Origin: Naegleria gruberi
Lineage: Eukaryota
DNA length: 64,000 bases
NCBI GenBank assembly: GCA_000004985.1
Contig: GG738854.1
Strand: one strand, 5' to 3'
Shown: one piece after another, positions 1 through 64,000 of the stretch
How the letters are laid out: each line of letters starts with the position of its first letter
How positions within the stretch are numbered: the stretch's first letter is position 1
Translations under genes and position numbers: made by a program
The notes under the pieces: model-generated
Told to the model about the DNA's origin: nothing
Seen by the model: the letters and a program-made list of their open reading frames with translations, nothing else
Database searches by the model: none

Positions 1-1143
1 GGAAAGAAAGTTTCGTCTCCTTCCTCGCCCTCTTCGCCAACAAGTTCAAAAAGCTCCAAGTCAACCGAAAGCTATGAATCTTTCAGTAACCAATCTGTTG
101 AATCAATAATAGAACAAGAATTGCAGAGCTATCTCAATATTGTCGATCCAGATGTATTATTTAATGAAATTGTCATATCAGTGAATGTTGATTTAAAGCT
201 GGATCAATTTCCACGATTTTCCAGAAGTAAATTTCTCCTTGATTTCCTTAACAAGCAAGGTGAAGCTTTCACCAGATCCATAGCCATCGATGTGTCCAGA
301 GGATTTCACGTGGACATTCGATTTCTCCCAAAAGATTTATCCAAAAACTTTATCTACGACAAGGACATTTTCTTTGGATTTAGTTTAATTGAAGATTCAC
401 CAGATTGGCAAGTCATTCCTTGCTCTGCCATGTCAAACCAAGCTCAACTCTACCACTCCAACACATCCTACATATTTGGAAATAATGCAACTGGTATGAA
501 ACTCTACAAGATGGTCACAATTCTGCCCTACAAACTGGAAGATGTCTTTTCAGCATTTTGTTTCATTCAAGGTGAAGACACTGGAGATCGATTGACTGAA
601 AATCGAATCATTGGATCAAATGCTCCCAAACAGGCCATGTCCATGACTGGAGTGGATGAGAAGACTAATCCACTTGCCATTCGATATGTCACTTCATCAT
701 TGAAATTGTTACTTCCTGGACTAAAGGAAAGAGAATTTCCAAGAAGTTTAACTTGTGTCTATGATTGTGGATTGGATGCTTATATTAATGTTGGACACAC
801 GAGTCGTTATTCATTTCATGATGTGTCGAAAGAGAGAGTGGAGATGGATATGTTCTTTGTAAATATCATGTATCGAATAGGAGATTCGACAAGATTCGTA
901 TATGTTATTTACAGTGATGCACATACGCCCAAGGTATTGGATTCGATGTTTGCAAAGGCTCATTGGAAACAACGTTGTGTGAGATTGGAACAAACATTCT
1001 TTCAATTATTACAAACTCACCAAACAAGTGAACTTTCAGATAATTTTAAACTAAAAGAACTAGTTGAAGAAAACCTGAAAGCACATCCTCAAAAATCATG
1101 GTACAGAGATTATCTGAGTTTGTTTCATAATAAATCTCTCTAA
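1..1143 (+). CDS. Hypothetical protein, C-terminal part; the 5' end lies upstream of the window
   Basis: Frame 1 is open from nt 1 with no stop (GKKVSSPSSPSSPTSSKSSK...). The ORF-track 'M' at 121 is a TTG. Stop is TAA at 1141-1143. Composition looks protein-like. I recognised no domain. Confidence 0.5.
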   Translation, partial: GKKVSSPSSPSSPTSSKSSKSTESYESFSNQSVESIIEQELQSYLNIVDPDVLFNEIVISVNVDLKLDQFPRFSRSKFLLDFLNKQGEAFTRSIAIDVSRGFHVDIRFLPKDLSKNFIYDKDIFFGFSLIEDSPDWQVIPCSAMSNQAQLYHSNTSYIFGNNATGMKLYKMVTILPYKLEDVFSAFCFIQGEDTGDRLTENRIIGSNAPKQAMSMTGVDEKTNPLAIRYVTSSLKLLLPGLKEREFPRSLTCVYDCGLDAYINVGHTSRYSFHDVSKERVEMDMFFVNIMYRIGDSTRFVYVIYSDAHTPKVLDSMFAKAHWKQRCVRLEQTFFQLLQTHQTSELSDNFKLKELVEENLKAHPQKSWYRDYLSLFHNKSL

Positions 1144-1352
1144 TTTTTAAATAACTCAGCTCCGAAAGACCTTGTTTATATGTATTCGAAAGTTAACAGA
1201 TGTAAATAAGGAAGTTTTTACTAATTTAACAAAATAAATAGCCTCTTTGAAAGATTCACCTTACAATCTCCTTCCTTTTGTAAATAGCATTGGACAAATA
1301 GTCGGTGATGAAGTATGCTGATGTCAACTGTTAAAACATCATAAAAAACAAA

Positions 1353-2474
1353 ATGACTTCTATCATCACCAACCAAACCTATGTCATTACTGCAACAACT
1401 GCTGATAGTGTTGCAAACCTTGTTGTTGATAGTGTAACTTTGATGGCAACAGCTCTCGTGATTATTCCAACACTCATTGTTTATTTCAAGAGAGATTCGT
1501 ATTTGATTTTTAAAAGTCTAGTAGAAACTTGCAATTCGAACATGCATGCACCAGATCCCAGAACCAAATCAAAAGGTTTCTTCTTTTGCTTGATGAATAG
1601 TTTAGTTTTATTTCTGATATATCGAGTACTCATCGAAGGACTCACAATCGCTCAGCACACTCAAGAATTACGAAAGAATGTCGAAACCTTTGTATTATTA
1701 TTGAATATAAGAAGAATTTTAGATTACATTGGCATGTATTGGTTCTTAACCTTATTCACATTCATCATCCCAATTTGGATGAAAGTTTGCATTACATGGA
1801 TTTCCACACAACGAAACCGAAAAATCATGAAAATTACAATTGGAATTCTTCTCATTCTTGTCAATGTGTTGGGATTCTGTGGTTTCTTACCAGTTACTGT
1901 CTTGTCAATTATTAGTGCAATTGATACAAATTTTGAGAGTAATGATTTATTGAGAAAGATTTTAACTTATGGAATTGGAACACCACTTGTTGGTATTTCA
2001 ACTGCAATTGTTTTCTTTTTGAGTATTGGAGTGGTGGTAATGATTGTTATCATGTTGAGAGATGCTTCAAAGAAACAACCTGATAATAGTGAGCAATATC
2101 ACATTCAAAGACAAGCTATTGTCAAATTGACTGTTGGAGTTATTGTTTTGGCAGCTGCTGTCTTGATTGAAACAATTGGAGTTGCTGTGAATGGAGCTAA
2201 TGTTCCAAATTATATTGTATTTCCATTGGCTAAGGGAATTCCATATGTTTTCTTTGCATTGTGTGTGGATTTAATATTTTGGCCATTTCCTCTGCCAATT
2301 CTGAGTCAACCAGTGCAATTTGTCATGCAAGAATTGAAGTTTTCCACCATTGTTAATTTACCATCAATAGAAAAGAAGAAGAAATTGGAGCAACAAGCAA
2401 CACTCAGTAATCAATCCGCTAATCCTGAGACTAAACATGAGGAAATTCAATTGGAAGATCAATCAAATGTTTAA
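1353..2474 (+). CDS. Multi-pass membrane protein (about 7-8 predicted TM helices), function unknown
   Basis: ATG at 1353. 373-aa ORF with repeated ~20-aa hydrophobic stretches (LVVDSVTLMATALVIIPTLIV, ILLILVNVLGFCGFLPVTVLSII, VGVIVLAAAVLIETIGVAV). Ends with a hydrophilic tail. Confidence 0.5.
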   Translation: MTSIITNQTYVITATTADSVANLVVDSVTLMATALVIIPTLIVYFKRDSYLIFKSLVETCNSNMHAPDPRTKSKGFFFCLMNSLVLFLIYRVLIEGLTIAQHTQELRKNVETFVLLLNIRRILDYIGMYWFLTLFTFIIPIWMKVCITWISTQRNRKIMKITIGILLILVNVLGFCGFLPVTVLSIISAIDTNFESNDLLRKILTYGIGTPLVGISTAIVFFLSIGVVVMIVIMLRDASKKQPDNSEQYHIQRQAIVKLTVGVIVLAAAVLIETIGVAVNGANVPNYIVFPLAKGIPYVFFALCVDLIFWPFPLPILSQPVQFVMQELKFSTIVNLPSIEKKKKLEQQATLSNQSANPETKHEEIQLEDQSNV

Positions 2475-2823
2475 TTATTTCTCTGATATTAGAAAGTGTT
2501 TTAAATTATTTGAATGAATTCCCTTACTGGGCCATCACTTGAAACCAACTTTTGTGAACTTGAAGATTTCTTCCCTCCTATCCTCTGATTTCACAGAACA
2601 TTGTAAATCAAAACAATAAATCATGTTTGTTTGCCAATGTTAACAAAAATTACTTCCTCTTGTTCGTGTAACCAACTAAAATGCAAACTCTTTAGCATGT
2701 AGGATCATCGTCAAAATAATTCTCCTCCCGCATATTTTGTGAACTTGAAAAAATAATTATTATTTTAAAAAAATTCTCAAAGGCTTCCCTGCAGGGTTTT
2801 ATTATTTACTCATCATCTCCATA

Positions 2824-3869
2824 ATGTCGCAGAGATATTGTGTTCAACAAGCCTTGTTGTTGGTGCTGCTTGCTTGTTGTAGTGTTGTACTTGCTCAAAA
2901 ATCGTACACTATCAATTCTATTAATTCTGTAGTTTATGTATCATCGGGAAGTTGTGATGTGTCGGTTGTTGAGACTTATGTTTATGACTTTTTAGGATCT
3001 TATTCGACTGTTGCTAGAGCTATTCCATATACTATTGCTGCATCATCTGCATTTCAAACTAGCTCATTGAAGGTTGATGTTTTAACTCCTGGATATTCCG
3101 TTTCAAAGTATACTAGTGATCAACAAGATGCCAAGTTTATTGTGGTAAATATTAGTCCTTCTACTCCTTCTGGTACCTCTACTAGAATGAGTATTCGTTA
3201 TTCTTATTCTCTTACTGGACCTATTCGTCAATCAGGTGTAAGTATTACTATTATTTCACATTATTTCAACATGTTAATTTGTCATCTTGTGAAATAATTT
3301 CATTAAAATTCATCATCATATGGATATTGAACAATAATTGGAAATATCAATAACAGGGAAATAATCAAGTCACCTACTATTACAAGGAAGGAACTGAAAT
3401 CAACAACTTGAATGCCACCTTCACCTTTGATTCATCAATTGATTTGAAGGGAAGTTTAGTACCATCTGTTGGAGGTGTTGTAGTTGGAAATTCTGTCAAC
3501 TTCCAAAAGATATCAATCTTCTCAAACACTGCCTTCCAACCATCAGTTTCATTCAACACAATTTCTGGTCAGTTCAACAAGTGTAGTGGTCCTTCGTCTT
3601 CTGACCTTTTAACTATTATAGTTGTTGTGGTTGTCGTTGCTGTGTGTATTTGCATTTCCATCGTTTGTAGTATTCTTGGTTTCTTTAGAAGAGCTGTTAG
3701 TAATACTTTAGGATTTACAAGATGGGGAGGTTCTTCATCCTATGGTTATGTTTCCAATGATTATGGACATCACCATCATCATTACCATTCTGGAGGTCAT
3801 CATTCATACAGTGGTGGTGGAAGTAGTAGTCGTGGTAGTATGACAGGCACCAGTGGTTTTGCTAATTAA
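2824..3869 (+). CDS. Type I membrane glycoprotein with a His/Gly/Ser-rich cytoplasmic tail. Two exons: 2824..3237 and 3357..3869
   Basis: ATG at 2824. Signal peptide (LLLVLLACCSVVLAQ). GTAAGT donor at 3238 and aacag acceptor at 3356, both phase 0, joining ...PIRQSG|GNNQVTYYY... One TM (LLTIIVVVVVVAVCICISIVCSILGFF). Tail reads GHHHHHYHSGGHHSYSGGGSSSRGS. Confidence 0.5.
3238..3356 (+). other. Spliceosomal intron (119 nt, GTAAGT...AG, phase 0)
   Basis: Donor CAG|GTGTAAGT reading. Acceptor AATAACAG|G. The downstream ORF continues in frame 3 only after splicing. The intron is AT-rich and ORF-poor. Confidence 0.5.
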
Positions 3870-4111
3870 AATTGAAATAATTATCATCCAAACTTTTAGG
3901 TGCTCTTTTTTACCGTTACATTCTTTTAAAAAAAAATAGAAAATGGCATCATGTTGGATGAGTAGGAAGAGTAGTATAGTAGGTTGTGAACAAAATTATT
4001 GTTTTATTCATTGTTCAAATACTGTTGTTATTATTATTGGGAAAGCAAAATTGGGAGAACTCTTCTAGATTACAAGGTATCGGGAATTAGTACTAATTCT
4101 ATTATAGCAAA

Positions 4112-4792
4112 TTACAATAGATTACTAATCTTGACTCTATCAAAACGTTTGGCTATTAGCGAAATGTCTTCATTGGAATATTTGGTTATCAGGTTTGGAT
4201 AATTCAATACAAAATCAACAGCCAAATCGATTGCTCTTGAATTTTCCTTATTGGAACTTGACTTTTGGTTTAACAGAGATTGAATTCTTCTATATGGCCA
4301 ACGTTCAATATTGAGTCTAGTCTTGATTCTTTTGAGTTTGCTCTTGGAACACCCTAAACGCTTTGCAGCTTCATTCTCTGGAAGGAAAAAGTGCTTTTTA
4401 ATATCATCATAACAAATGTAACTCTTTTGATTGGAACTAGTTCTATTGCATCGAATGATTTGAGATTGGTGTGAGGTTGTAAACTTATTCTTCAAGTCTA
4501 CTGATCTCATTCTTGACTTGCTATTGCATTCTTCTTCATTGGAACTTGAAGAAGATGTATTATCATCAAGAATGACTGTTTTACGAGTACGTTTGCTACT
4601 TCTTTTCAGTATCGAACCATTTTCATCAGAGTTTTGGCTTGATGCTGATGTATAGTCTGGAGCAATTGGAATACGAGTGGATGTTTTTACATTGGATAAC
4701 GAACAATCAGAATATTCCAAATCACTAGTATTGGATCTATCTCTCTTCATACTGATTGGATGTATTGTCACTACTGAGTTTAAGGTGAGCAT
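4112..4792 (-). CDS. RWP-RK domain protein (putative transcription regulator)
   Basis: ATG (minus) at 4792. The C-terminal segment KKHFFLPENEAAKRLGCSKSKLKRIKTRLNIERWPYRRIQSL matches the RWP-RK motif of NIN-like/MID proteins (F.LP...AAK.LG.s.T.LKR.CR..GI.RWPyRK). The N-terminal 130 aa is Ser-rich low complexity. Confidence 0.6.
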   Translation of the reverse strand: MLTLNSVVTIHPISMKRDRSNTSDLEYSDCSLSNVKTSTRIPIAPDYTSASSQNSDENGSILKRSSKRTRKTVILDDNTSSSSSNEEECNSKSRMRSVDLKNKFTTSHQSQIIRCNRTSSNQKSYICYDDIKKHFFLPENEAAKRLGCSKSKLKRIKTRLNIERWPYRRIQSLLNQKSSSNKENSRAIDLAVDFVLNYPNLITKYSNEDISLIAKRFDRVKISNLL

Positions 4793-7700
4793 GTTGTTAT
4801 AGTTCTTCTTAATAATAGGGATGAAAATGTTTTTCTATTGGAAAGAGTTTGATCTTGGCAGGACGAATATCGTGGAGGTGGTTAATAATTATTATATTGG
4901 ACGAGTTCGTGGAATGGTGTTGAGATCAGAGTAATATACACAAGAGAGAGAGAGGAGGAATTAAAGTTGTTTTTTTTGAATGTGCTACTTTATCTCAGTA
5001 AGGGTGAGTGTTTAAATTGTGAGGAGGATTACACTGAATGATTCGCTTAAATGCAACAACAAACTGCTTACTTGTCTCAATTATCAAGAGAGGTACCACC
5101 TAAAAGTACGTTCAAGGAATTGGAGTTAACAGGAGCGCGAGATTTGAGTGCAAAAATCTAGCGCTACTGTGTTTTACTGTAATTTTGCACCATTTACTTT
5201 GTTTTACAGCGCTTAATTTGTGCATTCAAAATGCTAGAAATGATTGTGTCATTGAGTAATGAGTCCAAACGGTTTATTTCAACGGTTAGAGTGGTGGTGT
5301 CAAACGAAAATATTATGTGGAGAATCTTCAAACGAAAACATTACTTGGAAGAATGATGATATGTAGGACAATCATGATAAGTATTAATGAGTTTTGCAAA
5401 TAATTGAGTAATGGCTCAATTCTTTGCTCAACTAACGCAACAATTAATGGCTTGGTTGTTGAACAAACTCAGGAACACAAGGAACAAGATTATTGGAAGG
5501 TTAACTTTATACACTGAGATCTTGCGTTGGAGTTTTTGCACCAATTTGTTGCCATTACGGTCGCATATTTTCCATTATTTCACTAGGTGAATCTATTAAG
5601 CACACAAAAGATTTTTCACACAATGAAAATTTATCAACATATCAAATGAATGAGACAAATACCGTGAGTGGAATCATCAGCTTAATAGTTACAGAAGATT
5701 GGACAATTTATTTCTTTGGAAACAAGTGGCTTGGTAATGAAGTTGGGACAAGATGAAGAAAATTCACCTCAAAAACAAATTTTCCTCATCTGACCGATCT
5801 GTAAGGATCAAATGTAATAGGACTATTCCACAAGTTCATCATTATCTCCCTCAAGAGCTCTTCAACTGGTCCTTCAGGTACTGGTGTTGTTCCTTCTGAT
5901 CCTTCTGCTACCATTGCAGAGAAGGGTAAGATAATTTCCTATTGTTCTGTCTTTGAGCTTTAGATTTCTTGGTGTTGGATTTGCCATTACGTTGTGGTCT
6001 CGAACGTTTTTGAATGGAGGTGAAAGTTTGATGAGTTTGATGAGTTGTAGTATGAGCGATCATACAGAGGATGAAGAATTTGAATGAACAACAATAACAT
6101 GCAGATTATCCAGAAGAATATTGCTTTGCGATGAAGCATCTTGTTCTAGGCTACTTTTTTCGCCTGAAAAACAGGCAAAAAATATTTAGGCCAAAAAAAA
6201 TAGCCTAAAATGTCTAGGCGCAAAATAGTAGGGTGCTTATTTGATGGACAAAAGTTCTTGGTGTTGCCTTGTATGTATTAATAACACCGAACAAATACAC
6301 GTTCCATTATTTTCCACCATTAAGAAAAAATATTTCAGCCCAAACACACATTGGGAACACTTTGGTGATTTTCAGAGTGATTTCACCCCATGAATCCACC
6401 AAACTTTCACATCATCATCTCAACATCATCCTAATAGTATTACTGGTAGTATTTTTTATTATTGGATTGTGATTATAAATTTGGAATTTAATTTTCACTT
6501 GGGAAAAATTCAAGTTGGTAAACCATCATCGGAACAACTTCCAACCATCATCATTGTTATTTATCATCATTATAATAGTAATATTTGTGGAAATAAATCT
6601 GATAATAGTAATATTTTAGTGAAATTCAATATTTTCACTAAAATCATCATCACTGCCAGATTCATATGGTAATTTGGAAAACTTTCAATCTAGTATTGTT
6701 CAGCATGGTCGATTCCATCAGGTAAAATCACTTCCGAACATTTTCCTATTGGTTATCATCATGATAGGTTCATGTATATTTTCAACATGTACATGGACCA
6801 TAACTCAACATGTACTTCACCAACTTGGAAAATGTCTTTCATAACTACTATTCAAATACATAATAAACAATATATTTATTATCAGTTTTTCATCATTTTG
6901 TTGTTTTACCAACTTCGGAATATTCATGATAACATATCATGATTCATGCCAAAAGTACATAGCCAAACTTCTTGAAACATTAATAAACTGTTATTAGTAT
7001 TATTGTAGATGTACCATATCAAATATTTCGTTTTATTTCGATGAGATCATAAAGATCTTAAATTTCTCTCTAAACATGCAAGTTCTCAGCCTAACCAGAT
7101 GTTCACCATGTCAAAACATCAAAATAATAAATTTCATTGTACTTTTGTATCACACATTAATTTATTGTGTTAAATTCATTGAATTGGAGATTTTAAATTT
7201 TTAAAAACTAATCTGTGATTATTTACCAATTAAATATACTTCTTTAATACTTGATAATTCATAAAATCCTAGTAGATATTGAATAGGTTCATAAAACAAG
7301 ATATTACACATAATGGCTCTAAATTCATGCTAATAGAGCTTGTTTAATGAGACTTATCATATTAATGATATGTTGTCTAATTGGATTCTATTTGTGCAAG
7401 GCCTAATTCCATCCCTAATATAGCAGACTTTTAGGGATGGATAATTTTAATGGAATCTATCCTAGAAGTATTTTTCGCCTGGAAGGTTCATACCAACGAA
7501 TTTAACTGCCTGGGTCTTCATGCGAGTTTTTATCGCCTATAACACATCTTCATGGTGATTATGAAGGGTCATGTTTTCTAATTCGGTTGTTGTGGTTTTG
7601 TCAATACTGAGATAGTCGGGTTGGACCTTAATTGGAAAATTTGTAAATGCGGAAGAACCTGATTTACAATTGGAAGGATGAGCAAGCGTACTTTGTGGGT

Positions 7701-8246
7701 TCATACCAGTAATGAAATTGGAGTGGGCATTTGGTGAATCTGTAACTGTAACTTGGGAATAGGGGCTGACCGGATGAGTTGAGAAGGTTGAATGGAGTTG
7801 GGAGGAGTTGGAACGGGGAAGGGAGACGAAATTGTCTATTGGATTGAGTATTGACACATGTTCTATTTGTCTCAATTGAAGAAGCTATTAAATCGTGATG
7901 GAATTGATTTGTGAACATTAAGGAAGGTGAAAGACAGATTATCGTTTTTGAGGGTTTGACTATGGCGTTTTGGAGTTGTATTACAACAACTATAATCAAC
8001 ATTTCATTCCTTTGAAAACATGTGTAGAGGAGAGGGAGGATACATGTGTAGAGGCAGTTCGATGGGAGTTTAGGAAAATGTTGGATGTGGAAAGGAGAAT
8101 GGTTGAAAATTTAGGAAAATTGTGAATTGTGATTGGAAATGTTGTTGATTGTAATGTGACAGGTGTCATTTCGGATGCTTTCCTTACATTCATAATTGGC
8201 AAGGTATTGAATTGATTCACCTACTAGAAAAATCAACACGAAAAAA

Positions 8247-10231
8247 ATGTTTCGAAACAGCCATCAAGAGACGTCAAATTTTGCATCAGACGAAAGTGAA
8301 GAGAAAGTTGAAGATACAAACGATGAATCATTAGTGAAAAGATATGAAAATGAATTGGTACATATAACAGGAACAGAAAATGTTTACGGGTTTAGTTCTT
8401 CAACAAGTGCAGAAAGAGTTTCGAATAGTGAATTGATGGTTTTAGGAAAGGCTGTCACCGAAGGCATTCAACGTTTGAATATTCAAGAAGAAACAGAAGA
8501 TGGTCCTTCTTCCGTCATTAGTGACAATCGAATAGTTTCAGAGCCATCATTATCACTCGAAACATTAGTCGAAACTATGCAACAACTCGAAGATTCTCAG
8601 AGAACAAACTCGCAACCAAATCAAACTCAACCTCTCACTTCAAAATTCATTCCCAAAGTAGATCACATACCACATAATGATCCTCAAGATTTGAATTTAC
8701 TTTCGGATGCTTTCGGATACAGCAGTGCTTATTATTGTTTCGGTTCTAATGAAGAGAATTTCCTTTCACTGGACTATTCTGCACTTGCTACAAGTGGAGA
8801 TTCGTATAATGGTGAAGTGATTTCAAAAGTTATGAGAAAATCCTTTACAAATCAATCAGTTGTTTTAAACGAAAGTCAACAAGCAAGGAGTGGCTTGGGA
8901 TTGGTAGATACTAATCAAAATGTTGACACTTCTCCATTCAAGGTTAGATGTTTGGGTGGAAATGAAGTAGTGGAACATATTAGAATTGGTGCCTACAACT
9001 TGGGAGTTATTACACGAAACCTTTCTAATAACTTTTCTAATGGAAACTCTAAAACTAACTGCTATATTTCTGGATCTAACGAAAGAGGTCAATTCGGCAG
9101 ACCAAAATCATTTAAGGGATCGAATGGTCTCATTAAAATTGACCATTTCGACAAGAATAATCTAACTTTGAAAGATATTGCCTTTGGCTCTTATTTCACC
9201 TTATTTCTAACTGAATGTGGAAAGGTTTTCTCCTGTGGAGAGAATGAAAATGGTCAACTGGGAACCAATTCTATTTCCAACCAATACGAAATCAAACAAA
9301 TGCGTGTCATTCATCCAGAAACTAAACTAGAAGAATTTGTTACTGACATTGAAACTGGCGCCTTTCACACACTTGCCAAAACTTTGAGTGGAAACATTTA
9401 TTCATGTGGATATAACTGTTGGGGGCAGTGTGCCATCTCTGAAATTGATGGAGATGTCATGGTTCCAACACTAATTGATAAATTTGGAAAGGACAAGATT
9501 GAGATTGAAAGAGTTATTTGTATTGAACATAATACTTTCTTTATTACAAAAGCAAATCCATATTCTGAAATTTATGGTAAGTTTTTGTTGTGTTATCAAA
9601 TAATTATTAAAAGATTTGTTGGAAATTAGGTTGTGGATTCTCAAAGAAAGGTCAATTGGGAAAGGATTTTGGAGAGGCAGTTAGAAATCCAGTGAAACTG
9701 GATTTTTTCACAGGGAAGGATTTGAGTGTTAAGAGTGTGAATGGTGGTTGGGGTCATGTCTGTATTGTAACTAATGGAGGTCAAGTATTCTCACAAGGAT
9801 TGAATGATTATGGTCAATTGGGATTGGGTGATTTAGAATCAAGAAAATCGCCAACTTTGGTTCCATTCTTTGATCATCTTTACAAAAATTGTAAACTTGA
9901 TAAGATAGAACAAGTCAGATGTGGAAGTTATCATTCTCTATTCCTCACTCGTTCAGGAAAACTCTTTGGATGTGGATACAATGAGATGGGATCCATTGCC
10001 TTAGGAAATGAACATTCATGGATTTCCACACCAACCCTAATTGTCCAATTCCCAAATTGCCTAATTGGAGAACCATTCTATGAATTGGAGGTTAAAACGT
10101 GGTGCTACACAACTTGCATTCTTGTAAAGAAGAGATTTAAGAGAATTGAGAATATGTTTGGCAGGTTGAGGAATTTATTGGCAAATGAAGAATTTAATTT
10201 TGGAGATGTTAAGATTATTTCATTGAATTAG
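8247..10231 (+). CDS. RCC1-repeat (regulator of chromosome condensation-like) protein. Two exons: 8247..9576 and 9630..10231
   Basis: ATG at 8247. Ser/Glu-rich N-terminus, then at least 7 RCC1-like blades with a recurring G(Q/E)LG signature (CGENENGQLGTNS, YSCGYNCWGQCAIS, GCGFSKKGQLGKD, FSQGLNDYGQLGLGD, FGCGYNEMGSIALGN). A phase-1 intron is required to join ...PYSEIYG|CGFSKKGQLG. Confidence 0.65.
9577..9629 (+). other. Spliceosomal intron (53 nt, GTAAGT...TTAG, phase 1)
   Basis: The sequence gtaagtttttgttgtgttatcaaataattattaaaagatttgttggaaattag lies between two RCC1-blade-encoding ORFs. The frames match only after splicing. Confidence 0.65.
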
Positions 10232-10348
10232 GAATAAAAGATACTTAATCTTAGAATCAGACTTGGAGATTTAACTTTTCACATACTCCATATTTTTGTA
10301 ATGTTAATTATTTTACCAAAATGGACATGTGTGTCGATTTTAATATGA

Positions 10349-11874
10349 ATGATTAACATGTCAATGAAATCAATTTCACGTGAAATTAAAAAAATGTCTC
10401 ATTGGTTTAAAAACAATAATGTAGAGAGTGAAGATGATTCAGAGGAGGAAGCAGATGGAGAATATGTCGATGAAGAGAATGATGTTGCTGTTCAGGCACA
10501 AGCTTCCAATTCTGAACAGCTCTTGGTCAGCGTTTTGAGATACCTAGGAATAGATGATGAGACACTGAACAAGTTAGCTGATGAAAACTACATTTCTTCA
10601 TTACAAAGCAACTTGATTGACATTCCTTCGTATTTACAAACCAAGTTGGACAGCATTTTCTCAACATCTTTGAATAATTTTGAGTATGACAGCTGTCTTG
10701 GTGGAGGTGGTTGTGGAGTTGTGTTGAAATGTAGACACAAAATGGATGGTAAAATGTACGCTCTAAAGTTTATTCCCTTTGCTGATGAAGACGATGATTC
10801 GAATGGTCAAATATCCATCAATGAAGCATTGAAAGAAGTCAAAATTTTGTCTTCACTGCATCACGAGCATACAGTACGATATTACAATAGCTTTATTGAA
10901 AAGGAAATTCCAGAATCATTTAAAAAAGACATTATCCATGTTTGTAAAGAAAATGCAATAGAGATTTCTGATAAGTTTCTCGTCATTCAGATGGAATGTT
11001 GCTTCACTAACTTGGGTTCATTCCTCGACAAATATAAAATTGGAAAAGGAGAAAGAAACCAACTCAGATCTTTTCTTAGACAAACACTTACTGGACTCTC
11101 CTATCTCCATAGAGAGGGAATTGTGCACTACGATATCAAACCTCATAACATTCTAATCAGTGAAGAAAACAAAATCAAGATTACTGATTTTGGATTGAGT
11201 GCTACAGCAGGAAGATCCTCTGTTGGAGAGTGTGCTGATGATTGTGGAACATCTCTTTATTTTACTGACAAATTTCAAAAAGAAGAAAGGGATTTGTTTG
11301 CTTTGGGAATTACTTATTTCCTAATGTAAGTAAGGGTACTTAGTTGAATAGTAATTCAATATAAATAATCGATAGGATTAACAATGATAATCGTGAGGCC
11401 AGTAAATTGAAACAAGACCCAAATAATTATGAATTCTCAATTGATTTTACAGATATGGACAAGATGTTGATTAAGAAAATGCTTACTAATCCAACTAGTG
11501 CAGATGAGTTGATTAAAATAATTGACAAGAGCAAATATTTTTGCTGCAATTGCAATTTAGAACGTATTGGAATGGTACAGTTCATTGAGCATGAGAAATC
11601 TGAAGCGCATGTCAAAAAAATTGACCTCAACAAACAGCTTTCCAATATTACCGACGCAACCAATGCTCTAATTCGTATTTCTCAATCATGCAACATTCCT
11701 GAACCAATCTATAGCCATCCTTTAAATACAAGTTTCACTTGTAAGATAGATTTCAAAGCTAAAAGTCTGACTTCAAATGTTCATTCTACGAAAAAAGCTG
11801 CCAAAAACGAAGCTTCTCAATTAATGTTGGATCTTATTAAGGGAGAATGTTGTCAATTATTGAAAGACTCATAA
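10349..11874 (+). CDS. Ser/Thr protein kinase (non-RD type) with a C-terminal JAZ-type C2H2 zinc finger and a dsRNA-binding domain. Two exons: 10349..11325 and 11376..11874
   Basis: Kinase motifs: LGGGGCGVV (Gly loop), YALKF (beta3 Lys), EVKILSSL (alphaC Glu), HYDIKPHN (catalytic loop, with Y in the R position), ITDFGLS, DLFALGITYFLM (subdomain IX), DMDKMLIKKMLTNPTSADEL (XI). It is followed by KYFCCNCNLERIGMVQFIEHEKSEAHVKK, which is C-x2-C-x12-H-x5-H-KK, a matrin/JAZ-type finger. Then comes ATNALIRISQSCNIPEPIY...FTCKIDFKAKSLTSNVHSTKKAAKNEASQLMLDLI, which fits the dsRBD alpha1-beta-alpha2 pattern (KKxAKxxAAxxxL). Confidence 0.6.
11326..11375 (+). other. Spliceosomal intron (50 nt, GTAAGT...GATAG, phase 2)
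   Basis: The only acceptor in this stretch whose phase joins kinase subdomain IX to the frame-1 ORF carrying subdomain XI (...YFL|M|INNDNREASKLKQ...); a read-through would hit TAA at 11327. Confidence 0.5.
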
Positions 11875-12193
11875 GAATATACAATTACTCCACCGTACGA
11901 TTAGAAATAACAGAATGAGATTTATTAGAAACAAGGATGTGAAGATTTCTTAATTCTAGAACGAATAAAAGTAATTAACATATTCAATGAATTCTGTAGA
12001 TGTGTGAAATTGTTGCAAATTGTTTCAAAATTTGTTGGAACCTTGTGTATCATGCACCAATTTAGTAGTTGACCATCATTCCAACTCTTAAATCATCATT
12101 TTAAAATAACCAATAAGGAAAGTAGCAAGATAATCGAAAGATTCTCCACACCTTCATCATTTTAAACACAATTCAAAAAAACAAGTCAACCAA

Positions 12194-12887
12194 ATGTCAA
12201 GCAATTACCAAACAGAAATTGTTGAAAAGTGGAACCAAGCTTTGACTCTTGCTCAATCCTACGAAAATGCCCCAGAAAAGTTTACTTCACACAGCAAGGG
12301 AGAAGTGACCATTACTGCATGTCAACATTCGGATGGGACTGTCATCAAGGGAGAGGTAAGTAAATTGGTTGGCCTTTTTATGTGAAAATTATATTCGAAA
12401 GTGCATTATTTCTAATTGTAAAGCTGCAGAATTAGTTAATATTCTGGAAGTGACAGACGTCCAAACTAGACAAAAATTCGATAACAAGACCAAAACCCTT
12501 AAAGTTCTCGAAGATTTCACTCATCAAAATGAAAAATTCAGTGTCAGACATTATGTCACCTTGTCGCCAACTGTCATTATTTCAGAACGCGATTTTCTCT
12601 ATGTAGAACATTGCCAAGTTTCTGAAAATTCCACAATTTATCTTACAACATCTGTAGATGGAATCTTCCCTTCTGACAAATGTATAGCTGTCGGTGTCAG
12701 AGCAACGAACGTTTTTAATTATTTGAAAATGATTCAAGAAGGTGATGATTTGAGAGTTGTATTCATTGGACAATATTTACCAGGTGGATGGATTCCAACA
12801 GCAGTTGCTAATCAGGCTGTGTACGAAAGACCTTTGGGTGTTGTCAATGCTGCAAAATGCATTGGAAAATCAACTAGAGGGGTTTAA
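12194..12887 (+). CDS. START / Bet v1-like lipid-binding domain protein. Two exons: 12194..12355 and 12402..12887
   Basis: ATG at 12194. Motifs typical of StAR-related lipid-transfer domains: SPTVIISERDFLYVEH (RDF), GVRATNVFNYLKMIQ, LPGGWIPTAVANQ (GWIP..vvN). Length is about 215 aa. Confidence 0.5.
12356..12401 (+). other. Spliceosomal intron (46 nt, GTAAGT...GAAAG, phase 0)
   Basis: The donor lies directly after the GE codon. The acceptor at 12400-12401 is the only AG that restores frame 3 (...VIKGE|CIISNCKAAELV...). Confidence 0.45.
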
Positions 12888-13666
12888 TTAGTTCAATAAT
12901 AAAATAGACGAAAGTTTTTTGTTCGAAAGATTTTAACTTCACCACCACTGAAGATTTCTTACTCATTTACATATCAGAAGATACCAACACTCAGTTTTCG
13001 ATATTTTACAAGAGGAACTTTCATAGTTTTGATAACTGAAGCAATTGTGAATACCACCAATATTAGACAAGAACCCAGAAGAACACCACTAACATCTTCT
13101 ACAAACAACCACAAATTCCATGCCAATTTCTGTTCGGCCGAATCGTCTAGATTTGTACAGATGATAACAGAATGAAATAGAACTTACAGTATCATGACTT
13201 TCAGCGTAGTCCATTCTTAAATTTTCCTATTGCCATAATAATCCAATGATATTGGAAGGTAAGGATCACTTGGAATCAATAAGGATCTTGTTCTCAGTGC
13301 CATACTACTCAATTATTAAGAGTTCATTGTGAATTGGAAGCGCAATATTATCACACACAAGATTATGTCGGACATTTAAGGTATTATACTCTGTGTGAGA
13401 GGGAGAAATATTAAGCCACTGTACAGATCGGTCACCTACCCAACCACTATCAAACTCCACTTAATCAATGTCCAACGAATGGAGAATTAGTTTTGTGTGT
13501 GGTCATGAGAAGAGACATCAGTTTTAATGGAGGAAATGTTTGGCGGGAATGTTGTGGACTTGTTAATTTGTGCTTGCGAGATGATTCAACACCAATCGAT
13601 TTAAAGATGTGTGTTGAATTGTTTGTGGAATCATCAAAAAAAAACAAGCTTAACACACAACTCAAT

Positions 13667-15067
13667 ATGACTGAGGAGAATATCAAGAAATTCTCTTGGG
13701 AAGAAATTGAGAAACACAACCATGAGGAAAGTGCTTGGTTGGTTATTGATGGAAAGGTTTATGATGTAACCAAGTTTATTCCTCATCATCCTGGTGGTGA
13801 TTACTTGTTATTGGGAGCTGGCAGACATTCGACTGAATTGTTTCTCAGTAATCATCCAGCCAAAATCCTAAACAATTCGAAAGCTCTATTAGAAAAGTAT
13901 TACATTGGAGAGGTTGAACAAGAAACAATCGTCACTAAAGAAATGGTTCAAAAGCAACATGTCAAGTATTCTTACAATCCACCAGATCAAACCAATTTCT
14001 ATCTTGAATGTAGAGCTCAAGTTGACCAATATTTGAAAGACAACAATCTCACTGCTAGAGATGTTCCTCAAATGTATCTCAAGATGATTCTTTCCCTGTG
14101 TATTTGGTTTATTCTATACTTGGGAACTTTCTATTATTTCGAATCAAAATTGCTCAGTTTCGTCGTTGCCATTGTTTGGGGTTGGTCCAATGCAAATATT
14201 GGTGTTAACATGATGCATGATGCTAATCATAGCTCCTTTTCCAATCATCCAACTATCAACAGAGTTGTGGCAGTTGTTTGTTTTGACATTTTAGGTGGTT
14301 CTTCCTATGTTTGGAAAATGATTCACTCAGTTGGCCATCACGTAAACACAAATATTGAAGAACGTGATCCTGACATTCACACAGGAGAACCTCACTTTAG
14401 AAAAATCAAATCAGCTCAGAAACATCATTGGTGGTATGCCTATCAACATTATTACTTGCCAGTTCTATATTGTTCCTTATTATTTGAGTTGGCATTTCGT
14501 GATTTCTTTGCCATGATGATTGGATCATGGGGAGGTGTCAAATTTCAACCACCTCCAAAAGGAGAATATTTGCTCTTCTTTTCTACAAAGATTTGGTGGT
14601 TGACCTATTCATTGGCTTTCCCAATTTGGTTTTCTAATCATTCAGTTGGAACTATTTTCATGTTGTGGTGTACTGCTTATATGGTTGCTTCATTCTTGTT
14701 GGTTTTAATTTTCCAAGTCAACCATGTCACAAATATTGCTGATTCTTTCCATGTCAATCAACAAGATGGAATGGTTCATGCTGATTGGGCAGCAACTCAA
14801 GTAAGTGGATCGAGTAACTTTGCCTGTGGATCATGGTTATGGAATCACTTGTCAGGTGGCTTGTGTCATCAAGTAGAACATCATCTTTTCCCATCCATTA
14901 GTCATATCCATTATCCAAAGATTCAACCCATTGTTGAGAAGTGTGCTAAAAAGTATGGAATCAAGTATAATAGTTATGGAACTTTTTGGGAGGCCATTAT
15001 TGGTCATTTCACATTATTAAGGGATATGGGTCAGAAGGGAATTCAATCAAATTGGAAATCCATGTAA
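13667..15067 (+). CDS. Front-end fatty-acid (or sphingolipid) desaturase with an N-terminal cytochrome b5 domain
   Basis: First in-frame ATG at 13667 (MTEENIKKFSWEEI). Cyt b5 heme motif HPGGDYLL. Three His boxes: HDANHSS, HSVGHHVNTN and QVEHHLFP. A Q-x2-HH third box is diagnostic of front-end desaturases. Multiple TM segments. Confidence 0.8.
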   Translation: MTEENIKKFSWEEIEKHNHEESAWLVIDGKVYDVTKFIPHHPGGDYLLLGAGRHSTELFLSNHPAKILNNSKALLEKYYIGEVEQETIVTKEMVQKQHVKYSYNPPDQTNFYLECRAQVDQYLKDNNLTARDVPQMYLKMILSLCIWFILYLGTFYYFESKLLSFVVAIVWGWSNANIGVNMMHDANHSSFSNHPTINRVVAVVCFDILGGSSYVWKMIHSVGHHVNTNIEERDPDIHTGEPHFRKIKSAQKHHWWYAYQHYYLPVLYCSLLFELAFRDFFAMMIGSWGGVKFQPPPKGEYLLFFSTKIWWLTYSLAFPIWFSNHSVGTIFMLWCTAYMVASFLLVLIFQVNHVTNIADSFHVNQQDGMVHADWAATQVSGSSNFACGSWLWNHLSGGLCHQVEHHLFPSISHIHYPKIQPIVEKCAKKYGIKYNSYGTFWEAIIGHFTLLRDMGQKGIQSNWKSM

Positions 15068-15162
15068 ATAATAAATTGTTAACAACAAAAGAAATGAATT
15101 GTTTGGATTTATGAGTTTCTAATTGTTTCTAATTTTAATTCCATTCAAAAAAAGTTGAGGAT

Positions 15163-15816
15163 TTAATATTCAATTTCTTCAAAATCAATTTCATCCTCTT
15201 GAACACATGCGCCCATTACAACCATAGGTGGTACCAAGATTGAGTATTGGGTTGTGAATGCAACACAATTTCCTTTTTGTGTATTCGAAAGGAAAGATTC
15301 CATCGAATCAACTTTGTAAACATTCTTATTGCAAACATTACAATATCTAATTGATGAGCTTTCAGGAGTACAAGTTAATTGATCATAATTGAGTGGACAT
15401 TTGTAAATCCATTCACAATTTTCAATCATTTTTTCATCATTTCCTGATGTTACAAAATTAGGAATGTCCAATTTAAACAAATCAGAGTTGACTGAATTGT
15501 TATTGCCATGTAACTTGACATGTTGTAATCTTCTTCTCAAGAGATGCATCCAATTCTTAATATTCAACTGCTTTTCAAATTTTGGATAATAAGCAAAAAC
15601 GAGCGGTTTCCAAATCAATTGCTGAACTCGTTCAAAATCCAAGGTTTCATCTTCACTTTCCTTTTTCTTCTCACCAATTTTCTCCCTTTTCACATTAAAA
15701 AACAACATTAATAATCGACTATTACACAACGACAAACCATTCAATTGTCTCACATCCATAAATTGTGCAATATTGATCATCAATTCCATCGGCAAATCAA
15801 CCTTCATCTTTTCCAT
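15163..15816 (-). CDS. Hypothetical protein with an N-terminal F-box-like motif
   Basis: ATG (minus) at 15816. DLPMELMINIAQFMDVRQLNGLSLCNSRLLMLF resembles an F-box. A 64-aa ORF (15804..15998) overlaps the start in another frame and may be a 5' leader or a sign of a local frameshift. Confidence 0.4.
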   Translation of the reverse strand: MEKMKVDLPMELMINIAQFMDVRQLNGLSLCNSRLLMLFFNVKREKIGEKKKESEDETLDFERVQQLIWKPLVFAYYPKFEKQLNIKNWMHLLRRRLQHVKLHGNNNSVNSDLFKLDIPNFVTSGNDEKMIENCEWIYKCPLNYDQLTCTPESSSIRYCNVCNKNVYKVDSMESFLSNTQKGNCVAFTTQYSILVPPMVVMGACVQEDEIDFEEIEY

Positions 15817-16105
15817 ATAAATTCCGACATGATTTTTGCAGAATTTTGTTCAACAATTCGTTGATCATTCTTGGCAAGTGGTGCTTGTGTACGAATCTCC
15901 ACTTGTGAAATATCATCACTCGCATCAGCAATGTTACTTTTTGATGGCTGCTTGAAGAAATTTCTGAATAACGGCATTTTTTTGTGTGTGAAATTCAAGT
16001 TGTGAGTTCATGGAAGTTCAGCTGACTAGTAAGTACGCGATGGGATGAATAAGAAGGAATAGGCATTGTAAAAGGAGTAAATTTAGTTTGTATAGGTGTG
16101 GATTT

Positions 16106-17428
16106 TTAGTTTTGATAAGGTTTCATTTCATAATCGGTGAAAGAAGGATACATGGATGATGATGGAGTGGAAATATTTTGAGAACTTTCCTGATAGTTGA
16201 ATGTTGGATTGATTTGATTTTCAATTATTGGAGGAAGAGTATATTTGTTGATTGCTTCAATGTACACTTGTGGATTGTTGGTTTTTTCGAGTAGAACTAA
16301 TGTTGAGGGAGGATTAGTTTCATGTTTCAATTCAATGCATAATTTAGAATGGGATGCTGTTAGGAAATGACTTTCGTTGTGATGTTCATCCTCAAAATCA
16401 TTCCAAGCTCTGGAAATTGACGAGAGTTCAATTGAGATTAATTCAACTTTCCAACCATTTGCCTTCATAATCATAATTTTCATATTTGTTAACAATACAT
16501 TAACACTAAATTTGTTAAAAGTATGTTTGTAAAATGCAATGAATATAACTAAACAGAGCCAAGCAGCACCAACGCTCAAAATGGAAGCAATTGTTAAAAA
16601 GGAAATTACTGTAAATAATATAAGTGGAATAATTGCAATGAGAATGTAAAATATTTTCATACGCCAAGAAATTCCACCCTCTTGATAAAATTCATGATAT
16701 TGCAATTCCTCATCTGAAATTAATTGGGATGCTGCAATATTTCTTTGATTAACATTACCAAATATGGATTTGGCATCTTTCAGTCCATTCCATTTTGAAA
16801 AAACTGATTCTCCTTGGACACTCTTCTCAAAATGTCCACAAAATAGAAAAACATCCTTTTCCCTTCCCTTATAACTCTTGAACATTACAATAAATATGGT
16901 CACACACTTGGCCACAGCAAGAGTCGCACCAATTGTAATACAGAAATAGATTAGCAAATTTCGTCCCCCAAAACTCTCAAATTCTGGATTGCTCATGAGT
17001 GAAATATCTTGATTTTTAACTTTTTCATGATTTCTCATCATTTGAAAAACATTTCCACGACAAGGAAACTGACCACCATAATATTTCTTACAAGTTTCTG
17101 CCTTGTTGGCCGAATCTGATCGACAAAATTCATTCCATTCCACTTGAGTTGGATAGCCCATCATGGAAACATTGGCATTATAAAAGTACACCAAGCCATC
17201 AGAGCTCGTTTTCATATTGGACAAGCTCTCCACTTGACATGTAAAACCTCTATAGTGCAACAATTGTGTCATGTCCAGAAATATACAGGACATGAAAAGA
17301 AACACTGCAGACACTAGCGGAATCACGAGTCTCGCAGCAATATTTCCACAATTGATATAGACCAGCTTTTTTGTGTGGTTAGATTCGGAAAGTGATGAAA
17401 AATTGGTGTGCTGCCGATTTATAGACAT
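16106..17428 (-). CDS. Polytopic membrane protein with a Cys-containing extracellular loop, function unknown
   Basis: ATG (minus) at 17428. Four clear hydrophobic helices: LVIPLVSAVFLFMSCIFL, LLIYFCITIGATLAVAKCVTIFIVMF, IFYILIAIIPLILFTVISFLTIASIL, GAAWLCLVIFIAFY. A Cys-rich loop lies between TM1 and TM2. Confidence 0.5.
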   Translation of the reverse strand: MSINRQHTNFSSLSESNHTKKLVYINCGNIAARLVIPLVSAVFLFMSCIFLDMTQLLHYRGFTCQVESLSNMKTSSDGLVYFYNANVSMMGYPTQVEWNEFCRSDSANKAETCKKYYGGQFPCRGNVFQMMRNHEKVKNQDISLMSNPEFESFGGRNLLIYFCITIGATLAVAKCVTIFIVMFKSYKGREKDVFLFCGHFEKSVQGESVFSKWNGLKDAKSIFGNVNQRNIAASQLISDEELQYHEFYQEGGISWRMKIFYILIAIIPLILFTVISFLTIASILSVGAAWLCLVIFIAFYKHTFNKFSVNVLLTNMKIMIMKANGWKVELISIELSSISRAWNDFEDEHHNESHFLTASHSKLCIELKHETNPPSTLVLLEKTNNPQVYIEAINKYTLPPIIENQINPTFNYQESSQNISTPSSSMYPSFTDYEMKPYQN

Positions 17429-17569
17429 TTTTTTTGAAGTTTAATTTTATTGATGAGTTGGAATCAGGTTAGAATCGTAGAAGAAGAACTCTTAATCCAT
17501 TACGGAGTTTGGTTATTAATCAAAATTGTTTTTTATGTTTTTTCTCAGGAATGCAAATTGTTGGCATAA

Positions 17570-18859
17570 TTAGTTGTGGATGGCGTTGGCCAAACCAATT
17601 CTCATATTTTGCTTATCATAAACAGTGTAGAAGAGAGATTGGAAGAGAGAACCAAAGATCCATTGACCAGCTTTGAGTTGATCGGCCTTATTGATACCAC
17701 CTTGACAGACAGAAGGTCCAAAGATTGGTGGCTTGTTTTCAATGACAAAGTTATGTGGTTCAATAGAATATTCATTGCCACCAATGACAAAAGTAAAGGT
17801 TGGAATTCTAGAGAATTGAATTTGAGAACAATCAGCTGGAAGACTGACATTGGCAAAAAGTTGCATAGCAGAGAAGGTGATTGGATCAGTAAACATGGCA
17901 TAAGCACTTGTATCAAAAGTAGCAAGACACTTGACTCCAGTACCAGGACCACATGTTAAATAATTGACCAAATTACCATTAACCTTAAGACCATCGAATT
18001 CAATCATCCAATTCTTTGAACCAGTTGGAATTGGATAGAAATTCATTGGACCCTTATAGTAATCAGTTGAGTAACCACCCAAAACCAAAGCTCCTTTACC
18101 CTTTTGCTTTTGTTGATTTGGATTCTTGAGTTCACTCAAATAAATAGAAAAGACATAGCTGCTAACTAGTTTTTGTTGCACAACATAATCCATAATGGAT
18201 GGGAATGAATAGACATAGTTTGCACTTGGTTCTGGACTCAAATTCAAACCAAGGAATCCATCAAATTGCAAAAAGCTTTCCTCAAAAGAATCATCACTCT
18301 TAACCAATTCAGCAAAAGTAACATTCTTAATTGTCAAATCAGCTCCATTATCCAAAATAAGTCCCATTTGATCATTGGCAAGTGTTCCAAAGAATTCAAA
18401 TTCTCCCAAATACCAATCAACTTGTCTTCCATCTTTCTTGTAAGTGCTTGACTTGGAAGAATCATACTTTGGATGTCTGAAACATTGCATTCCACACAAT
18501 GTAGAAGTAACAGTCAATAATCCTCCATTAGTATTAACCATAAGCTTGAAAGTATTACTCTTATCTGAACCAAAATGTACATTGGCATAATAATAGAACT
18601 GTTTTCATTGACAATTCATCAAAATCATAATAAATTCATCAAGTAACAATAAGTGTCATCATCATTAATATTAATATAAAAATTTAAATATTTAGCAACG
18701 TACATTGTTATAATCCTGAAGAGGAACAACCATCAATGATTCACCACTCACTCCCTTCATCTTCTCCTTTGAAAAGTTTCTCATTGGAATGGCTCCCGAC
18801 ACACAGACAGCCAAAGCCAACACGATGGCTACAGAAATTATGGCAGTAAATTGACGCAT
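17570..18859 (-). CDS. Pepsin-family (A1) aspartic peptidase homolog with non-canonical catalytic motifs, predicted inactive. Two exons on the minus strand: 18859..18704 and 18598..17570
   Basis: Exon 1 encodes the signal peptide MRQFTAIISVAIVLALAVCVSG. Exon 2 starts FYYYANVHFGSDKSNTFKLMVNTNGGLLTV, which aligns to the pepsin Y.G.I.IGTP.Q.F.V.FDTGSS.LWV with DTG replaced by NTN. Other A1 hallmarks are present: C..C.H..YDSSKSSTY, the flap Y in DWYLGEF, QFDGFLGL, a second motif ATFDTSAYAMF (pepsin has DTGTS) and the C-terminal WIFGSLFQSLFYTVYDKQNMRIGLA. Confidence 0.65.
18599..18703 (-). other. Spliceosomal intron (105 nt, minus strand; GTACGT...AACAG, phase 0)
   Basis: Minus-strand donor is AAT|GTACGT. 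Acceptor is GAAAACAG|TTC. The intron is very AT-rich and joins a signal-peptide exon to the pepsin-like body in frame. Confidence 0.6.
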
Positions 18860-19425
18860 TTTTTTTTGTGTTTGTTTTCTTCTCTCGGAGGGAATTTCGG
18901 CGACAACCTTAATAAGGTGAAAATAAAGTTTTGAGAATTTGAGCGAAAAAATTGTTCATTTTGATTGAAGATTTTTTAAAGGTTCGTTTTTGGGTATGCA
19001 ATATTCTGGAACTACTGACCTTTCGTTTATTTACAATGAATGTGAAAAGAAAGTGAACTAATTCTAATACATAAATATTATTGTAAAGAATAAATATTAT
19101 CATTTTACAATAAATATTTAAGAGAGTTTCACTTCCTTTCTGTGAGGTTCTTTTATGGAAAATTGGCGCGAAAAGGATCAAAAAAAATTCAAAAAAAAAT
19201 ACAAAAATGATTCTCTATCTCTTGCTCTTTCTCACGGTTGCTCTGATGGTAGCAGCCTCATTGTTGCTCCCCTTCGTAACGAGTATACAATATCCGAAGA
19301 GGAATCGTTTTCAATTAAAACAAGCACAACATTTTCCGATATGGTTGGTTGTATTGGTAGAGTTTAGGAGGAGAGTTGTGTTTTTATTGGATTTTATTGT
19401 TCATTATATTCATGTAAATTATACA

Positions 19426-20964
19426 ATGAAGCCACAAGAGTTGAGTCCGAAAGTTGGAGAGTATGGAAAATTGGATGTTGAAATTGTCAAACCAATTAAA
19501 GATGACACTCCACAACAACATTTTGGAATGTTATCACCTACAGATGCTCCTTTTCCACCTTCACATTATTGTTTTCAATTTGAAGGATTTTTGGATAGAA
19601 AATTGTTTGTAGAATCCCTTTCGGAAGTTTTAAAGCACATTCCTAGATTGGGTTCTAAATTGGTCGAGTTCAAATCTTTGGATGAATTGAAGAGAGGAAC
19701 TGCTGGATGGTTTGATGAGTTGGGTAATATGGAGAGAAGAATTGTTGAAGGCAGACTTTTGAATGCTAAAAAGCCAATAACACTTTTTGATTTGAGAGAT
19801 GCCCAATTGGAAGTTTGTTTTGCTGAAGATGACACTATTAAAACAAATGATGAAACTGGATTATTGACAGCCACTGATTTGGCAAAGAATATGCACATTC
19901 TTTCTGTGTTCGGTGTTAGAGGACCAATCAAGGTTATCCACTCCGAACCAACAGATCCACTCACAAGACTTCAAGTTACTTATTTACGTAAAGCAAACAA
20001 GACTGCTCTCACCATTTATATGGATCATGCTGTTGGAGATGCTTCTTCCATCTCAATGTTCATGCAATTGTTGGGTGATATTTTGAGTGCAAAGCAAACT
20101 GGAAAGGAATTCAAACCACGTAATCTTCCAGTTTGCAATCCTGTTCCTATCTTTAAATTTGGATACAATAAGGAAGCAGAAAAGTTAGATGATTTCCTAT
20201 TCACTTATTATGATCCTACTGCATGCTATTCCTTCTTCAGAGCTGAAGTATTCAAATATCTAGATCAAAACTCTAAAAATCCAGCAAAAATTATTGCCAA
20301 AGAAATTACTGTCAATAAGAAACAATTGGATCAATTGAAAAAGAAGATTTTGAACGAAACTCCTGAACTGAATGATGTTGCCTTCAGCACCAATGACATG
20401 TTAAATGTTTTACTTTTGAGATCTGTTGCTTTTGGAGACAAGATTAATAGAATTGGCAGCGAAAAGTTATTGACATTGAGATATGTTGCTTCATTTAGAG
20501 AACGTTGTGATTATATTACTAGTAATTATTTTGGAAATGCTTTTGGAATTATCTTTGATAGTGTATCCAAGAAGGAATTGTTGGAAATGACTACTGGTGA
20601 ATTAATCCTCTTAGCAAAGAAGAATACTGAAAAGACTGTTAACAATCAAGGTTATTGGGAAACTAAATTGGAAGAAATGAATCAAAGATATTTCGACCCT
20701 CTCCAAGTTGACTTTGGTTTCCCTGCCTTTGAAGGAAGTGAAAACTTTATGGGAGTCACAAATTGGGTCAAACCAATGTTAGAAATTGGTTCTCACTTCC
20801 AAGATAAATCCTATCTGGGTATCAGTACTCTTTGCATGCCATTCCCTCATGTAAATAAGATTCTACCAACCTCAACAACTGATCCAGATGGTGGTGTTAG
20901 ATTGGTGCTTTCCTTGTATGAGCCTGAATACTTGTATTTCGTTGGAGAAATTCCAAAAGTTTAA
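19426..20964 (+). CDS. HxxxD-motif acyltransferase (BAHD / transferase-family-like)
   Basis: First convincing ATG at 19426 (MKPQELSPKV). The ORF extends upstream to 19207 through a hydrophobic stretch. YMDHAVGDASS (HxxxD) sits about 40% into the protein. DFGFPAFEG (a DFGWG-like motif) sits near the C-terminus. Size is about 512 aa. Confidence 0.45.
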   Translation: MKPQELSPKVGEYGKLDVEIVKPIKDDTPQQHFGMLSPTDAPFPPSHYCFQFEGFLDRKLFVESLSEVLKHIPRLGSKLVEFKSLDELKRGTAGWFDELGNMERRIVEGRLLNAKKPITLFDLRDAQLEVCFAEDDTIKTNDETGLLTATDLAKNMHILSVFGVRGPIKVIHSEPTDPLTRLQVTYLRKANKTALTIYMDHAVGDASSISMFMQLLGDILSAKQTGKEFKPRNLPVCNPVPIFKFGYNKEAEKLDDFLFTYYDPTACYSFFRAEVFKYLDQNSKNPAKIIAKEITVNKKQLDQLKKKILNETPELNDVAFSTNDMLNVLLLRSVAFGDKINRIGSEKLLTLRYVASFRERCDYITSNYFGNAFGIIFDSVSKKELLEMTTGELILLAKKNTEKTVNNQGYWETKLEEMNQRYFDPLQVDFGFPAFEGSENFMGVTNWVKPMLEIGSHFQDKSYLGISTLCMPFPHVNKILPTSTTDPDGGVRLVLSLYEPEYLYFVGEIPKV

Positions 20965-21012
20965 TTTTATTAAGACTCGATCAATGTAAATAAAAAGAGC
21001 ATACCTCAAAGA

Positions 21013-21668
21013 CTAGTGTTCATATTGCTGCTCTTCATTATGTTGCGTTTCATATTCATCCTCATCATCCTCATTCTCGTAATAGTAGTATTCATCAACA
21101 TTTGAATCACTCACTGCTAATACTCGTCCAATTTTGTCTCCAAAATTTTTGTTCTTTGGTTTGAAGAATCGTTGCACATCCTTCAAAGGATTGAAAATCG
21201 AGACAATGAAAATAACAAAGATAAAGATTGCCAAATTATACACCATATGGAATATGTACATGCTAAACTCCCACAACACACTGAGGGGAATACAAACAAA
21301 ACCAAGGCATTGTGTAATTAAGGCAATACTTAGTCCAACTTGAAGAGTGAGGGCCTTCCTCAGAGCTGATTGTTTCACTGAGAACGAGGCACTGTTGGTT
21401 GACTTGAGCTCATTATTCATTGATGATAATAATAATCGTCCAATTATTGTCAGCATGACAGTAATACAAATTGAACTGCCTAGAAAGATGAGACCTCCAC
21501 ATAAGAATAATGCCAATAACAAATATCTCAATACTGCTGAACTGGCTCCAAAAGGAGAGGACATTAACCCAGCAAACACGAATACAATAATGGACAAGAT
21601 GATAAATATTCCAGCAATTCCAATCAGTAAGAAAACTAAAAATCTCCTATATCTCTTATAGTTTTGCA
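21013..21668 (-). CDS. Small 4-TM membrane protein with an acidic Tyr/Glu/Asp-rich C-terminal tail
   Basis: First ATG (minus) at 21668 (MQNYKRYRRF). The ORF-track start at 21702 is a TTG. Four hydrophobic helices. The tail reads DEYYYYENEDDEDEYETQHNEEQQYEH. Confidence 0.45.
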
Positions 21669-21741
21669 TTGATAACTTTTCAATTACTCTGGTGGTATCC
21701 AAACTATAATTGTTAAAATTGATGAATTAATTTAAATAAAC

Positions 21742-22320
21742 CTACAATATACTGCAAATATGGGACAGTATTAAAATTTCAATATAAATGACAAAAATTA
21801 CTGCCACTCGATCAATTCCCTTCACTATTTGATTTGCCATTTTAGAAATTTCCTTATTGGTAATTAGCAGTGTCAGTTCTGAACCCATCCTCGATAGCAT
21901 ATTGAAAATCATACCAGCACATAATGCAAACAGTAAACCGTAGAGAATTTTGTGATTCCTCCTCATATTCTTCAATTGAATGAAAAAGCTAACAATAGAA
22001 AATGCCAATAGCGAGATGAAAAGTGCTGTGAATGGAATATTCGAAAAGACAACCATCTGTTGGTACAACCCATAAGTCATTCCAGGAGCAGTTCCATTCT
22101 GCACTCCAGCTGCCAATTCGATTATCAAATCTTCTCCACTCAACAAATTATTCACAATTGTCAATCCACCATCAATTCCAATACTATTAATACCAGTATT
22201 CCACTGTTCAATCCAAACACTCGCTATAATTAAAAATCCCATCATGATCATTATTAATCCAATCAACCGGAATTTCCCATCAAACAATGATCGATCCAAT
22301 CGATCTTGAATTTTCCACAT
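21742..22320 (-). CDS. Small 4-TM membrane protein, function unknown
   Basis: First ATG (minus) at 22320 (MWKIQDRLDRSL). The ORF-track start at 22383 is a GTG. Four hydrophobic helices. It sits directly downstream of 21013..21668 on the same strand. Confidence 0.45.
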   Translation of the reverse strand: MWKIQDRLDRSLFDGKFRLIGLIMIMMGFLIIASVWIEQWNTGINSIGIDGGLTIVNNLLSGEDLIIELAAGVQNGTAPGMTYGLYQQMVVFSNIPFTALFISLLAFSIVSFFIQLKNMRRNHKILYGLLFALCAGMIFNMLSRMGSELTLLITNKEISKMANQIVKGIDRVAVIFVIYIEILILSHICSIL

Positions 22321-22878
22321 CTTATTTAATAAATTATATAGTAAATTAATATAAATTTCTATTCCACTGTTGCCTCTCAGCACAAAAACACTCGAATGGT
22401 CTATTTTCCGAGTCTTGTGTGTGTTGCAGAGTTTCAGAAAGGCTTGTTTTTCTGAATGATGCTTGAATACGACGCGAAGAAGTAAAACAATTTTTTTTAC
22501 AAGTGTTCTACTAATTACAGTTCCTGATTTGTGAAAAGGCGCGAAAACAGTTTTTGGCGGTAATTAGTTATTAGTGAAAGATTTTTCAGAATTGTTCGAG
22601 TTGTTGGAGTTGATGAAGTGATGTGGAATATCAAGGCAACTTGTGGAGGAACTGTGTTGAGATATTTTTTTATGTTGGGTTATTAATTGAAATGTCAGTT
22701 TGACATGCGATAGAGGACTTGAGAGGATTACAACCATGACTTGATTATCGTGAAAGATATTTTACATTGTATCCATGAAGAAATCTTTAAACAACATAAT
22801 GGTGTTTGTAAAGAATGTTAAATAGTATTGAATATTAATCAATTAATATTTAAATGCATTTTTAAATATTTAAAAAAA

Positions 22879-23655
22879 ATGCGAATAAGTCAGGTGCTGC
22901 GGAATCACAAATCCTCACCATCAAAAACCCTTTTAGATGAATGCATCACCAATTTTCTCTCCACTCTCCGAAATCATCGAGAATTTATTCTGGAAAATCC
23001 ACAACTCAACCGTTTGAAATTAAATCATGATGGATTAAATAAGGATAGTCAGCCGAGAGTAATTGATACGAGTGTTGTAGCATTGAGACGGGAATATATT
23101 GAGAATTTAATTCCAAAACCAACACCTTCGGAATTTTTTCAAACCATGTTAAGGGAATCTAAATATTATTCGGAATTGATAGATTTGAATGTAATTGATC
23201 AATTTTGTGTATTTTGCAATAGAGAAATTGTTTCTGAGGGATTGATTGAGGAAAGTGAGAATTTTATGGCACTTTATAATATTAGACCTGTTTTTCCTGG
23301 TCATTCTCTGATTATTCCAAAGAAACATGTGACTAGATTTTCATCTCTTCCATTGGAGCATGCTAAGGAATTTGTGGAATTTTCACAATTGGTAATTCGA
23401 GCATTAAAACAGATTCACAATACTGATTCGATAGAGTTACTGATACAGGAAGGACCTTTGAGTGGACAATCTATTTGTCATCTTCATTTACATTTAATGC
23501 CGAGAATACCTAATGATATGCCAAATCCAGAAGATGATTGGATGGAATTCTTTTCAAGAAATGAACATTCGGCAAGATTACTCACGAAAGAAGAACGACA
23601 GGAATATGCTAAACATGTTAGACAAGTCATGAAGAGTTTACGTTCCAATTCATAA
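22879..23655 (+). CDS. HIT (histidine triad) family nucleotide hydrolase/transferase
   Basis: First ATG at 22879 (MRISQV). The HIT core is CVFCNREIV...ALYNIRPVFPGHSLIIPKKHV...SGQSICHLHLHLMP (histidine triad HxHxHxx). The C-terminal extension is acidic. Confidence 0.7.
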   Translation: MRISQVLRNHKSSPSKTLLDECITNFLSTLRNHREFILENPQLNRLKLNHDGLNKDSQPRVIDTSVVALRREYIENLIPKPTPSEFFQTMLRESKYYSELIDLNVIDQFCVFCNREIVSEGLIEESENFMALYNIRPVFPGHSLIIPKKHVTRFSSLPLEHAKEFVEFSQLVIRALKQIHNTDSIELLIQEGPLSGQSICHLHLHLMPRIPNDMPNPEDDWMEFFSRNEHSARLLTKEERQEYAKHVRQVMKSLRSNS

Positions 23656-23747
23656 TCCATTTTAACTTTTGTATTTAACTGAATGGGAATACAATTTTGT
23701 AAACTATTTACATTTTCATAATCCAAATTATTTTAAATTTAAAAAAA

Positions 23748-24635
23748 ATGAGCAAACACAATACTTGGGGAGGATCATCACCTTCATTATCGTCGACCAC
23801 TAAATTAATTGTCGGATTATTTGTCCTCCTATTGATTGTACAAACAACAATCGGATCAACATTAAATTTATCGAGTACAAGAATTGATACCACTCTCAAT
23901 ACAACACAAATAGAATTTCGACCTCTTGATCCATCAGCACCATCGTCTATTCCTAATTATAATGTTGGAACACAAGTATCGCTGAGTTTTTCCTTCTTTT
24001 CTATTGAACATTGTTCTTTTGATATTGTAGTAGTATCAAAACACTCTAAAAAGGAATATTCGACAAATGGTGGAATTTATCAATACAATACTAATGGAAC
24101 TATTGAAGAAAAGGAATTAAAAATTACAATTCCTACTGAAATTGATACTGCTGAAGGAGCTTATGTTTTCAGATTAAAAAAGAAGGTTGAAAAGGTATCT
24201 CAAGAATTGAATTTTGACTCTCCAGAATTTACTGTCACTGTCAATGTTGACAATACATCATTATCATGGCCAACTATTGTTTTAATTCTCTTCTTCCCAC
24301 CAGCTCTGCTCCTAGTTGCAGTTGTAGGTGGTTGTGTCATGTGTAAACGACAACGTCGAGTCCAACAACAAGAATTGGAACAACACGATTATGAACAACA
24401 ATTGGATGATGATGTTGATATCAATTTCGATCACGATGATGAAGAGGAGAATCATCACCGTCACCACCACACCTCCAAGCACCATCAAACAAATAAGAAG
24501 AAGGAAGAACCCAAGATGGCCTTTGTCTTGGAAGATGACGATGATGATGAGCCAATGTCTAGTAGTCATATTCACATTGATGATGATGATGAAAATGAAC
24601 GTCGTGGCAATTTCTACTATACCAAGAATATTTAA
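23748..24635 (+). CDS. Type I membrane protein with a His/Asp-rich cytoplasmic tail
   Basis: ATG at 23748. Signal/anchor LIVGLFVLLLIVQTTIGS. Ectodomain of about 160 aa with N-glycosylation sequons. TM WPTIVLILFFPPALLLVAVVGGCVMC. Tail reads EENHHRHHHTSKHHQTNKKKEE...LEDDDDDEP...HIHIDDDDENE. Confidence 0.5.
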   Translation: MSKHNTWGGSSPSLSSTTKLIVGLFVLLLIVQTTIGSTLNLSSTRIDTTLNTTQIEFRPLDPSAPSSIPNYNVGTQVSLSFSFFSIEHCSFDIVVVSKHSKKEYSTNGGIYQYNTNGTIEEKELKITIPTEIDTAEGAYVFRLKKKVEKVSQELNFDSPEFTVTVNVDNTSLSWPTIVLILFFPPALLLVAVVGGCVMCKRQRRVQQQELEQHDYEQQLDDDVDINFDHDDEEENHHRHHHTSKHHQTNKKKEEPKMAFVLEDDDDDEPMSSSHIHIDDDDENERRGNFYYTKNI

Positions 24636-25185
24636 ACATGCTCTTCATTAATTGTTATTATGGAACAGTGTGTTAACATATTAGTTTACAATTTTAAGAA
24701 TATTATTTAATCGAATAATGTAATAAAGGAAGGTAATTGGCTATGCCTATTTTGAAACAATCAGTGATGCGTACTTTGGTGTCCCTATTTGCCTTTCCTA
24801 TCTTCCTCCTCACCTGTCTTTTAATAAGGAAGCTGCTAATGAACATACGAAAAAAACAGGACAAATCACTGTAATATCTCTTTCGAATAATATTTGTTTA
24901 ATTGAATTATTATTTAATTCTTCACCATCATCAACAAGGAAGTTTATTTACCAATCGTGGCCTAAAATATTACAAAATCTTTATCCTAATGATTAAAGAA
25001 AGTATTTCGAGAATAGTTTAGTTTCAAACAAAGTCTTTTGAATAGAAATCCTTTCAACTATTCATTCCTTATCTGTATTATCAACAGCAAACATAACAAG
25101 TACCACCAAATCGTGCTCTTTTCATACAATTCTCTATTAGGCCATATCCAGCTCAATTTGTAGTTTCGTCTAATTCTTCAAGAAC

Positions 25186-27918
25186 ATGCAAACTACATCT
25201 CTTCAAGAAAATTCAAACATTAGAAAAGAATTGTTCAACAAAAACAACTCCTCATCATTAAATTGTCAAAGCTCACATCATCAACATACAACTTTCTCAA
25301 CTATCATGTGTTCCTCCTCAACAATGGAATCAAATTTTAATTTACCTCCAAGCAACAAGAAGGAAGAGAAAAATCAACAAGAAAACAAAGAAGAAAAATA
25401 CAGCAGTGCTGGTGGCGACAATGGAAAACATTATCAAGAACAACAACGGATAGATGTTGCTGTAACATCATCATCAGCATCAGCATTGGAAGGAAAAGAG
25501 GATGGTATTACTCGGACAGTGTCTAGTTTAAATCCTTCTCCATGTACAAATAATTATAATAATAATACAACAACAATAATAATAACCGATAATAATCAAA
25601 ACGAGAGAGGAAAATTAGAAATGTATATTGATACTAATAATTTACGTTTACCACTTTCTCCTTCTGCATTGTCTGTCTCCTCATCAACATCAGATGGCAC
25701 ACCAACTAAAATTCCAACCTCCACTAATTGCTCACCATCACGACCTTTATCTACTATTTTGCATAATAATAATAATAATAACAATACTAATAGTGCCTTG
25801 CTCTCATCGAGTACATGGTGGAGAGAAAGATTATTCCCTAAGGAATTACTACCAAATTCTACTCTCACATCAGCACGAGCTTCATCATCAGCACTGAATT
25901 TCAACATAAGTCTCATCGATGAATCAACATTTGATACACTTGCTCCTTCATCATTGTCCTCTTCTCGTTTGGATGCTATTCATACATCTTCAGAGGGTGA
26001 GTTTTCAGAGGAAACACTCCTAGAACATATAAGCAAGGAGTTGTGTTCGAATATGCGTGAGGAAGAGCTTGAACAAGTTTCCACACCAGCTGTGGTTGAC
26101 CATATATTACGAGAGATGAAGTTTTCAAAACAGAAATGTTCACTAGTACACTTGGCAGCAAAACATAATCGTGTAGAACTCTTGCAGTGGTTTAAAAGAT
26201 GCTGTTGCGATAAAAAGTGTTCCTACAAGCACATACCCATCTCTAAACTACTCAACTCTGACAAATCTTCATCAATAACGGATTCATCATTTTCTATTTT
26301 GGAAAGTAAGAGATTTAGCAGGAATTTTGGAAAAAACTTTAATGTTGCCATAAGGCACTTCGACTCATTGGATGATGACAGTTCTTCCCAACATTCCAAA
26401 CAGTGTCTACTTAAACAACAATCCTTGTGGTTTGCTTTGGACCATTATTCTGCAACACCTCTCTTTTATTCTTGCAAGCATGCACAAGCCATGGAGGCAA
26501 GTGCTTTTCTGTTATCTCAACCAAGTGTCTCACAGAAACAGCTCAACCATCACCATGATCAATTTGGAAACCTTCCAATAACTATTGGATTTAGAAATGG
26601 AAATTTCAGACTATGTGACTTGTTGGTTTTGTTTGGAGCCAAAATTGATGTTACTTCAGGAATTCTTGCTGAAAGTCTACTTCACAAAGTTTGCAGAGAT
26701 GGTGCAGATTTGGAGGTTGTTAAATATTTGGCTAGGTTTGTTTTATTCATATTTATTTTCAATATATCATCATTTATTCAATTCAGGAATGCACCAAAAG
26801 TCTTACTCAAAAGAAATCAAAGAGATGAAAGTGCACTGTTTGCCTGCATTAGGGATTTGAGAATGGTTCTCATTCCATCAAGTGGAGGCTCCTTCAGCAG
26901 TGATATAAGTCTTTTCCACAATAGAAAGAGTTCTAATGGAGTTAGTGATACATCATTCACTCTCCTTCATAATATTCTTTCCTATGGATCGGAATTGTTT
27001 GGAAGGGAAACATTTGAGAAGGCTGTTCTCATGAAAAACTCATTCGGAATGAATATTTTAATGACGAGTATATTGTACAATGATATGGACGCAATGAAAG
27101 TGATTTGTCTTGGACTTTCCAACTATTGCAAACCTGGAGGCGCTAGAAAAGTTGATCTCAATACTTCACAAATGAGTGGAGATTCGACTGGAAGTGGTAG
27201 TAGTTCAGAGGGTATTGCTGCTGTGGATGATCAGATACCTTCTCCAAGAAAGAGAAATTCTCTCCGATTACGACTTCACCAGAGAATTTTATCGATGGAT
27301 AAAAGGGATTCAAACAAAAGCATTCTGAAAACAATTGTATTCGATAAAGATAAGCAAGGAAAGACAATACTCCATCTCATAATTGAGACAGCTATTCAAT
27401 TAGAAGATAATGGAGCATCATGGGACGATTTGATTGACTGGTTTGATGGATTCCAATGGCTTTGTTTGTGGCTAACTGAAGTTTTTTCACAAACGTTGAA
27501 TGTTAGAACAAATGGTGAGTGGACTGCAGATTGTGGGCTGTGCCACTTTTTTGAAGCTAGAGACTTGCAAGGTTACTCACCATATGGAATGGTGGTATCC
27601 AAACAACCAAATGAGGAAATGAACTTTTTGGAAAAGGAGAGCACCGATGATAGAGTACTCTTCTGGCCAAGAGTTTTGGAGTTCATTCAAACAACGATAA
27701 AGAAGTGGGCAGTCTCTGAAAAGGTCAAGAATACATCTGAGAATAACCTGAATGGTTCTCGTAACAATTTCAGATATGCTGAAGTGACAGGAAGCAGGGG
27801 ATTTTTAAATTCTGAATCAGATTCACTCGATTCCCTCTATGCAGATCAAGGTGAGGGAATTTTAGGCAAAATGAAAAGAAGATTCAAGAGAACTCAAAGT
27901 GTCGATTTGGACAAATAA
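25186..27918 (+). CDS. Ankyrin-repeat protein with an Asn/Ser-rich low-complexity N-terminus
   Basis: ATG at 25186. ANK-like repeats: CSLVHLAAKHNRVELLQWF, ATPLFYSCKHAQAMEASAFLL, GNLPITIGFRNGNFRLCDLLVLFGAKIDV, ESLLHKVCRDGADLEVVKYLA. The N-terminus has homopolymeric N and S runs. The ORF is continuous but contains a likely in-frame 51-nt intron (next feature). Confidence 0.6.
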   Translation: MQTTSLQENSNIRKELFNKNNSSSLNCQSSHHQHTTFSTIMCSSSTMESNFNLPPSNKKEEKNQQENKEEKYSSAGGDNGKHYQEQQRIDVAVTSSSASALEGKEDGITRTVSSLNPSPCTNNYNNNTTTIIITDNNQNERGKLEMYIDTNNLRLPLSPSALSVSSSTSDGTPTKIPTSTNCSPSRPLSTILHNNNNNNNTNSALLSSSTWWRERLFPKELLPNSTLTSARASSSALNFNISLIDESTFDTLAPSSLSSSRLDAIHTSSEGEFSEETLLEHISKELCSNMREEELEQVSTPAVVDHILREMKFSKQKCSLVHLAAKHNRVELLQWFKRCCCDKKCSYKHIPISKLLNSDKSSSITDSSFSILESKRFSRNFGKNFNVAIRHFDSLDDDSSSQHSKQCLLKQQSLWFALDHYSATPLFYSCKHAQAMEASAFLLSQPSVSQKQLNHHHDQFGNLPITIGFRNGNFRLCDLLVLFGAKIDVTSGILAESLLHKVCRDGADLEVVKYLARFVLFIFIFNISSFIQFRNAPKVLLKRNQRDESALFACIRDLRMVLIPSSGGSFSSDISLFHNRKSSNGVSDTSFTLLHNILSYGSELFGRETFEKAVLMKNSFGMNILMTSILYNDMDAMKVICLGLSNYCKPGGARKVDLNTSQMSGDSTGSGSSSEGIAAVDDQIPSPRKRNSLRLRLHQRILSMDKRDSNKSILKTIVFDKDKQGKTILHLIIETAIQLEDNGASWDDLIDWFDGFQWLCLWLTEVFSQTLNVRTNGEWTADCGLCHFFEARDLQGYSPYGMVVSKQPNEEMNFLEKESTDDRVLFWPRVLEFIQTTIKKWAVSEKVKNTSENNLNGSRNNFRYAEVTGSRGFLNSESDSLDSLYADQGEGILGKMKRRFKRTQSVDLDK
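26736..26786 (+). other. Candidate in-frame intron (51 nt, GTTTGT...TTCAG) inside an ankyrin repeat
   Basis: Read through, it inserts FVLFIFIFNISSFIQFR. This very hydrophobic, AT-rich segment breaks an ANK repeat. Removing it gives VVKYLA|RNAPKVLLKRNQRDESALFACIRD. The same GTTTGT donor is used by the intron at 41538..41599. Confidence 0.4.
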
Positions 27919-28129
27919 ACCTCGGCACGATCCCTTGTAACATTAATGCTTCTTTGGAGGATCTTTGTTATGAACTCGTTGTACTTGAGAGATTCTCATC
28001 TCTATATGCCCATATATATATATCTTTAAGCGAAAACAAGAAATCCCAATATGTACTTTGATCTGCTGGTTACCTTAATGAAAAAAATAAGACAAGTTAA
28101 TATCAAGGGTCCAAAGCCATAACGTTACC

Positions 28130-31100
28130 ATGTCTGTTGCAGAAGCTTCTAATAATGGTGCAGCTGCAACTACATTTATTGAAAGGAGTATTAATTTTAA
28201 TGAATCATCAACCATACAACAATCATCATCACAACAACGAGAAAATCAACATGTGTCGGGAAGTTTTATAGGAAGCAATACGAGTAGTTCATCTAGCTCG
28301 ACCAATTTTTCAGCAACAATGATGAAAAGTATTAAGGAAGCTATTGTGTCCTATATAATTTCAATGCAATACAAGCCACTGAGGCAGGGCAAAAAGTTTA
28401 TGCTTCTCTCTGTTTTGTATCATTTGTATATAATGTGGATTTCCATCTTTTTACCAACACTAGGCGATTATAATTGGGGAGAATATGCAAATTGGATATT
28501 CAAGGCAGTAAATTATCCAGTAACCCTTTCACTAGATTTAATTCCCTATGGTGGCATTGAGGCTTTGGGAGCAATTGTGTTTGCAATCAGTGCCCTATCT
28601 GTTCTTGTTGTTATAATGGCAGTTGCGAGTGTTCATAGGACGAGTAAACACATTGAGAGGGTGAGATTAATAGTAATGGTGACTGGACTTGTTCTCTCTC
28701 TGTTGGGACCACTCTTTGCATTTATTCTGACGGGCTTTACAGATTGTGAATACAAGCAAAAGGTGTACTTTGAGAGTATAGATGATAAGGCATATGCTCT
28801 TTCTAGATATCCAGAAGCAGAGTGCTTTGGGGATAATATGTACCTTTACATTATTTCAATTATTGCAGTATTCGGAATTTGTCTATCCATATTATGCACC
28901 TTAATTTCCTTCTCATCAAGTTGGAAGAGTGACATGGTATTCAAAACAGTTGTCCATTATCCATTATCATACTTGGTTATTAGTAATATTCTTCAAATGT
29001 TCATCATGTATTTTATTCATGATGAGTTCATGTATGGAAGAGCAATCCTTCACTTGATTATTTCAGCAAGTTGGATTCCTATACTATTCTATGAACTGCC
29101 CTTCCAATACAGATATGAAAATTCAATTTATTCTGGAGTGGGTTTTGCAAGAATAGGAGCATCAATTGGTTCTCTGATATCTTCCCTTGCCAACTCAGCT
29201 GACAATTCAGGTTTTGGTTTGGGAATGTTTGGCTTAACGTTCGCTCTTATTATCATTTCATTCATTGGTGGAGTAATAGGAATGGAATTATACATTAGAT
29301 TATCTACTCACAAGATTAGAAGTTACATGTTGTCTATTGTTGAGAAAACTCTATCTGTTAGTGGATCATTGCCTTCGAAATTCAAAGAAAGAGCCAAATA
29401 CATTCTGGAAAAAGAGGCCACTTCAATTTACTCCCATTTCATTGAAACACAACAGGCAGGATATTTAAGAATATTTATTCGATTCAGCATTGATCAAAAC
29501 TCTAAAAACAGCTCAGAAGCCATCCTCACAAACACTGATTTATCTCTGTATTTCATTAAGGGTGCGTCAACTCAAAGATCATTCAACGATAGCAAAACTC
29601 TTCTCTATTCATCCATGTTAATTTATTTCAACTATGGAGATGGTAATTTAGGATCAATGTATGCAAAAGGGTTGTTGAAAATCTTGGCAAAGCAAAAATT
29701 GAATATACCAGAAGTAATTATGTTAACAGAGTTTTCTAAGGAAATTAAGGATGAGAATAGTGTAAATTCATCTGATCTCGAACAATTATTGAATAAGGTA
29801 GAGAGTAATATAGCTGAATTGAAGTCCCTCCATAAGGCCTTCTGGAAAGAATATTTGCAAGATGTAATTGAAGTGGGAACTTTGGAATCGATTAATAACA
29901 AGTGTTCACAACTGATGAGCCAATGCGAAACTATTTTCAATAATAGGCTTTCCAGATACAAACACAATAAGAATTTCCTCAGAGCGTATGCACAATTTTT
30001 AAACGAAATCAAATTTGACAAGGAAACTGCCTTTGAAATATTCCAAGACGCAGCCATTGTTGACGAAGATGAGCCATCTAAAAAACGTGTTCTTGCTAAG
30101 AGTAATTTATTCACAGAATATGGTAAACAGCATTCTGAAACCAATTTGGGGTTTTCTCTAGATGGCTTAAAGGCTAGCAACCAAAAGAGTATGGACATTG
30201 AAACAATTCATGAAGATCAAATGTTGGATGGAGTTGAGAATGATCCACTTGCAAAACGGGAGTTCATTTTCAAAAGTGCTCTCTCCCAACCACAACAAGG
30301 AGGATATCATATGGGATCTGTTATCCTGTTCTGCTTTATATCCTTCTCTTTTGTGCTCCTTGCCTTAGTTTTGAATGTTTATTATTCAGTGGAAGTTCTT
30401 TCAAATGTCAAGTTTGTTCAGCAAGTTTGTGAGCCAACTGTTTCTTCATATGCCATTTTGAAACAAATCAGAAATAATCAAATACTCCTTCAAGCTAAAA
30501 ATCAGGGTCTAGATGTTGATGAAACAGATATTATGGGTATTCTTAAGGACGAGACAAACGAAAATATTACTTCCATACAATCTGTTTGGAAGGAGAGACT
30601 TAATTTCTATGTTGAACATATTGAACATGTTAAAAAGATGTCACAAGGTAAAATTGTTGGAAAATTCACACCTGAAATGTATGAAGATTACAATAGTGAA
30701 ACAAATGAAATATTTGTTCCTGTGATTCAAACAAAGAATCAAAATTCATTCATTGAGGTCATTAAGAAGAATGTTTCACTCTCTGAAATATCATCACTCT
30801 TGATTGATATTGTTGAAAATTATCCATCAGGAGGATACAATGAAACATTGAAAGAATATGATTTCATGTTGGTATTCTTGAATAGGGAAACTTTCACAAA
30901 TGCCTTTGTGAAAACATGTTTCAGTTTCTTGGAAAGATGTGAACTTGACTCCAAAAATTTCAACAATTACTACCTATACTTTTATGTTTCTGTATTGTCA
31001 TTTTACATTCTTTACACAGCCATCTATATTCTCTATGTAAGAATTGAATTCTCATTTATCACTAGAACCATTAGATTAATGGAACGCAGTATTTCAAAGG

Positions 31101-33157
31101 ATATTGTAGGTAAAATCTATCAAGATTTGGCAAAGAAAGTAGAAGAAAATGCTTCTTTGGGATTTCTCAAATCAATAATCAGCCAACCAAAAGTGTTTTC
31201 TGTTTTTTGTATTGCTTGTTTGGCTTTTCTTACAATACTTGCATCTTCAATGATGTTCGTAGAGTTGAGAATTAATTCTGATCTAGGATATTCAACAATG
31301 TTGAGTGTGCATAAGACCGCCGAAAATCTTGTTTTGGTTCAGTCAATTGGATACAAACTAAATGAGATTTTCTTTTCCACTCTATCACCCTCTTTATATA
31401 ATGACCCTATCTTAATCAATGGAACCCTCTTAGATTATTACAGGGTGGAGGTGAGATACAATGTAACAGATTTGAGAAGAAGTTTTAACGAATTGATTTA
31501 TGGTAAGCTTGGAGGAAATTCAGCAATTTTAGGAATGATACCAAGAATTGATCAGATTATTACAGGAACTGATTGTTCTTCTGGCAATTGTACAAGTTTG
31601 GAAAACTCTTTGGACGAATTTACAATTGGATCTAGCAAGTTCAACGAAGATTTGCTTAAAGGAACTTTTACAGAGGAAGAGTTGGTTTTAAAGAATGCTG
31701 TTGTGGATGAATTGAGCCACCACCTAAGTGTAGACTTTCTTGAATTTTTGGCCTTGTTTACCATTGCAAGATCAATACCTTCTACTGCTATTGCACTAAT
31801 TTTCAGTATTCTTGGATTTCTCACAATAGTTATTTTCTATTGGTTACTGGTTCGAGTGTTTCAAATTCATTGGAATGATGTATTCCATTTAAGAAGCATG
31901 TTGAACTATGTAGATTATGACTACTTGGATTCTTATGACTCTTTAAGAAACTTTATTCTATACCATCAACTGCCTTCTAGAAACCTGTTCAAAAAGAAGA
32001 ATAAGATTGCCTCAGCAGAGGGTGACGAATCGAAGGTGAAGAATATTCTCAATGCAGCAGTTGACGGAGCTATTCTTTGTAATAGTACATGTGATATTGA
32101 AATATTCAATCCAGCAGCTCAAAGAATGTTTGGATGCAAACAATCAGATACTTTGGGAACTCCAATTTTCACTCTCTTTGATAAAGAATCGAGGACAGAG
32201 TTGGAGAGAGTCATTTCTGAATTGATTAAGAATGCCAAATCGACAACATCTTCTGAAAGTCTTGGTGAAACTGTTGAATTGGATTGTGTGAGAAAGAACT
32301 TGACAAAATTCCCTGCGAAAATCAATTTGTTCTCAACACTGTTTGATGGAAAACCAGTTGTGACATGTTTCATTAAGGATGCAACTTCTGAAAAGAAACA
32401 AAATGCATTGTTGGCTGAAGAAAAGAAAAAATCTGAAAATCTATTGAGATCTATTTTGCCAGAAAGTGTTGCCAATAGATTGAAATCTGGTGAAACATTC
32501 ATTGCTGAGAAATTTGCAGATATTACTTGTTTCTTTTCTGACATGGTTGGATTCACTCAAATGTCTTCAACTCTCAATCCAACTCAATTGGTTGGAATGT
32601 TAAATAATATTGTGAATGGATTTGATGCCTTAACAGACAAATATAGTTTGGAAAAGATCAAGACAATTGGAGATGCCTATTTCTGTGTTGGAGGAATTGG
32701 AAATACACAATCTGATCACCCAGAAAGAATACTTCGTTTCTCAATGGACATATTCTTAGTAGTACGTAACTATAACGAGGAGAATGGGAAAGAATTTGGA
32801 CATCAAATCAATATTCGAGTTGGAGTGAATACAGGAAGTGCAGTTGCAGGTGTGATTGGTACAAAGAAATTTGCCTATGATTTGTGGGGTGATACCATCA
32901 ACACTGCTTCTCGAATGGAATCAACATCAATTGCTGGAAGAATTCAAATTTCCAGATCAACTTATGAAAGAGTTTATGATATGGGTCTTGAATTTGAAGA
33001 AAGAAGTGTTGAAGCAAAAGGAAAGGGTTTGTGTCTCACTTATTTAGTCAAATCTCATCACCATGCACAGGCCATAGTTTCTGATAACGAAATCATTGAT
33101 TCTGACCTCGAGGTTTCCCTAACTACAAAACCAGAGGATGCAAAGGCAGAGATATAA
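28130..33157 (+). CDS. Multi-TM PAS-domain class III adenylyl cyclase (paralog A)
   Basis: ATG at 28130. Single 1,675-aa ORF. About 10-12 TM helices in the first 420 aa. Two further TM segments sit mid-protein. PAS-like segment ILNAAVDGAILCNSTCDIEIFNPAAQRMFGCKQSDTLGTPIFTLF. Cyclase domain LLRSILPESVANRLKSGE...FSDMVGFT...KIKTIGDAYF...YDLWGDTINTASRME has both metal-binding Asp, the transition-state N and R, and the K/D substrate pair that indicates ATP. Confidence 0.85.
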   Translation: MSVAEASNNGAAATTFIERSINFNESSTIQQSSSQQRENQHVSGSFIGSNTSSSSSSTNFSATMMKSIKEAIVSYIISMQYKPLRQGKKFMLLSVLYHLYIMWISIFLPTLGDYNWGEYANWIFKAVNYPVTLSLDLIPYGGIEALGAIVFAISALSVLVVIMAVASVHRTSKHIERVRLIVMVTGLVLSLLGPLFAFILTGFTDCEYKQKVYFESIDDKAYALSRYPEAECFGDNMYLYIISIIAVFGICLSILCTLISFSSSWKSDMVFKTVVHYPLSYLVISNILQMFIMYFIHDEFMYGRAILHLIISASWIPILFYELPFQYRYENSIYSGVGFARIGASIGSLISSLANSADNSGFGLGMFGLTFALIIISFIGGVIGMELYIRLSTHKIRSYMLSIVEKTLSVSGSLPSKFKERAKYILEKEATSIYSHFIETQQAGYLRIFIRFSIDQNSKNSSEAILTNTDLSLYFIKGASTQRSFNDSKTLLYSSMLIYFNYGDGNLGSMYAKGLLKILAKQKLNIPEVIMLTEFSKEIKDENSVNSSDLEQLLNKVESNIAELKSLHKAFWKEYLQDVIEVGTLESINNKCSQLMSQCETIFNNRLSRYKHNKNFLRAYAQFLNEIKFDKETAFEIFQDAAIVDEDEPSKKRVLAKSNLFTEYGKQHSETNLGFSLDGLKASNQKSMDIETIHEDQMLDGVENDPLAKREFIFKSALSQPQQGGYHMGSVILFCFISFSFVLLALVLNVYYSVEVLSNVKFVQQVCEPTVSSYAILKQIRNNQILLQAKNQGLDVDETDIMGILKDETNENITSIQSVWKERLNFYVEHIEHVKKMSQGKIVGKFTPEMYEDYNSETNEIFVPVIQTKNQNSFIEVIKKNVSLSEISSLLIDIVENYPSGGYNETLKEYDFMLVFLNRETFTNAFVKTCFSFLERCELDSKNFNNYYLYFYVSVLSFYILYTAIYILYVRIEFSFITRTIRLMERSISKDIVGKIYQDLAKKVEENASLGFLKSIISQPKVFSVFCIACLAFLTILASSMMFVELRINSDLGYSTMLSVHKTAENLVLVQSIGYKLNEIFFSTLSPSLYNDPILINGTLLDYYRVEVRYNVTDLRRSFNELIYGKLGGNSAILGMIPRIDQIITGTDCSSGNCTSLENSLDEFTIGSSKFNEDLLKGTFTEEELVLKNAVVDELSHHLSVDFLEFLALFTIARSIPSTAIALIFSILGFLTIVIFYWLLVRVFQIHWNDVFHLRSMLNYVDYDYLDSYDSLRNFILYHQLPSRNLFKKKNKIASAEGDESKVKNILNAAVDGAILCNSTCDIEIFNPAAQRMFGCKQSDTLGTPIFTLFDKESRTELERVISELIKNAKSTTSSESLGETVELDCVRKNLTKFPAKINLFSTLFDGKPVVTCFIKDATSEKKQNALLAEEKKKSENLLRSILPESVANRLKSGETFIAEKFADITCFFSDMVGFTQMSSTLNPTQLVGMLNNIVNGFDALTDKYSLEKIKTIGDAYFCVGGIGNTQSDHPERILRFSMDIFLVVRNYNEENGKEFGHQINIRVGVNTGSAVAGVIGTKKFAYDLWGDTINTASRMESTSIAGRIQISRSTYERVYDMGLEFEERSVEAKGKGLCLTYLVKSHHHAQAIVSDNEIIDSDLEVSLTTKPEDAKAEI

Positions 33158-33356
33158 TGAATCCATTTTGGTAATATAGAATCATTTTATTTGCCAATAT
33201 ATTTTCCTTTTTTGTCACTTAACGATTCTGACAACCAATGATGGCGATGTTAGTGAGTTACAGAAATGGCGGGTAAAACATGAAATCTCAATTCTTATTA
33301 AAAAAAACATCATTAACCCTTCTTGAATACAAAAAGATATTGGTTTGCTTTTTAAA

Positions 33357-36300
33357 ATGTCCGGGAGTGATGAGTTGGAGGCCTCTGCTATAGAAGACGA
33401 CCAAAGATCTAATTATTTCGAATCGAGGACTCATATGAAAGGAAATGGAGAAGGCTCAAGTATTGTTGGAAGTGCACTAAGTGTTCAATCGAATAATAGT
33501 ACAATAGCCTCGACAACTATGAGAACAGTGCAAACTGGAATATTGACTTTTATTTTGGCTCTACAGGATAAATCATACAAGAAATCAAAGAGGTTTATTT
33601 TTATTTCAATACTGTATCATTTGTATATCATTTGGACTTCAATCTTCTTACCAACACTAGGCGAATACAATTGGGGAGAGTATGGAAGTTGGATTTTCAA
33701 AGCACTTAATTATCCAATCACATTTTCATTAGATTTGGTGCCCTATGAAGAGAGTGCTGCAATTGCAGGTGTCATTATGGCTGTCATCTTGTTGGGTTTG
33801 TTTTTTGTGTCATTTTCTGCTTGGACTGTTTATAGAAATAGCAAGTTGGTTGAAAAGATGAAAGTGGTAATGGCTGTGTCGAGTTTGGTGTTTTCAGTGC
33901 TGAGCAAACCATTTGCTTTTGTTTTGGCTGGTTTTATTGATTGTGACTTTTCAAAGACAGTTTACTTTGAAGATATTGATGATAATACTAATGCACTTTC
34001 TCGATTCCAAACAGTTGCTTGTTTTGGAGGTAACACGTACTTGTATGCACTTTCGATTATTTCAATGCTTGCATTTTCTCTAGTGATACTTTCAACTCAT
34101 TTTGCCTATTCTCCTAGTTGGAGGAGTAAGGTTGTGTTTCATACAGTTGTTGGTTGGCCCATTACCTATTTGGTTATTTCAAACATGCTTGAGATTTATC
34201 TAATATTCTTTATTCCAAAATCTGAAATTTGGGCAAGAGCTACTTTACATTTGGTAGCAGCCCTGACATTTGTTCCAATGATTCTAATTACACTTCCCTT
34301 TCAGAGACGTATTGAAAATTCCTTCTATCTTGCTGTAGCTTTTGCAAAGGTTGGATCTTCAATTGGTTCACTCATTTCTTCCTTGGTCAATTCTAATAAT
34401 AAGTGGGATTTAGGTCTTGGAATGTCAGGTTTAACAATTGGTCTCATTATTTTAGGTTTCTGTGTTGGATTCATTGTGATGGAGTTGTATATACTAAGAA
34501 CAATGGCTTTCATTAGACACAAGATGATTAAGGCCATCGAGAGAGGAGTTTCCATTTCAGATACTGCTCAAACTCAACTTTCAGAGTCTGCAAAAATGGG
34601 CCTTGAAAGAGAAGCTACAAATATCTATTCCTCACTTCATGAATCACAAAGTTTGAACAAGCTCAAAATATTTATTAGGTTTAACATAATCCGAAGAAGC
34701 AAGCAAACAAAGGCAATACTAGACGATACGGATATGTGTCTCGCATTTATTAAGGGTGTTTCTCATCAGAAAACATTCAATGATCCTTCTCTAATATTGT
34801 TCTCCAGTTTACTTATCTATGTCAACCATCCAGATGAATCGAATAGCTCAATTTTTGCCAATAGTTTGTTGAAAAAAACTACGCGAGTCAAGTTATCATT
34901 CTTTGAGAAAGTTACCCTTGGTGAGGTTACCAAAGAATTGAACATCTCTAAAAATGGTAAAGTTGCAAGAAACACAACAGACTTGGAATCATTGCTAGTT
35001 AGAGTTGATTCAAATTTTTCGCAACTCAAATCTCTTCACAAATCCTTCTGGAAAGAATTTTTACAAGATGTTGTTGACACTACTAACTTGGAAGTTATCA
35101 ATAGTAAATGTGCTCAATTGATGGCTGACTCTGAAAATATTTTCCACAATAGAATTTCAAGATATAAGAATAACAAAACCTTCTTGAGATCATATGCTCG
35201 CTTTCTAGATGAAATCAAGTTTGACAAGGATCAAGCTGCTGAACTCTTCCAAGAAGCAGCAACTATGGAAGAGGAAGAGCTTGCCACAAAGAGAAGGAGG
35301 CAGAGAAAGTTTAGTCGTGTTGTGCCCTATGATGGACCTGTAGTAAGCGTTGAACCTCCTGCATTCTCTCTCGATGGGTTGAGAAAGGGAACAAATGAAC
35401 CAATTACAAACCTAATGGATGATGATTTTGATGATCATATGTTGGATGGTGTTGAGAATGAACCTGCAACTAAGAGAGAGTATGTTTTCAAAGCGGCTCT
35501 AGCACAAAAGACCAACGGAGAGTTGCACGTGGCCTCTGTAGTAATGTTCTGCCTTCTTTCATTTGCAATAATACTTGTTTCCCTTGTGTTGAATGTGTAT
35601 TATTCAGAGGAAGTTCTTTCAAATGTCAAGTTTGTCCAACAAGTTTGTGAACCAACTGTTTCTTCATATGCAATCTTGAAACAAATCAGAAATAATCAAA
35701 TACTAATCCAAGCAAAGAATCAGGGTATTGGTGTTCAGGAAGCTGAACTAATTGACGTCTTGGAAATAGAAACAGATAGCAACATTACTGTAACAAGTTT
35801 AAATGAGATTTGGAAGGAGAGACTTAATTTCTATGTTGAACATATTGAACATGTTAAAAAGATGTCACAAGGTAAAATTGTTGGAAAATTCACACCTGAA
35901 ATGTATGAAGATTACAATAGTGAAACAAATGAAGTATTTGTTCCTGTGATTCAAACAAAGAATCAAAATTCATTCATTGAGGTCATTAAGAAGAATGTTT
36001 CACTCTCTGAAATTTCATCACTCTTGATTGATATTGTTGAAAATTATCCATCAGGAGGATACAATGAAACATTGAAAGAATATGATTTCATGTTGGTATT
36101 CTTGAACAGGGAAACTTTCACAAATGCCTTTGTGAAAACATGTTTCAGTTTCTTGGAAAGATGTGAACTTGACTCTGTGCAATTTGATAACACTTTCCTC
36201 TATTTCTTTGTTGGTTCTGCCTGTTTTTATATTCTGTCCTCCCTAATTTACATTATTTACATCAGGATTCAATTCACTCTAGTTGCCAACACACTGGCAT

Positions 36301-38399
36301 TATACGAAAGACATTTAACAAAAGACTTGGTTGGTAAGATCTACCAAGAATTAGGAAAGAATGTTGATGAGAATTCTACCACTAGCTTCCTTAAATCTTT
36401 CATTACCAAACCAAAGGTATTTTCTTTTGTTTGTATCCTTTCTTTGGCTTTTCTTACAATTCTTGCATCATCAATGATGTTTTTGGAGTTGAGATTGAAC
36501 TCTGACTTGGGATTTTCAACCATGTTGAGTGTGCGCAAGACTGCAGAATCATTAGTGTTGGCCCAATCAATTGGGCACAAGTTGAATGAGCAGTTCATAT
36601 CAACACTTTCTTCATCTATTTACAATGATCCCTTGCTTGTAAACAACTCAACAATGAATCTATTCAGATATGAAGTGAGATATAATGTTACTGATTTTAG
36701 AAGAACATATAATGAGCTGATTTACGGAAAAATAGGAGTTTCACCAACCATTCTTGGCGCCATTCCAAAGATTGATGAAATTATTACAGGAACAGACTGT
36801 ACTGCTGGAAACTGCACAAGTTTGGAAAACACAGTCGATGAGTTCACTATTAAATCAAGCAAGTACAATGAGGATTTGATGAAAGGTGTTTTCTCTCCAG
36901 AGGAGCTAATTTTGAAAAACACAGTAGTTGATGGTTTGGTACATCATTTGTGTGTTGATTTGTTAGAGTTTTTGGCCTTGTTTACCATTGCTAGATCAAC
37001 ACCATCAACAATTATTGCACTTCTATTCGGTATATTTGGATTTTCTGCCGTAGTGTTATTTTTTGGCTTGTTGAACAAGGTGTTCCACAATCATTGGAAT
37101 GATATTTTCCATTTAAGAAACATGTTGAATTATGTTGGATATGATCACTTGGATTCCAGTGATCCTTTGAGAAACTATGCTTTGTACAATCAGTTACCAG
37201 GTAAGAATATATTCAAAAAGAAGAATAAGATTGCCTCAGCAGAGGGTGATGAATCCAAAGTAAGAAATATTCTCAATGCAGCAGTTGATGGAGCAGTGTT
37301 GTGTAACAGTGCATGCGATATTGAAATATTCAATCCAGCAGCTCAAAGAATGTTTGGATGCAAACAATCAGATACTTTGGGAACTCCAATTTTCACTCTC
37401 TTTGATAAAGAATCGAGGACAGAGTTGGAGAGAGTCATTTCTGACTTGATTAAGAATGCCAAATCGACAACATCTTCTGAAAGTCTTGGTGAAACTGTTG
37501 AATTGGATTGTGTGAGAAAGAACTTGACAAAATTCCCTGCAAAAATCAATTTGTTTTCAACACTGTTTGATGGAAAACCAGTTGTGACATGTTTCATTAA
37601 GGATGCAACTTCTGAAAAGAAACAAAATGCATTGTTGGCTGAAGAAAAGAAAAAGTCTGAAAATCTATTGAGATCTATTTTGCCAGAAAGTGTTGCCAAC
37701 AGATTGAAATCTGGTGAAACATTCATTGCTGAGAAATTTGCAGATATTACCTGTTTCTTTTCTGACATGGTTGGATTCACTCAAATGTCTTCAACCCTCA
37801 ATCCAACTCAATTGGTTGGAATGTTAAATAATATTGTGAATGGATTTGATGCCTTAACAGACAAATATAGTTTGGAAAAGATCAAGACAATTGGAGATGC
37901 CTATTTTTGTGTTGGAGGAATTGGAAATACACAATCTGATCACCCAGAAAGAATGCTTCGTTTCTCAATGGATATTTTCCAAATATTGAGAACCTACAAT
38001 GAACAGAATAGAAAGGAATTTGGACATCAAATCAATATTCGAGTTGGAGTGAATACAGGAAGTGCAGTTGCAGGTGTGATTGGTACAAAGAAATTTGCCT
38101 ATGATTTGTGGGGTGATACCATCAACACTGCTTCTCGAATGGAATCGACATCAATTGCTGGAAGAATTCAAATTTCCAGATCAACTTATGAAAGAGTTTA
38201 TGATATGGGTCTTGAATTTGAAGAAAGAAGTGTTGAAGCAAAAGGAAAGGGTTTGTGTCTCACTTATTTAGTCAAATCTCATCACCATGCTCAAGCAATC
38301 ATTACGGATGATGTTGTTGATTTTGTTCCAGAAGAAGAAAAGGATGAGCAAGACTTGGAAGTAAGCTATCCTGTTAGGTCCAGTAAAGATGAAGAATAA
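33357..38399 (+). CDS. Multi-TM PAS-domain class III adenylyl cyclase (paralog B, tandem duplicate)
   Basis: First ATG at 33357 (MSGSDELEA). The ORF-track start at 33345 is a TTG. Same architecture as paralog A. The N-terminal half is roughly 50-60% identical to A at protein level. The 3' ~1.1 kb and an internal ~0.37-kb block are >=99% identical to A at nucleotide level. Confidence 0.85.
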   Translation: MSGSDELEASAIEDDQRSNYFESRTHMKGNGEGSSIVGSALSVQSNNSTIASTTMRTVQTGILTFILALQDKSYKKSKRFIFISILYHLYIIWTSIFLPTLGEYNWGEYGSWIFKALNYPITFSLDLVPYEESAAIAGVIMAVILLGLFFVSFSAWTVYRNSKLVEKMKVVMAVSSLVFSVLSKPFAFVLAGFIDCDFSKTVYFEDIDDNTNALSRFQTVACFGGNTYLYALSIISMLAFSLVILSTHFAYSPSWRSKVVFHTVVGWPITYLVISNMLEIYLIFFIPKSEIWARATLHLVAALTFVPMILITLPFQRRIENSFYLAVAFAKVGSSIGSLISSLVNSNNKWDLGLGMSGLTIGLIILGFCVGFIVMELYILRTMAFIRHKMIKAIERGVSISDTAQTQLSESAKMGLEREATNIYSSLHESQSLNKLKIFIRFNIIRRSKQTKAILDDTDMCLAFIKGVSHQKTFNDPSLILFSSLLIYVNHPDESNSSIFANSLLKKTTRVKLSFFEKVTLGEVTKELNISKNGKVARNTTDLESLLVRVDSNFSQLKSLHKSFWKEFLQDVVDTTNLEVINSKCAQLMADSENIFHNRISRYKNNKTFLRSYARFLDEIKFDKDQAAELFQEAATMEEEELATKRRRQRKFSRVVPYDGPVVSVEPPAFSLDGLRKGTNEPITNLMDDDFDDHMLDGVENEPATKREYVFKAALAQKTNGELHVASVVMFCLLSFAIILVSLVLNVYYSEEVLSNVKFVQQVCEPTVSSYAILKQIRNNQILIQAKNQGIGVQEAELIDVLEIETDSNITVTSLNEIWKERLNFYVEHIEHVKKMSQGKIVGKFTPEMYEDYNSETNEVFVPVIQTKNQNSFIEVIKKNVSLSEISSLLIDIVENYPSGGYNETLKEYDFMLVFLNRETFTNAFVKTCFSFLERCELDSVQFDNTFLYFFVGSACFYILSSLIYIIYIRIQFTLVANTLALYERHLTKDLVGKIYQELGKNVDENSTTSFLKSFITKPKVFSFVCILSLAFLTILASSMMFLELRLNSDLGFSTMLSVRKTAESLVLAQSIGHKLNEQFISTLSSSIYNDPLLVNNSTMNLFRYEVRYNVTDFRRTYNELIYGKIGVSPTILGAIPKIDEIITGTDCTAGNCTSLENTVDEFTIKSSKYNEDLMKGVFSPEELILKNTVVDGLVHHLCVDLLEFLALFTIARSTPSTIIALLFGIFGFSAVVLFFGLLNKVFHNHWNDIFHLRNMLNYVGYDHLDSSDPLRNYALYNQLPGKNIFKKKNKIASAEGDESKVRNILNAAVDGAVLCNSACDIEIFNPAAQRMFGCKQSDTLGTPIFTLFDKESRTELERVISDLIKNAKSTTSSESLGETVELDCVRKNLTKFPAKINLFSTLFDGKPVVTCFIKDATSEKKQNALLAEEKKKSENLLRSILPESVANRLKSGETFIAEKFADITCFFSDMVGFTQMSSTLNPTQLVGMLNNIVNGFDALTDKYSLEKIKTIGDAYFCVGGIGNTQSDHPERMLRFSMDIFQILRTYNEQNRKEFGHQINIRVGVNTGSAVAGVIGTKKFAYDLWGDTINTASRMESTSIAGRIQISRSTYERVYDMGLEFEERSVEAKGKGLCLTYLVKSHHHAQAIITDDVVDFVPEEEKDEQDLEVSYPVRSSKDEE

Positions 38400-39152
38400 A
38401 ATTCAATTAATACTCCTGTTGTGTCCATTCCGCAAGTGAAGGTTGAAAAAATTATCTGTTTAAAATGAAGATGAATCATGGAGAATTTTTGTTTTAATTA
38501 ATTTATTTTTATTTTATAAATTTAAGCGCCAACGAGAACCGTTACGAATCATCCTTCAAAAATATCATTTTTTCATCACAACAATAAAAAAATCTTTCTA
38601 GATTATCAGGCAATCCGATCTCACAAATTATTCTCACTTCAATCCCAAACCAGATGCAAAATTCTTCTTCTCACAATACTAATATCATCACATGATCCAT
38701 CGAAAATATCTTTGCCAAAGGAATTACCCAGCCGATAGGGTTGCTCATCATTCTCCTCACCATCACAAACTCTCTTCAATTCATCAAAACTAACGCTCCA
38801 TGACCATTTAGAAGGTGTATCTATTATACAATGATTCGTAATGCTGATCAAGAAACAAATTCCTCTCTCTTACACTGATAAGCAGAGAGAGGATGATTTA
38901 ATTGGATTACTCTTTAGGAAGGTCAAGGCTAAGAGAGGTGGTGGGTTCTTCGTTCCCAATCCAAACCTCATTCAGAAAAAAACAACCGAGAGTCTTCATC
39001 AAATTGAAGAAGAATAACAATTACATTATCATCATCATTGATTCCATAGAGGAGGATAAGGAGTGGTGGTTGATAATAATTATCGATAAGAGATTGAAAT
39101 TTCATTCTAGAAAGAATTTTGTTGTTGTTTGATTGAATTTTAAATTAGGAAA

Positions 39153-40806
39153 ATGTTATGGATTGTCATTGTGTCGGGTATAACGAGTTTTGTGCTGTCA
39201 TGTGGTATGGGTGCAAATGATGTGGCCAATAGTTTTGGTACTGTTGTTGGTTCCAAGACATTGAGTATGAAGTGGGCCATTGTCATTGCGAGTATATTCG
39301 AATTTCTTGGAGCTATGGGTATGTTTTTGTAATTGTTGTTGTAAATTTATCATGAAAATGTTGTTTGCACAGTGATGGGTATGTTAAAAATCAAGTAATT
39401 GTCAATTAATTGTATTGATTGTATTGGAATAATTAGGTGATTATGTGAGTGGAACTTTGAGAACTGGAATTATTGTGGAAGGATTTTTCCAACCAGGTGA
39501 AGAAACCTTCTACATGATTGGAATGATGTGTGTCTTGTTAGGTCCTACAATTTGGCTCATATTCTCGACCTATCTTTCATTGCCAGTCTCAACAACTCAT
39601 GCAGTTGTTGGTGGCATTTGTGGATTTGTCATTTCACTGAAAGGATACAAGGCCATTCAATGGATGACCATTGGAAGAATTGCACTCTCTTGGGTTGTTT
39701 CACCAATTTTGGGAGGTATTGCATCGGCTCCACTTTATTTTGTTATTAAGAAATTCATTTTGCAAGGAAATGTTGAAAAGAGAACACTAATCTTTTTCCC
39801 AATTATTACTGCCATTACTGTTACAATGGTATTTGGTTCATTATTCATTGAAGGTTCTCCAGCATTGTATTTGGATAGAGTACCACTTGCAGCTTCAATT
39901 CCAACAACTATTGGTGTTGGTATTATTGTTGGTATTGTTTGTGCTTGTTTCATTCCACTCATCAAGAGACAATTACACAAGAGAGCTATCAAGAAGGCCA
40001 TTGAAAAGCAACATGAACAACAAGCTAAGCATGAAACTGGAGAGGTAGATATTGCTCAATCCCTCACAACTGAAACAGAAATGAACAATACTGTGGCCAA
40101 TCTTGAAAATGTGGATAATATTAATGAGAAGAATAGTACAGTTGTTGGAGAATCATCTTATGGATCATTGGAAGATGAGGATGAACTTGAAAAGAATGAC
40201 ATTACAAAGGTTGCTGAGGAAAATAATGAAAATGTTGAGGAGACTACCAAATACTTTGATTCTCACGAAATGACAATTGAAACACAAAAGGAGAATTCTG
40301 ATGTCATTTACAAGGGATTGATGATTTTCTGTGCTTCCTTGACAAGTTTTTCACATGGTGCCAATGACGTCAGTAATGCTGTTGGTCCTTTCAGTGCCAT
40401 CTATTCAGTCTATGTTCAAGGACATTTGAAGGTTGACGCCTTTGTACCTTACTGGATTTTATTTATTGGAGCTGCTGGTATTGTTGTTGGATTGGCAGCC
40501 TTTGGATCACGTGTCATTAAGACTGTTGGTAATAATTTGAATAAGAAACAATTGGTTCCATCTCAAGGTTTTAGTAGTCAATTGTGTGGAGCTTCATTTG
40601 TCTTGATTGCTTCTAAAATGGGAATTCCAGTCAGTACAACCAATGCTCTTGTAGGTGCAGTCATTGGTGTTGGTATTGTTGAAGATTTTTCAGGTGTAAA
40701 ATGGAAACTGTTGGGAGAAGTTGTTATTGGTTGGTTGACCACATTGCCAATCTCTGCAATTTTATCTGCAGCCATGTTCTCATTCCTTAAATGGCTTGTT
40801 ATTTAA
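39153..40806 (+). CDS. PiT-family (SLC20 / Pho89-like) inorganic phosphate transporter. Two exons: 39153..39318 and 39437..40806
   Basis: Exon 1 is MLWIVIVSGITSFVLSCGMGANDVANSFGTVVGSKTLSMKWAIVIASIFEFLGAM and carries the first PiT signature GANDVAN. Exon 2 carries the second, SFSHGANDVSNAVGPFSAIY, plus the hydrophilic central loop typical of PiT. Confidence 0.8.
39319..39436 (+). other. Spliceosomal intron (118 nt, GTATGT...ATTAG, phase 1)
   Basis: Donor is ATGG|GTATGT. Acceptor is AATTAG|GTGATTATG. The intron is AT-rich and joins the two halves of the conserved FEFLGA(M/V)..G motif region in frame. Confidence 0.7.
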
Positions 40807-41358
40807 ATAATTGCATAATGTACAAACTCTTGAAAGTACTTGGATGGCTTTGAATTCGATTCTCATAACTTGAGAGAATTTATTCGAATCGGTGTGCATT
40901 TAAATTCCTTAGATAAAAAAATATTATTTTAACAAACCTTTGACTCTAAAGGAAATGCAATTAACACGAATGTAATTATTAAAACCTTAAACCTTGATTA
41001 CAATGCATTTTGTAATACACGTCTTTTCCACACTACGGCGCCATAATGTCTTGGATTCACTTGCCTTATTCTCTCCCATAAAAGATTTTTTCACCACACC
41101 CAATCAAAATATTAAACAACAGGCAACATTTCCTTCTCAATTGCTAGTTGACATTTTTTAATGCTTGTTGATCCTGCCACAGACCTTATTTGGGCAAATC
41201 TGCGAAGGAGTAACGCGCTCAAAAAAAAATCCTCGATTCTCTCAAAGGCTTCTTTCTGCAGTAGAACTTTTCTCTTTGATTCCTTCCCAAACTAACTTTC
41301 GTTGAAGAACATCACATCAATACAAAGATTTTTAATTGACCAAATAATTTGAAAAAAG

Positions 41359-41987
41359 ATGAATGAAAGATTGGCTTTTCACTTGAAGAACAAGTATGTG
41401 ATTATTAGTGTGGTCGCCACAGTGTTGGCTATTATATTATTGGTGGCGGGTTTGGGTGCTGCTATTGCTACGTGGGCTGCTGCTTCTCACTTTTCTATAT
41501 ATTCATCTGTTGAGAAGCATTCTGATTGTACACCAAGGTTTGTGTTTTTTTGTGTGTGAATGATAGCTAATTGACTTGATTCTATTTTCTTGATGATAGT
41601 GGTTGCTCAATTGTCAATGGAAATGTAATGCAATATAATATTACAAAGAATGGAGTGACTGTTACTGTTACATCAAGTGATTTAAACACTAATCTATGTA
41701 ATTCGACCTTTGTGGACTGTTATTACAATGTGGATAGTTTGCCAAAGACCTTGTGGAATACAAGTGAAAAAAAGGATTCCAGTAGGACAACTGTTGCTGC
41801 TTACATTATTTTGGGATTAGCTTTCATGATCATTCCAATTTGTGTGTTACTTGTCGATGGGTTGACCATTTTCTGGTGTTATAAACGTAAGCTTGTTGGT
41901 GACGAAACTGAACTAATCCCTGGTGGAAATACATCCTCTACTAGAGATAGTGTCAGTGTTTCAAACCAGAACTCTTCCTCAGTGTAA
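41359..41987 (+). CDS. Small membrane glycoprotein, bitopic or type II-like. Two exons: 41359..41537 and 41600..41987
   Basis: ATG at 41359. N-terminal anchor VIISVVATVLAIILLVAGLGAAIATWAAA. Cys- and N-sequon-rich ectodomain. Second TM VAAYIILGLAFMIIPICVLLV. The join ...SDCTPS|GCSIVNGNV needs a phase-2 intron. Confidence 0.45.
41538..41599 (+). other. Spliceosomal intron (62 nt, GTTTGT...GATAG, phase 2)
   Basis: Sequence gtttgtgtttttttgtgtgtgaatgatagctaattgacttgattctattttcttgatgatag. Only the acceptor at 41598-41599 restores the downstream frame without a stop. Confidence 0.45.
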
Positions 41988-42394
41988 TATTCGGAATGCA
42001 ACAATTTCATAACAATTTATGTGAGACAACACAACAGTGATTGTATTAAATATTTATTCTAATTTATTGCACCATATTATCTTCACCAATACCGAACACA
42101 GTTAACAAACAAGAAAAAAATGCAAAGATTGATCAAACCACATTCCATCAAAAACTTATCTACAGTTCGAGTTCGATTTTTCTCTCGATCTCTCAATCAA
42201 TTTGAGAAACCAATTAATCCTCACGATCCACAACATGATCTCACTTTTGATAATGACAACAATAGCATTGGTAAGGATTCTCTTTGATTTCATCAATTTT
42301 GTGTAACCAAATTCTTGTCCGCGCTCGAACCATTAAATAATTTGTAAAAAAACCGCAACATTTCAAAATCCAAAAAAACAACTCGACACTTATC

Positions 42395-43108
42395 ATGCCA
42401 TCTTCATCATCTTCAAAATCTAAAAAATCCAAACAATCATCTTCCGATGATGAAAAAACCAAATCAAAAATTACAAAATCAACCAAAACAATGAACAAAA
42501 AAACAACTAAAAAACCAGAAAGGAAAATTAATCAAGTAGAAACGTTTTTTGCAAAAGATCAAGAAACATGGAGAAAGTGGCTTGAGGAGAATAATGCAAG
42601 CAAGGATGCAATTTGGTTGATTTATCATAAAAAGCATACTAAAAGGGAAACTATAGTTTATGAACGAGCTTTGGATGAAGCACTTTGCTTTGGATGGATC
42701 GATTCAACAGCCAGACCTCATCCTGAGGATCCTGACAATTCATACATGCAATACTTTTGTAAAAGAAAGGTCGATAAGAGTCAGTGGTCAAAGAAAAACA
42801 AGGATCGAGTGGCAGAATTGATTGAGGAAGGGAAAATGACAGAACATGGACTTTCAATGATTAATAAGGCAAAGGAAAATGGAATGTGGGATTTAATGAA
42901 TGATGTCTATGATTTGAAAATTCCACAAGATTTGAAAGATGCATTTGAAGATGAAGAGGATGCATTTGAATATTTTGAAAGTCTAACTAAAAGTGTAAAG
43001 AAGCAAGCTCTCAATATGGTATTCCAAGCAAAGAGAGAGGCAACCAGACAGAAGAGAATTCAACATATTGTGGATAAGTGTAAAAATAATGAAAAGCCAA
43101 TTTTCTAG
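42395..43108 (+). CDS. YdeI/OmpD-associated family (bacterial-type) protein with a eukaryote-style Lys/Ser-rich N-terminal extension
   Basis: ATG at 42395. The core WRKWLEENNASKDAIWLIYHKK...YERALDEALCFGWIDSTARPH...SYMQYFCKRKVDKSQWSKKNKDRVAELIEEGKMTEHGL...ENGMW is followed by IPQDLKDAFEDEEDAFEYFESLTKSVKKQALNMVFQAKREATRQKRIQHIV. This matches the two-part YdeI/OmdA-like pattern found almost only in bacteria (EALCFGWID ... S.WS..N...V..L...G.M ... AKREETRQRRI). Confidence 0.55.
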   Translation: MPSSSSSKSKKSKQSSSDDEKTKSKITKSTKTMNKKTTKKPERKINQVETFFAKDQETWRKWLEENNASKDAIWLIYHKKHTKRETIVYERALDEALCFGWIDSTARPHPEDPDNSYMQYFCKRKVDKSQWSKKNKDRVAELIEEGKMTEHGLSMINKAKENGMWDLMNDVYDLKIPQDLKDAFEDEEDAFEYFESLTKSVKKQALNMVFQAKREATRQKRIQHIVDKCKNNEKPIF

Positions 43109-44537
43109 ATATATTCCTCACTGTGATCCATAATTCTTACAATTTCCAACTCATTATTGATCTCTCTCACGTTTGCTACATAACTGAAAGGACAGTATAT
43201 TTGAAAACTCCATCACATCTAGTCAGTTGTAAATATTTTCATTTTCAGTTCTTTCCAAATTCTTAAGAATCGTAACAATAAATCTATTTCATCAAAGGAA
43301 CTTTCAAGATTCTAAAAGAATGAGGGTAGTATGTCCCTTGCCGAATGGAGGGAATTATGATTTTCCATCATAAAATATAAATTCCAATTTCATGATGATC
43401 ATCTACTAATAAAAATTACTATTATTACTACTATTTAGATCACGCTGAGATGATGATGTGAAAGTTTGGTGCCTTCATGATGAAAAACCACTACGAAAAT
43501 CAGCAATGCCACAAAGTACCATTGTTATTGAATATTTTTTTCACATTCCAATTTTCAAAATAATTTTTCAAGCATTATTTCGTGATATTGAATAATAATT
43601 ATCGGTTTGTTGCTGCATTAAGTATCTATATGAATAGAACATTTATGTTGAATGGTTTTCACATATTGCAAAACAATCATCACACCACATTATTTATTAA
43701 CTTAGCTGGTGTTGATTGTTTTGCAAAAGTCGAAAAAATATCAAGAAAATTTTCATCAAATACATGTCTCTTGCTCGGCGATGATTTTCAAGGACAATTC
43801 TTCATCATTGTTAAAGCCACTTTCTGTGCAGTAGGATTGGATAGTTTGGAGTGTATAGATATTGGTTTTTTAATATTTCATCATGAATTACAAATTTTGG
43901 AAGGCAATTATTAATTTTATGGAAACTTTTGTCGAGTTGGAGAAGTAAAACCATAATTAATTGTTCATCATAGTTATGAATATAACAACCCAAACTGATG
44001 CGAGTGTTTAAATTCAAGAATAACCTCATCAAGTTTTTAATTTAAATATTTCATCATGATCAACAACAACCTGAGCAATAAGACCATTATGGTCTTGTTC
44101 TAAATCATCAAGAGTATCACCCTGGAAAGTTTCAAAACTTTTCTTCGAGTACATTCTCTCCTGTAGAGCATGTTAGCAAAACCTAGAAATTCGCAAGAAA
44201 CACTTGAAAAACTTGTTCAATTTCACGAGGAGGGCAAAGATTTATTATTGTACCACATCAGGAAGGATGTTATTGCAGTGTTTTTCAACTTTTTTCCAGA
44301 GATTGGTCAAGTTGAATTTTTACATGCTTCCCAACATTAATTATTCATCATCTACTTGGTCATTCTTCATCAATACAACAATAAATACATTGATATCTAA
44401 CACCAATGTTCATCTTGTTGTTTCACTTCAAAAGATAGCCAAGATAATCACTCAACCTCCCACCAACAACAATTTTCCATCAAATTTTCCTCTTCACAAA
44501 ATTCCTTTTTTTATGAATTCCTTTTTATGAAACTGTA

Positions 44538-45653
44538 TCAGTAGTATTTATTTTTCTTAAGATAATCTAGAGCTCTCTTATTTTGGGCCAGTGCTGCACT
44601 AATAATCTTTGAGTTGCGTTGTAGCTCCATTGAGGCACATTGTAAATAGAGACCATTCTTACTGACAGCTGCCAAAACAAACTTGTAATCATTTTGTAAT
44701 TCTGATGAGGCATAGTAAAGACTTCCTCCGGCCTGAATTACTTTCATCATGAAATCATAATCATTCAACAACGAAAATGGGAAATATTGTAAACATTTTC
44801 GATTTTTTGTAACAAATTTCAAAGCAAGTTGATTCAAAACTGTCAAGGGTAAATATTTCAAGGAAACGAGATTATTATCAAATGCTGCATTGGCAATCTC
44901 CAAATCATTCTTCAAATTATCAGACGCATATTGAATAGCTATTCCACATTTTGAGATGGCTTTTTTTACATTTGTGAAATCACTTCTCAATCTTGCTGAT
45001 GCAAATTGCAACGCAATTGGAGAATTATGCAGAGCCATAGAAACAATTTCATCATTATCCTGTAATCTCACTGATGCAAATCGAAGAGAATTTCCATAAT
45101 TCATCACAGCCAACTTGACAATTTCAAAATCATCTCGACAATTTTCACTAGCATATCGTAACATAATTCCTCTAAATTTTACAAAAACAATCATCCAATT
45201 TCTTCTATTACAACAAGGTAATTCATGATGATCGTAATATTCCTCAATCATCCGATGATCCATCTTTTTTAATCGTTTAAATTGATTAAAAGATTCCAAG
45301 TGAAGTGAAACATCTTCCTCTCGCATCTGATTTCTCCACATGAATAATTTATTCACAAGAGAATGACAATATTGTTGGGTAAATTGTGAAAATGAACAGT
45401 TGGGACTGTCGACACGAGCACGAGAATAACACCTCTGTGTTGTTTCATTTTTTTTTGATTGTAACAATGAAAAGTGGTCATCAGGAACTTGTGATGAACA
45501 TATTGTAATTATTCTATACTCCTCAATAGGGATTGTCAAACACTCTCTACTAATACACCAGTGGACTGGCCATATGCAATAGGTTGAGTAGGGCGAATGA
45601 GAACGAAGGTGATGATCCCTAAAATAAGGTTTGGCAATAACTCCGAAAACCAA
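44538..45653 (-). CDS. DUF4116-repeat protein. The 5' end is uncertain
   Basis: The C-terminal ~250 aa carries about 8 degenerate ~24-aa repeats of the DUF4116 type (D.EIV..A(V/L)..N..(S/A)L.(Y/F)AS..L..D). The frame is open to 45653, but the first codon there is a TTG and the first in-frame ATG is at 45344. An acceptor-like AAAG at 45658-45661 suggests a missing upstream exon. Confidence 0.5.
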   Translation of the reverse strand: MVFGVIAKPYFRDHHLRSHSPYSTYCIWPVHWCISRECLTIPIEEYRIITICSSQVPDDHFSLLQSKKNETTQRCYSRARVDSPNCSFSQFTQQYCHSLVNKLFMWRNQMREEDVSLHLESFNQFKRLKKMDHRMIEEYYDHHELPCCNRRNWMIVFVKFRGIMLRYASENCRDDFEIVKLAVMNYGNSLRFASVRLQDNDEIVSMALHNSPIALQFASARLRSDFTNVKKAISKCGIAIQYASDNLKNDLEIANAAFDNNLVSLKYLPLTVLNQLALKFVTKNRKCLQYFPFSLLNDYDFMMKVIQAGGSLYYASSELQNDYKFVLAAVSKNGLYLQCASMELQRNSKIISAALAQNKRALDYLKKNKYY

Positions 45654-45948
45654 GTTACTTTGAGATTAAGGTTCAAAAATAATATTCGAAACAAACTGTA
45701 GTTATCTTTATCTTATTAGAAACACTTCCTTACGGTTCCATGCACCAATAGAATAATTTCCAAAATAATTCAATGATTGCTACTTGACCAAACTGGTCAA
45801 GTTGACCGCTGTATTACTACGCAATGCTCATTAGGACCTTTGTGGAGTTTCTTCATTACTCCATCCTGGCAACTTTCAATCAACAATTCGATATCTTTAA
45901 AATCTGTGTGTTACCTCAATGTAACATATTCGAATTAAAAAAATCAAC

Positions 45949-47718
45949 ATGAAAACAATAACATACTTACTGTTGCTACTCTCTCTTGTGGCCACAATTA
46001 CATGCCAACAAGAACAAATCACCGTAACCATTCCACAAGGTTCCTACATTGGTGTGTCCACCAATAACCAAACTAAATCCTTCCTTGGTGTCAGATATGC
46101 TCAAACCACAGAAGGAATTAATCGTTTCAGGCCACCAGTTTCAGTTTCCTCCATGAATTCAACTGCCATCTTCAATGCCACATCCTTTGGCAACATTTGT
46201 GTCCAAACTCCAGATTCTAGCATTACATACACTGAACCACAAAGTGAAGATTGTTTATTCTTGAATATTTGGGCTCCAGTCGGTGCCTCACCAACAAATC
46301 AATATCCAGTCATGTTCTGGATTCATGGTGGATCCTTCATTCATGGAACTGGTAATATCTATGATGGAGAACATTGGGTAAAAACCTCAATTGAGAATAA
46401 TGTTCCAATTGTCTTTGTGTCCATCAATTATAGACTGGGAGTTTTTGGGTTCTTGGCTGATGACTTGTTAAAAAGTGAAAACGGACTCACCAATACAAAC
46501 TTTGGATTGTTGGATCAATTAGAAGCATTGAAATGGGTTCAAAGCAATATTGCTAATTTTGGAGGTAATCCAAGTCAAATTACCATTTCCGGAGAAAGTG
46601 CTGGAGGAATTAGTACTTTGGTTTTGCTTGCAAGTCCTCTTTTGAGTCAAGTTCCTGTTACTTCTGCTATCGTTCAAAGTGGGTCCTCTTTGAAATGGCT
46701 AATGCAAACAAGTACTGTAACTGCTCTTGCTGCTGGTTCAAATTTGAAAACAAATTTCAATTGTTCAACATTGGAATGTTTGAGAAATATAACAGTTGAT
46801 AGTTTAATTACCTATCAAGCTGCCAAGGCACCAACTGCATTCACTGTAACTTTCGATAATTATGTCATTACAAACAATACGTATGATGTAATTGACAATA
46901 ACAAGTTTACCATGGTCAACTTGTTGATAGGTGCCACAAGGAATGAAATGGGCTATTTTACTTGTAGTTCTTTTCCTTCAAATATTACTGCATATCAAAT
47001 GCAACTCGCATTCAGTTCATATTTTGGAGCTACAAAGACAGTTCAATTCTTCCCTCAATTGTCCAATTATTACAACATTTCAAATTATCAAGATAACCTT
47101 GCCTATTTCAATGATGTTCTAACACAAGCTGCTGTTCAATGTAATGCAAGATATCTAGCTGCTTCCTTCTCCAAAAAGTCTTCTTTGAATGCCTATTTCT
47201 ATATCTATGATCATTACTTTCCCTTCTCAACATCATGTCAAAAGAGCATGCACGCTATTGAAATTCCAATCCAATTTCCTTCAATATTCAAACATATGAA
47301 AGGAGCTGAGGCTTACTCACTCACTGCTTCTGAATTGGAGCTCTCAAGACAAGTAATTGTTTATTGGTCTAATTTTGTGTCGAGTGGAAATCCAAATAGA
47401 AACAATTCAGGAACGAATTTGAGAACTAACCAAACTACATGGAATTCCTACTCTACTTGTTCTGATAATTATCTTGTTATTCAAAGTGGATCAAACTATG
47501 AATCTTCAGAAATACTTGGAAAGACATGTCCTTTCTGGAACGTGTATGATGAGGTTCCAATAATTCCATGTGTCACTCCTGCTTCTTCAAATTCTACACC
47601 AATTGTAGTGACATCAACTGTACTCCCAAAGAATTCTACAAGGGTTAATGGAGTTGGTTCATTGTTGTCTGTTTGGTTGGCTTTGTGCTTTGCTTCCTTA
47701 ATGATCTTGTTTCAATAA
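45949..47718 (+). CDS. Type-B carboxylesterase / lipase (alpha/beta hydrolase), secreted or GPI-anchored
   Basis: ATG at 45949. Signal peptide MKTITYLLLLLSLVATITCQQ. Oxyanion-hole motif FWIHGGSFIHGTG. Nucleophile elbow ISGESAGGIS. A catalytic His is plausible at KSMHAIEIP. The C-terminal hydrophobic tail GVGSLLSVWLALCFASLMILFQ looks like a GPI-anchor signal. Confidence 0.8.
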   Translation: MKTITYLLLLLSLVATITCQQEQITVTIPQGSYIGVSTNNQTKSFLGVRYAQTTEGINRFRPPVSVSSMNSTAIFNATSFGNICVQTPDSSITYTEPQSEDCLFLNIWAPVGASPTNQYPVMFWIHGGSFIHGTGNIYDGEHWVKTSIENNVPIVFVSINYRLGVFGFLADDLLKSENGLTNTNFGLLDQLEALKWVQSNIANFGGNPSQITISGESAGGISTLVLLASPLLSQVPVTSAIVQSGSSLKWLMQTSTVTALAAGSNLKTNFNCSTLECLRNITVDSLITYQAAKAPTAFTVTFDNYVITNNTYDVIDNNKFTMVNLLIGATRNEMGYFTCSSFPSNITAYQMQLAFSSYFGATKTVQFFPQLSNYYNISNYQDNLAYFNDVLTQAAVQCNARYLAASFSKKSSLNAYFYIYDHYFPFSTSCQKSMHAIEIPIQFPSIFKHMKGAEAYSLTASELELSRQVIVYWSNFVSSGNPNRNNSGTNLRTNQTTWNSYSTCSDNYLVIQSGSNYESSEILGKTCPFWNVYDEVPIIPCVTPASSNSTPIVVTSTVLPKNSTRVNGVGSLLSVWLALCFASLMILFQ

Positions 47719-47921
47719 TTTTCAGAAATCACTGGAAGGTATTTAAACTCAAATCTATTAAAGAACTTGTTTATTGAATCCTTATATTTATCGCATCAGA
47801 TTATGCAACGGGAGAACGACATTTAAATACATGTGAATTTTAGAAAAAGTACATGCTCAACACGAACTTTTTATAATATCAATTTCAATTTAATTGAGAT
47901 AGAAACAGAGTTTTATCATAC

Positions 47922-48533
47922 TCAATTTGTGTATTTACTCTTTGCAGTAATGGTAGCTGAAATTTGTTTCTTCAATTCCTCTTGTTGTTTCAATAAATCA
48001 GCAACTGCACCTTGGTTTTTGACAATCAATTCTGTCACCCTTATGAGTTCATTTTGTAATCCTTCAATTTTATCTGTAAATCTCTTATTCATAATTTCCT
48101 TAATACCATCTCCATTGAAAATCTTGATGACTGTTCTTTCATTGGATCTATACAGATTGACGAAAGGTTCAGACCCTAATTTATATGCTGGAGTTGTTGC
48201 AGATTTTGTTCCAATAAAACCATCCCTTGCATAGATATTCAATTGGCCCCAGCACTGGCCTTCGAAAAAAACATTGTAATCACTTTCAGCTGCCGTATCA
48301 CCCTTGTTAGTGTCCATGAAGGCATAAAATTCAATGTGACAATCAAAAGAAGCACCTGGATGAATGGTACGATTCAAACCACCCCAAAAATCAACTTGAT
48401 AAGCATGATTATTGTAGCATTCCAAAGTTAGATCTGACTCATTAATAACTGTAACGTCTCCTCTAATCTTGTGATACTGATGCCAACCAGCTTCCATTTG
48501 AGAAAGACCAGGAATACCATCAAACCAACCCAT
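47922..48533 (-). CDS. Hypothetical protein: beta-rich N-terminal domain plus a C-terminal coiled coil
   Basis: ATG (minus) at 48533. 203 aa. The first 140 aa are aromatic and Gly-rich (lectin-like or aegerolysin-like feel). The last 55 aa have heptad periodicity (EGLQNELIRVTELIVKNQGAVADLLKQQEELKKQI). I recognised no domain. Confidence 0.45.
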   Translation of the reverse strand: MGWFDGIPGLSQMEAGWHQYHKIRGDVTVINESDLTLECYNNHAYQVDFWGGLNRTIHPGASFDCHIEFYAFMDTNKGDTAAESDYNVFFEGQCWGQLNIYARDGFIGTKSATTPAYKLGSEPFVNLYRSNERTVIKIFNGDGIKEIMNKRFTDKIEGLQNELIRVTELIVKNQGAVADLLKQQEELKKQISATITAKSKYTN

Positions 48534-48975
48534 TTTTCTATATTGTTTTTTTTTTGTTGAGTTAATGTTGAGGGATGTGTTAGAGAGTAATGTTATAACT
48601 GTATTTCAACGATTCTCTTGTTGTTCATCTCTTAGTTAAAATTCTTTTTTAGCTTTTTCCGAGGTAGGGACATGATGTGTATAACTGTAAGTCTTACGAC
48701 TGGGGAATTACAGCACTAGCCCTACGGAACAAATGTCTTGAAAGAGATGGTGAACTATTAAGGGAGAGATTCAAGTCTTATAAGTCTCCTGCATTCACCA
48801 ATTACAAAGTTCATATGGTGAACTATTTTGTGTTAGTTTCAAAATATCGCGTACCAACTTCGATTGCATCTTTTGTATGATGCATAATGGGTCTTGATAC
48901 CATCAATTATAAAATTATACTATTTTACTTCAAACTCAATTCAATAATTATATATTTTATTTGGATTTGTTTCTT

Positions 48976-50130
48976 TCATCCTGGTCTGTCTCGTGATTCG
49001 TACATTTTCTTGACGAGTGAGAGAACTAGTTTCTTTTCTCTGCTTGCCTTTCTCTTAAGCTTGTATTTGAGTTTGACTTCTTGTTGCTCTTTCAATCCTT
49101 CAACTGAGAGTTGAACTATTTCAACCATTTCCTTTCCATTTTCATTGGCTTCAATTACATTGGTTGAAACAATGATTGGTGGATTATCGAGCAAGAGTTC
49201 CATATAATTTAACAAGCTCTTTCCATTAGCAATCAGTCCTGCAGCCTTTTGTAACAATTCTCCATCTTCAGAATTGAGGATTTGAATCTTGACATTCTCA
49301 ATAATTTCTTTCTCTTCAGAAATTCTATCAAGTTCAACCTCATAAGATTCCATAATGAAGTTATACTCCATCATCAATTGCAAAAAGGTGTTAGTTGTTG
49401 CACCTGAAAGAATTGTCAATGATCCAAGAATAGTATCACGTTGATAGAGATCTGTAATAGCTGACATTACGTGATTAATTGTTGCTTTGAAGAGATTCAA
49501 TTCTACATCATTCAATCTTTGTTCCATATTAACCAATTGCATCTTGGCTCTAATGTATTCACTTTGAGCTTCTGTGAATAATTGTTTAAGTGCTGAAAGT
49601 TTCATCACAACTGGTCCACCAAGATTCAAGAGGTCATTAGTATCCATCTTGATCAAAAGAGTATCGTTAATGAAAGCTTGCTCTCTTCTCATATTTTCAA
49701 ATGCAACACCGACTGCCTTTTCTGCTTCTGCCATCTGTTGATATTTCAACTTAATTGAGGCTCGTAATTCTTCCATTTGCTTGGTCAATTCAGGATATTC
49801 CAAGAAGGAATTCATCTTTTCCTTTCCAATTTCCTTCAATGTCTTATTAACCATTTGTTCCATTCCTTCCGAAATAATCTTGGCAACTTGTTCAACCTTT
49901 TGTCCTCTCTTCTCTGCAAATTCGTTATACTTTTTTGTAAATTCTTCATTCACACGATCGAATTTTTCAATAGTATCAACCAAGTTATTCAACTTTCCGA
50001 CAATGGATTGTTGAGAGTGTTCCAAGCCATCCAACGAACGCTTAAGTTTCTTCATTCCAGACTTGATGTGCTTGAGTGTTGTTTCGCTCATTTTGTTTTT
50101 TGGAGTGTTGAATAAACCAGCAAACAACAT
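48976..50130 (-). CDS. Coiled-coil protein, function unknown
   Basis: First ATG (minus) at 50130 (MLFAGLFNTPKNKMSE). A TTG codon precedes it in frame. The protein is about 384 aa with long heptad-repeat segments and many E/K/Q residues. Confidence 0.5.
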   Translation of the reverse strand: MLFAGLFNTPKNKMSETTLKHIKSGMKKLKRSLDGLEHSQQSIVGKLNNLVDTIEKFDRVNEEFTKKYNEFAEKRGQKVEQVAKIISEGMEQMVNKTLKEIGKEKMNSFLEYPELTKQMEELRASIKLKYQQMAEAEKAVGVAFENMRREQAFINDTLLIKMDTNDLLNLGGPVVMKLSALKQLFTEAQSEYIRAKMQLVNMEQRLNDVELNLFKATINHVMSAITDLYQRDTILGSLTILSGATTNTFLQLMMEYNFIMESYEVELDRISEEKEIIENVKIQILNSEDGELLQKAAGLIANGKSLLNYMELLLDNPPIIVSTNVIEANENGKEMVEIVQLSVEGLKEQQEVKLKYKLKRKASREKKLVLSLVKKMYESRDRPG

Positions 50131-50361
50131 CAAAAGAATAAACGTAAATCTAGCTGTTGTATTGAAGAAGATCTCTTCCTTGAAAAGGATTTTGATATTC
50201 GCATCTATTAAAATACTAATATGTCCTCGTGAATTACTATAATCGAAATTCAGAACAAAAGTTCACCACAGAGATATATTTTACACTTGCAACAGTAAGA
50301 AGAAGTCACCACCTCACACCAAGACAAATCAAAAAAACAAACCTTAAGCGAGTAACTCAAA

Positions 50362-53300
50362 ATGTCTTCCGAATCATCAAGCCCAGCACTTGAATATCAT
50401 TTACCTCATGTTGATTTTGAACTTCTTTCAAAACAAGATAAAACATTCAATTTAATATTCAGTGATGAGAATTTGGAGGTTCCCGTGCTAAAGAGTATTG
50501 GTTTGCAGAATTTCAAGATTGTTAGACCAAACGCGAATAGTTTGACTGTGGAGGGCCAATTAAAGCTCTTCGAAAAACAATGGAATGGAAAAGTTGAATA
50601 TTTGAAGAATGGCAATGCTGTCTCGTTTACCTTTAGTGCAACTGTTTTGGGAGATATGCAGTTGAAAGATCTATTCCCTGGATTGTCAGAGCATTGGAAT
50701 GTTCCTTTGAGAAAGGTTTCTATCGGCCTTACTCTTGGAAAGACTAAGAAATCTGAAAATACTAAGGAAGGTGAAGAGATTGAGCTTCCTAATGGAAGAT
50801 TGACCATTAGTGCAAGCTTTGGTATCCCTTCAAGTATTCTTCATTGTATTGGAAAGAACTCAAATGATGAAATCAACCTTTCAGGCTACTTTATTTGCGA
50901 AGGAATTGATATTGACTTGAAAAAGATAGTAGATTTGCAATTGAAAGGTACAATCTCAAACATTGAAAGTGGTATTCTCCACAGTAATCTGAGCAAAAAC
51001 TTTAATGTACAAAAACTCAAAGCAAGAATTAACTTTTCCAAGAACACAATAGCTGAGAAGCAAGTTTGGACAGCAAATTGGAAACTCGAAGCTCATGTCA
51101 CATTGAAATCATCAGTTTTGGGAAATCCATTGCAAGCTATTGTTACTGTTAATCTTGACGAAAACAATGACAAGTTCTTGGCAACCATCAAAGTCAACGA
51201 CTGGCTAGAACCTTTCAATTTGAAAGAATGTTCCTTTCAAAATTTGGAAGGTGTTTGTTTGTTGACCAAAGAAGAAGCCAAGGTTAACCTAACTGGTACC
51301 TTAAAAGTTGGTGAAAGAGTCATTGAAATGGACGGCTTTGTCAAGAATGAAGAAGTTTGGTTTTCTGGCTCAATTACACAATTTTCTTTGAATGATTTGG
51401 TTGATTTGTATAATAGCATGTTCAAGTGTAAATTATCACAATCACAAACTGATATTATTTTGAAGAATTGCAAGTTGACTTTCCATAAACAAAAGAACGG
51501 TCTACTTGACAGTATTAGAGGAAAGAGTGATCAAGAAATTACATTCCAAACTTCTTGTCTCATTCCAGGGACAATGATTCCAGAGTTCAACATTGATTTA
51601 ACATTGAATCAAAATGGTATTGTTGGTAATTCAAGTTTTGTTAGTATTGAACTTAAAAATTGCATATTAAGGGATGTAAGCATAGACTTTGATTTGCCTA
51701 AAAATCAAACCAAGACAACTGACTATATTAAATTGAAAGGAAATGCAGAAATGATGTTTTTAAATGGGATTAATGTTGATTTTCAAGCAAGAATTCAATC
51801 TGAAATGGCTCCTTCATCTGACGAAAGAAACAAAGATGCTAATAAGAAGAAGAATAATATTATTGTGTATGGAAAGATGCATGAAACAAACATTTCAAAT
51901 TTGATCCCATCTCTTGCTAACACTTTTGTTAAGGATTTAATAATTAACGAGTTGATGGTCACTGTAGCAAATAGTTCAGGTTCACTCGCATTATCAGAAG
52001 AAGAAACCTTAACGGTTAAGGAAGGTTTAACTATTGTGGCAGGTGTTAACAATACTGACAAGGCTATCAATTCCATTATTAATAATATTTCTGTTGCAAC
52101 AGATATGAAGGATGGTCAAGTCAAACTTTCTGTTTGGGTGAAAGATAAGGAAAATTACTCAGTTGACTTTCAAATTCCTTCCTTTGATGTTGAATTTGGT
52201 AATTTTATCAAACTTACAAATCTTTGCTTCAAGATACCAACAAAATCCAATGTTGGTTCTACTTCCATATCTGAAATTGAATTCACAGATGCTCTTTTCA
52301 GTTTATTTCTTTCTTCCTACAAGATTGAATGTTTTGCCACTGTAAAGATTAATAGTGAGTCAATTAGTGGAAGAGCTTCTAAACCAAGTATTAAGAACCT
52401 ATTCGGTTATTCTAACCTTAGTATGGAGGATATTTCTATTGATTTCTCGAAGAAGAGGGGTGGAAAGGAATATAATGCAAATTGGAGTGGTAAATTGGTA
52501 CTTCATGATTCAAATTTCAATTTCAATGGATCAATTACTAATGAGAAAGCAGAAGTTAATGTTGAAATGCCTCAGTTTGACAGCTGTAGCTTGTTAAAGT
52601 GCTACTTTGCCTTGTATGGGGTTCAACTCAAGACAATCAAGCCAAATCTTGTCTTTTCAAATACCAGTCTGAGTATTGTGCATGAATTTCAAGAAAAGAC
52701 AACCACTGTTACCATTAAGAGCAAGTTGACTTTACCAAATCTCAATGTGAAAGATATTGATCTCTCTTTAGAAATAACCAAAGATCAGGTCCATGGCACA
52801 GTTGACCTCCAACCAATTTCTCTTCCACTTGTGACTATTAACAATGTTAAACTCACAATTGACCTTTACTCCTCTGAGAGCAAGAAGGATAACAAGATAT
52901 GTCTTCTCGGTCAAGCAGTTTTCAAACTTCCAGGAGACATTCATCTTGAACAAATAGTTGCCATTCGATTAGAAGGAAAGAATTACCTCGTCTATACTGT
53001 TGCCAAGTCAGATAATTTCAAAAAACTTTCAGATGCATTCCCAGTCATGAAAGGAAGCGCTCTCGATGCATTGGAATTCAAGAAATTCCAACTCTTGTAT
53101 TCTACTTACAGAACTTGTCATCCTTTGGAAGAAATCAATGTTAAGAAGGGAATTCAAATTATTGGAGACCTGGAATTATCAATTGATGCCTTGTTGAAGA
53201 GTTGTAAAGCTCCTGATATTCAAATTCTCTTCCCTGGTTTTGATTCCAAAGTTGCTATTCCAATTAGGTTGACAGCATTTGGTGAAACAGTCAGTTCCAT

Positions 53301-54474
53301 GGAATTGGGTGTTTCTCTTCCAAGTTTAAAGGTTGACTTGGGTGAGAATATTTCATGTAATCCACTTGAATTAATTTTACCTTTGAATCCTATGAGTGCT
53401 CAAGCAAGAGTTCAATTTCAAATAATTATCAAGATGGATCCAAATCCAATGACTTTGACAGCTTCTCTTGGTATTGACAAGGGCCAGGTCACAGTTGCTG
53501 GAAGTATGGAAGGGGATTGGATTGAACCATTTGGTTTGAAGAATGTTACTGTCAGTGATGTAGCTCTTCAAATGTGTTTCATTCCTGGAGCTCTTCCTTC
53601 TGGATTTGGATGTACTGGTAAGCTCAAGATTAGTGACATTATTGACACCCAAGCAGGCTTTTCCATTTTGGAATCATTCATGAACTTTAAACATAACCGT
53701 TTGGCGTCTGGTGATTTTTTCAAATTGGCATCTTTGGTAATGAATACCAAGTTTGACTGTTCATCTGTTCCTGACTTTTGGAAATTGGAAGATATTGACT
53801 TTTACACAGCTGCTCTTCCAGTAACTATTGGTGTTTTCAAATTTGAACCAGGATTCCATTTCAAATCCTATTTTGAAATATTTGGTATTAAGGGTTATGT
53901 ATCCACTTCAATAGATACTGAAAATGGTTTCAAGATGAGAGGTATTTTACAATCTCTTACACTGGGAGCTCTAAAGTTGGGATCTGTTCCATCTGAATAT
54001 ACTGAATTATATCTCAAAGATGAAGGTTCTCAATATTTCACTGCCGAAAATGTTGGACCAATGGTTGATATGTCAGTTGACAAGACCAATGTCAATTTCT
54101 ATCTGAACAGTAGTATCGTATTGTATGATATTTCTTTGGATGTTATGATTTCTGTACAACCTACCTTATTAGACTTCAATGTTGACTTTAACATGTGGAA
54201 TATGTTAAGTATCATGTTGAAAGTCAAAGCAACACTTCCAGAACACACATTTTCTATCAATGATTTGGATGTTGAAATGGAAGCCCTCTTTACGAATGAA
54301 TGCTCTGATTTAGTTATCAAGTATGTCAATCAAGCTTTCGTGGATGCTTTGAAAACTTTCGAAGAGGGTTTCGAAAAGGCAAAGAAGTCTTTGGAAGAAA
54401 AGAAAAATCAATCTCAACAGAGAGTTCTTTCAAACGTGCTGAAAAGGATGTTGAAGAGGAAAATAAGGCATTAG
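50362..54474 (+). CDS. Large beta-rich protein of unknown function. It is probably the N-terminal 1,370 aa of a ~1,750-aa gene that continues into 54489..55613
   Basis: ATG at 50362. It is an uninterrupted 4.1-kb ORF with no intron. Alternating polar and hydrophobic beta-strand-like segments occur throughout. I recognised no domain. The stop at 54472 lies 17 nt before the next same-strand ORF. That downstream frame already reads as natural protein from about 54426, inside this ORF. Confidence 0.6.
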   Translation: MSSESSSPALEYHLPHVDFELLSKQDKTFNLIFSDENLEVPVLKSIGLQNFKIVRPNANSLTVEGQLKLFEKQWNGKVEYLKNGNAVSFTFSATVLGDMQLKDLFPGLSEHWNVPLRKVSIGLTLGKTKKSENTKEGEEIELPNGRLTISASFGIPSSILHCIGKNSNDEINLSGYFICEGIDIDLKKIVDLQLKGTISNIESGILHSNLSKNFNVQKLKARINFSKNTIAEKQVWTANWKLEAHVTLKSSVLGNPLQAIVTVNLDENNDKFLATIKVNDWLEPFNLKECSFQNLEGVCLLTKEEAKVNLTGTLKVGERVIEMDGFVKNEEVWFSGSITQFSLNDLVDLYNSMFKCKLSQSQTDIILKNCKLTFHKQKNGLLDSIRGKSDQEITFQTSCLIPGTMIPEFNIDLTLNQNGIVGNSSFVSIELKNCILRDVSIDFDLPKNQTKTTDYIKLKGNAEMMFLNGINVDFQARIQSEMAPSSDERNKDANKKKNNIIVYGKMHETNISNLIPSLANTFVKDLIINELMVTVANSSGSLALSEEETLTVKEGLTIVAGVNNTDKAINSIINNISVATDMKDGQVKLSVWVKDKENYSVDFQIPSFDVEFGNFIKLTNLCFKIPTKSNVGSTSISEIEFTDALFSLFLSSYKIECFATVKINSESISGRASKPSIKNLFGYSNLSMEDISIDFSKKRGGKEYNANWSGKLVLHDSNFNFNGSITNEKAEVNVEMPQFDSCSLLKCYFALYGVQLKTIKPNLVFSNTSLSIVHEFQEKTTTVTIKSKLTLPNLNVKDIDLSLEITKDQVHGTVDLQPISLPLVTINNVKLTIDLYSSESKKDNKICLLGQAVFKLPGDIHLEQIVAIRLEGKNYLVYTVAKSDNFKKLSDAFPVMKGSALDALEFKKFQLLYSTYRTCHPLEEINVKKGIQIIGDLELSIDALLKSCKAPDIQILFPGFDSKVAIPIRLTAFGETVSSMELGVSLPSLKVDLGENISCNPLELILPLNPMSAQARVQFQIIIKMDPNPMTLTASLGIDKGQVTVAGSMEGDWIEPFGLKNVTVSDVALQMCFIPGALPSGFGCTGKLKISDIIDTQAGFSILESFMNFKHNRLASGDFFKLASLVMNTKFDCSSVPDFWKLEDIDFYTAALPVTIGVFKFEPGFHFKSYFEIFGIKGYVSTSIDTENGFKMRGILQSLTLGALKLGSVPSEYTELYLKDEGSQYFTAENVGPMVDMSVDKTNVNFYLNSSIVLYDISLDVMISVQPTLLDFNVDFNMWNMLSIMLKVKATLPEHTFSINDLDVEMEALFTNECSDLVIKYVNQAFVDALKTFEEGFEKAKKSLEEKKNQSQQRVLSNVLKRMLKRKIRH

Positions 54475-54491
54475 ATATTCTTCAAGAATTG

Positions 54492-55613
54492 ATGAACAAG
54501 TTGAGTGAAGAGTCTATTTCTCATTTGAAATCAGCTCAATCACTAGCCATTCAAGCAGAAAAGAGATTTAATACTGCTGTTCATGAATGTCAAGATCAAC
54601 TTCATTCAGTGATGAGAATTCAAAATCAAGGAGTGAACAATATGATCTATGATTTAATGAATCTCTCAAAGGACAATGAAGATATGAACTTGTTAGAAAG
54701 TCAAGTTGAAGCACTAGCTAAAGAAAGAAGCAGTGTTCTTGAACAACTCATGAATTTTAACAAACCATTAGCTTCAGTGGTTGATTCATCCGATGATTCT
54801 GACGATGATTCTGACTCAGACTCTGACGATTCTGATTCAGACTCTGATGATGAGCTTTTGATGGGTGGAAATATCAAACAAGTCAAACAACAATTAACAA
54901 ACTTGGAAGCAAAACTTGACGCTACAATTAAAAAGATGCAAGATGATTTGAAAGATCTAGAAAAATCAAGAACATCTATCTCACCAAGCAAGCCAAGAAT
55001 TACTCTTAATCAAATCATTCAAAACTCTGTTAATGAATTAGGAGCAGTGATGAAACAAAATAATATTAACTTTGACAAGTTTGTAAAATCATGGAATCAA
55101 TTAAAATCGAACCAACATGAATTGCATCAAAGTATGAACAAGGATATGAAGGAAATGAAGGAAAGAGCTAGAAAGTTTGATGAACATGGAGCTAAACTTA
55201 TTACCATTGCCAAAAAGAGTAACATTTACTCGAAGAATTATTCTAATCTCATTAGATATCAATTTGAAAATAGTATTGCCAGTTTGGGAATTTCTATTGC
55301 TGAGGCTTGTGTGAATGTTGCTCAAAATGTTACAAAGGATGTTCTTGAAGGGTTAAGAATGATAATTACTACATTGTTAAAGTCATTCGGAATTACATAT
55401 ATGGAAGCTAGGGCAATTATTAAATGCAAAGAAAAAGATTTCAGATTCCGTCTCAAGATGAGAGGTTATATTAATTACAATAATAACAAAACGGATTGGG
55501 GTTTCGAATTTGATTTGGATTTCAGAAAGTGGAATGAAATGATTGTAGCATTCTTCAAATACTTGTTAAATGAATTCTGTAAACTCACTGGATTTAAGAA
55601 CCCTTTTAATTAA
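54492..55613 (+). CDS. Coiled-coil, acidic-repeat protein segment. It is probably the C-terminal part of the 50362..54474 gene, separated from it by a frameshift
   Basis: First ATG at 54492. The ORF-track start at 54489 is a TTG. It carries the acidic tract DSSDDSDDDSDSDSDDSDSDSDDE. Frame 3 upstream of the ATG (from about 54426) reads SFKRAEKDVEEENKALDILQELMNKL, which overlaps the end of the previous ORF. A 17-nt intergenic spacer is implausible in this genome. Confidence 0.5.
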   Translation: MNKLSEESISHLKSAQSLAIQAEKRFNTAVHECQDQLHSVMRIQNQGVNNMIYDLMNLSKDNEDMNLLESQVEALAKERSSVLEQLMNFNKPLASVVDSSDDSDDDSDSDSDDSDSDSDDELLMGGNIKQVKQQLTNLEAKLDATIKKMQDDLKDLEKSRTSISPSKPRITLNQIIQNSVNELGAVMKQNNINFDKFVKSWNQLKSNQHELHQSMNKDMKEMKERARKFDEHGAKLITIAKKSNIYSKNYSNLIRYQFENSIASLGISIAEACVNVAQNVTKDVLEGLRMIITTLLKSFGITYMEARAIIKCKEKDFRFRLKMRGYINYNNNKTDWGFEFDLDFRKWNEMIVAFFKYLLNEFCKLTGFKNPFN

Positions 55614-56103
55614 TAAACAATTGCGAAATTTATCCTTATGGTCATAACTACCATGTGTTTCTTTTCCACAATTGGTCTCTCATCTATATTCTATAAGAGT
55701 TGACTCTTTCTACCTGATTTCAATTCAGATAGTTTCCAAAATTTGTACAACACTTCCAAACAATCATGATGTCAATCCCTCCTCATATCATGAAGTGAGG
55801 AATCATATTTATATGAAGAATAACCTCAGAATAATGCCACGTCTGGAGATTGGCTTCACACTTAAATTTAAGCAATTTGGAAAAATATCATTCATCATTA
55901 AACTCACAAGAAATCAAACCGTATTGGTATTTTCAATTCCAATCGAATAAATAGCATTAGAAATCAAACAAGCAATTGTTTAATATTAAAAAACATCTTG
56001 AAATGAATCAAAATAAAATCAGTAAGCAACATAAAATGAAGTTTGGTTATCGTTCCGTACTCACTAGATCTTCATTATTATTGATCTACATAATCATTGA
56101 TAT

Positions 56104-56760
56104 ATGTTGTGTGTCAGGGTTTGGTTAGGATTCAGAGTTGATTTATTTGGGTTATTTAAGAGATTACTTAGTGAAGATTCATATCATTGATTATATTTCT
56201 TATCATCTATTAATGATGTAAATTTGATGGTTTCATTTCTTGTATTGATAGATATTTAAAGGTCAGGTCAGTACTAACTTTTGAATTATGGACTTTGAGA
56301 AGTCAAATGTTTGGGACGTGAATCTACTCATTAGATTGAATAGGTTTTGCTAATAAAAGAACATTTCATTGATTTATTGATTATAACGGTCAAATTGAGT
56401 TGAATGGAAGTGAATCACATGTTGATTGATCGTGGTTGGGTTTGGTTAGGATTCAGAGTTGATTTATTTGGGTTATTTAAGAAATTAATTAGTGAAGATT
56501 CATACCATTGATTATATTTCTTATCGTCTATTAATGATGTAAATTTGATGTTTTCATTTCTTATATTGATAGATATTTAAAGGTCAGGTCAGTACTAACT
56601 TTTGAATTATGGACTTTGAGAAGTCAAATGTTTGGGACGTGAATCTACTCATTAGATTGAATAGGTTTTGCTAATAAAAGAACATTTCATTGATTTATTG
56701 ATTATAACGGTCAAATTGAGTTGAATGGAAGTGAATCTAATGTTGATTCATCGTGGATGG
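56104..56760. repeat. Subtelomeric tandem repeat, 2 x ~321 bp, about 97% identical
   Basis: GGGTTTGGTTAGGATTCAGAGTTGATTTATTTGGGTTATTTAAG... occurs at 56117 and again at 56438. The two copies are collinear through ...GTCAAATTGAGTTGAATGGAAGTGAATC. A third copy breaks off after about 8 nt. Each unit starts with a telomere-like GGGTTTGG. Confidence 0.8.
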
Positions 56761-57120
56761 GTAGTTTCGCCACGAAGTGGTGCAACTACCAACCTTTGTA
56801 GATTGAATCAGGTTGATTTGCATCTCTCCAATATGTAGCATTATCAAGAGAGTGATTGTTCACCAATTCAATGATCAATATTCAATAATCGGTTTGATTT
56901 CAATCAATAGCTTGATCGTCAAGCTTTGATTTAATATTCCAGTAATCAACGGCAGTCTATTTTTAAATTTAATCAAAGACCATATATAGTATCTAGACTT
57001 TTATGATCTAGAAACTATCTAGATGTGTTCTATATTGAATAATATATTTGAAAATGAGAAGAATTAACTCTTCTATTGAGTTTTATTGGTATTGCAAGGT
57101 ATTTCGATTATAATAATCTA

Positions 57121-58141
57121 CACAGAAATCACACTTGAAATATAAACTGTATTACAATGTATGAGAAACATAACGGTGGTGGAATTAATCAATAAATAAT
57201 TGAAATGACTGAGATGGAATGTAAACTATGGTCTATTTGTTATGTAACGGTGACTAGACAGTGTCAATTTCATCAAATTATTTCAAACTGATAACATTCA
57301 ATAAAAAACCGTTCTATACACCAAACATGTCATACAGAATGAGTTTCAATATTTAATATTGTGAACTGACTCTGTTGGATACCATCTCTATAAATATAAC
57401 AAGATGAAAAGTGTCTACATTCAATTTCACATGCATGTTACTATGTAGAGTCATCATTATATCATCTAAATAGGTTGTATTTCATGTTTCAGTTACATTG
57501 ACTGTCTAGATATTGAGATGTGTATACTAAGGTTGATGAAATGGTACCTTCACTGATTATTGACATGAATATAACAATTGATCATATGATTCTTGTATAA
57601 GTATTTCATTATTCAATAATTGTGATATGATGGTAAAATTTAATTTTGGAATTAAGATTTTTCCTAATTGATTTCCTTAGATGTTCCTTAGTTGACTTGA
57701 AGATACAGAGCCACGAATATGAAACTCTCTCAGATTGTTCTCCTCATTAAGAGGAGTGTATTCATATTTGAACCTTGTATGATATTTTGTAAAATGAATG
57801 AGATGGAGTATATTCTATTTGTTGAAATGTGACAATTTGACAGATTGTTATTATTATCATATTGAATTCAATTCTAACACTATGTAATTGATACCAGATG
57901 TATATAACTGTGATTTAATGTATATGGTATAGTTTCATGATGATTGGATGTATTTTCATTGAGATAGAGTGTACACTTGGATATAAGCACTATTGACATT
58001 GAACATTATCTGACTGACTAATTGTACGTACTACGAATTGTTTCCAAACTATTAAAAGTGTATTTAATTGATGTGTAATCTATGTAGTATCGATTTTAGA
58101 ATGACTGTTCGTATAATGAGTGAGTTGGAGCATAATCTGTG
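57121..58141. repeat. Subtelomeric repeat family, copy 1 (~1.02 kb; carries a ~0.47-kb internal segment absent from copy 2)
   Basis: 57121-57235 and 57700-58141 align at roughly 85-90% identity with 59084-59654. Examples: GAAATGACTGAGATGGAATGTAAACTAT, GATTGTTCTCC..AAGAGGAGTGTATTCATATTTGA, ATGAATGAGATGGAGTATATTCTAT, and the terminal GAGTGAGTTGGAGCATAATCTGTG. There is no ORF. Confidence 0.7.
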
Positions 58142-59083
58142 ATTTTATTTCAAAAGTCTATAGTATTGTGATAGAGTTGACAACTCGACATCTACTGAAC
58201 CAATATTCATGAAATTGATACCATATGCTAATTAGAGTGGCTACATACCATGATATCAATTTCAGTGAAATTGGAGTTGTTTCTGGACCCTTCAGATTTC
58301 CATCCATTCTCTTGAAATATCCCCATGTACTATCTACTGAATGCATTTCTTGAAATGAAAATATATAATTTGAAGAAAGTCCACTTTATTTGAGATGTAG
58401 AACTCAATATTATCATTTATTATGAGATTGGTAACTTTTCCTATTGTATCATACTTAATTGTCTTAATTGACTAAAAGGATCAAGGAGAGATTTCAAATC
58501 ATAAAATAAATGATATTTTCGAGATGTACTATTGATTTCCAATCGATTGATATGTATTTTGTTGATTGAGGATGTAGTTCTCTATTTGAAGATTTCCTCC
58601 TGATCTGTTATGTCAACCTTGAAATTTCACCCTTTACCTTATTGAATGATGGAATGTTCACCAAAATGTCTAAAAACTGAATAACAAACACTCTTTGAGA
58701 TGTGAAACGTGATGGTAGTGTTTCGTAGAGAGTGTGGTTTTGGATCCCATGTCAACCCCTATTTATTAAGCTTTTCTCCTTAAATACATTAACAATATAT
58801 ATCACAAATGATGTCAAAAGATGGTGATTGTAATGGGGCACAATATACGGCTGATGTGAAATTGTTAAATATTTATATATATCAAGTTATGATGGTGGCT
58901 AGTGGTAATAAAATCACTTGATCAAAATTATTTTTGTCGCTTGATCAAACCGAAAAACGCGCGGAAAAGTTAAAAATAGATTCAAGTTGATGTGAAAATG
59001 GCTCAGAATCGAAAGGATTAACAAAGCTTACTACTATATTGGAAGTGAAAGTGCCATTTGGCACTCACTTCCATCAACTTTAT

Positions 59084-59654
59084 CATAGAAATCACTCTTG
59101 AAACATGAATTGTACTATAATGTGTGAGTAACATATTGGTGTTGGAATTGATCAATAACTCTTTGAAATGACTGAGATGGAATGTAAACTATATTCTAAG
59201 GTATATTGGTTGACTGTAAGATACTGAGCCATCAATGTGAAACTTTATCAGATTGTTCTCCTTATCAAGAGGAGTGTATTCATATTTGATACTTGTATTA
59301 TATTTTGTAAAATGAATGAGATGGAGTATATTCTATATGTTGAAATGTGACAATTTGACAGATTGTTATTATTATCATACTGAATTCAATTCTAAAACAT
59401 TAAAATTGATTCCAGATGTATATCAGTGTGATTAAATGTATCTGGTAAAGTTACATGATGGTTGAATGTACTTTCGCTGAGATAGAGTACACTTGGATAA
59501 AATCACTCTTGACATTGAACATTTACTGATTGACTGAATTAAAGTATCATGAATTGTTTTTAAACTTGTATAGATGTATATACATGGTGTATAGAATGTG
59601 TGTTATCAGTTCTAGACTAATTGCATATAAAATAAGTGAGTTGGAGCATAATCT
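59084..59654. repeat. Subtelomeric repeat family, copy 2. It is truncated by the assembly gap
   Basis: It is collinear with copy 1 apart from the 0.47-kb indel. It ends with ...AAGTGAGTTGGAGCATAATCT immediately before the N run. An imperfect 14-bp hairpin, GGAAGTGAAAGTGCCA-TT-TGGCACTCACTTCC, lies just upstream at about 59041-59072. Confidence 0.7.
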
Positions 59655-62600
59655 NNNNNNNNNNNNNNNNNNNNNNNNNNNNNNNNNNNNNNNNNNNNNN
59701 NNNNNNNNNNNNNNNNNNNNNNNNNNNNNNNNNNNNNNNNNNNNNNNNNNNNNNNNNNNNNNNNNNNNNNNNNNNNNNNNNNNNNNNNNNNNNNNNNNNN
59801 NNNNNNNNNNNNNNNNNNNNNNNNNNNNNNNNNNNNNNNNNNNNNNNNNNNNNNNNNNNNNNNNNNNNNNNNNNNNNNNNNNNNNNNNNNNNNNNNNNNN
59901 NNNNNNNNNNNNNNNNNNNNNNNNNNNNNNNNNNNNNNNNNNNNNNNNNNNNNNNNNNNNNNNNNNNNNNNNNNNNNNNNNNNNNNNNNNNNNNNNNNNN
60001 NNNNNNNNNNNNNNNNNNNNNNNNNNNNNNNNNNNNNNNNNNNNNNNNNNNNNNNNNNNNNNNNNNNNNNNNNNNNNNNNNNNNNNNNNNNNNNNNNNNN
60101 NNNNNNNNNNNNNNNNNNNNNNNNNNNNNNNNNNNNNNNNNNNNNNNNNNNNNNNNNNNNNNNNNNNNNNNNNNNNNNNNNNNNNNNNNNNNNNNNNNNN
60201 NNNNNNNNNNNNNNNNNNNNNNNNNNNNNNNNNNNNNNNNNNNNNNNNNNNNNNNNNNNNNNNNNNNNNNNNNNNNNNNNNNNNNNNNNNNNNNNNNNNN
60301 NNNNNNNNNNNNNNNNNNNNNNNNNNNNNNNNNNNNNNNNNNNNNNNNNNNNNNNNNNNNNNNNNNNNNNNNNNNNNNNNNNNNNNNNNNNNNNNNNNNN
60401 NNNNNNNNNNNNNNNNNNNNNNNNNNNNNNNNNNNNNNNNNNNNNNNNNNNNNNNNNNNNNNNNNNNNNNNNNNNNNNNNNNNNNNNNNNNNNNNNNNNN
60501 NNNNNNNNNNNNNNNNNNNNNNNNNNNNNNNNNNNNNNNNNNNNNNNNNNNNNNNNNNNNNNNNNNNNNNNNNNNNNNNNNNNNNNNNNNNNNNNNNNNN
60601 NNNNNNNNNNNNNNNNNNNNNNNNNNNNNNNNNNNNNNNNNNNNNNNNNNNNNNNNNNNNNNNNNNNNNNNNNNNNNNNNNNNNNNNNNNNNNNNNNNNN
60701 NNNNNNNNNNNNNNNNNNNNNNNNNNNNNNNNNNNNNNNNNNNNNNNNNNNNNNNNNNNNNNNNNNNNNNNNNNNNNNNNNNNNNNNNNNNNNNNNNNNN
60801 NNNNNNNNNNNNNNNNNNNNNNNNNNNNNNNNNNNNNNNNNNNNNNNNNNNNNNNNNNNNNNNNNNNNNNNNNNNNNNNNNNNNNNNNNNNNNNNNNNNN
60901 NNNNNNNNNNNNNNNNNNNNNNNNNNNNNNNNNNNNNNNNNNNNNNNNNNNNNNNNNNNNNNNNNNNNNNNNNNNNNNNNNNNNNNNNNNNNNNNNNNNN
61001 NNNNNNNNNNNNNNNNNNNNNNNNNNNNNNNNNNNNNNNNNNNNNNNNNNNNNNNNNNNNNNNNNNNNNNNNNNNNNNNNNNNNNNNNNNNNNNNNNNNN
61101 NNNNNNNNNNNNNNNNNNNNNNNNNNNNNNNNNNNNNNNNNNNNNNNNNNNNNNNNNNNNNNNNNNNNNNNNNNNNNNNNNNNNNNNNNNNNNNNNNNNN
61201 NNNNNNNNNNNNNNNNNNNNNNNNNNNNNNNNNNNNNNNNNNNNNNNNNNNNNNNNNNNNNNNNNNNNNNNNNNNNNNNNNNNNNNNNNNNNNNNNNNNN
61301 NNNNNNNNNNNNNNNNNNNNNNNNNNNNNNNNNNNNNNNNNNNNNNNNNNNNNNNNNNNNNNNNNNNNNNNNNNNNNNNNNNNNNNNNNNNNNNNNNNNN
61401 NNNNNNNNNNNNNNNNNNNNNNNNNNNNNNNNNNNNNNNNNNNNNNNNNNNNNNNNNNNNNNNNNNNNNNNNNNNNNNNNNNNNNNNNNNNNNNNNNNNN
61501 NNNNNNNNNNNNNNNNNNNNNNNNNNNNNNNNNNNNNNNNNNNNNNNNNNNNNNNNNNNNNNNNNNNNNNNNNNNNNNNNNNNNNNNNNNNNNNNNNNNN
61601 NNNNNNNNNNNNNNNNNNNNNNNNNNNNNNNNNNNNNNNNNNNNNNNNNNNNNNNNNNNNNNNNNNNNNNNNNNNNNNNNNNNNNNNNNNNNNNNNNNNN
61701 NNNNNNNNNNNNNNNNNNNNNNNNNNNNNNNNNNNNNNNNNNNNNNNNNNNNNNNNNNNNNNNNNNNNNNNNNNNNNNNNNNNNNNNNNNNNNNNNNNNN
61801 NNNNNNNNNNNNNNNNNNNNNNNNNNNNNNNNNNNNNNNNNNNNNNNNNNNNNNNNNNNNNNNNNNNNNNNNNNNNNNNNNNNNNNNNNNNNNNNNNNNN
61901 NNNNNNNNNNNNNNNNNNNNNNNNNNNNNNNNNNNNNNNNNNNNNNNNNNNNNNNNNNNNNNNNNNNNNNNNNNNNNNNNNNNNNNNNNNNNNNNNNNNN
62001 NNNNNNNNNNNNNNNNNNNNNNNNNNNNNNNNNNNNNNNNNNNNNNNNNNNNNNNNNNNNNNNNNNNNNNNNNNNNNNNNNNNNNNNNNNNNNNNNNNNN
62101 NNNNNNNNNNNNNNNNNNNNNNNNNNNNNNNNNNNNNNNNNNNNNNNNNNNNNNNNNNNNNNNNNNNNNNNNNNNNNNNNNNNNNNNNNNNNNNNNNNNN
62201 NNNNNNNNNNNNNNNNNNNNNNNNNNNNNNNNNNNNNNNNNNNNNNNNNNNNNNNNNNNNNNNNNNNNNNNNNNNNNNNNNNNNNNNNNNNNNNNNNNNN
62301 NNNNNNNNNNNNNNNNNNNNNNNNNNNNNNNNNNNNNNNNNNNNNNNNNNNNNNNNNNNNNNNNNNNNNNNNNNNNNNNNNNNNNNNNNNNNNNNNNNNN
62401 NNNNNNNNNNNNNNNNNNNNNNNNNNNNNNNNNNNNNNNNNNNNNNNNNNNNNNNNNNNNNNNNNNNNNNNNNNNNNNNNNNNNNNNNNNNNNNNNNNNN
62501 NNNNNNNNNNNNNNNNNNNNNNNNNNNNNNNNNNNNNNNNNNNNNNNNNNNNNNNNNNNNNNNNNNNNNNNNNNNNNNNNNNNNNNNNNNNNNNNNNNNN

Positions 62601-62957
62601 NNNNNNNNNNNNNNNNNNNNNNNNNNNNNNNNNNNNNNNNNNNNNNNNNNNNNNNNNNNNNNNNNNNNNNNNNNNNNNNNNNNNNNNNNNNNNNNNNNNN
62701 NNNNNNNNNNNNNNNNNNNNNNNNNNNNNNNNNNNNNNNNNNNNNNNNNNNNNNNNNNNNNNNNNNNNNNNNNNNNNNNNNNNNNNNNNNNNNNNNNNNN
62801 NNNNNNNNNNNNNNNNNNNNNNNNNNNNNNNNNNNNNNNNNNNNNNNNNNNNNNNNNNNNNNNNNNNNNNNNNNNNNNNNNNNNNNNNNNNNNNNNNNNN
62901 NNNNNNNNNNNNNNNNNNNNNNNNNNNNNNNNNNNNNNNNNNNNNNNNNNNNNNNNN
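59655..62957. other. Assembly gap (3,303 N, plus an isolated N at 62959)
   Basis: A contiguous run of n. The ORFs 59530..62988 and 59612..63013 in the six-frame track are artefacts of translating N as X. Confidence 0.99.
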
Positions 62958-63650
62958 GNAAGTGATGTATTTGATAGAGTTGGTCTGACTTGTCTTTTCT
63001 TAAAGTCAACCATAATATATCAACATTTACCTTCCCATGGTACCATTTCTGATTTTTATGATATGAAATTGAATTCTACATCATTATATATCATCTATAT
63101 CATGTTGGTAAAGTTTTAATAGGTGGTCTTTTTTCAAGATTTCATCCTTTTCATCATAGTTGACTATGTGTGGTTGAGGGAAGAAATCTTTAAATATGAA
63201 AGTGAAAATAAATTTGATATTCGATGTTTACTCATCAAATGGAACATTTTCATATCAGGATTCAATATGTTTTGATGAGAAACTCAAAAGTTATTGTTGA
63301 CCTCTTTTACCTCACATCTTCCCTTTTCTCTCTATACTTTTATATCTACAGACATGAAATTTTGAAATTTTATATGAAAGTGATTATGAATGTTGTTAAC
63401 GATGATATAGACTATATAATCTCATTAAAGGATTTTGAAATTAACATTCTTCCTATAGTTTCATTTTAGAAATTTTAATCTGACATTATTTACAAAGTTA
63501 ATATTTTATAAATTGAAAAACTAAATATACCACGTTATTCTACTCATCATTTCCAATCGAATGATATAAAATTTAATGATATTTGAATAAGTTTATAATT
63601 TTGGGCTAGGGTTTGAACATTGGGTTTAGAAGAATTCTATTTTTAGTTCT

Positions 63651-64000
63651 GGGTTTGGGTTTGGGTTTGGGTTTGGGTTTGGGTTTGGGTTTGGGTTTGG
63701 GTTTGGGTTTGGGTTTGGGTTTGGGTTTGGGTTTGGGTTTGGGTTTGGGTTTGGGTTTGGGTTTGGGTTTGGGTTTGGGTTTGGGTTTGGGTTTGGGTTT
63801 GGGTTTGGGTTTGGGTTTGGGTTTGGGTTTGGGTTGGGTTTGGGTTTGGGTTTGGGTTTGGGTTTGGGTTTGGGTTGGGTTTGGGTTTGGGTTTGGGTTT
63901 GGGTTTGGGTTTGGGTTTGGGTTTGGGTTTGGGTTGGGTTTGGGTTTGGGTTTGGGTTTGGGTTTGGGTTTGGGTTTGGGTTTGGGTTTGGGTTTGGGTT
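63651..64000 (+). repeat. Telomeric repeat array (GGGTTT)n, i.e. TTTGGG-type. About 58 units with occasional GGGTT variants. It runs to the end of the window
   Basis: A perfect hexamer array starts at 63651. 5-nt variants (GGGTT) occur at about 63835, 63878 and 63932. Degenerate telomere-like units GGGCTAGGGTTTGAACATTGGGTTTAGAAG lie just proximal at 63603-63632. The G-rich strand runs 5'->3' toward the terminus, as expected for a genuine right-arm telomere. Confidence 0.9.

What the first reader, a model, noticed from the sequence alone, without database searches (positions are those of the whole stretch)
10349..11874. Protein kinase fused to a JAZ-type dsRNA-binding zinc finger and a dsRBD, a PKR-like module in reversed order
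C-terminal to a complete kinase domain the gene encodes a C-x2-C-x12-H-x5-H-KK finger (YFCCNCNLERIGMVQFIEHEKSEAHVKK). This is the matrin/JAZ/U1-type class that binds double-stranded RNA. A ~65-aa segment with the dsRBD signature follows (alpha1 ...NIPEPIY, beta strands, then STKKAAKNEASQLMLDLI).
The kinase is active-looking but non-RD (HYDIKPHN). It carries a ~20-aa insert between strands beta4 and beta5, the location of the characteristic insert in eIF2-alpha kinases.
The combination resembles a dsRNA-activated kinase (PKR or PKZ analog) assembled independently. That would be notable in a protist as an antiviral or RNA-sensing effector.
Basis: partly seen in the sequence, partly recalled or inferred. 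Interest (0 to 1): 0.65.

Follow-up and report, generated by a model that had tools for sequence, protein, structure and literature searches.

The report
Amoeba stress kinase with RNA-binding tail
This Naegleria gruberi gene joins a kinase of the family that shuts down protein synthesis under stress to a zinc finger and a probable double-stranded-RNA-binding domain, a layout like the vertebrate antiviral sensor PKR that seems to have arisen independently, though its function is untested.

Summary
Window 10349-11874 (+) is a two-exon Naegleria gruberi gene, annotated in NCBI only as "CAMK family protein kinase".

- **Kinase:** it has all catalytic residues. Its best matches are eIF2-alpha kinases (GCN2, PERK, PKR, HRI), not CAMKs. 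It carries family signatures (VRYYxxFxE, IQMExC, a 25-aa beta4-beta5 insert).
- **Zinc finger:** a C-x2-C-x12-H-x5-H finger follows the kinase. Its predicted fold best matches JAZ and U1C-type fingers, but only weakly.
- **dsRBD:** a roughly 65-aa segment matches Pfam dsrm just below the curated cutoff (21.3 vs 23 bits, E = 4e-4). It keeps an intact KKAAK motif and scores far above shuffled controls.
- **Homolog:** N. lovaniensis has a 30%-identical protein with the same layout, aligned zinc ligands, its own dsrm hit and the same phase-2 intron. The fusion is therefore real and conserved.
- **Not PKR:** the kinase does not group with PKR, and the RNA-binding parts are C-terminal. This is a convergent analog, not an ortholog.

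Caveats: the N. gruberi copy lacks the dimer salt bridge and the alphaG TxxER motif used for eIF2-alpha docking, while N. lovaniensis keeps both. Both proteins are non-RD. The dsRBD fold could not be confirmed, and RNA binding and substrate are untested.

The parts
10349..11874 (+). Whole gene (CDS with one intron). The product is 491 aa from the first ATG, or 476 aa from M16 at nt 10394 as in the NCBI model.
   Evidence: P0001, N. gruberi 'CAMK family protein kinase', 100% identical.
10349..11325 (+). Exon 1. It ends with the first two bases (AT) of a Met codon.
   Evidence: Without splicing the frame stops at TAA 11327-11329.
11326..11375 (+). 50-nt phase-2 intron, GTAAGT...GATAG.
   Evidence: The N. 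lovaniensis homolog has a 65-nt intron at the same aligned Met codon and in the same phase (AT|GTATGT...ACAAG|G).
11376..11874 (+). Exon 2. It carries the end of the kinase C-lobe, the zinc finger, the dsRBD and the stop codon in one uninterrupted reading frame.
   Evidence: The kinase would be incomplete without this exon, so the fusion does not depend on an arbitrary splice.
10349..10648 (+). N-terminal region of about 100 aa, acidic, with no recognised domain.
   Evidence: Pfam found nothing significant. It aligns weakly with the N. lovaniensis N-terminus.
10649..11526 (+). Protein kinase domain of the eIF2-alpha kinase family (aa ~101-376, spanning the intron). The G-loop GGGGCG, K140, HYD, N267 and DFG are all present.
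   Evidence: Pfam Pkinase 1e-37. PDB best hits GCN2 1e-23, PERK 5e-20, PKR 2e-19. Tree and motif table.
10868..10900 (+). HTVRYYNSFIE, the eIF2AK signature (consensus VRYYxxWxE).
   Evidence: conserved in the PKR, GCN2 and HRI-like groups and absent from other kinases in the set.
10901..10975 (+). 25-aa kinase insert between beta4 and beta5 (KEIPESFKKDIIHVCKENAIEISDK).
   Evidence: An insert at this position is described as specific to eIF2-alpha kinases, 14-34 residues in PKR (PMC2291453).
11126..11149 (+). Catalytic loop HYDIKPHN, non-RD (Tyr in place of the Arg of HRD).
   Evidence: N. lovaniensis has HSD. All PKR and GCN2 groups in the alignment have HRD.
11377..11427 (+). Degenerate helix-alphaG region (INNDNREASKLKQDPNN). 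It lacks the TxxER...L..LR motif of eIF2-alpha kinases.
   Evidence: N. lovaniensis has TGTERLENLKDLR, whereas N. gruberi has NDNREASKLKQDP and is about 7 residues shorter.
11536..11619 (+). C2H2 zinc finger YFCCNCNLERIGMVQFIEHEKSEAHVKK. The ligands are C382, C385, H398 and H404 (C-x2-C-x12-H-x5-H).
   Evidence: All four ligands are invariant in the alignment with N. lovaniensis. AF2 predicts a beta-beta-alpha fold at pLDDT 69-79. Top Foldseek PDB matches are a U11 snRNP chain, JAZ ZF3, U1C and TUT1, but all at E > 0.1. No Pfam zinc-finger hit.
11650..11847 (+). Divergent double-stranded-RNA-binding domain (aa 418-483).
   Evidence: Pfam dsrm 21.3 bits, E = 4.2e-4, cutoff 23. Local HMM and shuffle control. 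hhalign 93.9%. The N. lovaniensis counterpart hits dsrm over profile positions 1-66 at 14.7 bits, hhalign 86%. AF2 was inconclusive, with pLDDT below 50.
11791..11805 (+). KKAAK, matching the KKxAK RNA-contact motif at the start of dsRBD helix alpha2.
   Evidence: It aligns to the tKKeAKq consensus of PKR dsRBDs. N. lovaniensis has KIEAK.

Best explanation
This is a Naegleria-lineage member of the eIF2-alpha kinase family. Its C-terminus carries an RNA-duplex-binding module made of one U1/JAZ-like C2H2 zinc finger and one divergent dsRBD.

The most likely mode of action is as follows. The finger and dsRBD bind A-form RNA duplexes. Several molecules bound to one duplex raise the local concentration of kinase domains and switch them on. 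The active kinase then phosphorylates a translation factor and reduces protein synthesis. The substrate is most likely eIF2-alpha Ser51 for the N. lovaniensis protein. For the N. gruberi protein the substrate is uncertain.

Because the catalytic loop is non-RD and acidic residues occupy the position of the PKR activation-loop phosphothreonine, activation probably does not need activation-loop phosphorylation.

The protein is a convergent analog of vertebrate PKR (kinase first, RNA binders last), not an ortholog.

Shown: the gene structure, an intact catalytic core, eIF2AK family membership, the zinc-finger ligands, statistically supported dsRBD similarity, and conservation of the architecture in a second species.

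Inferred: RNA binding, clustering-driven activation, the substrate, and any antiviral role.
For: Gene and splice:
- establish the gene model.
- The intron position and phase are identical in N. lovaniensis. There, the kinase C-lobe, finger and dsRBD lie in a single exon.

Kinase family:
- In PDB phmmer the top 17 distinct sequences are GCN2, PERK or PKR (87-67 bits). The first other kinase is CDKL3 at 66.5 bits, and the best CAMK-type hit is 59 bits.
- For N. lovaniensis the top 19 are all eIF2AKs (GCN2 117, PKR 90, PERK 86, HRI 66 bits) before PLK2 at 64 bits.
- Among 1.84 billion representatives, the best single-domain hits are dsrm+kinase PKRs, HRI2_3H-bearing kinases and GCN2-like proteins.
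- In an NJ tree, Ng+Nl are sisters (69/100) inside the clade holding all PKR, GCN2 and HRI-like sequences (69/100).
- The signatures VRYYxxFxE, IQMExC and the 25-aa insert are present.

dsRBD:
- Pfam E = 4.2e-4.
- Local HMM 19.2 bits against a shuffle maximum of 13.8 in 5,000.
- hhalign 93.9% for N. gruberi and 86.0% for N. lovaniensis, both far above shuffled and reversed controls.
- N. lovaniensis hits dsrm independently over the full profile.
- The KKAAK motif is intact.

Zinc finger:
- The ligands are invariant between the two species.
- The pattern occurs in 2.2e-4 of shuffles.
- AF2 gives a beta-beta-alpha fold at pLDDT 69-79.
- The top structural neighbours are JAZ ZF3 (prob 0.99, rmsd 1.1 A) and U1C-type fingers.

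Precedent:
- Wu et al. 2024 (PMC11305385) activated an EIF2AK by forced dimerisation.
Against: - The dsrm score is below Pfam's curated cutoff (21.3 vs 23 bits).
- The C-terminal region has no sequence hit in PDB.
- AF2 gave pLDDT below 50 for the dsRBD segment, so the fold is not confirmed.
- No zinc-finger profile hit was found, and all Foldseek E-values exceed 0.1.
- The N. gruberi kinase has lost the R/D pair of the eIF2AK back-to-back dimer interface (STSLNNF vs SRxxxDF). It has also lost the alphaG TxxER motif, the APE Glu and the subdomain XI Arg.
- Both proteins lack the HRD Arg that all sampled eIF2AKs have.
- There is only one dsRBD, whereas PKR uses at least two.
- N. lovaniensis has KIEAK instead of KKxAK.
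- Only two species carry the gene, and no N. fowleri member was retrieved.
- There are no expression, RNA-binding or phosphorylation data.
Confidence: 0.5

Rival explanations
1. The architecture is the same, but it serves a housekeeping purpose. The zinc finger and dsRBD tether the kinase to ribosomal RNA or another cellular RNP, and the kinase reports translational or nutrient stress in the manner of GCN2. It would not be a sensor of foreign dsRNA.
For: - The kinase domains of both Naegleria proteins score highest against GCN2, and the NJ tree places them next to GCN2-like sequences, though with negligible support.
- U1/matrin-type fingers occur mainly in cellular RNPs, as in the top Foldseek hits from snRNPs.
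- From my own recollection, not checked here: the GCN2 C-terminal ribosome-binding region was reported to bind dsRNA in vitro (Zhu and Wek 1998).
Against: - No RWD, HisRS-like or GCN2 C-terminal-domain region is present. Pfam finds only Pkinase and dsrm.
- The gene is restricted to two Naegleria species and is highly divergent between them (30% identity). That is unusual for a core stress pathway.
- The placement near GCN2 has bootstrap support of 11/100 or less.
Confidence: 0.2
2. The C-terminal dsRBD-like segment is a non-RNA-binding ('type B') dsRBD, or simply a dimerisation or partner-binding module. The protein would then be a constitutively dimerising eIF2AK-like kinase regulated by protein partners.
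For: - The dsRBD is divergent. The GPxH loop is replaced by HPLN, the alpha1-beta1 segment is about 4-5 residues short, and N. lovaniensis has KIEAK plus an insertion between strands.
- The Pfam score is below the cutoff.
Against: - N. gruberi keeps all three lysines of KKxAK and the alanine.
- The adjacent finger has the H-x5-H spacing, and its structural neighbours are RNA-binding fingers (JAZ, U1C, TUT1).
- Two RNA-type modules side by side are more simply explained by RNA binding.
Confidence: 0.13
3. In N. gruberi the gene is a drifting or re-purposed copy. The kinase no longer recognises eIF2-alpha and either phosphorylates other substrates or acts mainly as an RNA-binding scaffold.
For: - N. 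gruberi alone has lost the dimer salt-bridge pair, the alphaG TxxER motif and the subdomain XI Arg, all of which N. lovaniensis retains.
- The C-lobe is about 7 residues shorter between alphaF and alphaH.
Against: - The reading frame is intact over 491 codons with a conserved intron.
- All catalytic residues are preserved, as are the zinc ligands and KKAAK. This argues for continued selection.
- This rival concerns the substrate only and is compatible with RNA-regulated activity.
Confidence: 0.12
4. This is an ordinary CAMK-type kinase, as annotated, with a C-terminal tail whose resemblance to a zinc finger and a dsRBD is coincidental.
For: - The NCBI product name is 'CAMK family protein kinase'.
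- No curated Pfam threshold is passed by anything except the kinase domain.
Against: - CAMK-type kinases score 14-28 bits lower than eIF2AKs.
- eIF2AK-specific motifs and the insert are present.
- The tail features recur at homologous positions in a 30%-identical (21% in the tail) homolog.
- Shuffle controls argue against chance.
Confidence: 0.04

Closest known systems
PKR (EIF2AK2) of jawed vertebrates
   Same: - An eIF2AK-family kinase domain with a short beta4-beta5 insert, fused in one polypeptide to a dsRBD with a KKxAK motif.
- PKR kinase domains are among the best single-domain matches in a 1.84-billion-protein library.
   Different: - The order is reversed: the RNA-binding parts are C-terminal.
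- There is one dsRBD instead of two or more, plus an extra C2H2 finger.
- The catalytic loop is non-RD.
- In N. gruberi the dimer salt bridge and the alphaG TxxE motif are missing.
- The kinase does not cluster with the PKR clade.
- Wu et al. 2024 found the PKR group only in jawed vertebrates (PMC11305385).
PKZ of fishes (Z-alpha domains + PKR-type kinase)
   Same: It shows that the nucleic-acid-binding module attached to an eIF2AK kinase can be exchanged. A z-alpha+kinase protein appears among the top hits (P0057).
   Different: - PKZ nests within the PKR clade and carries N-terminal Z-alpha domains.
- No z-alpha domain is present here.
GCN2 (EIF2AK4)
   Same: - It gives the highest-scoring solved kinase domains for both Naegleria proteins.
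- The VRYYxxWxE and IQMEYCE motifs are shared.
- In N. lovaniensis the SRxxxDF and TxxERxxxLxxLR motifs are also shared.
   Different: - There is no pseudokinase, RWD, HisRS-like or C-terminal dimerisation/ribosome-binding domain.
- The protein is 476-491 aa rather than about 1,600 aa.
- It is non-RD.
JAZ/ZNF346, U1C and other U1-like (matrin-type) zinc fingers
   Same: - The C-x2-C-x12-H-x5-H spacing is shared.
- The AF2 model of the finger plus following helix superposes on JAZ ZF3 (2mkd, rmsd 1.1 A over 43 columns, prob 0.99), U1C (4pjo) and JAZ bound to dsRNA (2mkn).
   Different: - There is no match to zf-met or zf-C2H2_jaz profiles.
- Foldseek E-values are not significant.
- The usual aromatic residue four positions after the second Cys is Arg.
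- N. lovaniensis has x14 spacing.
Engineered EIF2AK-dsRBD chimeras (Wu et al. 2024, Sci Adv)
   Same: They show experimentally that attaching dsRBDs to a plain eIF2AK kinase, with two further substitutions, can create a putative dsRNA sensor. They also show that forced dimerisation activates such kinases.
   Different: - Those chimeras were built with N-terminal human PKR dsRBDs on a shark kinase.
- The Naegleria protein is a natural fusion with C-terminal modules.

Membership tests
eIF2-alpha kinase (PEK/EIF2AK) family | The kinase domain is most similar to GCN2, PERK, PKR and HRI rather than to other kinase groups. | tested here: met
   - PDB: the top 17 distinct sequences are GCN2, PERK or PKR, and HRI also matches. 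For N. lovaniensis the top 19 are all eIF2AKs.
- The best single-domain hits in the representative library are PKR, HRI-like and GCN2-like.
- The NJ clade has 69/100 support.
eIF2-alpha kinase (PEK/EIF2AK) family | An insert between beta4 and beta5, plus the flanking VRYYxxWxE and IQMExC motifs. | tested here: met
   The insert is 25 aa, flanked by HTVRYYNSFIE and FLVIQMECC. The insert is described as eIF2AK-specific in PMC2291453.
eIF2-alpha kinase (PEK/EIF2AK) family | The conserved Arg/Asp pair before beta1 (SRxxxDF) that forms the intermolecular salt bridge of the active dimer. | tested here: not met
   N. gruberi has STSLNNF (R to T, D to N). N. lovaniensis has SRLRKDF, so the feature is met there.
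eIF2-alpha kinase (PEK/EIF2AK) family | The helix alphaG motif T-x-x-E-R/T...L..LR used to dock eIF2-alpha. | tested here: not met
   N. gruberi has NDNREASKLKQDP. N. lovaniensis has TGTERLENLKDLR, so the feature is met there.
eIF2-alpha kinase (PEK/EIF2AK) family | An HRD catalytic loop with a phosphorylatable activation-loop Thr. | tested here: not met
   The loop is HYD in N. gruberi and HSD in N. lovaniensis. Acidic residues (DD, ED) lie upstream of the GT of the activation loop.
eIF2-alpha kinase (PEK/EIF2AK) family | Phosphorylates eIF2-alpha on Ser51. | not testable with these tools
   This needs an in vitro kinase assay, or the yeast eIF2-alpha S51A assay described in PMC11305385.
PKR (EIF2AK2) clade | The kinase domain groups with vertebrate PKR and PKZ. 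| tested here: not met
   In the NJ tree all 13 PKR sequences form their own group. The Naegleria pair lies outside it, and internal nodes have support of 23/100 or less.
PKR (EIF2AK2) clade | Tandem dsRBDs positioned N-terminal to the kinase. | tested here: not met
   There is a single dsRBD-like segment, C-terminal to the kinase.
dsRBD (Pfam PF00035 dsrm) | A profile match at or above the curated gathering score. | tested here: not met
   - N. gruberi scores 21.3 bits against a 23-bit cutoff (E = 4.2e-4), covering profile positions 29-64.
- N. lovaniensis scores 14.7 bits over positions 1-66.
- Both are significant by E-value and by shuffle controls but fall below the curated cutoff.
dsRBD (Pfam PF00035 dsrm) | An alpha-beta-beta-beta-alpha fold. 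| tested here: inconclusive
   - The AF2 model from a 3-sequence alignment has pLDDT below 50 over this segment. Helices fall at the expected alpha1 and alpha2 positions, but no confident strands are predicted.
- hhalign aligns the whole domain at 93.9% and 86% probability.
dsRBD (Pfam PF00035 dsrm) | RNA-contact motifs: KKxAK at the alpha2 N-terminus and GPxH in the beta1-beta2 loop. | tested here: inconclusive
   KKAAK is intact in N. gruberi, while N. lovaniensis has KIEAK. GPxH is replaced by HPLN.
U1-like / matrin / JAZ zinc finger (zf-met PF12874, zf-C2H2_jaz PF12171) | C-x2-C-x12-H-x5/6-H ligand spacing. | tested here: met
   The ligands C382, C385, H398 and H404 are invariant between species. 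N. lovaniensis has x14 and x5 spacing.
U1-like / matrin / JAZ zinc finger (zf-met PF12874, zf-C2H2_jaz PF12171) | A match to the family profiles. | tested here: not met
   No zinc-finger family was reported by Pfam even at E <= 10. The best PDB sequence hit of the two-species profile is a classical C2H2 finger of ZNF496 at E = 0.39.
U1-like / matrin / JAZ zinc finger (zf-met PF12874, zf-C2H2_jaz PF12171) | A beta-beta-alpha fold with an extended helix resembling solved U1C or JAZ fingers. | tested here: inconclusive
   AF2 gives pLDDT 69-79 for the finger. Foldseek ranks 1-13 are mostly U11 snRNP, JAZ ZF3, U1C, TUT1 and SF3A fingers, but all E-values are 0.27 or higher.

The most novel reading that the evidence does not exclude
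A free-living amoeboflagellate (Discoba) independently invented a duplex-RNA-sensing eIF2-alpha kinase. It did so by fusing a GCN2/PKR-type kinase to a JAZ-like zinc finger and a dsRBD at the C-terminus. If so, translation shut-off triggered by dsRNA is a recurrent cell-autonomous antiviral strategy that is not confined to jawed vertebrates. This version would also work without activation-loop phosphorylation (non-RD). The fast divergence between species, including the eIF2-alpha-docking helix alphaG in N. gruberi, would then reflect an arms race with Naegleria viruses.
Probability: 0.3. Interest if true: 0.8.

Novelty: new variant of a known kind. Interest (0 to 1): 0.62.

Why it matters
PKR is the textbook link between dsRNA sensing and translational shut-off. 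A 2024 phylogenomic survey of 246 genomes reported kinases with dsRBDs only in jawed vertebrates (PMC11305385). A natural eIF2AK-dsRBD fusion in Naegleria, with the domains in the opposite order and an added RNA-type zinc finger, would be a second, independent origin of this design.

It offers three things:
- A natural test of which PKR features are essential (domain order, number of dsRBDs, RD loop, dimer salt bridge).
- A candidate innate-immunity effector in a protist lineage that is infected by giant viruses.
- A correction to the current "CAMK family" annotation.

It is directly testable with the established yeast eIF2-alpha S51A assay and simple RNA-binding assays.

Tried and rejected
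- **AlphaFold2 on the full protein, single sequence.** Mean pLDDT was 33.5, which is unusable.
- **AlphaFold2 on the C-terminus with the 3-sequence family alignment.** The finger was moderately confident and the dsRBD was not. I did not pad the alignment with canonical dsRBDs, because that would make the prediction circular.
- **Word-index protein search with the C-terminal 152 aa.** No hit was found, not even to the protein itself, so this search is uninformative.
- **PDB sequence searches.** The C-terminus alone gave no hits. The MAFFT family profile of the C-terminus gave only chance-level hits.
- **Scans for relatives of the C-terminal module.** Metagenome contigs and IMG/VR viral contigs gave none. 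A metagenome scan with the N. lovaniensis protein gave one kinase-only hit at 26% identity.
- **Profile search with the three family members.** Only the N. gruberi and N. lovaniensis proteins scored as family members. No N. fowleri ortholog was retrieved.
- **Synteny.** Apart from the kinase itself, no ORF of the 17.5-kb N. lovaniensis locus matches the 64-kb window, so positional orthology is not established.
- **NCBIfam scan.** It returned only generic bacterial kinase models.
- **Literature searches.** Searches for Naegleria eIF2-alpha kinases, a Naegleria kinome or PEK family, and non-vertebrate PKR-like proteins found no description of this protein.
- **PKR orthology or horizontal transfer from vertebrates.** I considered and rejected this. 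The high ranks of fish and frog PKRs came from gene models with tandem kinase domains, and the tree does not join Naegleria to PKR.
Full report
**Organism and gene model**

The window is from Naegleria gruberi. The spliced product of 10349-11874 is 100% identical to the NCBI protein "CAMK family protein kinase [Naegleria gruberi]" (P0001, 476 aa, starting at M16 = nt 10394).

The first ORF (10349-11329) ends at TAA directly after ...GITYFLM. A 50-nt intron with GTAAGT...TAG ends (11326-11375) splits a Met codon (AT|G) and joins it in frame to 11376-11874. Exon 2 begins inside the kinase C-lobe and runs without interruption through the zinc finger and the dsRBD-like segment to the stop codon. 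The kinase is therefore incomplete without exon 2, and the C-terminal modules are physically contiguous with kinase sequence.

**Check of the observation**

| Feature | Sequence | Window coordinates |
|---|---|---|
| Zinc finger | YFCCNCNLERIGMVQFIEHEKSEAHVKK | 11536-11619 |
| Catalytic loop | HYDIKPHN | 11126-11149 |
| beta4-beta5 insert | 25 aa | 10901-10975 |
| dsRBD motif | KKAAK | 11791-11805 |

These features are more than chance would give:
- The strict C-x2-C-x12-H-x5-H pattern appears in 2.2e-4 of 200,000 shuffles of the protein.
- Pfam finds Pkinase (1e-37). On the C-terminal 137 aa the only significant family hit is dsrm (21.3 bits, E = 4.2e-4 for the whole library). This is below the 23-bit gathering score and covers profile positions 29-64.
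- No zinc-finger family was reported even at E <= 10.

**What the kinase is**

The kinase belongs to the eIF2-alpha kinase family.
- Against all PDB sequences, the 17 best distinct matches are GCN2 (1e-23), PERK (5e-20) and PKR (2e-19). HRI also matches (3e-16). The first other kinase is CDKL3 at 66.5 bits against 87 for GCN2. CAMK-type kinases such as DAPK3 and CDPK reach about 59 bits.
- A full HMMER scan of 1.84 billion representatives returned no full-length relative except one (see the next section). The top ranks were fish and frog PKR gene models, but their scores were inflated by tandem kinase domains.
- I re-ranked the hits by best single domain. The leaders are dsrm+kinase proteins (PKR), kinases with the HRI helical domain, plant GCN2-like proteins and a choanoflagellate fragment.
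- I aligned 82 kinase domains to a common HMM, removed the insert columns and built a bootstrapped NJ tree. The two Naegleria proteins are sisters (69/100). They sit inside the clade that contains every PKR, GCN2-like and HRI-like sequence (69/100). Their position within that clade is unresolved (23/100 or less), and they do not join the PKR group.
- Taxon sampling was driven by similarity to the query. The tree therefore supports family membership only, not fine placement.

**Motif anatomy**

| Feature | eIF2AK consensus | N. lovaniensis | N. gruberi |
|---|---|---|---|
| beta4 signature | VRYYxxWxE | VRYYSVWTE | VRYYNSFIE |
| beta5 signature | IQMExC | MQMEYC | IQMECC |
| Pre-beta1 Arg/Asp pair | SRxxxDF | SRLRKDF | STSLNNF |
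| Helix alphaG motif | TxxER...L..LR | TGTERLENLKDLR | NDNREASKLKQDP |
| Catalytic loop | HRD | HSD | HYD |
| Subdomain XI | RP | TRPSA | absent |

- The G-loop, the VAIK lysine (K140), the catalytic Asp and Asn, and DFG are all intact in N. gruberi.
- The beta4-beta5 insert is described as specific to eIF2-alpha kinases, 14-34 residues long in PKR (PMC2291453).
- The pre-beta1 Arg/Asp pair forms the intermolecular salt bridge of active PKR, GCN2 and PERK dimers. This is from Dey et al. 2007, which I saw only as a title in the reference list of PMC2291453.
- The APE glutamate is also missing in N. gruberi, and the segment from the FLM/YEM motif (alphaF end) to alphaH is about 7 residues shorter than in N. 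lovaniensis.
- Both Naegleria proteins are non-RD and have acidic residues upstream of the activation-loop GT.

The family as a whole therefore looks like a genuine eIF2-alpha kinase with an unusual activation chemistry. The N. gruberi copy has diverged at the two surfaces that matter for dimer activation and eIF2-alpha docking.

**A second family member**

One hit in the representative library, P0108, is a 469-aa N. lovaniensis protein (XP_044542082). A roughly 97%-identical second copy, P0223 (576 aa), lies on another contig.
- BLASTP aligns P0108 to the N. gruberi protein at 30% identity. The alignment runs from the acidic N-terminus through the kinase into the zinc finger.
- All four zinc ligands are invariant in the alignment (C-x2-C-x14-H-x5-H in N. 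lovaniensis).
- The N. lovaniensis C-terminus independently has dsrm as its only Pfam hit with E < 1 (14.7 bits, E = 0.046), this time over the whole profile, positions 1-66.
- Its gene has three exons. The last exon carries the kinase C-lobe, the finger and the dsRBD in one piece.
- Its second intron is phase 2 inside the Met codon that aligns with the N. gruberi intron: Nl ...GAA AT|GTATGT...ACAAG|G TTA, Ng ...CTA AT|GTAAGT...GATAG|G ATT.

This shared intron and shared architecture at 30% identity show two things. The splice is real, and the fusion is an inherited, selected feature rather than a gene-model artefact.

The two loci are not syntenic. No N. fowleri member was retrieved, and nothing was found in metagenome or viral contigs.

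**The dsRBD**

I built a profile from 68 dsRBDs of the retrieved PKRs.
- It scores the N. gruberi tail at 19.2 bits (p about 6e-8 for a single test). The best of 5,000 shuffles reaches 13.8 bits.
- hhalign aligns almost the whole domain (template columns 6-73 of 73) at 93.9% probability and score 37.1. The N. lovaniensis tail gives 86.0% and score 31.2.
- The best of 150 shuffles reach 16.3 and 18.3, and the reversed sequences reach 12.3 and 9.6.
- HSTKKAAKNEAS aligns to the GktKKeAKqaAA consensus. HPLN occupies the place of GPxH. The alpha1-beta1 segment is 4-5 residues short.
- AlphaFold2 did not help. The single-sequence model was useless. The 3-sequence model placed helices at the expected alpha1 and alpha2 positions but had pLDDT below 50 in this segment.

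My reading is that this is a real but divergent dsRBD, with probability about 0.8. RNA binding is plausible in N. gruberi because KKxAK is complete, but it is unproven.

**The zinc finger**

In the 3-sequence AF2 model the finger is the only confident part (pLDDT 69-79). It forms a beta-hairpin followed by a helix.
- The top Foldseek matches against PDB are mostly RNA-type U1-like fingers: a U11 snRNP chain, JAZ ZF3 (2mkd, prob 0.99, rmsd 1.1 A), U1C (4pjo, 5zwn, 6g90), TUT1, JAZ bound to dsRNA (2mkn), and SF3A subunits.
- Classical DNA-binding C2H2 fingers rank lower.
- No E-value is below 0.27.
- The H-x5-H spacing fits this class.

The JAZ/U1 assignment is therefore reasonable but not demonstrated.

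**How it most likely works**

By analogy with PKR, the C-terminal finger and dsRBD would bind A-form duplex RNA. Several molecules on one duplex would bring the kinase domains together and activate them.

Wu et al. 2024 showed that forced dimerisation activates a plain EIF2AK. They also showed that grafting dsRBDs onto one, plus two substitutions, makes a putative dsRNA sensor.

The non-RD loop and the acidic activation loop suggest that no activation-loop phosphorylation is needed. The N. lovaniensis protein has everything expected for eIF2-alpha docking. For the N. gruberi protein the substrate is open.

A GCN2-like housekeeping role, with tethering to ribosomal or other cellular RNA, is the main rival. 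A protein-binding dsRBD and a re-purposed N. gruberi copy are lesser rivals. The annotated CAMK identity is not supported.

**Comparison with what is known, and novelty**

The protein works like PKR on paper but fails membership of the PKR clade on three counts: tree position, domain order and dsRBD number.
- It passes the main tests for the eIF2AK family and fails three family-typical features in N. gruberi.
- Wu et al. 2024 surveyed 246 genomes and found kinases with dsRBDs only in jawed vertebrates. Naegleria is not mentioned in that paper's text.
- A dsRBD below the Pfam threshold would escape such a screen.
- I found no paper describing this protein.

I rate it a new variant of a known kind: a convergent, reversed-order PKR-like architecture in a protist. 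Confidence is about 0.85 for the architecture and about 0.5 for RNA-regulated kinase function.

Noticed in passing
window 28130-33157 and 33345-38399 (+): There are two adjacent ORFs of about 1,680 aa with the same architecture: TPR (TmcB-type), then PAS, then an adenylate/guanylate cyclase catalytic domain. They look like a tandem duplication of a large sensor cyclase.
   Followed up: partly
window 59655-62957, and 56000-59654: A run of N bases (an assembly gap) lies here. It is preceded by a stretch where GC falls from about 34% to 25-29%.
   Followed up: no
window 8247-9629 and 9656-10231 (+): An RCC1-repeat (RCC1-like domain) gene lies directly upstream of the kinase gene. It is split into two ORF pieces, apparently by a short intron. 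Its stop is about 115 nt before the kinase ORF's first ATG.
   Followed up: partly
window 4112-4792 (-): This ORF carries an RWP-RK domain (E = 4.5e-19), a class of transcription factor.
   Followed up: no
window 13493-15067 (+): This is a cytochrome b5 + fatty-acid desaturase fusion, a front-end desaturase type.
   Followed up: no
window 12194-12887 (+): The gene immediately downstream of the kinase has a GTAAGT intron near 12349 and no Pfam match.
   Followed up: no
window 44538-45653 (-); 39445-40806 (+); 45949-47718 (+); 50362-54474 (+): These ORFs encode a DUF4116-repeat protein (6 repeats), a PHO4 phosphate transporter, a carboxylesterase, and a 1,370-aa ORF with no Pfam family.
   Followed up: no
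L001 8001-9533 (N. lovaniensis PYSW02000064.1), and P0223 on another contig: N. lovaniensis has two copies of the kinase-finger-dsRBD gene that are about 97% identical (16 differences over 469 aa) and lie on different contigs. One copy has a 107-aa Ser-rich N-terminal extension. This could be a recent duplication or haplotype contigs.
   Followed up: partly
hits P0055-P0064: Many fish and amphibian PKR gene models in public databases contain two or three kinase domains and up to six dsRBDs. They are probably merged tandem PKR/PKZ genes, which inflates whole-sequence scores in similarity searches.
   Followed up: partly

What the first reader, a model, noticed from the sequence alone, without database searches (positions are those of the whole stretch)
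17570..18859. Pepsin-family homolog lacking the first catalytic aspartate (DTG -> NTN); a secreted pseudo-protease or binding protein
All structural hallmarks of an A1 peptidase are present: signal peptide, the C-x-C-H-YDSSKSSTY loop, the flap Tyr, the hydrophobic FDGFLGL, and the WIFGSLF...YTVYDKQNMRIGLA C-terminus. Where pepsins have FDTGSS, this protein reads VNTNGG. The second motif reads DTSAY instead of DTGTS.
A D-to-N change at the first catalytic Asp abolishes activity in characterised A1 enzymes. Plant xylanase inhibitors and mammalian PAGs are precedents for pepsin folds repurposed as binding proteins.
Basis: partly seen in the sequence, partly recalled or inferred. Interest (0 to 1): 0.5.

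Follow-up and report, generated by a model that had tools for sequence, protein, structure and literature searches.

The report
Dead pepsin-like protein conserved in Naegleria
This Naegleria gruberi gene encodes a pepsin/cathepsin-D-shaped protein with a signal peptide that has lost nearly its whole catalytic machinery yet has been kept intact across Naegleria and Willaertia, so it is most likely a non-cutting "pseudo-protease", a known kind of protein not described before in this group of amoebae.

Summary

This is not a sequencing error. N. fowleri and N. lovaniensis carry the same NTN/DTS.

In register, the flap Tyr75 is Leu. Trp39, Ser35, Gly78, Tyr189, Thr218 and Asp303 are also replaced, and the prosegment is truncated.

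An uncultured Naegleria-like ortholog keeps Asp32 (D-T-D) but has lost Asp215 (S-S-G). Willaertia keeps both Asp but has D-S-D. Gly34 and Tyr75 are lost in every ortholog.

The gene is nevertheless under strong purifying selection (mature-domain dN/dS 0.08 for N. fowleri vs N. lovaniensis), with conserved intron position, six Cys and synteny. The cleft, the best-conserved part of active A1 enzymes, is here less conserved than the scaffold.

Verdict: an old, lineage-specific, non-catalytic A1 homolog, probably entering the secretory or endolysosomal pathway and acting by binding. Its ligand is unknown. It is a new member of a known kind, of moderate interest.

The parts
18704..18859 (-). Exon 1 (codons 1-52): start codon, signal-peptide-like leader, short linker
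   Evidence: ORF and splice reconstruction. The spliced product equals XP_002680393.1 at 100% identity and coverage.
18794..18859 (-). Putative signal peptide, residues 1-22 (MRQFTAIISVAIVLALAVCVSG | AIP)
   Evidence: Read from the sequence: a basic n-region, a 17-residue hydrophobic core, and V-S-G at positions -3 to -1. Every ortholog has a comparable hydrophobic N-terminus. AF2 gives a low-confidence helix at residues 4-17. No dedicated signal-peptide predictor was available.
18599..18703 (-). Intron, 105 nt, phase 0, GTACGT...ACAG
   Evidence: An intron sits at the same codon position in N. fowleri (59 nt), N. lovaniensis (70 nt), the uncultured ERZ27315067 ortholog (40 nt) and Willaertia magna (49 nt).
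17570..18598 (-). Exon 2 (codons 53-394 plus TAA stop): pepsin-fold domain
18527..18535 (-). Degenerate first catalytic motif N74-T75-N76 (pepsin D32-T33-G34), codons AAT ACT AAT
   Evidence: N. fowleri also reads AAT ACT AAT and N. lovaniensis reads N-T-N. It is D-T-D in the ERZ/JGI ortholog and D-S-D in Willaertia.
18392..18415 (-). Remodelled flap W114-Y-L-G-E-F-E-F121 (pepsin I73-T-Y75-G-T-G-S-M)
   Evidence: Tyr75 aligns with Leu116. Ile73->Trp and Gly78->Phe are invariant in the clade.
17906..17914 (-). Second motif D281-T282-S283 (pepsin D215-T216-G217), followed by A284 in place of Thr218
   Evidence: It is S-S-G in the ERZ/JGI ortholog and D-T-G in Willaertia.
18317..18325 (-). N-glycosylation sequon N144-V-T inside the invariant block KNVTFAEL
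   Evidence: The sequon is present in N. gruberi, N. fowleri, the ERZ ortholog and Willaertia, and KNVTFAEL is also present in N. lovaniensis.

Best explanation
NAEGRDRAFT_82503 is a non-catalytic descendant of a cathepsin D / proteinase A-like aspartic peptidase. It most likely enters the secretory or endolysosomal pathway, as suggested by its signal peptide, three conserved disulfide pairs and conserved N-glycosylation sequon.

Shown here:
- It has the bilobal pepsin fold.
- The catalytic apparatus has decayed across the board: Asp32->Asn, Gly34->Asn, Ser35->Gly, Trp39->Thr, Tyr75->Leu, Gly78->Phe, Tyr189->Asn, Gly217->Ser, Thr218->Ala, Asp303->Ser.
- Neither catalytic Asp is conserved across the orthologs.
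- The gene is under strong purifying selection.

Inferred order of events: catalytic competence was probably lost before Naegleria and Willaertia diverged, because Gly34, Tyr75, Trp39, Gly78, Tyr189 and Asp303 are gone in every ortholog. The two aspartates then drifted independently. Asp32 and Asp34 became Asn in the N. gruberi / N. fowleri / N. lovaniensis lineage. Asp215 became Ser in an uncultured Naegleria-like lineage.

Inferred mode of action: the protein works by binding rather than cutting. The conserved function probably depends on the scaffold and on clade-specific conserved insertions, rather than on a pepsin-like peptide-binding cleft. These insertions are the PEPSAN..FSFP loop, the basic Q-KGKG loop and the enlarged C-G-x-G-x-G-x-K-C disulfide loop. 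The ligand is unknown.
For: - Pepsin-numbered residue map for five orthologs: position 32 N/N/N/D/D; 34 N/N/N/D/D; 75 L/I/I/I/L; 39 T/T/T/T/Y; 215 D/D/D/S/D; 217 S/S/S/G/G; 218 A/A/A/D/I; 303 S/A/A/S/Q.
- The ERZ variant (VDTDSG / LSSGDF) is confirmed in an independent JGI sample, P0229.
- Orthology: same intron position in all five. The Transferase neighbour is shared by N. gruberi, N. fowleri and N. lovaniensis, and the RCC1 neighbour by N. fowleri, N. lovaniensis and ERZ.
- Selection (Nei-Gojobori): N. fowleri vs N. lovaniensis mature domain dS 0.80, dN 0.064, ratio 0.08. N. gruberi vs N. fowleri whole-CDS ratio 0.19, with dS saturated.
- All six Cys of the three pepsin disulfides are invariant.
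- Reversal of constraint: at 27 cleft-lining positions, pairwise identity is 0.40 against 0.61 for the rest of the protein in the clade (resampling P=0.002). In ten canonical A1 proteins it is 0.70 against 0.47 (P=0.0002).
- The prosegment is truncated and no A1_Propeptide Pfam match was found.
- The clade-specific insertions contain residues invariant from Naegleria to Willaertia.
Against: - No biochemical assay, expression data or localisation data exist; no paper in the searched library mentions the gene or its orthologs.
- Every ortholog still keeps at least one carboxylate at the former catalytic centre: Asp215 in three Naegleria species, Asp32+Asp34 in ERZ, all three in Willaertia. From my own knowledge, the plasmodial histo-aspartic protease shows that an A1 fold with only Asp215 can still cut.
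- Between the close pair N. fowleri / N. lovaniensis the cleft is well conserved (1 of 27 differences against 32 of 326 overall), so the cleft is not free of constraint.
- The list of cleft positions comes from my own knowledge of pepsin-inhibitor structures, not from coordinates.
- The signal peptide was judged by eye only.
Confidence: 0.62

Rival explanations
1. It is a cleft-based peptide binder, like the pregnancy-associated glycoproteins or a substrate-trapping D->N mutant. On this reading the protein is catalytically dead, but the former substrate cleft is still the functional site and holds a peptide or protein ligand without cleaving it.
For: The fold and the two lobes are intact. Several hydrophobic cleft positions are kept: Phe/Tyr117, Ile300, and Phe/Leu/Ile120. 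[quoted passage not shown] From my own knowledge, D->N mutants of aspartic proteases keep substrate binding.
Against: At greater evolutionary depth the cleft is the least conserved part of the protein (0.40 vs 0.61, P=0.002). Several pocket residues have turned polar or acidic (Phe111->Glu, Tyr189->Asn/His, Leu298->Gln/Glu/Thr). The flap tip has gained bulky Trp73 and Phe78, which could fill the pockets.
Confidence: 0.2
2. It is an unorthodox but active hydrolase. A single remaining carboxylate (Asp281 in N. gruberi) plus neighbouring residues would still catalyse peptide-bond hydrolysis, as in the plasmodial histo-aspartic protease.
For: Every ortholog keeps at least one Asp at the centre. 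Purifying selection is strong. HAP structures appear among the sequence matches, although weakly at E~1e-13.
Against: The retained Asp is not the same one in all orthologs: ERZ/P0229 has Ser at 215, and three Naegleria species have Asn at 32. Gly34, Tyr75, Trp39, Ser35/Thr218 and Asp303 are all lost. The zymogen prosegment, which active A1 enzymes need for latency, is truncated.
Confidence: 0.08
3. It is an artefact or a decaying pseudogene. The NTN motif would then be a sequencing or assembly error, or the gene would be on its way to being lost.
For: Nothing beyond the unusual motif itself. The window does contain an assembly gap, but it lies about 40 kb away at 59655-62957.
Against: N. fowleri has the same AAT ACT AAT codons and N. 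lovaniensis the same N-T-N residues. Five species have intact ORFs with a conserved intron and conserved synteny. dN/dS is 0.08-0.2.
Confidence: 0.02

Closest known systems
Lysosomal/vacuolar A1 peptidases (cathepsin D, cathepsin E, yeast proteinase A/saccharopepsin)
   Different: Both D-T-G motifs are degenerate. The flap Tyr75, Trp39 and Asp303 are lost and the prosegment is truncated. There are clade-specific insertions. It is therefore an evolutionary descendant of these enzymes, not a working member.
Bla g 2 / Per a 2 / Lma-p54 (inactive insect aspartic-protease homologs)
   Different: Only 20% identical and less similar than the active enzymes, so the loss of activity is independent. From my own knowledge, Bla g 2 keeps both Asp (DST/DTG) and has extra disulfides and a zinc site. 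The Naegleria protein has three disulfides and has lost Asp32.
Ruminant pregnancy-associated glycoproteins (PAGs)
   Same: A1 homologs in which substitutions in or next to the DTG motifs (for example Gly34->Ala or Asp215->Gly, from my own knowledge) are thought to abolish catalysis while the protein is retained as a secreted glycoprotein.
   Different: PAGs are a recent vertebrate expansion from pepsin-like genes and are thought to keep a peptide-binding cleft. Here the cleft is the least conserved region at depth, and there is no specific relationship to PAGs in the hit lists.
Plant A1 non-peptidase homologs (TAXI-type xylanase inhibitors, EDGP/XEGIP, basic 7S globulin)
   Same: A pepsin fold reused as a binding or inhibitor protein that does not use the catalytic cleft. 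This is the closest analogy for the mode of action I propose.
Plasmodium histo-aspartic protease (HAP)
   Same: An A1 fold with position 32 no longer Asp and an altered flap.
   Different: HAP has His32 and, from my own knowledge, stays active through Asp215. Here position 32 is Asn, and an ortholog lacks Asp215. The sequence match is weak (E~1e-13).

Membership tests
MEROPS family A1 / Pfam PF00026 (pepsin-like fold, homology) | Significant match to the family profile and a bilobal pepsin fold | tested here: met
A1 active peptidase | Two catalytic Asp in D-T/S-G motifs (Asp32, Asp215) | tested here: not met
   The first motif is N74-T-N76 and the second is D281-T-S283. This is conserved in N. 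fowleri and N. lovaniensis.
A1 active peptidase | Flap Tyr75 with its partner Trp39, and supporting residues Ser35, Thr218 and Asp303 | tested here: not met
   Leu116, Thr81, Gly77, Ala284 and Ser369 sit at these positions. Tyr75 is absent in all five orthologs.
A1 active peptidase | N-terminal prosegment of about 40-50 residues that keeps the zymogen latent | tested here: not met
   Only about 22 residues lie between the predicted signal cleavage site and the first mature strand. No PF07966 match was found, whereas cathepsin D/E hits carry it.
A1 active peptidase | Conserved disulfides Cys45-Cys50, Cys206-Cys210, Cys249-Cys282 | tested here: met
   All six Cys are present and invariant in the clade: C87/C91, C268/C276, C309/C350.
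A1 active peptidase | Pepstatin-sensitive endopeptidase activity at acidic pH | not testable with these tools
   This needs recombinant or native protein.
TAXI / XEGIP-type plant inhibitors (PF14543 + PF14541) | Matches to the TAXi_N and TAXi_C profiles above threshold | tested here: not met
Pseudoenzyme (functional, non-catalytic homolog of an enzyme) | Catalytic residues lost while the gene is maintained by purifying selection in several species | tested here: met
   Five orthologs have intact ORFs and the same intron position. Mature-domain dN/dS is 0.08 (N. fowleri vs N. lovaniensis) and about 0.15 (N. gruberi vs N. fowleri). The state of the catalytic Asp varies between orthologs.

The most novel reading that the evidence does not exclude
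The protein founds an ancient pseudo-pepsin family specific to Naegleria and Willaertia (vahlkampfiid amoebae). In this reading it arose independently of the animal and plant examples. Its function would have moved from the cleft to new conserved loops, for instance as a phagosomal or secreted recognition or inhibitor protein directed at prey or competitor molecules, converging on plant TAXI/XEGIP inhibitors. The paired Asp32/Asp34 -> Asn32/Asn34 switch would mark a change in what the old catalytic centre binds, for example a cation or a basic group.
Probability: 0.2. Interest if true: 0.55.

Novelty: new member of a known kind. Interest (0 to 1): 0.36.

Why it matters
Non-catalytic homologs of pepsin-like proteases are known from ruminants, cockroaches and plants, but their functions are mostly unclear. 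I found none described from heterolobosean amoebae in the searched literature.

This one is unusually informative because the orthologs have lost different catalytic aspartates while staying under strong constraint. That is close to a natural experiment showing that the conserved function does not need catalysis.

It is also conserved in the brain-eating amoeba N. fowleri. That ortholog should therefore not be counted among active proteases or aspartic-protease drug targets.

The practical consequence is modest: the annotation should read 'peptidase A1 homolog, predicted inactive', and the protein is a candidate for ligand-discovery work.

Tried and rejected
- Sequencing error at the NTN codons: rejected. 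N. fowleri has the same codons and N. lovaniensis the same residues.
- Pseudogene: rejected by dN/dS, the conserved intron and synteny.
- More clade members: a profile search of 5.8 billion proteins with the four-ortholog alignment, an exhaustive HMMER search of 1.84 billion representatives and a metagenome-contig scan found nothing beyond N. gruberi, N. fowleri, N. lovaniensis, one uncultured lineage (ERZ27315067 / JGI P0229) and Willaertia magna. The next-best hits are canonical A1 enzymes at about 30% identity.
- Tandem paralogs: tblastn with pepsin and with the protein itself found only the gene in the window and in loci L001-L003.
- A canonical active A1 paralog in Naegleria: I could not retrieve one.
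  - A paper lists a second N. fowleri 'Peptidase A1 domain-containing protein' (A0A6A5CFU9) in extracellular vesicles (PMC9312180). It is not the ortholog A0A6A5B8P5.
  - Picking ten candidates by amino-acid composition and looking them up returned no protein named as Naegleria; six of the ten carry no name at all.
  - The afdb50 fold library was unavailable.
- Literature: no paper in the searched library mentions NAEGRDRAFT_82503, D2V6X9, FDP41_007154, A0A6A5B8P5 or C9374_008071. General Naegleria aspartic-protease searches gave only passing remarks.
- Ongoing diversifying selection on the cleft: not supported. N. fowleri and N. lovaniensis differ at 1 of 27 cleft positions against 32 of 326 overall.
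- RNA genes in the intron or nearby: no Rfam or tRNA hits anywhere in the window.
- Cleft occlusion in 3-D: could not be checked because model coordinates are not exposed.

Full report
**What is in the sequence.**
- The window is Naegleria gruberi DNA (32% G+C).
- A two-exon gene lies on the minus strand. Exon 1 is 18859-18704, a 105-nt phase-0 intron (GTACGT...ACAG) is 18703-18599, and exon 2 is 18598-17570.
- The spliced 394-aa product is identical over its full length to the N. gruberi 'predicted protein' XP_002680393.1 / NAEGRDRAFT_82503 / UniProt D2V6X9. My gene model is therefore the reference model.
- The product matches Pfam PF00026 (eukaryotic aspartyl protease) across the whole profile at E=5.6e-40. 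It matches solved cathepsin D, cathepsin E, renin, pepsin and proteinase A structures at E=1e-33 to 1e-20.
- An AlphaFold2 model built on a 39-sequence alignment is confident (pLDDT 86.7, pTM 0.85).
- The pepsin-family assignment is secure.

Confirmed:
- VNTNGG stands where pepsins have FDTGSS. N74 is position 32 and N76 is position 34.
- FDTSAY stands where pepsins have VDTGTS. D281 is position 215, S283 is 217 and A284 is 218.
- The Cys45-Cys50 loop, FDGFLGL and the C-terminal WIFGSLF...YTVYDKQNMRIGLA block are present.

Not confirmed:
- The flap Tyr is missing. In both the HMMER alignments to cathepsin D and the MAFFT alignment, Tyr75 aligns with Leu116.
- Further replacements are Ser35->Gly, Trp39->Thr, Ile73->Trp, Thr77->Glu, Gly78->Phe, Phe111->Glu, Tyr189->Asn and Asp303->Ser.
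- The prosegment is cut down. About 22 residues separate the predicted signal cleavage site (VSG|AIP) from the first strand of the mature fold (AF2 strand 43-50). No A1_Propeptide Pfam match was found, although the cathepsin D/E hits have one.

This is not an intact active site with one lesion. The whole catalytic apparatus has decayed.

**Not an error, not a pseudogene.**
- The orthologs found are:
  - N. fowleri FDP41_007154 / A0A6A5B8P5, 64% identical;
  - N. lovaniensis C9374_008071;
  - an uncultured lineage seen in two independent samples (ENA ERZ27315067 contig k141_315457 and JGI protein P0229), 62-66% identical depending on the alignment;
  - Willaertia magna ABK040_003125, 42-45% identical.
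- N. fowleri has the same AAT ACT AAT codons and N. lovaniensis the same N-T-N residues.
- I rebuilt all five coding sequences. Each has one phase-0 intron at exactly the same codon position, with lengths of 105, 59, 70, 40 and 49 nt.
- Synteny supports orthology.
  - A PF02458 transferase is the divergent upstream neighbour in N. gruberi (19207-20964), N. fowleri and N. lovaniensis.
  - An RCC1-repeat gene is the convergent downstream neighbour in N. fowleri, N. lovaniensis and the ERZ contig.
- Nei-Gojobori estimates show purifying selection.
  - N. fowleri vs N. lovaniensis: dS 0.80 and dN 0.064 for the mature domain, a ratio of 0.08.
  - N. gruberi vs N. fowleri or ERZ: whole-CDS ratios of about 0.19-0.21, with saturated dS.
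- The six Cys of the three pepsin disulfides are invariant, as is the NVT sequon inside the invariant block KNVTFAEL.

**The comparative pattern at the active site.** Residues are given in the order N. gruberi / N. fowleri / N. lovaniensis / ERZ / Willaertia.

| Pepsin position | Residues |
|---|---|
| 32 | N N N D D |
| 34 | N N N D D |
| 35 | G G G S V |
| 39 | T T T T Y |
| 75 | L I I I L |
| 78 | F F F F F |
| 189 | N H H H H |
| 215 | D D D S D |
| 217 | S S S G G |
| 218 | A A A D I |
| 303 | S A A S Q |

- No ortholog has an intact first D-T-G. Only Willaertia has D-T-G at the second site.
- Different lineages have lost different catalytic aspartates, yet the proteins stay 62-66% identical across Naegleria. 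The conserved function therefore cannot require the catalytic dyad.
- Gly34, Tyr75, Trp39, Gly78, Tyr189 and Asp303 are gone in all five. From my own knowledge, the Gly of D-T-G is sterically required in the psi-loop, and a Gly34->Ala change is the accepted reason for regarding bovine PAG-1 as inactive. Activity was therefore probably lost before Naegleria and Willaertia split.
- A four-point comparison of p-distances weakly groups N. gruberi with N. fowleri / N. lovaniensis, to the exclusion of ERZ and Willaertia (0.799 against 0.821 and 0.825). On that grouping Asn32, Asn34, Ser217 and Ala218 are shared derived states.

**Where the constraint now lies.**
- I took 27 positions that line the substrate cleft of pepsin. 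The list comes from my own knowledge of pepsin-inhibitor complexes.
- In ten canonical A1 proteins these positions are far more conserved than the rest (pairwise identity 0.70 against 0.47; 0.0002 of random 27-position samples reach that value).
- In the Naegleria/Willaertia clade the relation is reversed (0.40 against 0.61; P=0.002).
- The clade also has invariant residues in segments that canonical enzymes lack:
  - a PEPSAN..FSFP insertion;
  - a basic N-x-N-Q-Q-x-Q-K-G-K-G insertion;
  - an enlarged C-G-x-G-x-G-x-K-C loop in place of the short Cys206-Cys210 loop;
  - a K-P-P-I-F-G insertion.
- This points to a function carried by the scaffold and the new loops rather than by a pepsin-type peptide-binding groove.
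- Two caveats apply.
  - Between the close pair N. fowleri / N. lovaniensis the cleft differs at only 1 of 27 positions, against 32 of 326 overall. The cleft is therefore not unconstrained, and there is no sign of ongoing diversification.
  - Every ortholog keeps at least one carboxylate at the old catalytic centre. I cannot explain this, and it keeps a small probability alive for an unorthodox hydrolase or a cation/base-binding role.

**Most likely mechanism.**
- The protein enters the ER through an N-terminal signal peptide. This is inferred from the sequence only.
- It folds as a disulfide-bonded, probably N-glycosylated pepsin-like bilobal protein, and needs no zymogen activation.
- It ends up either outside the cell or in the endolysosomal/phagosomal system, as its cathepsin D / proteinase A-like ancestors do.
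- There it acts by binding, not cutting. The partner is unknown.
- The main alternative mode is PAG-like binding of a peptide in the old cleft.

**Comparison with known systems.**
- The TAXi_N Pfam match is below threshold.
- This is therefore an independent origin of a pseudo-protease within family A1. It is not a member of the PAG, Bla g 2 or TAXI subfamilies.
- Inactive aspartic-protease homologs are an established category, and the functions of Bla g 2, Per a 2 and Lma-p54 remain unknown or are only presumed to involve binding (PMC9541408).
- In the searched library I found no paper naming this gene or its orthologs.
- N. fowleri has at least one other A1-domain protein (A0A6A5CFU9), detected in extracellular vesicles (PMC9312180). 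I could not obtain its sequence, so its catalytic status is unknown.

**Verdict.**
- The core observation is right. The interpretation as a pseudo-protease is supported and extended. The claim of an otherwise complete active site is wrong.
- The finding is a new, uncharacterised member of a known kind, the A1 non-peptidase homologs. It is restricted to Naegleria and Willaertia and is of moderate interest.
- Its most notable feature is the mosaic loss of the two catalytic aspartates among orthologs under strong purifying selection.

Noticed in passing
window 59655-62957: An assembly gap of 3303 N, plus a single N at 62959. It produces four spurious ORFs of more than 1100 aa on both strands in the mechanical ORF list.
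   Followed up: yes
window 28130-33157 and 33345-38399 (+): A tandem pair of genes of about 1680 aa with the same architecture: TPR_TmcB repeats, a PAS domain and an adenylate/guanylate cyclase catalytic domain. Probably a recent tandem duplication of a sensor cyclase.
   Followed up: partly
window 19207-20964 (+): A BAHD-like acyltransferase (PF02458, E=8e-10) transcribed divergently from the A1 gene. The same neighbour sits next to the ortholog in N. fowleri (L002 1059-2618) and N. lovaniensis (L004 1001-2755). In N. fowleri, two reverse-transcriptase ORFs and an ORF with no Pfam match lie between the two genes.
   Followed up: partly
window 16106-17428 (-) and 15163-15816 (-): A 440-aa ORF with hydrophobic stretches and a 217-aa ORF, both without any Pfam match, lie directly downstream of the A1 gene. 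In N. fowleri and N. lovaniensis an RCC1-repeat gene follows instead. The N. gruberi RCC1 gene is about 8 kb away at 8247-9629.
   Followed up: no
window 13493-15067 (+): A cytochrome-b5-fused fatty-acid desaturase (front-end desaturase architecture).
   Followed up: no
window 50362-54474 (+) and 48976-50133 (-): A 1370-aa ORF and a 385-aa ORF with no Pfam match at E<=1e-5.
   Followed up: no
orthologs, pepsin positions 32 and 34 (window 18527-18535): Positions 32 and 34 change together: Asp/Asp in the ERZ lineage and Willaertia, Asn/Asn in N. gruberi, N. fowleri and N. lovaniensis. Every ortholog keeps at least one Asp among positions 32, 34 and 215. This may mean the old catalytic centre still binds something. 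It is unexplained.
   Followed up: partly
N. fowleri (literature): A second N. fowleri 'Peptidase A1 domain-containing protein', A0A6A5CFU9, was identified in an immunoreactive band of extracellular vesicles (PMC9312180). It is not the ortholog of this gene. Its active-site status was not checked.
   Followed up: partly

What the first reader, a model, noticed from the sequence alone, without database searches (positions are those of the whole stretch)
28130..38399. Tandem PAS-adenylyl-cyclase paralogs with a mosaic of near-identical tracts, suggesting ongoing gene conversion
The two 5-kb genes are head-to-tail and 187 bp apart. Over most of their length they are clearly diverged. The N-terminal TM regions are roughly 50-60% identical at amino-acid level, with many synonymous and non-synonymous differences. 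Three blocks are almost identical at nucleotide level:
- A 32040-32745 matches B 37265-37970. This covers the PAS domain and the first half of the cyclase domain, with about 8 mismatches in ~700 bp.
- A 32796-33075 matches B 38021-38300 with about 1-4 mismatches.
- Internal A 30593-30965 matches B 35812-36184 with 3 mismatches.
A 50-bp diverged patch sits between the first two blocks (IFLVVRNYNEENGKEFG versus IFQILRTYNEQNRKEFG). The sequence flanking the internal block on its 5' side (A 30388-30490 versus B 35608-35710) is about 94% identical. Antisense ORFs 32119..32556 and 37343..37780 differ by one residue only because of this.
The pattern fits repeated non-reciprocal exchange (concerted evolution) that keeps the catalytic and PAS modules homogeneous while the membrane 'sensor' halves diverge.
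Basis: seen in the sequence. Interest (0 to 1): 0.6.

Follow-up and report, generated by a model that had tools for sequence, protein, structure and literature searches.

The report
Gene conversion between tandem Naegleria cyclases
Two neighbouring, anciently duplicated adenylyl-cyclase genes of the amoeba Naegleria gruberi share a few stretches that are 99% identical in DNA because one copy has recently been pasted over the other, which is a real but ordinary and well-known process.

Summary
The window is Naegleria gruberi NEG-M: gene B is 100% identical to XP_002680274.1.

- **Genes.** A (28130-33157) and B (ATG 33357-38399) lie head to tail. Both have a TmcB-like membrane region, a PAS domain and a class III adenylyl cyclase domain.
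- **Tracts.** Three tracts are 99.1% identical (1268/1280 nt): A 30585-30951, 32093-32730 and 32792-33066, each at +5224 in B. The rest of the alignment is 61% identical.
- **Not protein constraint.** Synonymous divergence is 0.03-0.05 in the tracts and saturated elsewhere. The test on same-amino-acid codons gives Fisher p = 2e-70. Tract 1 is only 56% identical in protein to the third paralogue.
- **Edges.** Edges are sharp at the DNA level. Two left-edge blocks are significantly older than the tracts.

Interlocus gene conversion between tandem paralogues is the best explanation, and it was probably recurrent.

One homogenised zone is a predicted ectodomain loop, and a 61-bp diverged island sits inside the cyclase domain.

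Read-level validation of the assembly and comparison with related strains were not possible.

This is a new example of a known process, of low to moderate interest. In passing, the window ends in a (TTTGGG)n telomere about 25 kb downstream.

The parts
28130..33157 (+). Gene A. Intronless ORF of 1675 aa: N-terminal multi-pass membrane region, TPR_TmcB (aa 540-647), further transmembrane helices and loops, PAS (aa 1303-1419), signalling helix, class III cyclase (aa 1459-1641).
   Evidence: ORF. Pfam hits. Hydropathy transmembrane candidates. The exact product is not in the public protein collection.
33357..38399 (+). Gene B, 1680 aa, with the same architecture as A. It is N. gruberi NAEGRDRAFT_47156 / XP_002680274.1.
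   Evidence: 100% identity over 1680 aa to P0001. Accessions. Pfam hits.
33158..33356 (.). 199-bp spacer between A and B. It has no similarity to the sequence upstream of A or downstream of B.
   Evidence: blastn with word size 7 found only chance-level matches.
30585..30951 (+). Tract T1 in A, matching B 35809-36175. 3 mismatches in 367 nt. Lies in the loop between the transmembrane helices at about aa 730-748 and 952-970.
   Evidence: dS 0.044 against saturated flanks. Only 56% protein identity to paralogue C and 24% to N. fowleri.
35809..36175 (+). Tract T1 in B.
32093..32730 (+). Tract T2 in A, matching B 37317-37954. 8 mismatches in 638 nt. Covers most of the PAS domain, the signalling helix and the first half of the cyclase domain (aa 1322-1534).
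   Evidence: dS 0.053.
37317..37954 (+). Tract T2 in B.
32731..32791 (+). Unconverted island in A, matching B 37955-38015. 18 of 61 nt differ, with 7 non-synonymous differences and saturated synonymous sites. It encodes the segment between the IGDAY and INIRVGVNTG motifs of the cyclase domain.
   Evidence: Same-amino-acid codons are identical in 6 of 13 cases, which is the background level.
32792..33066 (+). Tract T3 in A, matching B 38016-38290. 1 mismatch in 275 nt. Covers the second half of the cyclase domain to its end (aa 1555-1646). The right edge is sharp: the next four codons (AQAI) keep the amino acids, but all four differ synonymously.
   Evidence: dS 0.033.
38016..38290 (+). Tract T3 in B.
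30380..30490 (+). Older or eroding converted block in A, matching B 35598-35708 at offset +5218. 9 of 111 nt differ.
   Evidence: Same-amino-acid codons are identical in 29 of 35 cases (binomial p = 6e-5). The block is significantly more diverged than T1-T3 (p = 1e-5). It merges with T1 into one significant low-dS zone, 30380-30949.
30491..30584 (+). Diverged gap inside zone 1. It contains a 6-bp indel that shifts the register from +5218 to +5224.
   Evidence: Same-amino-acid codons are identical in 8 of 15 cases, the background level.
31988..32092 (+). Left edge of zone 2. A 38-bp exact block (31988-32025) is followed by 67 bp at background synonymous divergence. 15 of 105 nt differ overall.

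Best explanation
**What it is.** A and B are old tandem duplicates of a Naegleria gruberi membrane PAS-adenylyl cyclase. Their synonymous sites are saturated almost everywhere.

**The process.** In two zones the DNA of one copy has recently been copied over the other. The zones are A 30380-30951, a loop between two transmembrane helices, and A 31988-33066, which covers PAS, the signalling helix and the cyclase domain. The process is interlocus (non-allelic) gene conversion, meaning homologous-recombination repair that uses the neighbouring paralogue 5.2 kb away as template. It left three tracts of 275-638 bp that are 99% identical.

**Why probably recurrent (inferred).**
- The rest of the genes, at 61% identity, is far too diverged to support homologous recombination.
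- The zones were therefore most likely kept similar by repeated conversion ever since the duplication.
- Other segments escaped early and diverged beyond the reach of recombination.
- The intermediate-age blocks at the left edges are parts of the zones that are now escaping.
- The short diverged gaps act as barriers, or are kept different. One contains a 6-bp indel. The other has 7 amino-acid differences in a segment of the cyclase domain.

**Shown versus inferred.** Shown: the mosaic, its restriction to DNA-level tracts, and the youth of the tracts. Inferred: the recombination mechanism, recurrence, and any role for selection.
For: **Identity of the locus.** The window is N. gruberi NEG-M and the two genes are separate loci with different flanks. 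No N gap lies in 28130-38399.

**The tracts are not protein constraint.**
- Nucleotide identity is 99.06% in the tracts and 61.1% outside.
- Nei-Gojobori dS is 0.044, 0.053 and 0.033 in T1, T2 and T3. Elsewhere pS is 0.75-0.93, which is saturated.
- Same-amino-acid codons are identical in 401 of 413 cases in the tracts and 330 of 658 outside (Fisher p = 2e-70).
- Four-fold degenerate sites are identical in 152 of 158 cases in the tracts and 93 of 209 outside (p = 4e-29).
- The longest run of identical synonymous codons is 72. The maximum over 10,000 permutations was 39.
- Perfect protein conservation with random synonymous codons would give only 80-82% nucleotide identity, with a maximum of 88%.
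- T1 is only 56% identical in protein to paralogue C and 24% to N. fowleri.

**Tract properties.**
- Edges are sharp at the nucleotide level, even where the amino acids continue to be conserved.
- Only two zones have significantly low synonymous divergence.
- Differences inside the tracts are 10 transitions to 2 transversions, against 600:840 outside (p = 0.006). This is what young, real substitutions look like.
- T1-T3 are equally young (chi-square p = 0.42). The edge blocks are significantly older (p = 1e-5 and 5e-11).

**Fit to what is known.**
- Tract lengths, close tandem arrangement and dependence on identity match what is reviewed for interlocus conversion. Tracts run from about 50 to several hundred bp. 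Conversion occurs mainly above about 80% identity. The minimal efficient processing segment is about 200 bp (PMC3924818).
- Mosaic divergence in tandem paralogues is a described outcome (bioRxiv 10.1101/2025.10.29.685298).
- Naegleria genomes encode RAD51, DMC1, MSH2/6, MLH and PMS (PMC9928731).
Against: - No reads were available, so an assembly or consensus artefact in the 2010 Sanger draft cannot be formally excluded.
- No orthologous locus from a close relative was available, so the classical phylogenetic test could not be run. That test asks whether paralogues group by species inside tracts and by orthologue outside them.
  - N. fowleri has a single, very distant copy.
  - Two metagenome scans found nothing.
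- DNA of paralogue C was not retrievable. Donor and acceptor could therefore not be polarised, and C could not be excluded as a donor at the DNA level.
- The three young tracts have statistically the same age. A single complex event would fit them as well as several events.
- There is no GC3 rise in the tracts (0.26 against 0.32), so no signature of GC-biased conversion.
Confidence: 0.85

Rival explanations
1. One single, recent, complex recombination event created all three young tracts. Candidates are a long heteroduplex with patchy mismatch repair, or template switching during repair. On this view there has been no long-running concerted evolution.
For: T1, T2 and T3 have indistinguishable divergence: 3/367, 8/638 and 1/275 (chi-square p = 0.42). 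T2 and T3 are separated by only 61 bp.
Against: - T1 and T2 are separated by 1.1 kb of synonymously saturated sequence.
- The edge blocks 30380-30490 and 31988-32092 are significantly older than the tracts, so there are at least two ages.
- Starting recombination between sequences about 61% identical would be very inefficient (PMC3924818). The zones must already have been similar, which implies earlier homogenisation.
Confidence: 0.2
2. Assembly artefact. Reads from the two copies were mixed in the consensus of the Sanger draft, making moderately similar regions look nearly identical.
For: The assembly is a draft with gaps: a 3.3-kb N run lies at 59655-62957. No read data were available to check.
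Against: - The region 28130-38399 is gap-free.
- The tracts are 275-638 bp long and flanked by sequence that is only about 60% identical. Sanger reads would be expected to be anchored by those unique flanks (my inference; read lengths were not checked here).
- 12 paralogue-specific, transition-biased and mostly synonymous differences are kept inside the tracts.
- Both ORFs stay intact.
- Reads would be mixed only if the copies were already about 97% or more identical (my inference). The artefact could therefore sharpen the pattern but not create it.
Confidence: 0.05
3. Unequal crossing-over in the tandem array, producing hybrid genes followed by copy loss, made the mosaic rather than non-crossover conversion.
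For: Tandem head-to-tail paralogues 5.2 kb apart are a substrate for unequal exchange. It is part of the same recombination family and is modelled together with conversion.
Against: - A single crossover gives one junction per hybrid gene.
- Here both genes keep their own diverged sequence on both sides of at least three separate tracts.
- That would need six or more precisely placed exchanges and restoration of a two-copy array.
Confidence: 0.05
4. The tracts are held identical by strong purifying selection. The selection would act either on the protein or on an overlapping nucleotide-level function such as the antisense ORFs or an RNA element.
For: T2 and T3 cover the most conserved protein modules: protein identity to C is 78-79%. 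145-aa antisense ORFs exist at 32119-32556 and 37343-37780.
Against: - Protein constraint cannot hold synonymous sites. The expected identity is 80-82%, against 99% observed.
- T1 is poorly conserved in C and in N. fowleri.
- At the T3 right edge the amino acids stay conserved while every codon changes.
- The antisense ORFs cover only part of T2 and none of T1 or T3.
Confidence: 0.01

Closest known systems
Interlocus (non-allelic) gene conversion giving mosaic divergence in tandem paralogues, for example HMA4 in Arabidopsis halleri (bioRxiv 10.1101/2025.10.29.685298), GOT1 paralogues in Tigriopus (PMC3728101), and the general review PMC3924818
   Same: - Close tandem paralogues.
- Sharply bounded tracts of a few hundred bp with near-zero synonymous divergence in a diverged background.
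- Islands of divergence inside homogenised zones.
   Different: - The background here is saturated at synonymous sites (61% nucleotide identity), so the contrast is extreme.
- The organism (a heterolobosean amoeba) and the gene family are new for this phenomenon, as far as my literature searches show.
- There are no population or cross-species data here.
Tandem arrays of receptor-type adenylate cyclases (GRESAG4) in Trypanosoma brucei, with documented gene conversion (PMC1855330). Gene conversion has also been suggested for Leishmania receptor cyclases (cited in PMC7719234).
   Same: - Protist adenylyl cyclase families.
- Tandem copies, with gene conversion reported in an adenylate cyclase array (figure 4 legend).
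- The T. brucei paper finds conversion in many tandem arrays.
   Different: - The protein architecture differs. The Naegleria proteins have about 10-12 predicted transmembrane helices, TPR_TmcB and PAS. The single-transmembrane, periplasmic-binding-protein-like ectodomain architecture of trypanosomatid receptor cyclases is from my own knowledge.
- The trypanosome arrays are much less diverged: the values tabulated for GRESAG4 arrays are 0.03-0.10.
- This is an analogy, not family membership.
TmcB-like / PAS / class III cyclase proteins, a family seen in Naegleria and in unnamed database proteins
   Same: - A and B have the same Pfam architecture as N. gruberi NAEGRDRAFT_72627 and N. fowleri FDP41_012829.
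- All six distant representatives tested match it, one lacking a cyclase hit and two with the cyclase cut off at the end of the protein.
   Different: Nothing is known here about conversion in other members. The function of the membrane module is unknown.

Membership tests
Interlocus gene conversion between paralogues | Two non-allelic copies in one genome | tested here: met
   Head-to-tail ORFs with unrelated flanks and spacer. Identity outside the tracts is 61%.
Interlocus gene conversion between paralogues | Discrete tracts whose divergence, including at synonymous sites, is significantly below that of the flanking paralogous sequence | tested here: met
   dS 0.03-0.05 against a saturated background. 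Fisher p = 2e-70 and the permutation test. Segmentation into two significant zones.
Interlocus gene conversion between paralogues | Pattern not explained by selective constraint | tested here: met
   Simulation of perfect protein conservation gives at most 88% identity. T1 is 56% identical to C and 24% to N. fowleri. The edge at 33066 falls within conserved amino acids.
Interlocus gene conversion between paralogues | Phylogenetic incongruence: paralogues group within species inside tracts and by orthologue outside them | not testable with these tools
   No orthologous two-copy locus was available. N. fowleri has one distant copy. The metagenome scans were empty.
Interlocus gene conversion between paralogues | Non-reciprocal transfer with an identifiable donor and acceptor | not testable with these tools
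   This needs DNA of an outgroup paralogue or orthologue. DNA of C could not be retrieved.
Interlocus gene conversion between paralogues | Both copies verified at read level, with no assembly collapse | not testable with these tools
   No reads. The indirect evidence is in favour: a gap-free region and 12 retained transition-biased differences.
Class III adenylyl cyclase (homodimeric type) | Cyclase catalytic domain above Pfam threshold | tested here: met
   PF00211 scores 174.6 and 178 bits against a cut-off of 21.9.
Class III adenylyl cyclase (homodimeric type) | Both metal-binding Asp, the adenine-specifying Lys and Asp, and the transition-state Asn and Arg, all in one domain | tested here: met
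   - The alignment to AC9 C1 and C2 places FSDMVGFT and TIGDAY on the corresponding C1 motifs FADIVGFT and TLGDCYY.
- It places KIKTIGDAY and YDLWGDTINTASRM on the corresponding C2 motifs KIKTIGATYM and YDIWGDTVNIASRM.
- The roles of these residues come from established knowledge of class III cyclases.
- All the residues lie inside T2 or T3 and are identical in A and B.
Class III adenylyl cyclase (homodimeric type) | cAMP-forming activity and dimerisation | not testable with these tools
   Needs biochemistry.
PAS-domain sensor proteins | PAS fold above Pfam threshold | tested here: met
   PAS_9 scores 49.3 and 48.3 bits against a cut-off of 27. PAS scores 28.8 and 27.8 bits against 22.6. Cofactor or ligand unknown.
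TmcB-like membrane proteins | TPR_TmcB region and multi-pass membrane body | tested here: met
   PF25474 scores 48.3 and 49.6 bits against a cut-off of 27. There are 11-12 hydropathy transmembrane candidates. 128 related representatives were found, and six of six tested share the TPR_TmcB and PAS architecture (five also have a cyclase hit).
Trypanosomatid receptor-type adenylate cyclases (ESAG4 / GRESAG4) | Single transmembrane helix with a large periplasmic-binding-protein-like ectodomain, no PAS | tested here: not met
   The architecture here is multi-pass with TPR_TmcB and PAS. This family is only an analogue for cyclase arrays undergoing conversion.

The most novel reading that the evidence does not exclude
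The partition between homogenised and diverged segments may be maintained by selection rather than being a passive by-product of recombination.
- Conversion would keep the PAS, signalling-helix and cyclase dimerisation modules and one ectodomain loop identical. A and B could then still form A/B heterodimers.
- Conversion events reaching into the other membrane and ectodomain segments would be purged, because those parts have acquired different sensing or regulatory functions. The same would apply to events reaching into the 61-bp island, which carries 7 amino-acid differences inside the cyclase domain.
- The island would then mark a functionally diverged regulatory surface, as in the 'island of divergence' model of Teshima and Innan (cited via PMC3728101).
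Probability: 0.12. Interest if true: 0.45.

Novelty: new member of a known kind. Interest (0 to 1): 0.25.

Why it matters
- **Clean example.** This is an unusually high-contrast case of interlocus gene conversion: 99% against 61% identity with base-pair-sharp edges. It occurs in a heterolobosean amoeba, a lineage for which my literature searches found no such case.
- **Practical warning.** In phylogenies and orthology calls for the very large Naegleria cyclase family, C-terminal domains of tandem copies will look like recent duplicates while the N-terminal halves say otherwise.
- **Evidence of recombination.** It gives indirect evidence that homologous-recombination repair between nearby paralogues operates in N. 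gruberi.
- **Experimental lead.** The 61-bp island offers a small, testable candidate for functional divergence between the two enzymes.
- **Limit.** It does not reveal a new mechanism.

Tried and rejected
1. **DNA of the third paralogue and other assemblies.** I looked for DNA of paralogue C (P0002) and for independent assemblies of A or B with the look-up of encoding contigs. None is on record.
2. **Relatives in metagenomes.**
   - A protein-based scan with A aa 743-1300 matched 309 patterns but found no true relative.
   - A degenerate DNA pattern for EFGHQINIRVGVNT gave 0 hits.
   - Cross-species comparison was therefore impossible.
3. **Synteny with N. fowleri.** The locus L001 shares only the cyclase gene itself, as a single copy.
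4. **Structure of the loop domain.** AlphaFold2 on the transmembrane 7-8 loop (A aa 745-955, 4-sequence alignment) gave mean pLDDT 45.8. That is unusable, so no fold search was run.
5. **Search with the C-terminal 389 aa.**
   - It found other N. gruberi PAS-cyclases at 62% identity or less, so there is no other near-identical donor among annotated proteins.
   - It inexplicably did not list B or C, although they are 97% and 78% identical in that region.
   - I therefore treat absences in that tool's output as weak evidence.
6. **GC-biased conversion.** GC3 is lower, not higher, in the tracts.
7. **Weaker similarity peaks.** The peaks at 28400-28519 and 31160-31300 are not significant at synonymous sites (p = 0.06 and 0.24). 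I attribute them to protein constraint, not conversion.
8. **Rejected explanations.**
   - Alleles misplaced in tandem: synonymous saturation rules this out.
   - Pseudogenisation: both ORFs are intact, and pN is well below pS outside the tracts.
   - Functional antisense genes.
Full report
**Source and genes**

The window is a scaffold of Naegleria gruberi NEG-M. The product of ORF B, read from ATG 33357, is 100% identical over 1680 aa to XP_002680274.1 / NAEGRDRAFT_47156. Gene A (28130-33157, 1675 aa) and gene B (33357-38399, 1680 aa) lie head to tail.

Both are single uninterrupted ORFs with the same Pfam architecture:
- TPR_TmcB at about aa 540-647
- PAS_9 / PAS at about aa 1303-1419
- a weak HNOBA-type signalling-helix hit
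- Guanylate_cyc at aa 1459-1641

Hydropathy gives about 11-12 candidate transmembrane helices. The cyclase domain aligns to both C1 and C2 of mammalian AC9. It carries the two metal-binding Asp, the Lys and Asp that specify adenine, and the Asn and Arg, all in one domain (residue roles are from established knowledge of class III cyclases). It is therefore predicted to be a homodimeric adenylyl cyclase.

The same membrane-module, PAS and cyclase architecture recurs elsewhere:
- a third N. gruberi paralogue, C (NAEGRDRAFT_72627), which has the three Pfam families and is 42-44% identical to A and B outside the tracts
- a single N. fowleri gene, 28% identical
- dozens of unnamed database representatives

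**Checking the observation**

A protein-guided codon alignment gives 70.9% nucleotide identity overall, but the distribution is bimodal. Three tracts are nearly identical, all in register A+5224:

| Tract | A coordinates | Mismatches |
|---|---|---|
| T1 | 30585-30951 | 3/367 |
| T2 | 32093-32730 | 8/638 |
| T3 | 32792-33066 | 1/275 |

Together the tracts are 99.06% identical, against 61.1% for the remaining 3706 aligned positions.

- The diverged patch between T2 and T3, the roughly 91%-identical block at 30388-30490 and the one-residue difference between the antisense ORFs are all confirmed.

**Is it more than chance or constraint?**

- Synonymous divergence (Nei-Gojobori) is 0.044, 0.053 and 0.033 in T1, T2 and T3. 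Everywhere else the proportion of synonymous differences is 0.75-0.93, which is saturated.
- Among codons that encode the same amino acid in both genes, 401 of 413 are identical inside the tracts and 330 of 658 outside (Fisher p = 2e-70).
- At four-fold degenerate sites, 152 of 158 are identical inside the tracts and 93 of 209 outside (p = 4e-29).
- The longest run of identical synonymous codons is 72. The maximum over 10,000 permutations was 39.
- If the proteins were perfectly conserved but synonymous codons were drawn from the genes' own usage, nucleotide identity would be 80-82% and never above 88%.
- T1 is not a conserved protein segment. It is 56% identical to C and 24% to N. fowleri.
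- At the right edge of T3 the amino acids AQAI continue to be conserved, yet all four codons differ synonymously. The boundary is a property of the DNA, not of the protein.
- A maximal-segment scan on synonymous codons finds only two significant zones, A 30380-30949 and A 31988-33064.
- Weaker similarity peaks at 28400-28519 and 31160-31300 are not significant at synonymous sites and reflect ordinary protein constraint.
- The spacer and the outer flanks of the two genes share nothing.

**Anatomy of the two zones**

Zone 1 (aa 751-940) is essentially the whole loop between the transmembrane helices at about aa 730-748 and 952-970. Counting back from the cytosolic PAS-cyclase end, this loop is predicted to be extracytoplasmic, and it contains N-X-S/T sequons and conserved cysteines. 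The topology is my inference. An AlphaFold model of the loop was too poor to use (pLDDT 46).

Zone 1 consists of three parts:
- an older block, 30380-30490, with 9 of 111 nt different
- a fully diverged 94-bp gap containing a 6-bp indel
- T1

Zone 2 (aa 1287-1645) covers PAS, the signalling helix and the cyclase domain up to its last residue. It consists of five parts:
- a 38-bp exact block
- 67 bp at background synonymous divergence
- T2
- a 61-bp island (18 differences, 7 of them non-synonymous, synonymous sites saturated)
- T3

This follows.

Further properties of the tracts:
- T1, T2 and T3 are equally young (p = 0.42).
- The left-edge blocks are significantly older (p = 1e-5 and 5e-11).
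- The 12 differences inside the tracts are 10 transitions and 2 transversions, mostly synonymous. Outside the ratio is 600:840. This is what a few real, recent substitutions look like.

**Mechanism**

The pattern is the textbook signature of interlocus (non-allelic) gene conversion between close tandem paralogues.
- Tract sizes of a few hundred bp match the review in PMC3924818, as do the tandem arrangement and the dependence on pre-existing identity.
- Mosaic divergence of tandem paralogues through conversion is an explicitly modelled outcome.
- Naegleria genomes encode the recombination and mismatch-repair genes needed (PMC9928731).

Conversion is inefficient below about 80% identity and needs roughly 200 bp of good homology, and the background here is 61%. 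I therefore infer that the zones have been kept similar by repeated conversion since the duplication. A one-off event between long-diverged sequences is less likely. On this view the older edge blocks are parts now escaping, and the diverged gaps act as barriers: an indel in zone 1, and clustered amino-acid differences in zone 2. Recurrence is an inference. A single complex event would also explain the three equally young tracts, and I give that about 0.2.

The central claim of gene conversion stands. The gloss that catalytic and PAS modules are kept homogeneous while the membrane sensor halves diverge is only partly right, for three reasons:
- One homogenised zone is a loop of the membrane half, probably an ectodomain.
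- The second large loop (about aa 1044-1205) lies in a stretch that is diverged at synonymous sites.
- The cyclase domain contains an unconverted island.

Nothing here shows that homogeneity is selected. Conversion confined to what is still similar is self-reinforcing and needs no selection.

The island could be a selected 'island of divergence' in the sense of Teshima and Innan (via PMC3728101), and identical dimerisation modules could preserve A/B heterodimerisation. That is the most novel reading not excluded, and I rate it at about 0.12.

**What could not be done**

- No reads were available, so assembly error is argued against only indirectly. The region is gap-free, unique flanks surround tracts of 275-638 bp, and paralogue-specific differences are retained.
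- DNA for paralogue C and any independent assembly of the locus were not retrievable.
- No close relative was found in two metagenome scans.
- N. fowleri has one distant, non-syntenic copy.
- The phylogenetic and donor/acceptor tests therefore remain open.

**Comparison with what is known, and novelty**

My searches found no report of gene conversion in Naegleria nuclear gene families or in its cyclases. The process itself is thoroughly known, including in tandem adenylate-cyclase arrays of Trypanosoma brucei (PMC1855330), whose proteins have a different architecture. This is a new, very clear member of a known kind, not a new mechanism.

**Context noticed in passing**

The window ends in about 59 copies of TTTGGG (63650-64000). 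This is the candidate N. gruberi telomere repeat (PMC3622300). It is preceded by an AT-rich, repeat-bearing, gapped sub-terminal region. The cyclase pair therefore lies about 25-36 kb from a chromosome end. I did not check here whether such regions recombine more often in N. gruberi.

Noticed in passing
window 63650-64000: About 59 tandem copies of TTTGGG (98% matches). The G-rich strand runs 5'->3' to the end of the window. TTTGGG was proposed as the N. gruberi telomere repeat (PMC3622300). The cyclase pair therefore lies about 25-36 kb from a probable chromosome end.
   Followed up: partly
window 56000-63650: AT-rich sub-terminal region (GC 0.25-0.29). It holds a 321-bp unit repeated twice (56117-56762, 96-98% identity), repeats about 1.5 kb apart (57688-59654, 73-88% identity), and a 3.3-kb run of N (59655-62957) marking an assembly gap.
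   Followed up: no
window 28130-33157 (gene A): The exact 1675-aa product of this intact ORF is not in the 15-billion-protein collection. No hit above 66% identity was returned for it, whereas B and C are present as XP_002680274.1 and XP_002672419.1. Gene A may lack a public protein model. The evidence is weak, because the same search tool also failed to list B and C in a later query.
   Followed up: partly
window 28367-31879 (membrane module of A): An exhaustive HMMER search found 128 cluster representatives related to the membrane module. Many are 1400-1800 aa long. All six tested carry TPR_TmcB and PAS, and five also a cyclase domain. The fusion of a TmcB-like membrane body with PAS and cyclase is therefore a sizeable, uncharacterised family. 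The organisms are not given by the tool.
   Followed up: partly
L001 10001-15612 (N. fowleri VFQX01000016.1): N. fowleri has a single homologue (FDP41_012829, 1779 aa). Its gene span of 5612 bp is longer than its coding length, so it probably contains introns. Its neighbours are unrelated to those in the N. gruberi window. The A/B/C duplications therefore postdate the split of the two species.
   Followed up: partly
window 6362-6507 and 43361-43506: Inverted repeat of 146 nt, 76% complementary, with arms 36.9 kb apart. It may be a dispersed repeat or a chance match.
   Followed up: no
window 50362-54474: A 1370-aa ORF with no Pfam match at E <= 1e-4. Several other long ORFs also have no family assignment: 16106-17428 (-), 48976-50133 (-) and 54489-55613 (+).
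   Followed up: no
window 29632-30198 (-): A 188-aa antisense ORF inside the diverged part of gene A, with no counterpart in B. Probably spurious.
   Followed up: no

What the first reader, a model, noticed from the sequence alone, without database searches (positions are those of the whole stretch)
42395..43108. Bacterial-type YdeI/OmpD-associated family gene in a eukaryotic chromosome, a horizontal-transfer candidate that looks domesticated
Residues 50-237 match the two conserved halves of the bacterial YdeI/OmdA-like family (…EALCFGWIDS…SQWSKKNKDRVAELIEEGKMTEHGL… and …KKQALNMVFQAKREATRQKRIQHIV). As far as I know this family is essentially restricted to bacteria.
The gene has an ATG start, the local AT-rich codon usage, and a 50-aa Lys/Ser-rich N-terminal extension that looks like a nuclear-localisation signal. 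It is flanked by ordinary eukaryotic genes. It therefore looks like an old, domesticated acquisition rather than contamination.
Basis: partly seen in the sequence, partly recalled or inferred. Interest (0 to 1): 0.55.

Follow-up and report, generated by a model that had tools for sequence, protein, structure and literature searches.

The report
Domesticated bacterial gene in Naegleria
A small gene of unknown function in the amoeba Naegleria gruberi came from bacteria long ago and has since become an ordinary, conserved host gene with a new lysine-rich tail; this is a solid but fairly routine example of gene transfer into a bacteria-eating protist.

Summary
The ORF at 42395-43108 (+) is real (237 aa). 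It belongs to the two-domain DUF8412+OmdA family (COG4430, annotated "YdeI/OmpD-associated").

The window is Naegleria gruberi. It carries eukaryotic flanking genes and a telomere-like (TGGGTT)n array at its end.

- **Not contamination:** the gene is single-copy and intronless, uses host-like codons, and is under purifying selection.
- **Orthologs:** they occur in N. fowleri, N. lovaniensis, Willaertia magna and one uncultured amoeba. The five form one clade (88-100 % NJ bootstrap) inside a very large, mostly bacterial family. The most similar named relatives are Bacteroidota (45-53 % identity). The exact sister is unresolved.
- **Tail:** the four genome copies share a eukaryote-specific disordered Lys/Ser-rich N-terminal tail.

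1. The family is not restricted to bacteria. It also occurs in Balamuthia, Chromera, a chytrid and Choanoeca, outside the heterolobosean clade and usually with their own basic tails.
2. The family name is a misnomer. The real enterobacterial YdeI/OmdA is an unrelated periplasmic OB-fold protein.
3. An NLS is plausible but not shown.

Biochemical function remains unknown. One oddity: N. gruberi groups with Willaertia rather than with the other Naegleria. This is favoured but not proven.

The parts
42395..43108 (+). Complete intronless CDS (237 aa plus TAG) of the DUF8412+OmdA (COG4430-type) protein.
   Evidence: ORF listing and sequence. 100 % identical to N. gruberi protein P0001 over residues 33-237. 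Upstream in-frame stop 57 nt before the ATG.
42395..42529 (+). Eukaryote-specific N-terminal tail (residues 1-45). Lys/Ser/Thr-rich, net +11, predicted disordered, absent from typical ~190-aa bacterial members.
   Evidence: pLDDT 46-56 over residues 1-40. Composition. Equivalent 'MP(S/K)xS...' tails in N. fowleri, N. lovaniensis and, via an unannotated upstream ATG, W. magna. Tail omega 0.37 between N. fowleri and N. lovaniensis.
42491..42493 (+). Second in-frame ATG (Met33). This is the start used by the public 205-aa gene model, which probably truncates the protein.
   Evidence: P0001 begins MNKKTTKK = residue 33 of the ORF. Conservation of the upstream tail in four species favours ATG 42395.
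42530..42769 (+). N-terminal alpha/beta domain (residues ~46-125, DUF8412) with beta-alpha-beta-alpha-beta-beta topology. It holds the WRxWL and EALCFGWIDS motifs.
   Evidence: AF2 model pLDDT >90 with secondary-structure elements E50-52, H56-66, E72-78, H89-98, E101-108, E116-123. Family-wide invariant W62, G100, W101, D103, R124. PF28474 precomputed.
42725..42733 (+). Approximately residues 111-113: a three-residue insertion shared only with Willaertia magna.
   Evidence: Alignments. Absent from N. fowleri, N. lovaniensis, the metagenomic amoeba and the bacterial consensus.
42791..43087 (+). C-terminal all-helical half (residues ~133-231). It includes the WSKxNK and AKENGxW motifs and the Pfam OmdA match (residues 174-231 = nt 42914-43087).
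   Evidence: Pfam PF13376 66.6 bits. Helices H133-144 to H215-230. Conserved W131, N135, G152, W165, K213, T217, R218, R221.

Best explanation
**What is shown.**
- A ~190-aa gene of the DUF8412+OmdA family (COG4430) is fixed in heterolobosean amoebae: Naegleria, Willaertia and an uncultured relative.
- The family is overwhelmingly bacterial. The most similar named members are Bacteroidota.
- In N. gruberi the gene is a single-copy, intronless chromosomal gene with host codon usage. It lies about 20 kb from a telomere-like repeat.
- It is under strong purifying selection.
- It retains every family-wide signature residue: W62, G100, W101, D103, R124, W131, N135, G152 and others.

**What is inferred.**
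- The gene entered the lineage once, from a bacterium, before the sampled taxa diverged.
- After entry it gained a 40-60-residue disordered Lys/Ser/Thr-rich N-terminal tail, shared by both Naegleria subclades and Willaertia.
- The protein still performs the ancestral, uncharacterised biochemical task. The dense set of invariant Trp/Arg/Asp/Asn residues on a slightly acidic two-domain core points to a specific ligand- or substrate-binding pocket rather than a structural role.
- The added tail (+11) most likely brings that activity to the nucleus or onto nucleic acids. I put this at about 0.35.

**What it is not.** It is not a periplasmic bacteriocin or antimicrobial-peptide protection factor.

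**Confidence.** The stated 0.8 applies to the origin-and-domestication part. The functional part is much less certain.
For: **Identity and integration**
- 100 % match to N. gruberi on a 665-kb scaffold.
- Eukaryotic neighbours.
- PHO4 neighbour on the same scaffold; beyond heteroloboseans its homologs are animals and fungi.
- No N-run between the gene and its neighbours.
- (TGGGTT)59 at the window end.

**Amelioration**
- GC3 0.29 and CAI-like 0.76, against neighbours at 0.71 +/- 0.04. Three Bacteroidota-type homolog genes score 0.53-0.57 and one AT-rich one scores 0.66.

**Orthologs**
- Orthologs sit in eukaryotic contexts in N. fowleri, N. lovaniensis and W. magna. A eukaryote-like metagenomic contig also carries one.

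**Single origin**
- Heterolobosean clade support is 100 % (120 sequences) and 88-89 % (261 sequences) by NJ bootstrap.
- A profile of the five sequences retrieves only those five at 348-429 bits. Bacteria follow at <= 254 bits.
- The four genome copies share a tail that bacteria lack.

**Bacterial affinity**
- All named top hits are Bacteroidota or Balneola.
- The best GTDB genomes are Flavobacteriales and Cytophagales.
- The family has 5,507 50 %-identity representatives.

**Selection**
- Omega is 0.07 on the core and 0.37 on the tail for N. fowleri vs N. lovaniensis.
- Omega is about 0.13 for N. gruberi vs W. magna.
- Signature residues are all retained.

**Tail**
- It is disordered and basic.
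- 8 of 10 known eukaryotic members, from at least four lineages, carry non-homologous basic tails. Only 10 of 364 other sequences do.

**Not the Salmonella-type YdeI**
- The model is alpha/beta plus helical.
- No BOF Pfam hit.
- hhalign probability against E. coli YdeI is 0.06 %.
- The literature describes YdeI/OmdA as a periplasmic OB-fold protein (PMC6370654).
Against: - **Sister unresolved.** No sequence is sister to the heterolobosean clade in more than 17 % of bootstrap replicates. The loosely associated set contains two eukaryotes (Chromera, P0148) as well as prokaryote-like contigs. A direct bacterial donor, and Bacteroidota in particular, rests on similarity ranking rather than a supported node.
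- **Methods are limited.** Phylogenies are NJ plus a simple Poisson+F+G4 ML test, not a full ML or Bayesian analysis.
- **No expression or localisation data** could be examined.
- **Function is not established.** There is no solved or annotated structural relative, no conserved bacterial operon and no experimental literature on this family.
- **NLS doubtful by motif.** A classical NLS motif is not conserved among the orthologs, and basic disordered tails are common in eukaryotic proteins generally.
- **Internal gene tree conflicts with the species tree**. Simple vertical descent after one transfer may be incomplete.
Confidence: 0.8

Rival explanations
1. The gene reached Heterolobosea from another eukaryote, or belongs to an older, patchily retained eukaryotic lineage of the family, rather than coming directly from a bacterium.
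For: The family occurs in Balamuthia, Chromera, a chytrid, Choanoeca and an unnamed eukaryote with a SPRY-HECT neighbour. In the point-estimate NJ tree the smallest group enclosing the heterolobosean clade includes Chromera and the eukaryotic P0148.
Against: That grouping has at most 17 % support. None of the named eukaryotes joins the clade as direct sister in any of 200 replicates. Identity to Bacteroidota proteins (45-53 %) exceeds identity to Chromera (31 %), Choanoeca (34 %), the chytrid (40 %), Balamuthia (41 %) and P0148 (43 %). The basic tails of the different eukaryotic lineages are non-homologous and sit at different termini.
Confidence: 0.1
2. The protein is a cytosolic stress or xenobiotic-related small-molecule-binding protein or enzyme, as it presumably is in bacteria. 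The Lys/Ser-rich tail would be an incidental disordered extension with no targeting role.
For: The core is slightly acidic (net -2), which does not suit a general nucleic-acid binder. It has many invariant polar and aromatic residues, including Cys98 and Asp103. Some bacterial neighbours are small stress or detoxification proteins: DinB, OsmC, glyoxalase, cupin, SnoaL, MsrA. One family member was strongly induced in L. plantarum under patulin (PMC12846167). A classical NLS motif is not conserved among orthologs.
Against: The tail has been kept for the whole Naegleria-Willaertia divergence with omega 0.37. Basic tails recur in independent eukaryotic lineages and in a few bacterial members with histone-H1-like AKP repeats. 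No neighbour family recurs in more than 4 of 111 flanking genes.
Confidence: 0.3
3. There were two independent bacterial acquisitions, one in the N. gruberi/Willaertia lineages and one in the N. fowleri/N. lovaniensis lineage.
For: N. gruberi is only 49-50 % identical to N. fowleri and N. lovaniensis, no closer than to bacteria. There is no shared synteny.
Against: The five eukaryotic sequences are each other's nearest neighbours and are monophyletic at 88-100 %. Both subclades share the non-bacterial N-terminal tail beginning MP(S/K)xS.
Confidence: 0.04
4. It is bacterial contamination or a mis-assembly in the N. gruberi genome.
For: It is intronless, belongs to a bacterial-type family, and the assembly has a gap 16.5 kb downstream.
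Against: It is contiguous, with no N, with eukaryotic genes on both sides. Codon usage is host-like. It has a eukaryote-specific tail. Orthologs are present in three independently assembled heterolobosean genomes among eukaryotic genes.
Confidence: 0.01
5. It works like Salmonella YdeI/OmdA, a periplasmic factor that binds an outer-membrane porin and protects against cationic antimicrobial peptides or bacteriocins, as the Pfam name implies.
For: Only the Pfam/UniRef name 'Bacteriocin-protection, YdeI or OmpD-Associated'.
Against: Salmonella/E. coli YdeI is a ~130-aa periplasmic OB-fold BOF-family protein. hhalign probability is 0.06 %. There is no BOF Pfam hit. The model is alpha/beta plus helical. 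There is no signal peptide, and the host has no outer membrane.
Confidence: 0.01

Closest known systems
Bacterial 'YdeI/OmpD-associated family protein' (COG4430; Pfam PF28474 DUF8412 + PF13376 OmdA), e.g. from Pedobacter, Flavobacterium, Dyadobacter, Chitinophagaceae
   Same: Collinear two-domain architecture over ~190 residues at 45-53 % identity. All family-wide signature residues are present, and Pfam OmdA scores well above its cut-off.
   Different: It is encoded in a eukaryotic chromosome with host codon usage. It carries a 45-residue basic disordered N-terminal tail that typical bacterial members lack, and a 3-residue insertion shared with Willaertia.
Enterobacterial YdeI/OmdA (BOF/YgiW family periplasmic OB-fold protein)
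   Same: Only the name, through the Pfam description.
   Different: It has a different fold, size and cellular compartment, with no detectable sequence or profile similarity.
Other eukaryotic members of the same family (Balamuthia mandrillaris, Chromera velia, Chytridiales sp. JEL 0842, Choanoeca flexa)
   Same: They have the same core domains and are usually extended by Lys/Arg-rich disordered tails.
   Different: They are only 31-41 % identical and do not group as direct sister to the heterolobosean clade. Their tails are non-homologous and are often C-terminal.
Documented bacterial-origin genes in Heterolobosea (e.g. ~5 % of Willaertia magna proteins have bacterial best hits; PMC6892926)
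   Same: It is a phagotrophic amoeba carrying an integrated, ameliorated bacterial-type gene.
   Different: I found no paper that mentions this gene. Its acquisition predates the divergence of the sampled Naegleria and Willaertia lineages, and it gained a eukaryote-specific tail.
Alba / SepF / SpoVS / TusA-type two-layer alpha/beta sandwiches
   Different: The scores are in the range of generic fold resemblance. Rossmann fragments score equally well, there is no sequence similarity, and no match covers both domains.

Membership tests
DUF8412+OmdA family (COG4430, 'YdeI/OmpD-associated family protein') | C-terminal PF13376 (OmdA) domain above the Pfam gathering score | tested here: met
   66.6 bits against a cut-off of 25.6, residues 174-231 covering profile positions 2-59 of 60.
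DUF8412+OmdA family (COG4430, 'YdeI/OmpD-associated family protein') | N-terminal PF28474 (DUF8412) domain | tested here: met
   Precomputed Pfam hits PF13376 + PF28474 for the identical N. gruberi protein P0001 and all homologs. The model is not in the local Pfam copy, so I did not rescore it myself.
DUF8412+OmdA family (COG4430, 'YdeI/OmpD-associated family protein') | Full-length collinear similarity to bacterial members and retention of family-wide invariant residues | tested here: met
   45-53 % identity over 78-81 % of the query with E ~1e-50. W62, G100, W101, D103, R124, W131, N135, G152 and about 20 further >=85 % columns are conserved.
Enterobacterial YdeI/OmdA (BOF family) | OB-fold / Pfam BOF domain / sequence similarity to E. 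coli YdeI | tested here: not met
   No BOF hit at E <= 1. AF2 model is alpha/beta plus helices. hhalign probability against E. coli K-12 YdeI is 0.06 %.
Enterobacterial YdeI/OmdA (BOF family) | Secreted to the periplasm (signal peptide) and interacts with porin OmpD | tested here: not met
   The N-terminus is a hydrophilic Lys/Ser tail with no hydrophobic signal sequence. The porin interaction is not testable and has no counterpart in an amoeba.
Horizontally acquired, domesticated eukaryotic gene | Physical integration among bona fide host genes | tested here: met
Horizontally acquired, domesticated eukaryotic gene | Phylogenetic nesting of the eukaryotic clade within donor-domain sequences, with a supported sister | tested here: inconclusive
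   The clade is monophyletic (88-100 %) inside a family dominated by bacteria, but the sister group is unresolved (<= 17 %) and the loosely associated set is mixed.
Horizontally acquired, domesticated eukaryotic gene | Orthologs in related hosts, host-like codon usage, purifying selection | tested here: met
   orthologs; codon usage; omega 0.07-0.13 on the core.
Horizontally acquired, domesticated eukaryotic gene | Transcription and translation in the host | not testable with these tools
   No RNA-seq or proteome data are accessible. Only the Choanoeca flexa homolog is known from a transcriptome assembly.
Classical nuclear localisation signal | Conserved K(K/R)x(K/R) or bipartite basic motif in the tail | tested here: inconclusive
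   KKSK occurs at residues 10-13 in N. gruberi only. N. fowleri, N. lovaniensis and W. magna have no strict monopartite motif, although all four tails are strongly basic.
YjbR/CyaY-like superfamily, DUF1801 (as named in COG4430) | Detectable profile similarity to YjbR or DUF1801 | tested here: not met
   hhalign probability is 0.07 % against E. coli YjbR and 0.23 % against the DUF1801 domain of P0126. Both templates were single sequences, so sensitivity was low.

The most novel reading that the evidence does not exclude
The DUF8412+OmdA family encodes an uncharacterised nucleic-acid- or chromatin-associated activity that phagotrophic and other eukaryotes have captured repeatedly (Heterolobosea, Amoebozoa, chromerids, chytrids, choanoflagellates). 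Each capture was followed by convergent addition of a basic tail that sends the protein to the nucleus. Within Heterolobosea the gene additionally moved between the N. gruberi and Willaertia lineages, or was duplicated and then reciprocally lost.
Probability: 0.2. Interest if true: 0.55.

Novelty: new member of a known kind. Interest (0 to 1): 0.3.

Why it matters
Bacterial-to-protist gene transfer is well established, and about 5 % of Willaertia proteins look bacterial. One more case does not change the picture.

Its value is as a clean, well-controlled example. It is old, fixed across a genus-level clade, ameliorated, selected, and remodelled with a eukaryote-specific tail.

It also flags three further points:
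- A large family (5,507 50 %-identity clusters) has no known function.
- That family's database name propagates a wrong function.
- Its recurrent appearance in unrelated eukaryotes with basic tails offers a testable clue to what the family does.

Tried and rejected
**Structure and sequence searches**
- Sequence and profile searches of the PDB found nothing.
- Foldseek against the PDB gave a best E of 0.15.
- The BFVD viral structure library gave nothing at E < 0.01.
- AFDB50 was unavailable.
- NCBIfam, PHROGs and PADLOC gave no meaningful hit.
- hhalign against YjbR and DUF1801 was negative at single-sequence sensitivity.

**Gene neighbourhood**
- Guilt by association in bacteria: three individual contexts and a tally of 111 flanking ORFs from 80 GTDB loci showed no family in more than 4 neighbours.
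- Methyladenine glycosylase (3 of 111) and one adjacent photolyase are too few to interpret.

**Literature**
- Only the unrelated Salmonella YdeI work and one proteomics anecdote turned up.
- No paper links Naegleria to this family.

**Other probes**
- Cluster look-ups for the organisms behind the tailed or sister sequences mostly returned no names.
- Micro-synteny between heterolobosean loci is absent, apart from multi-copy families and one loosely linked gene.

**Explanations rejected**
- Contamination.
- A Salmonella-type function.
- Two independent acquisitions.

Rate acceleration alone as the cause of the N. gruberi-Willaertia grouping is disfavoured but not excluded.
Full report
**Observation.** The ORF at 42395-43108 (+) exists exactly as described. 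It has an ATG start, 237 codons and a TAG stop, with an in-frame stop 57 nt upstream. Pfam OmdA (PF13376) matches residues 174-231 at 66.6 bits against a gathering score of 25.6. The precomputed annotation of the identical database protein adds PF28474 (DUF8412) for the N-terminal half. The overlapping antisense ORFs are short and are explained by the AT-rich composition.

**Host and integration.** The product is 100 % identical to a 'predicted protein' of Naegleria gruberi on a 665-kb scaffold.
- The window's other genes are typically eukaryotic. They include a PHO4 transporter, a DUF4116-repeat protein, a carboxylesterase, a PAS-adenylate cyclase, a eukaryotic aspartyl protease, RCC1 and kinase proteins, and a cyt-b5-desaturase fusion.
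- Beyond other heteroloboseans, the homologs of the adjacent PHO4 gene are animals and fungi, and it lies on the same scaffold.
- The only N-run in the window is 59655-62957.
- The window ends in 59 copies of TGGGTT, a telomere-like array. The gene is therefore probably about 20 kb from a chromosome end.
- GC3 (0.29) and a CAI-like index trained on 16 neighbouring ORFs (0.76, against 0.71 +/- 0.04) are host-like. Three Bacteroidota-type homolog genes score 0.53-0.57 and one AT-rich one scores 0.66.
- Contamination is excluded for practical purposes.

**Relatives.** The best hits after N. gruberi itself are:

| Source | Identity |
|---|---|
| Willaertia magna | 69 % |
| Protein on a 4-kb metagenomic contig | 63 % |
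| N. fowleri | 49 % |
| N. lovaniensis | 50 % |

- The other ORFs on the metagenomic contig look eukaryotic: an F-box-like protein and an ABCB transporter C-terminus.
- About 2,000 bacterial proteins follow at 45-53 % identity. Every named one is from Bacteroidota or Balneola.
- The exhaustive search counts 5,507 50 %-identity representatives.
- A scan of GTDB species genomes puts Flavobacteriales and Cytophagales on top. It also shows the family in Actinomycetota, Acidobacteriota, Chloroflexota, Planctomycetota and a Bathyarchaeota MAG.
- The N. fowleri, N. lovaniensis and W. magna genes each lie among eukaryotic genes (Ku, HhH-GPD glycosylase, kinases, RCC1, G-alpha). The N. fowleri and N. 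lovaniensis loci are syntenic with each other.

**Phylogeny.**
- The five heterolobosean sequences are mutual nearest neighbours. They form a clade with 100 % NJ bootstrap among 120 sequences and 88-89 % among 261 sequences under two distance measures.
- A profile built from them retrieves only those five at 348-429 bits, then bacteria at <= 254 bits. Each sequenced genome therefore holds one copy and no extant paralog.
- The sister of the clade is unresolved. No sequence is sister in more than 17 % of replicates. The loosely associated set contains Chromera and P0148 (eukaryotic, next to a SPRY-HECT ligase) together with prokaryote-like contigs.
- Origin from bacteria, and from Bacteroidota in particular, is therefore the best-supported reading by similarity and by the family's distribution. 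It is not a resolved node.

**Not restricted to bacteria.** Cluster look-ups identify family members in Choanoeca flexa (transcriptome), Chromera velia, Chytridiales sp. JEL 0842 and Balamuthia mandrillaris, which has two copies. They are 31-41 % identical to the N. gruberi protein. None joins the heterolobosean clade as direct sister in any replicate. This suggests separate histories.

**Domestication.**
- Synonymous sites are saturated between the deep lineages. On the less saturated N. fowleri-N. lovaniensis pair, omega is 0.07 for the core and 0.37 for the tail. N. gruberi against W. magna gives about 0.13.
- All family-wide signature residues are retained in all five heterolobosean proteins.
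- The N-terminal tail is absent from typical bacterial members. It is present in N. gruberi, N. fowleri and N. lovaniensis.
- Reading from an unannotated in-frame ATG at L003:9815, it is also present in W. magna, giving MPSSSKQRTNNNK... and 254 aa.
- This supports ATG 42395 as the true start. The public 205-aa N. gruberi model and the 192-aa W. magna model are probably truncated.

**Structure and function.**
- AlphaFold2 with a 120-sequence alignment gives pLDDT >90 for residues 46-237 and disorder for residues 1-45. The fold is a beta-alpha-beta-alpha-beta-beta domain followed by a helical half.
- No solved structure matches it convincingly, and no viral, phage or defence-system family does.
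- Bacterial neighbourhoods are not conserved.
- The name 'bacteriocin-protection, YdeI or OmpD-associated' derives from Salmonella YdeI/OmdA. The literature and the E. coli annotation describe that protein as a periplasmic BOF-family OB-fold protein. It shows no similarity to this family. The name should not be used to infer function.
- What can be said: the slightly acidic core (net -2) carries many invariant Trp, Arg, Asp and Asn residues, which suits a specific binding pocket or active site.
- The eukaryotic tail is strongly basic (+11).
- Across the family, 8 of 10 known eukaryotic members have basic tails, against 10 of 364 other sequences. The eukaryotic members come from at least four lineages, and their tails are non-homologous and sit at either terminus. 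A few bacterial members carry histone-H1-like AKP repeats.
- I therefore favour, at roughly 0.35, a role in which the tail brings the conserved activity to the nucleus or to nucleic acids. The main rival is a cytosolic small-molecule or stress function with an incidental tail, at roughly 0.3.
- A classical NLS motif is present only in N. gruberi.

**An unexplained detail.** Within the clade, N. gruberi groups with Willaertia rather than with the other Naegleria.
- NJ bootstrap for N. gruberi + W. magna is 90-98 %, and for Naegleria monophyly it is 0 %.
- The two share a three-residue insertion.
- The identity order is reversed relative to the adjacent PHO4 control gene:

| Gene | N. gruberi vs N. 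lovaniensis | N. gruberi vs W. magna |
|---|---|---|
| PHO4 (control) | 71 % | 57 % |
| This gene | 50 % | 69 % |

- A simple ML comparison prefers the gene-tree arrangement (RELL 0.88, delta lnL 7-11). The KH z is only 1.2-1.75, so the species tree is not firmly rejected.
- Duplication with reciprocal loss, transfer between the two amoeba lineages, or rate acceleration in the N. fowleri lineage all remain possible.

**Verdict.** This is a new, well-documented member of a known kind of event: an ancient bacterial-type gene domesticated in a phagotrophic protist. The gene belongs to a large family of unknown function. Interest is modest. It comes from the recurrent eukaryotic captures with basic tails, the misleading family name and the internal gene-tree conflict.

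Noticed in passing
window 63650-64000: 59 tandem copies of TGGGTT (98 % matches) run to the end of the window with the G-rich strand 5'->3'. This looks like a telomere-like array, which would make the region subtelomeric. The candidate gene lies about 20.5 kb away, across the assembly gap (the strand skew was first seen).
   Followed up: partly
window 59655-62957: A 3.3-kb run of N (assembly gap) produces the long artefactual 'ORFs' at 59530-63013.
   Followed up: yes
window 56117-56762: A 321-bp unit is repeated twice in tandem (96 % identity). It begins with a telomere-like GGGTTTGG motif and may be a subtelomeric repeat.
   Followed up: no
L003 9815-10579 (Willaertia magna JBEGDK010000031.1): The public 192-aa W. 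magna gene model appears N-terminally truncated. An in-frame upstream ATG adds a 62-residue Lys/Ser/Thr-rich tail beginning MPSSS, like the N. gruberi tail. The N. gruberi 205-aa model (start at window 42491) likewise omits 32 residues.
   Followed up: yes
window 28130-33157 and 33345-38399: Two adjacent same-strand ORFs of nearly equal size (1675 and 1684 aa). The second is a TPR-PAS-adenylate/guanylate cyclase. They are probably a tandem duplicate pair, but the first was not scanned.
   Followed up: no
window 121-1143 vs L003 16919-17812: A Willaertia gene 7 kb from its YdeI-like copy is 49 % identical to the ORF at window 157-1011, which lies 41 kb from the N. gruberi copy. This is a hint of loose conserved linkage despite the absence of micro-synteny. 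The N. fowleri and N. lovaniensis RGS-like neighbours match the same ORF at only 25 %.
   Followed up: partly
P0126, P0143, P0171, P0267 (family members): Unusual architectures occur within the family: a DUF1801-YdeI fusion (P0126), a duplicated OmdA module (P0143), an SLT transglycosylase fragment upstream (P0171), and an 811-aa protein with a long Thr/Asp/Pro-rich low-complexity N-terminus (P0267).
   Followed up: partly
L093 3432-5519; flanking ORFs of L013-L092: In one prokaryote-like contig the family gene follows a DNA photolyase by 25 bp on the same strand. Methyladenine glycosylase is a neighbour in 3 of 111 flanking ORFs, and DinB and a WYL regulator are neighbours elsewhere. This is a faint DNA-damage flavour, too sparse to interpret.
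   Followed up: partly
P0156 and P0271 (Balamuthia mandrillaris): Balamuthia has two near-identical copies on different contigs. One has a 123-residue acidic and Ser-rich N-terminal extension, and both have a Thr/Lys-rich C-terminal tail.
   Followed up: no
window 41359-41987: Two short ORFs (66 and 119 aa) lie just upstream of the candidate and have hydrophobic, transmembrane-like stretches and N-glycosylation-like motifs. They may be two exons of one small membrane-protein gene. The 119-aa ORF has no Pfam hit; the 66-aa ORF was not scanned.
   Followed up: no
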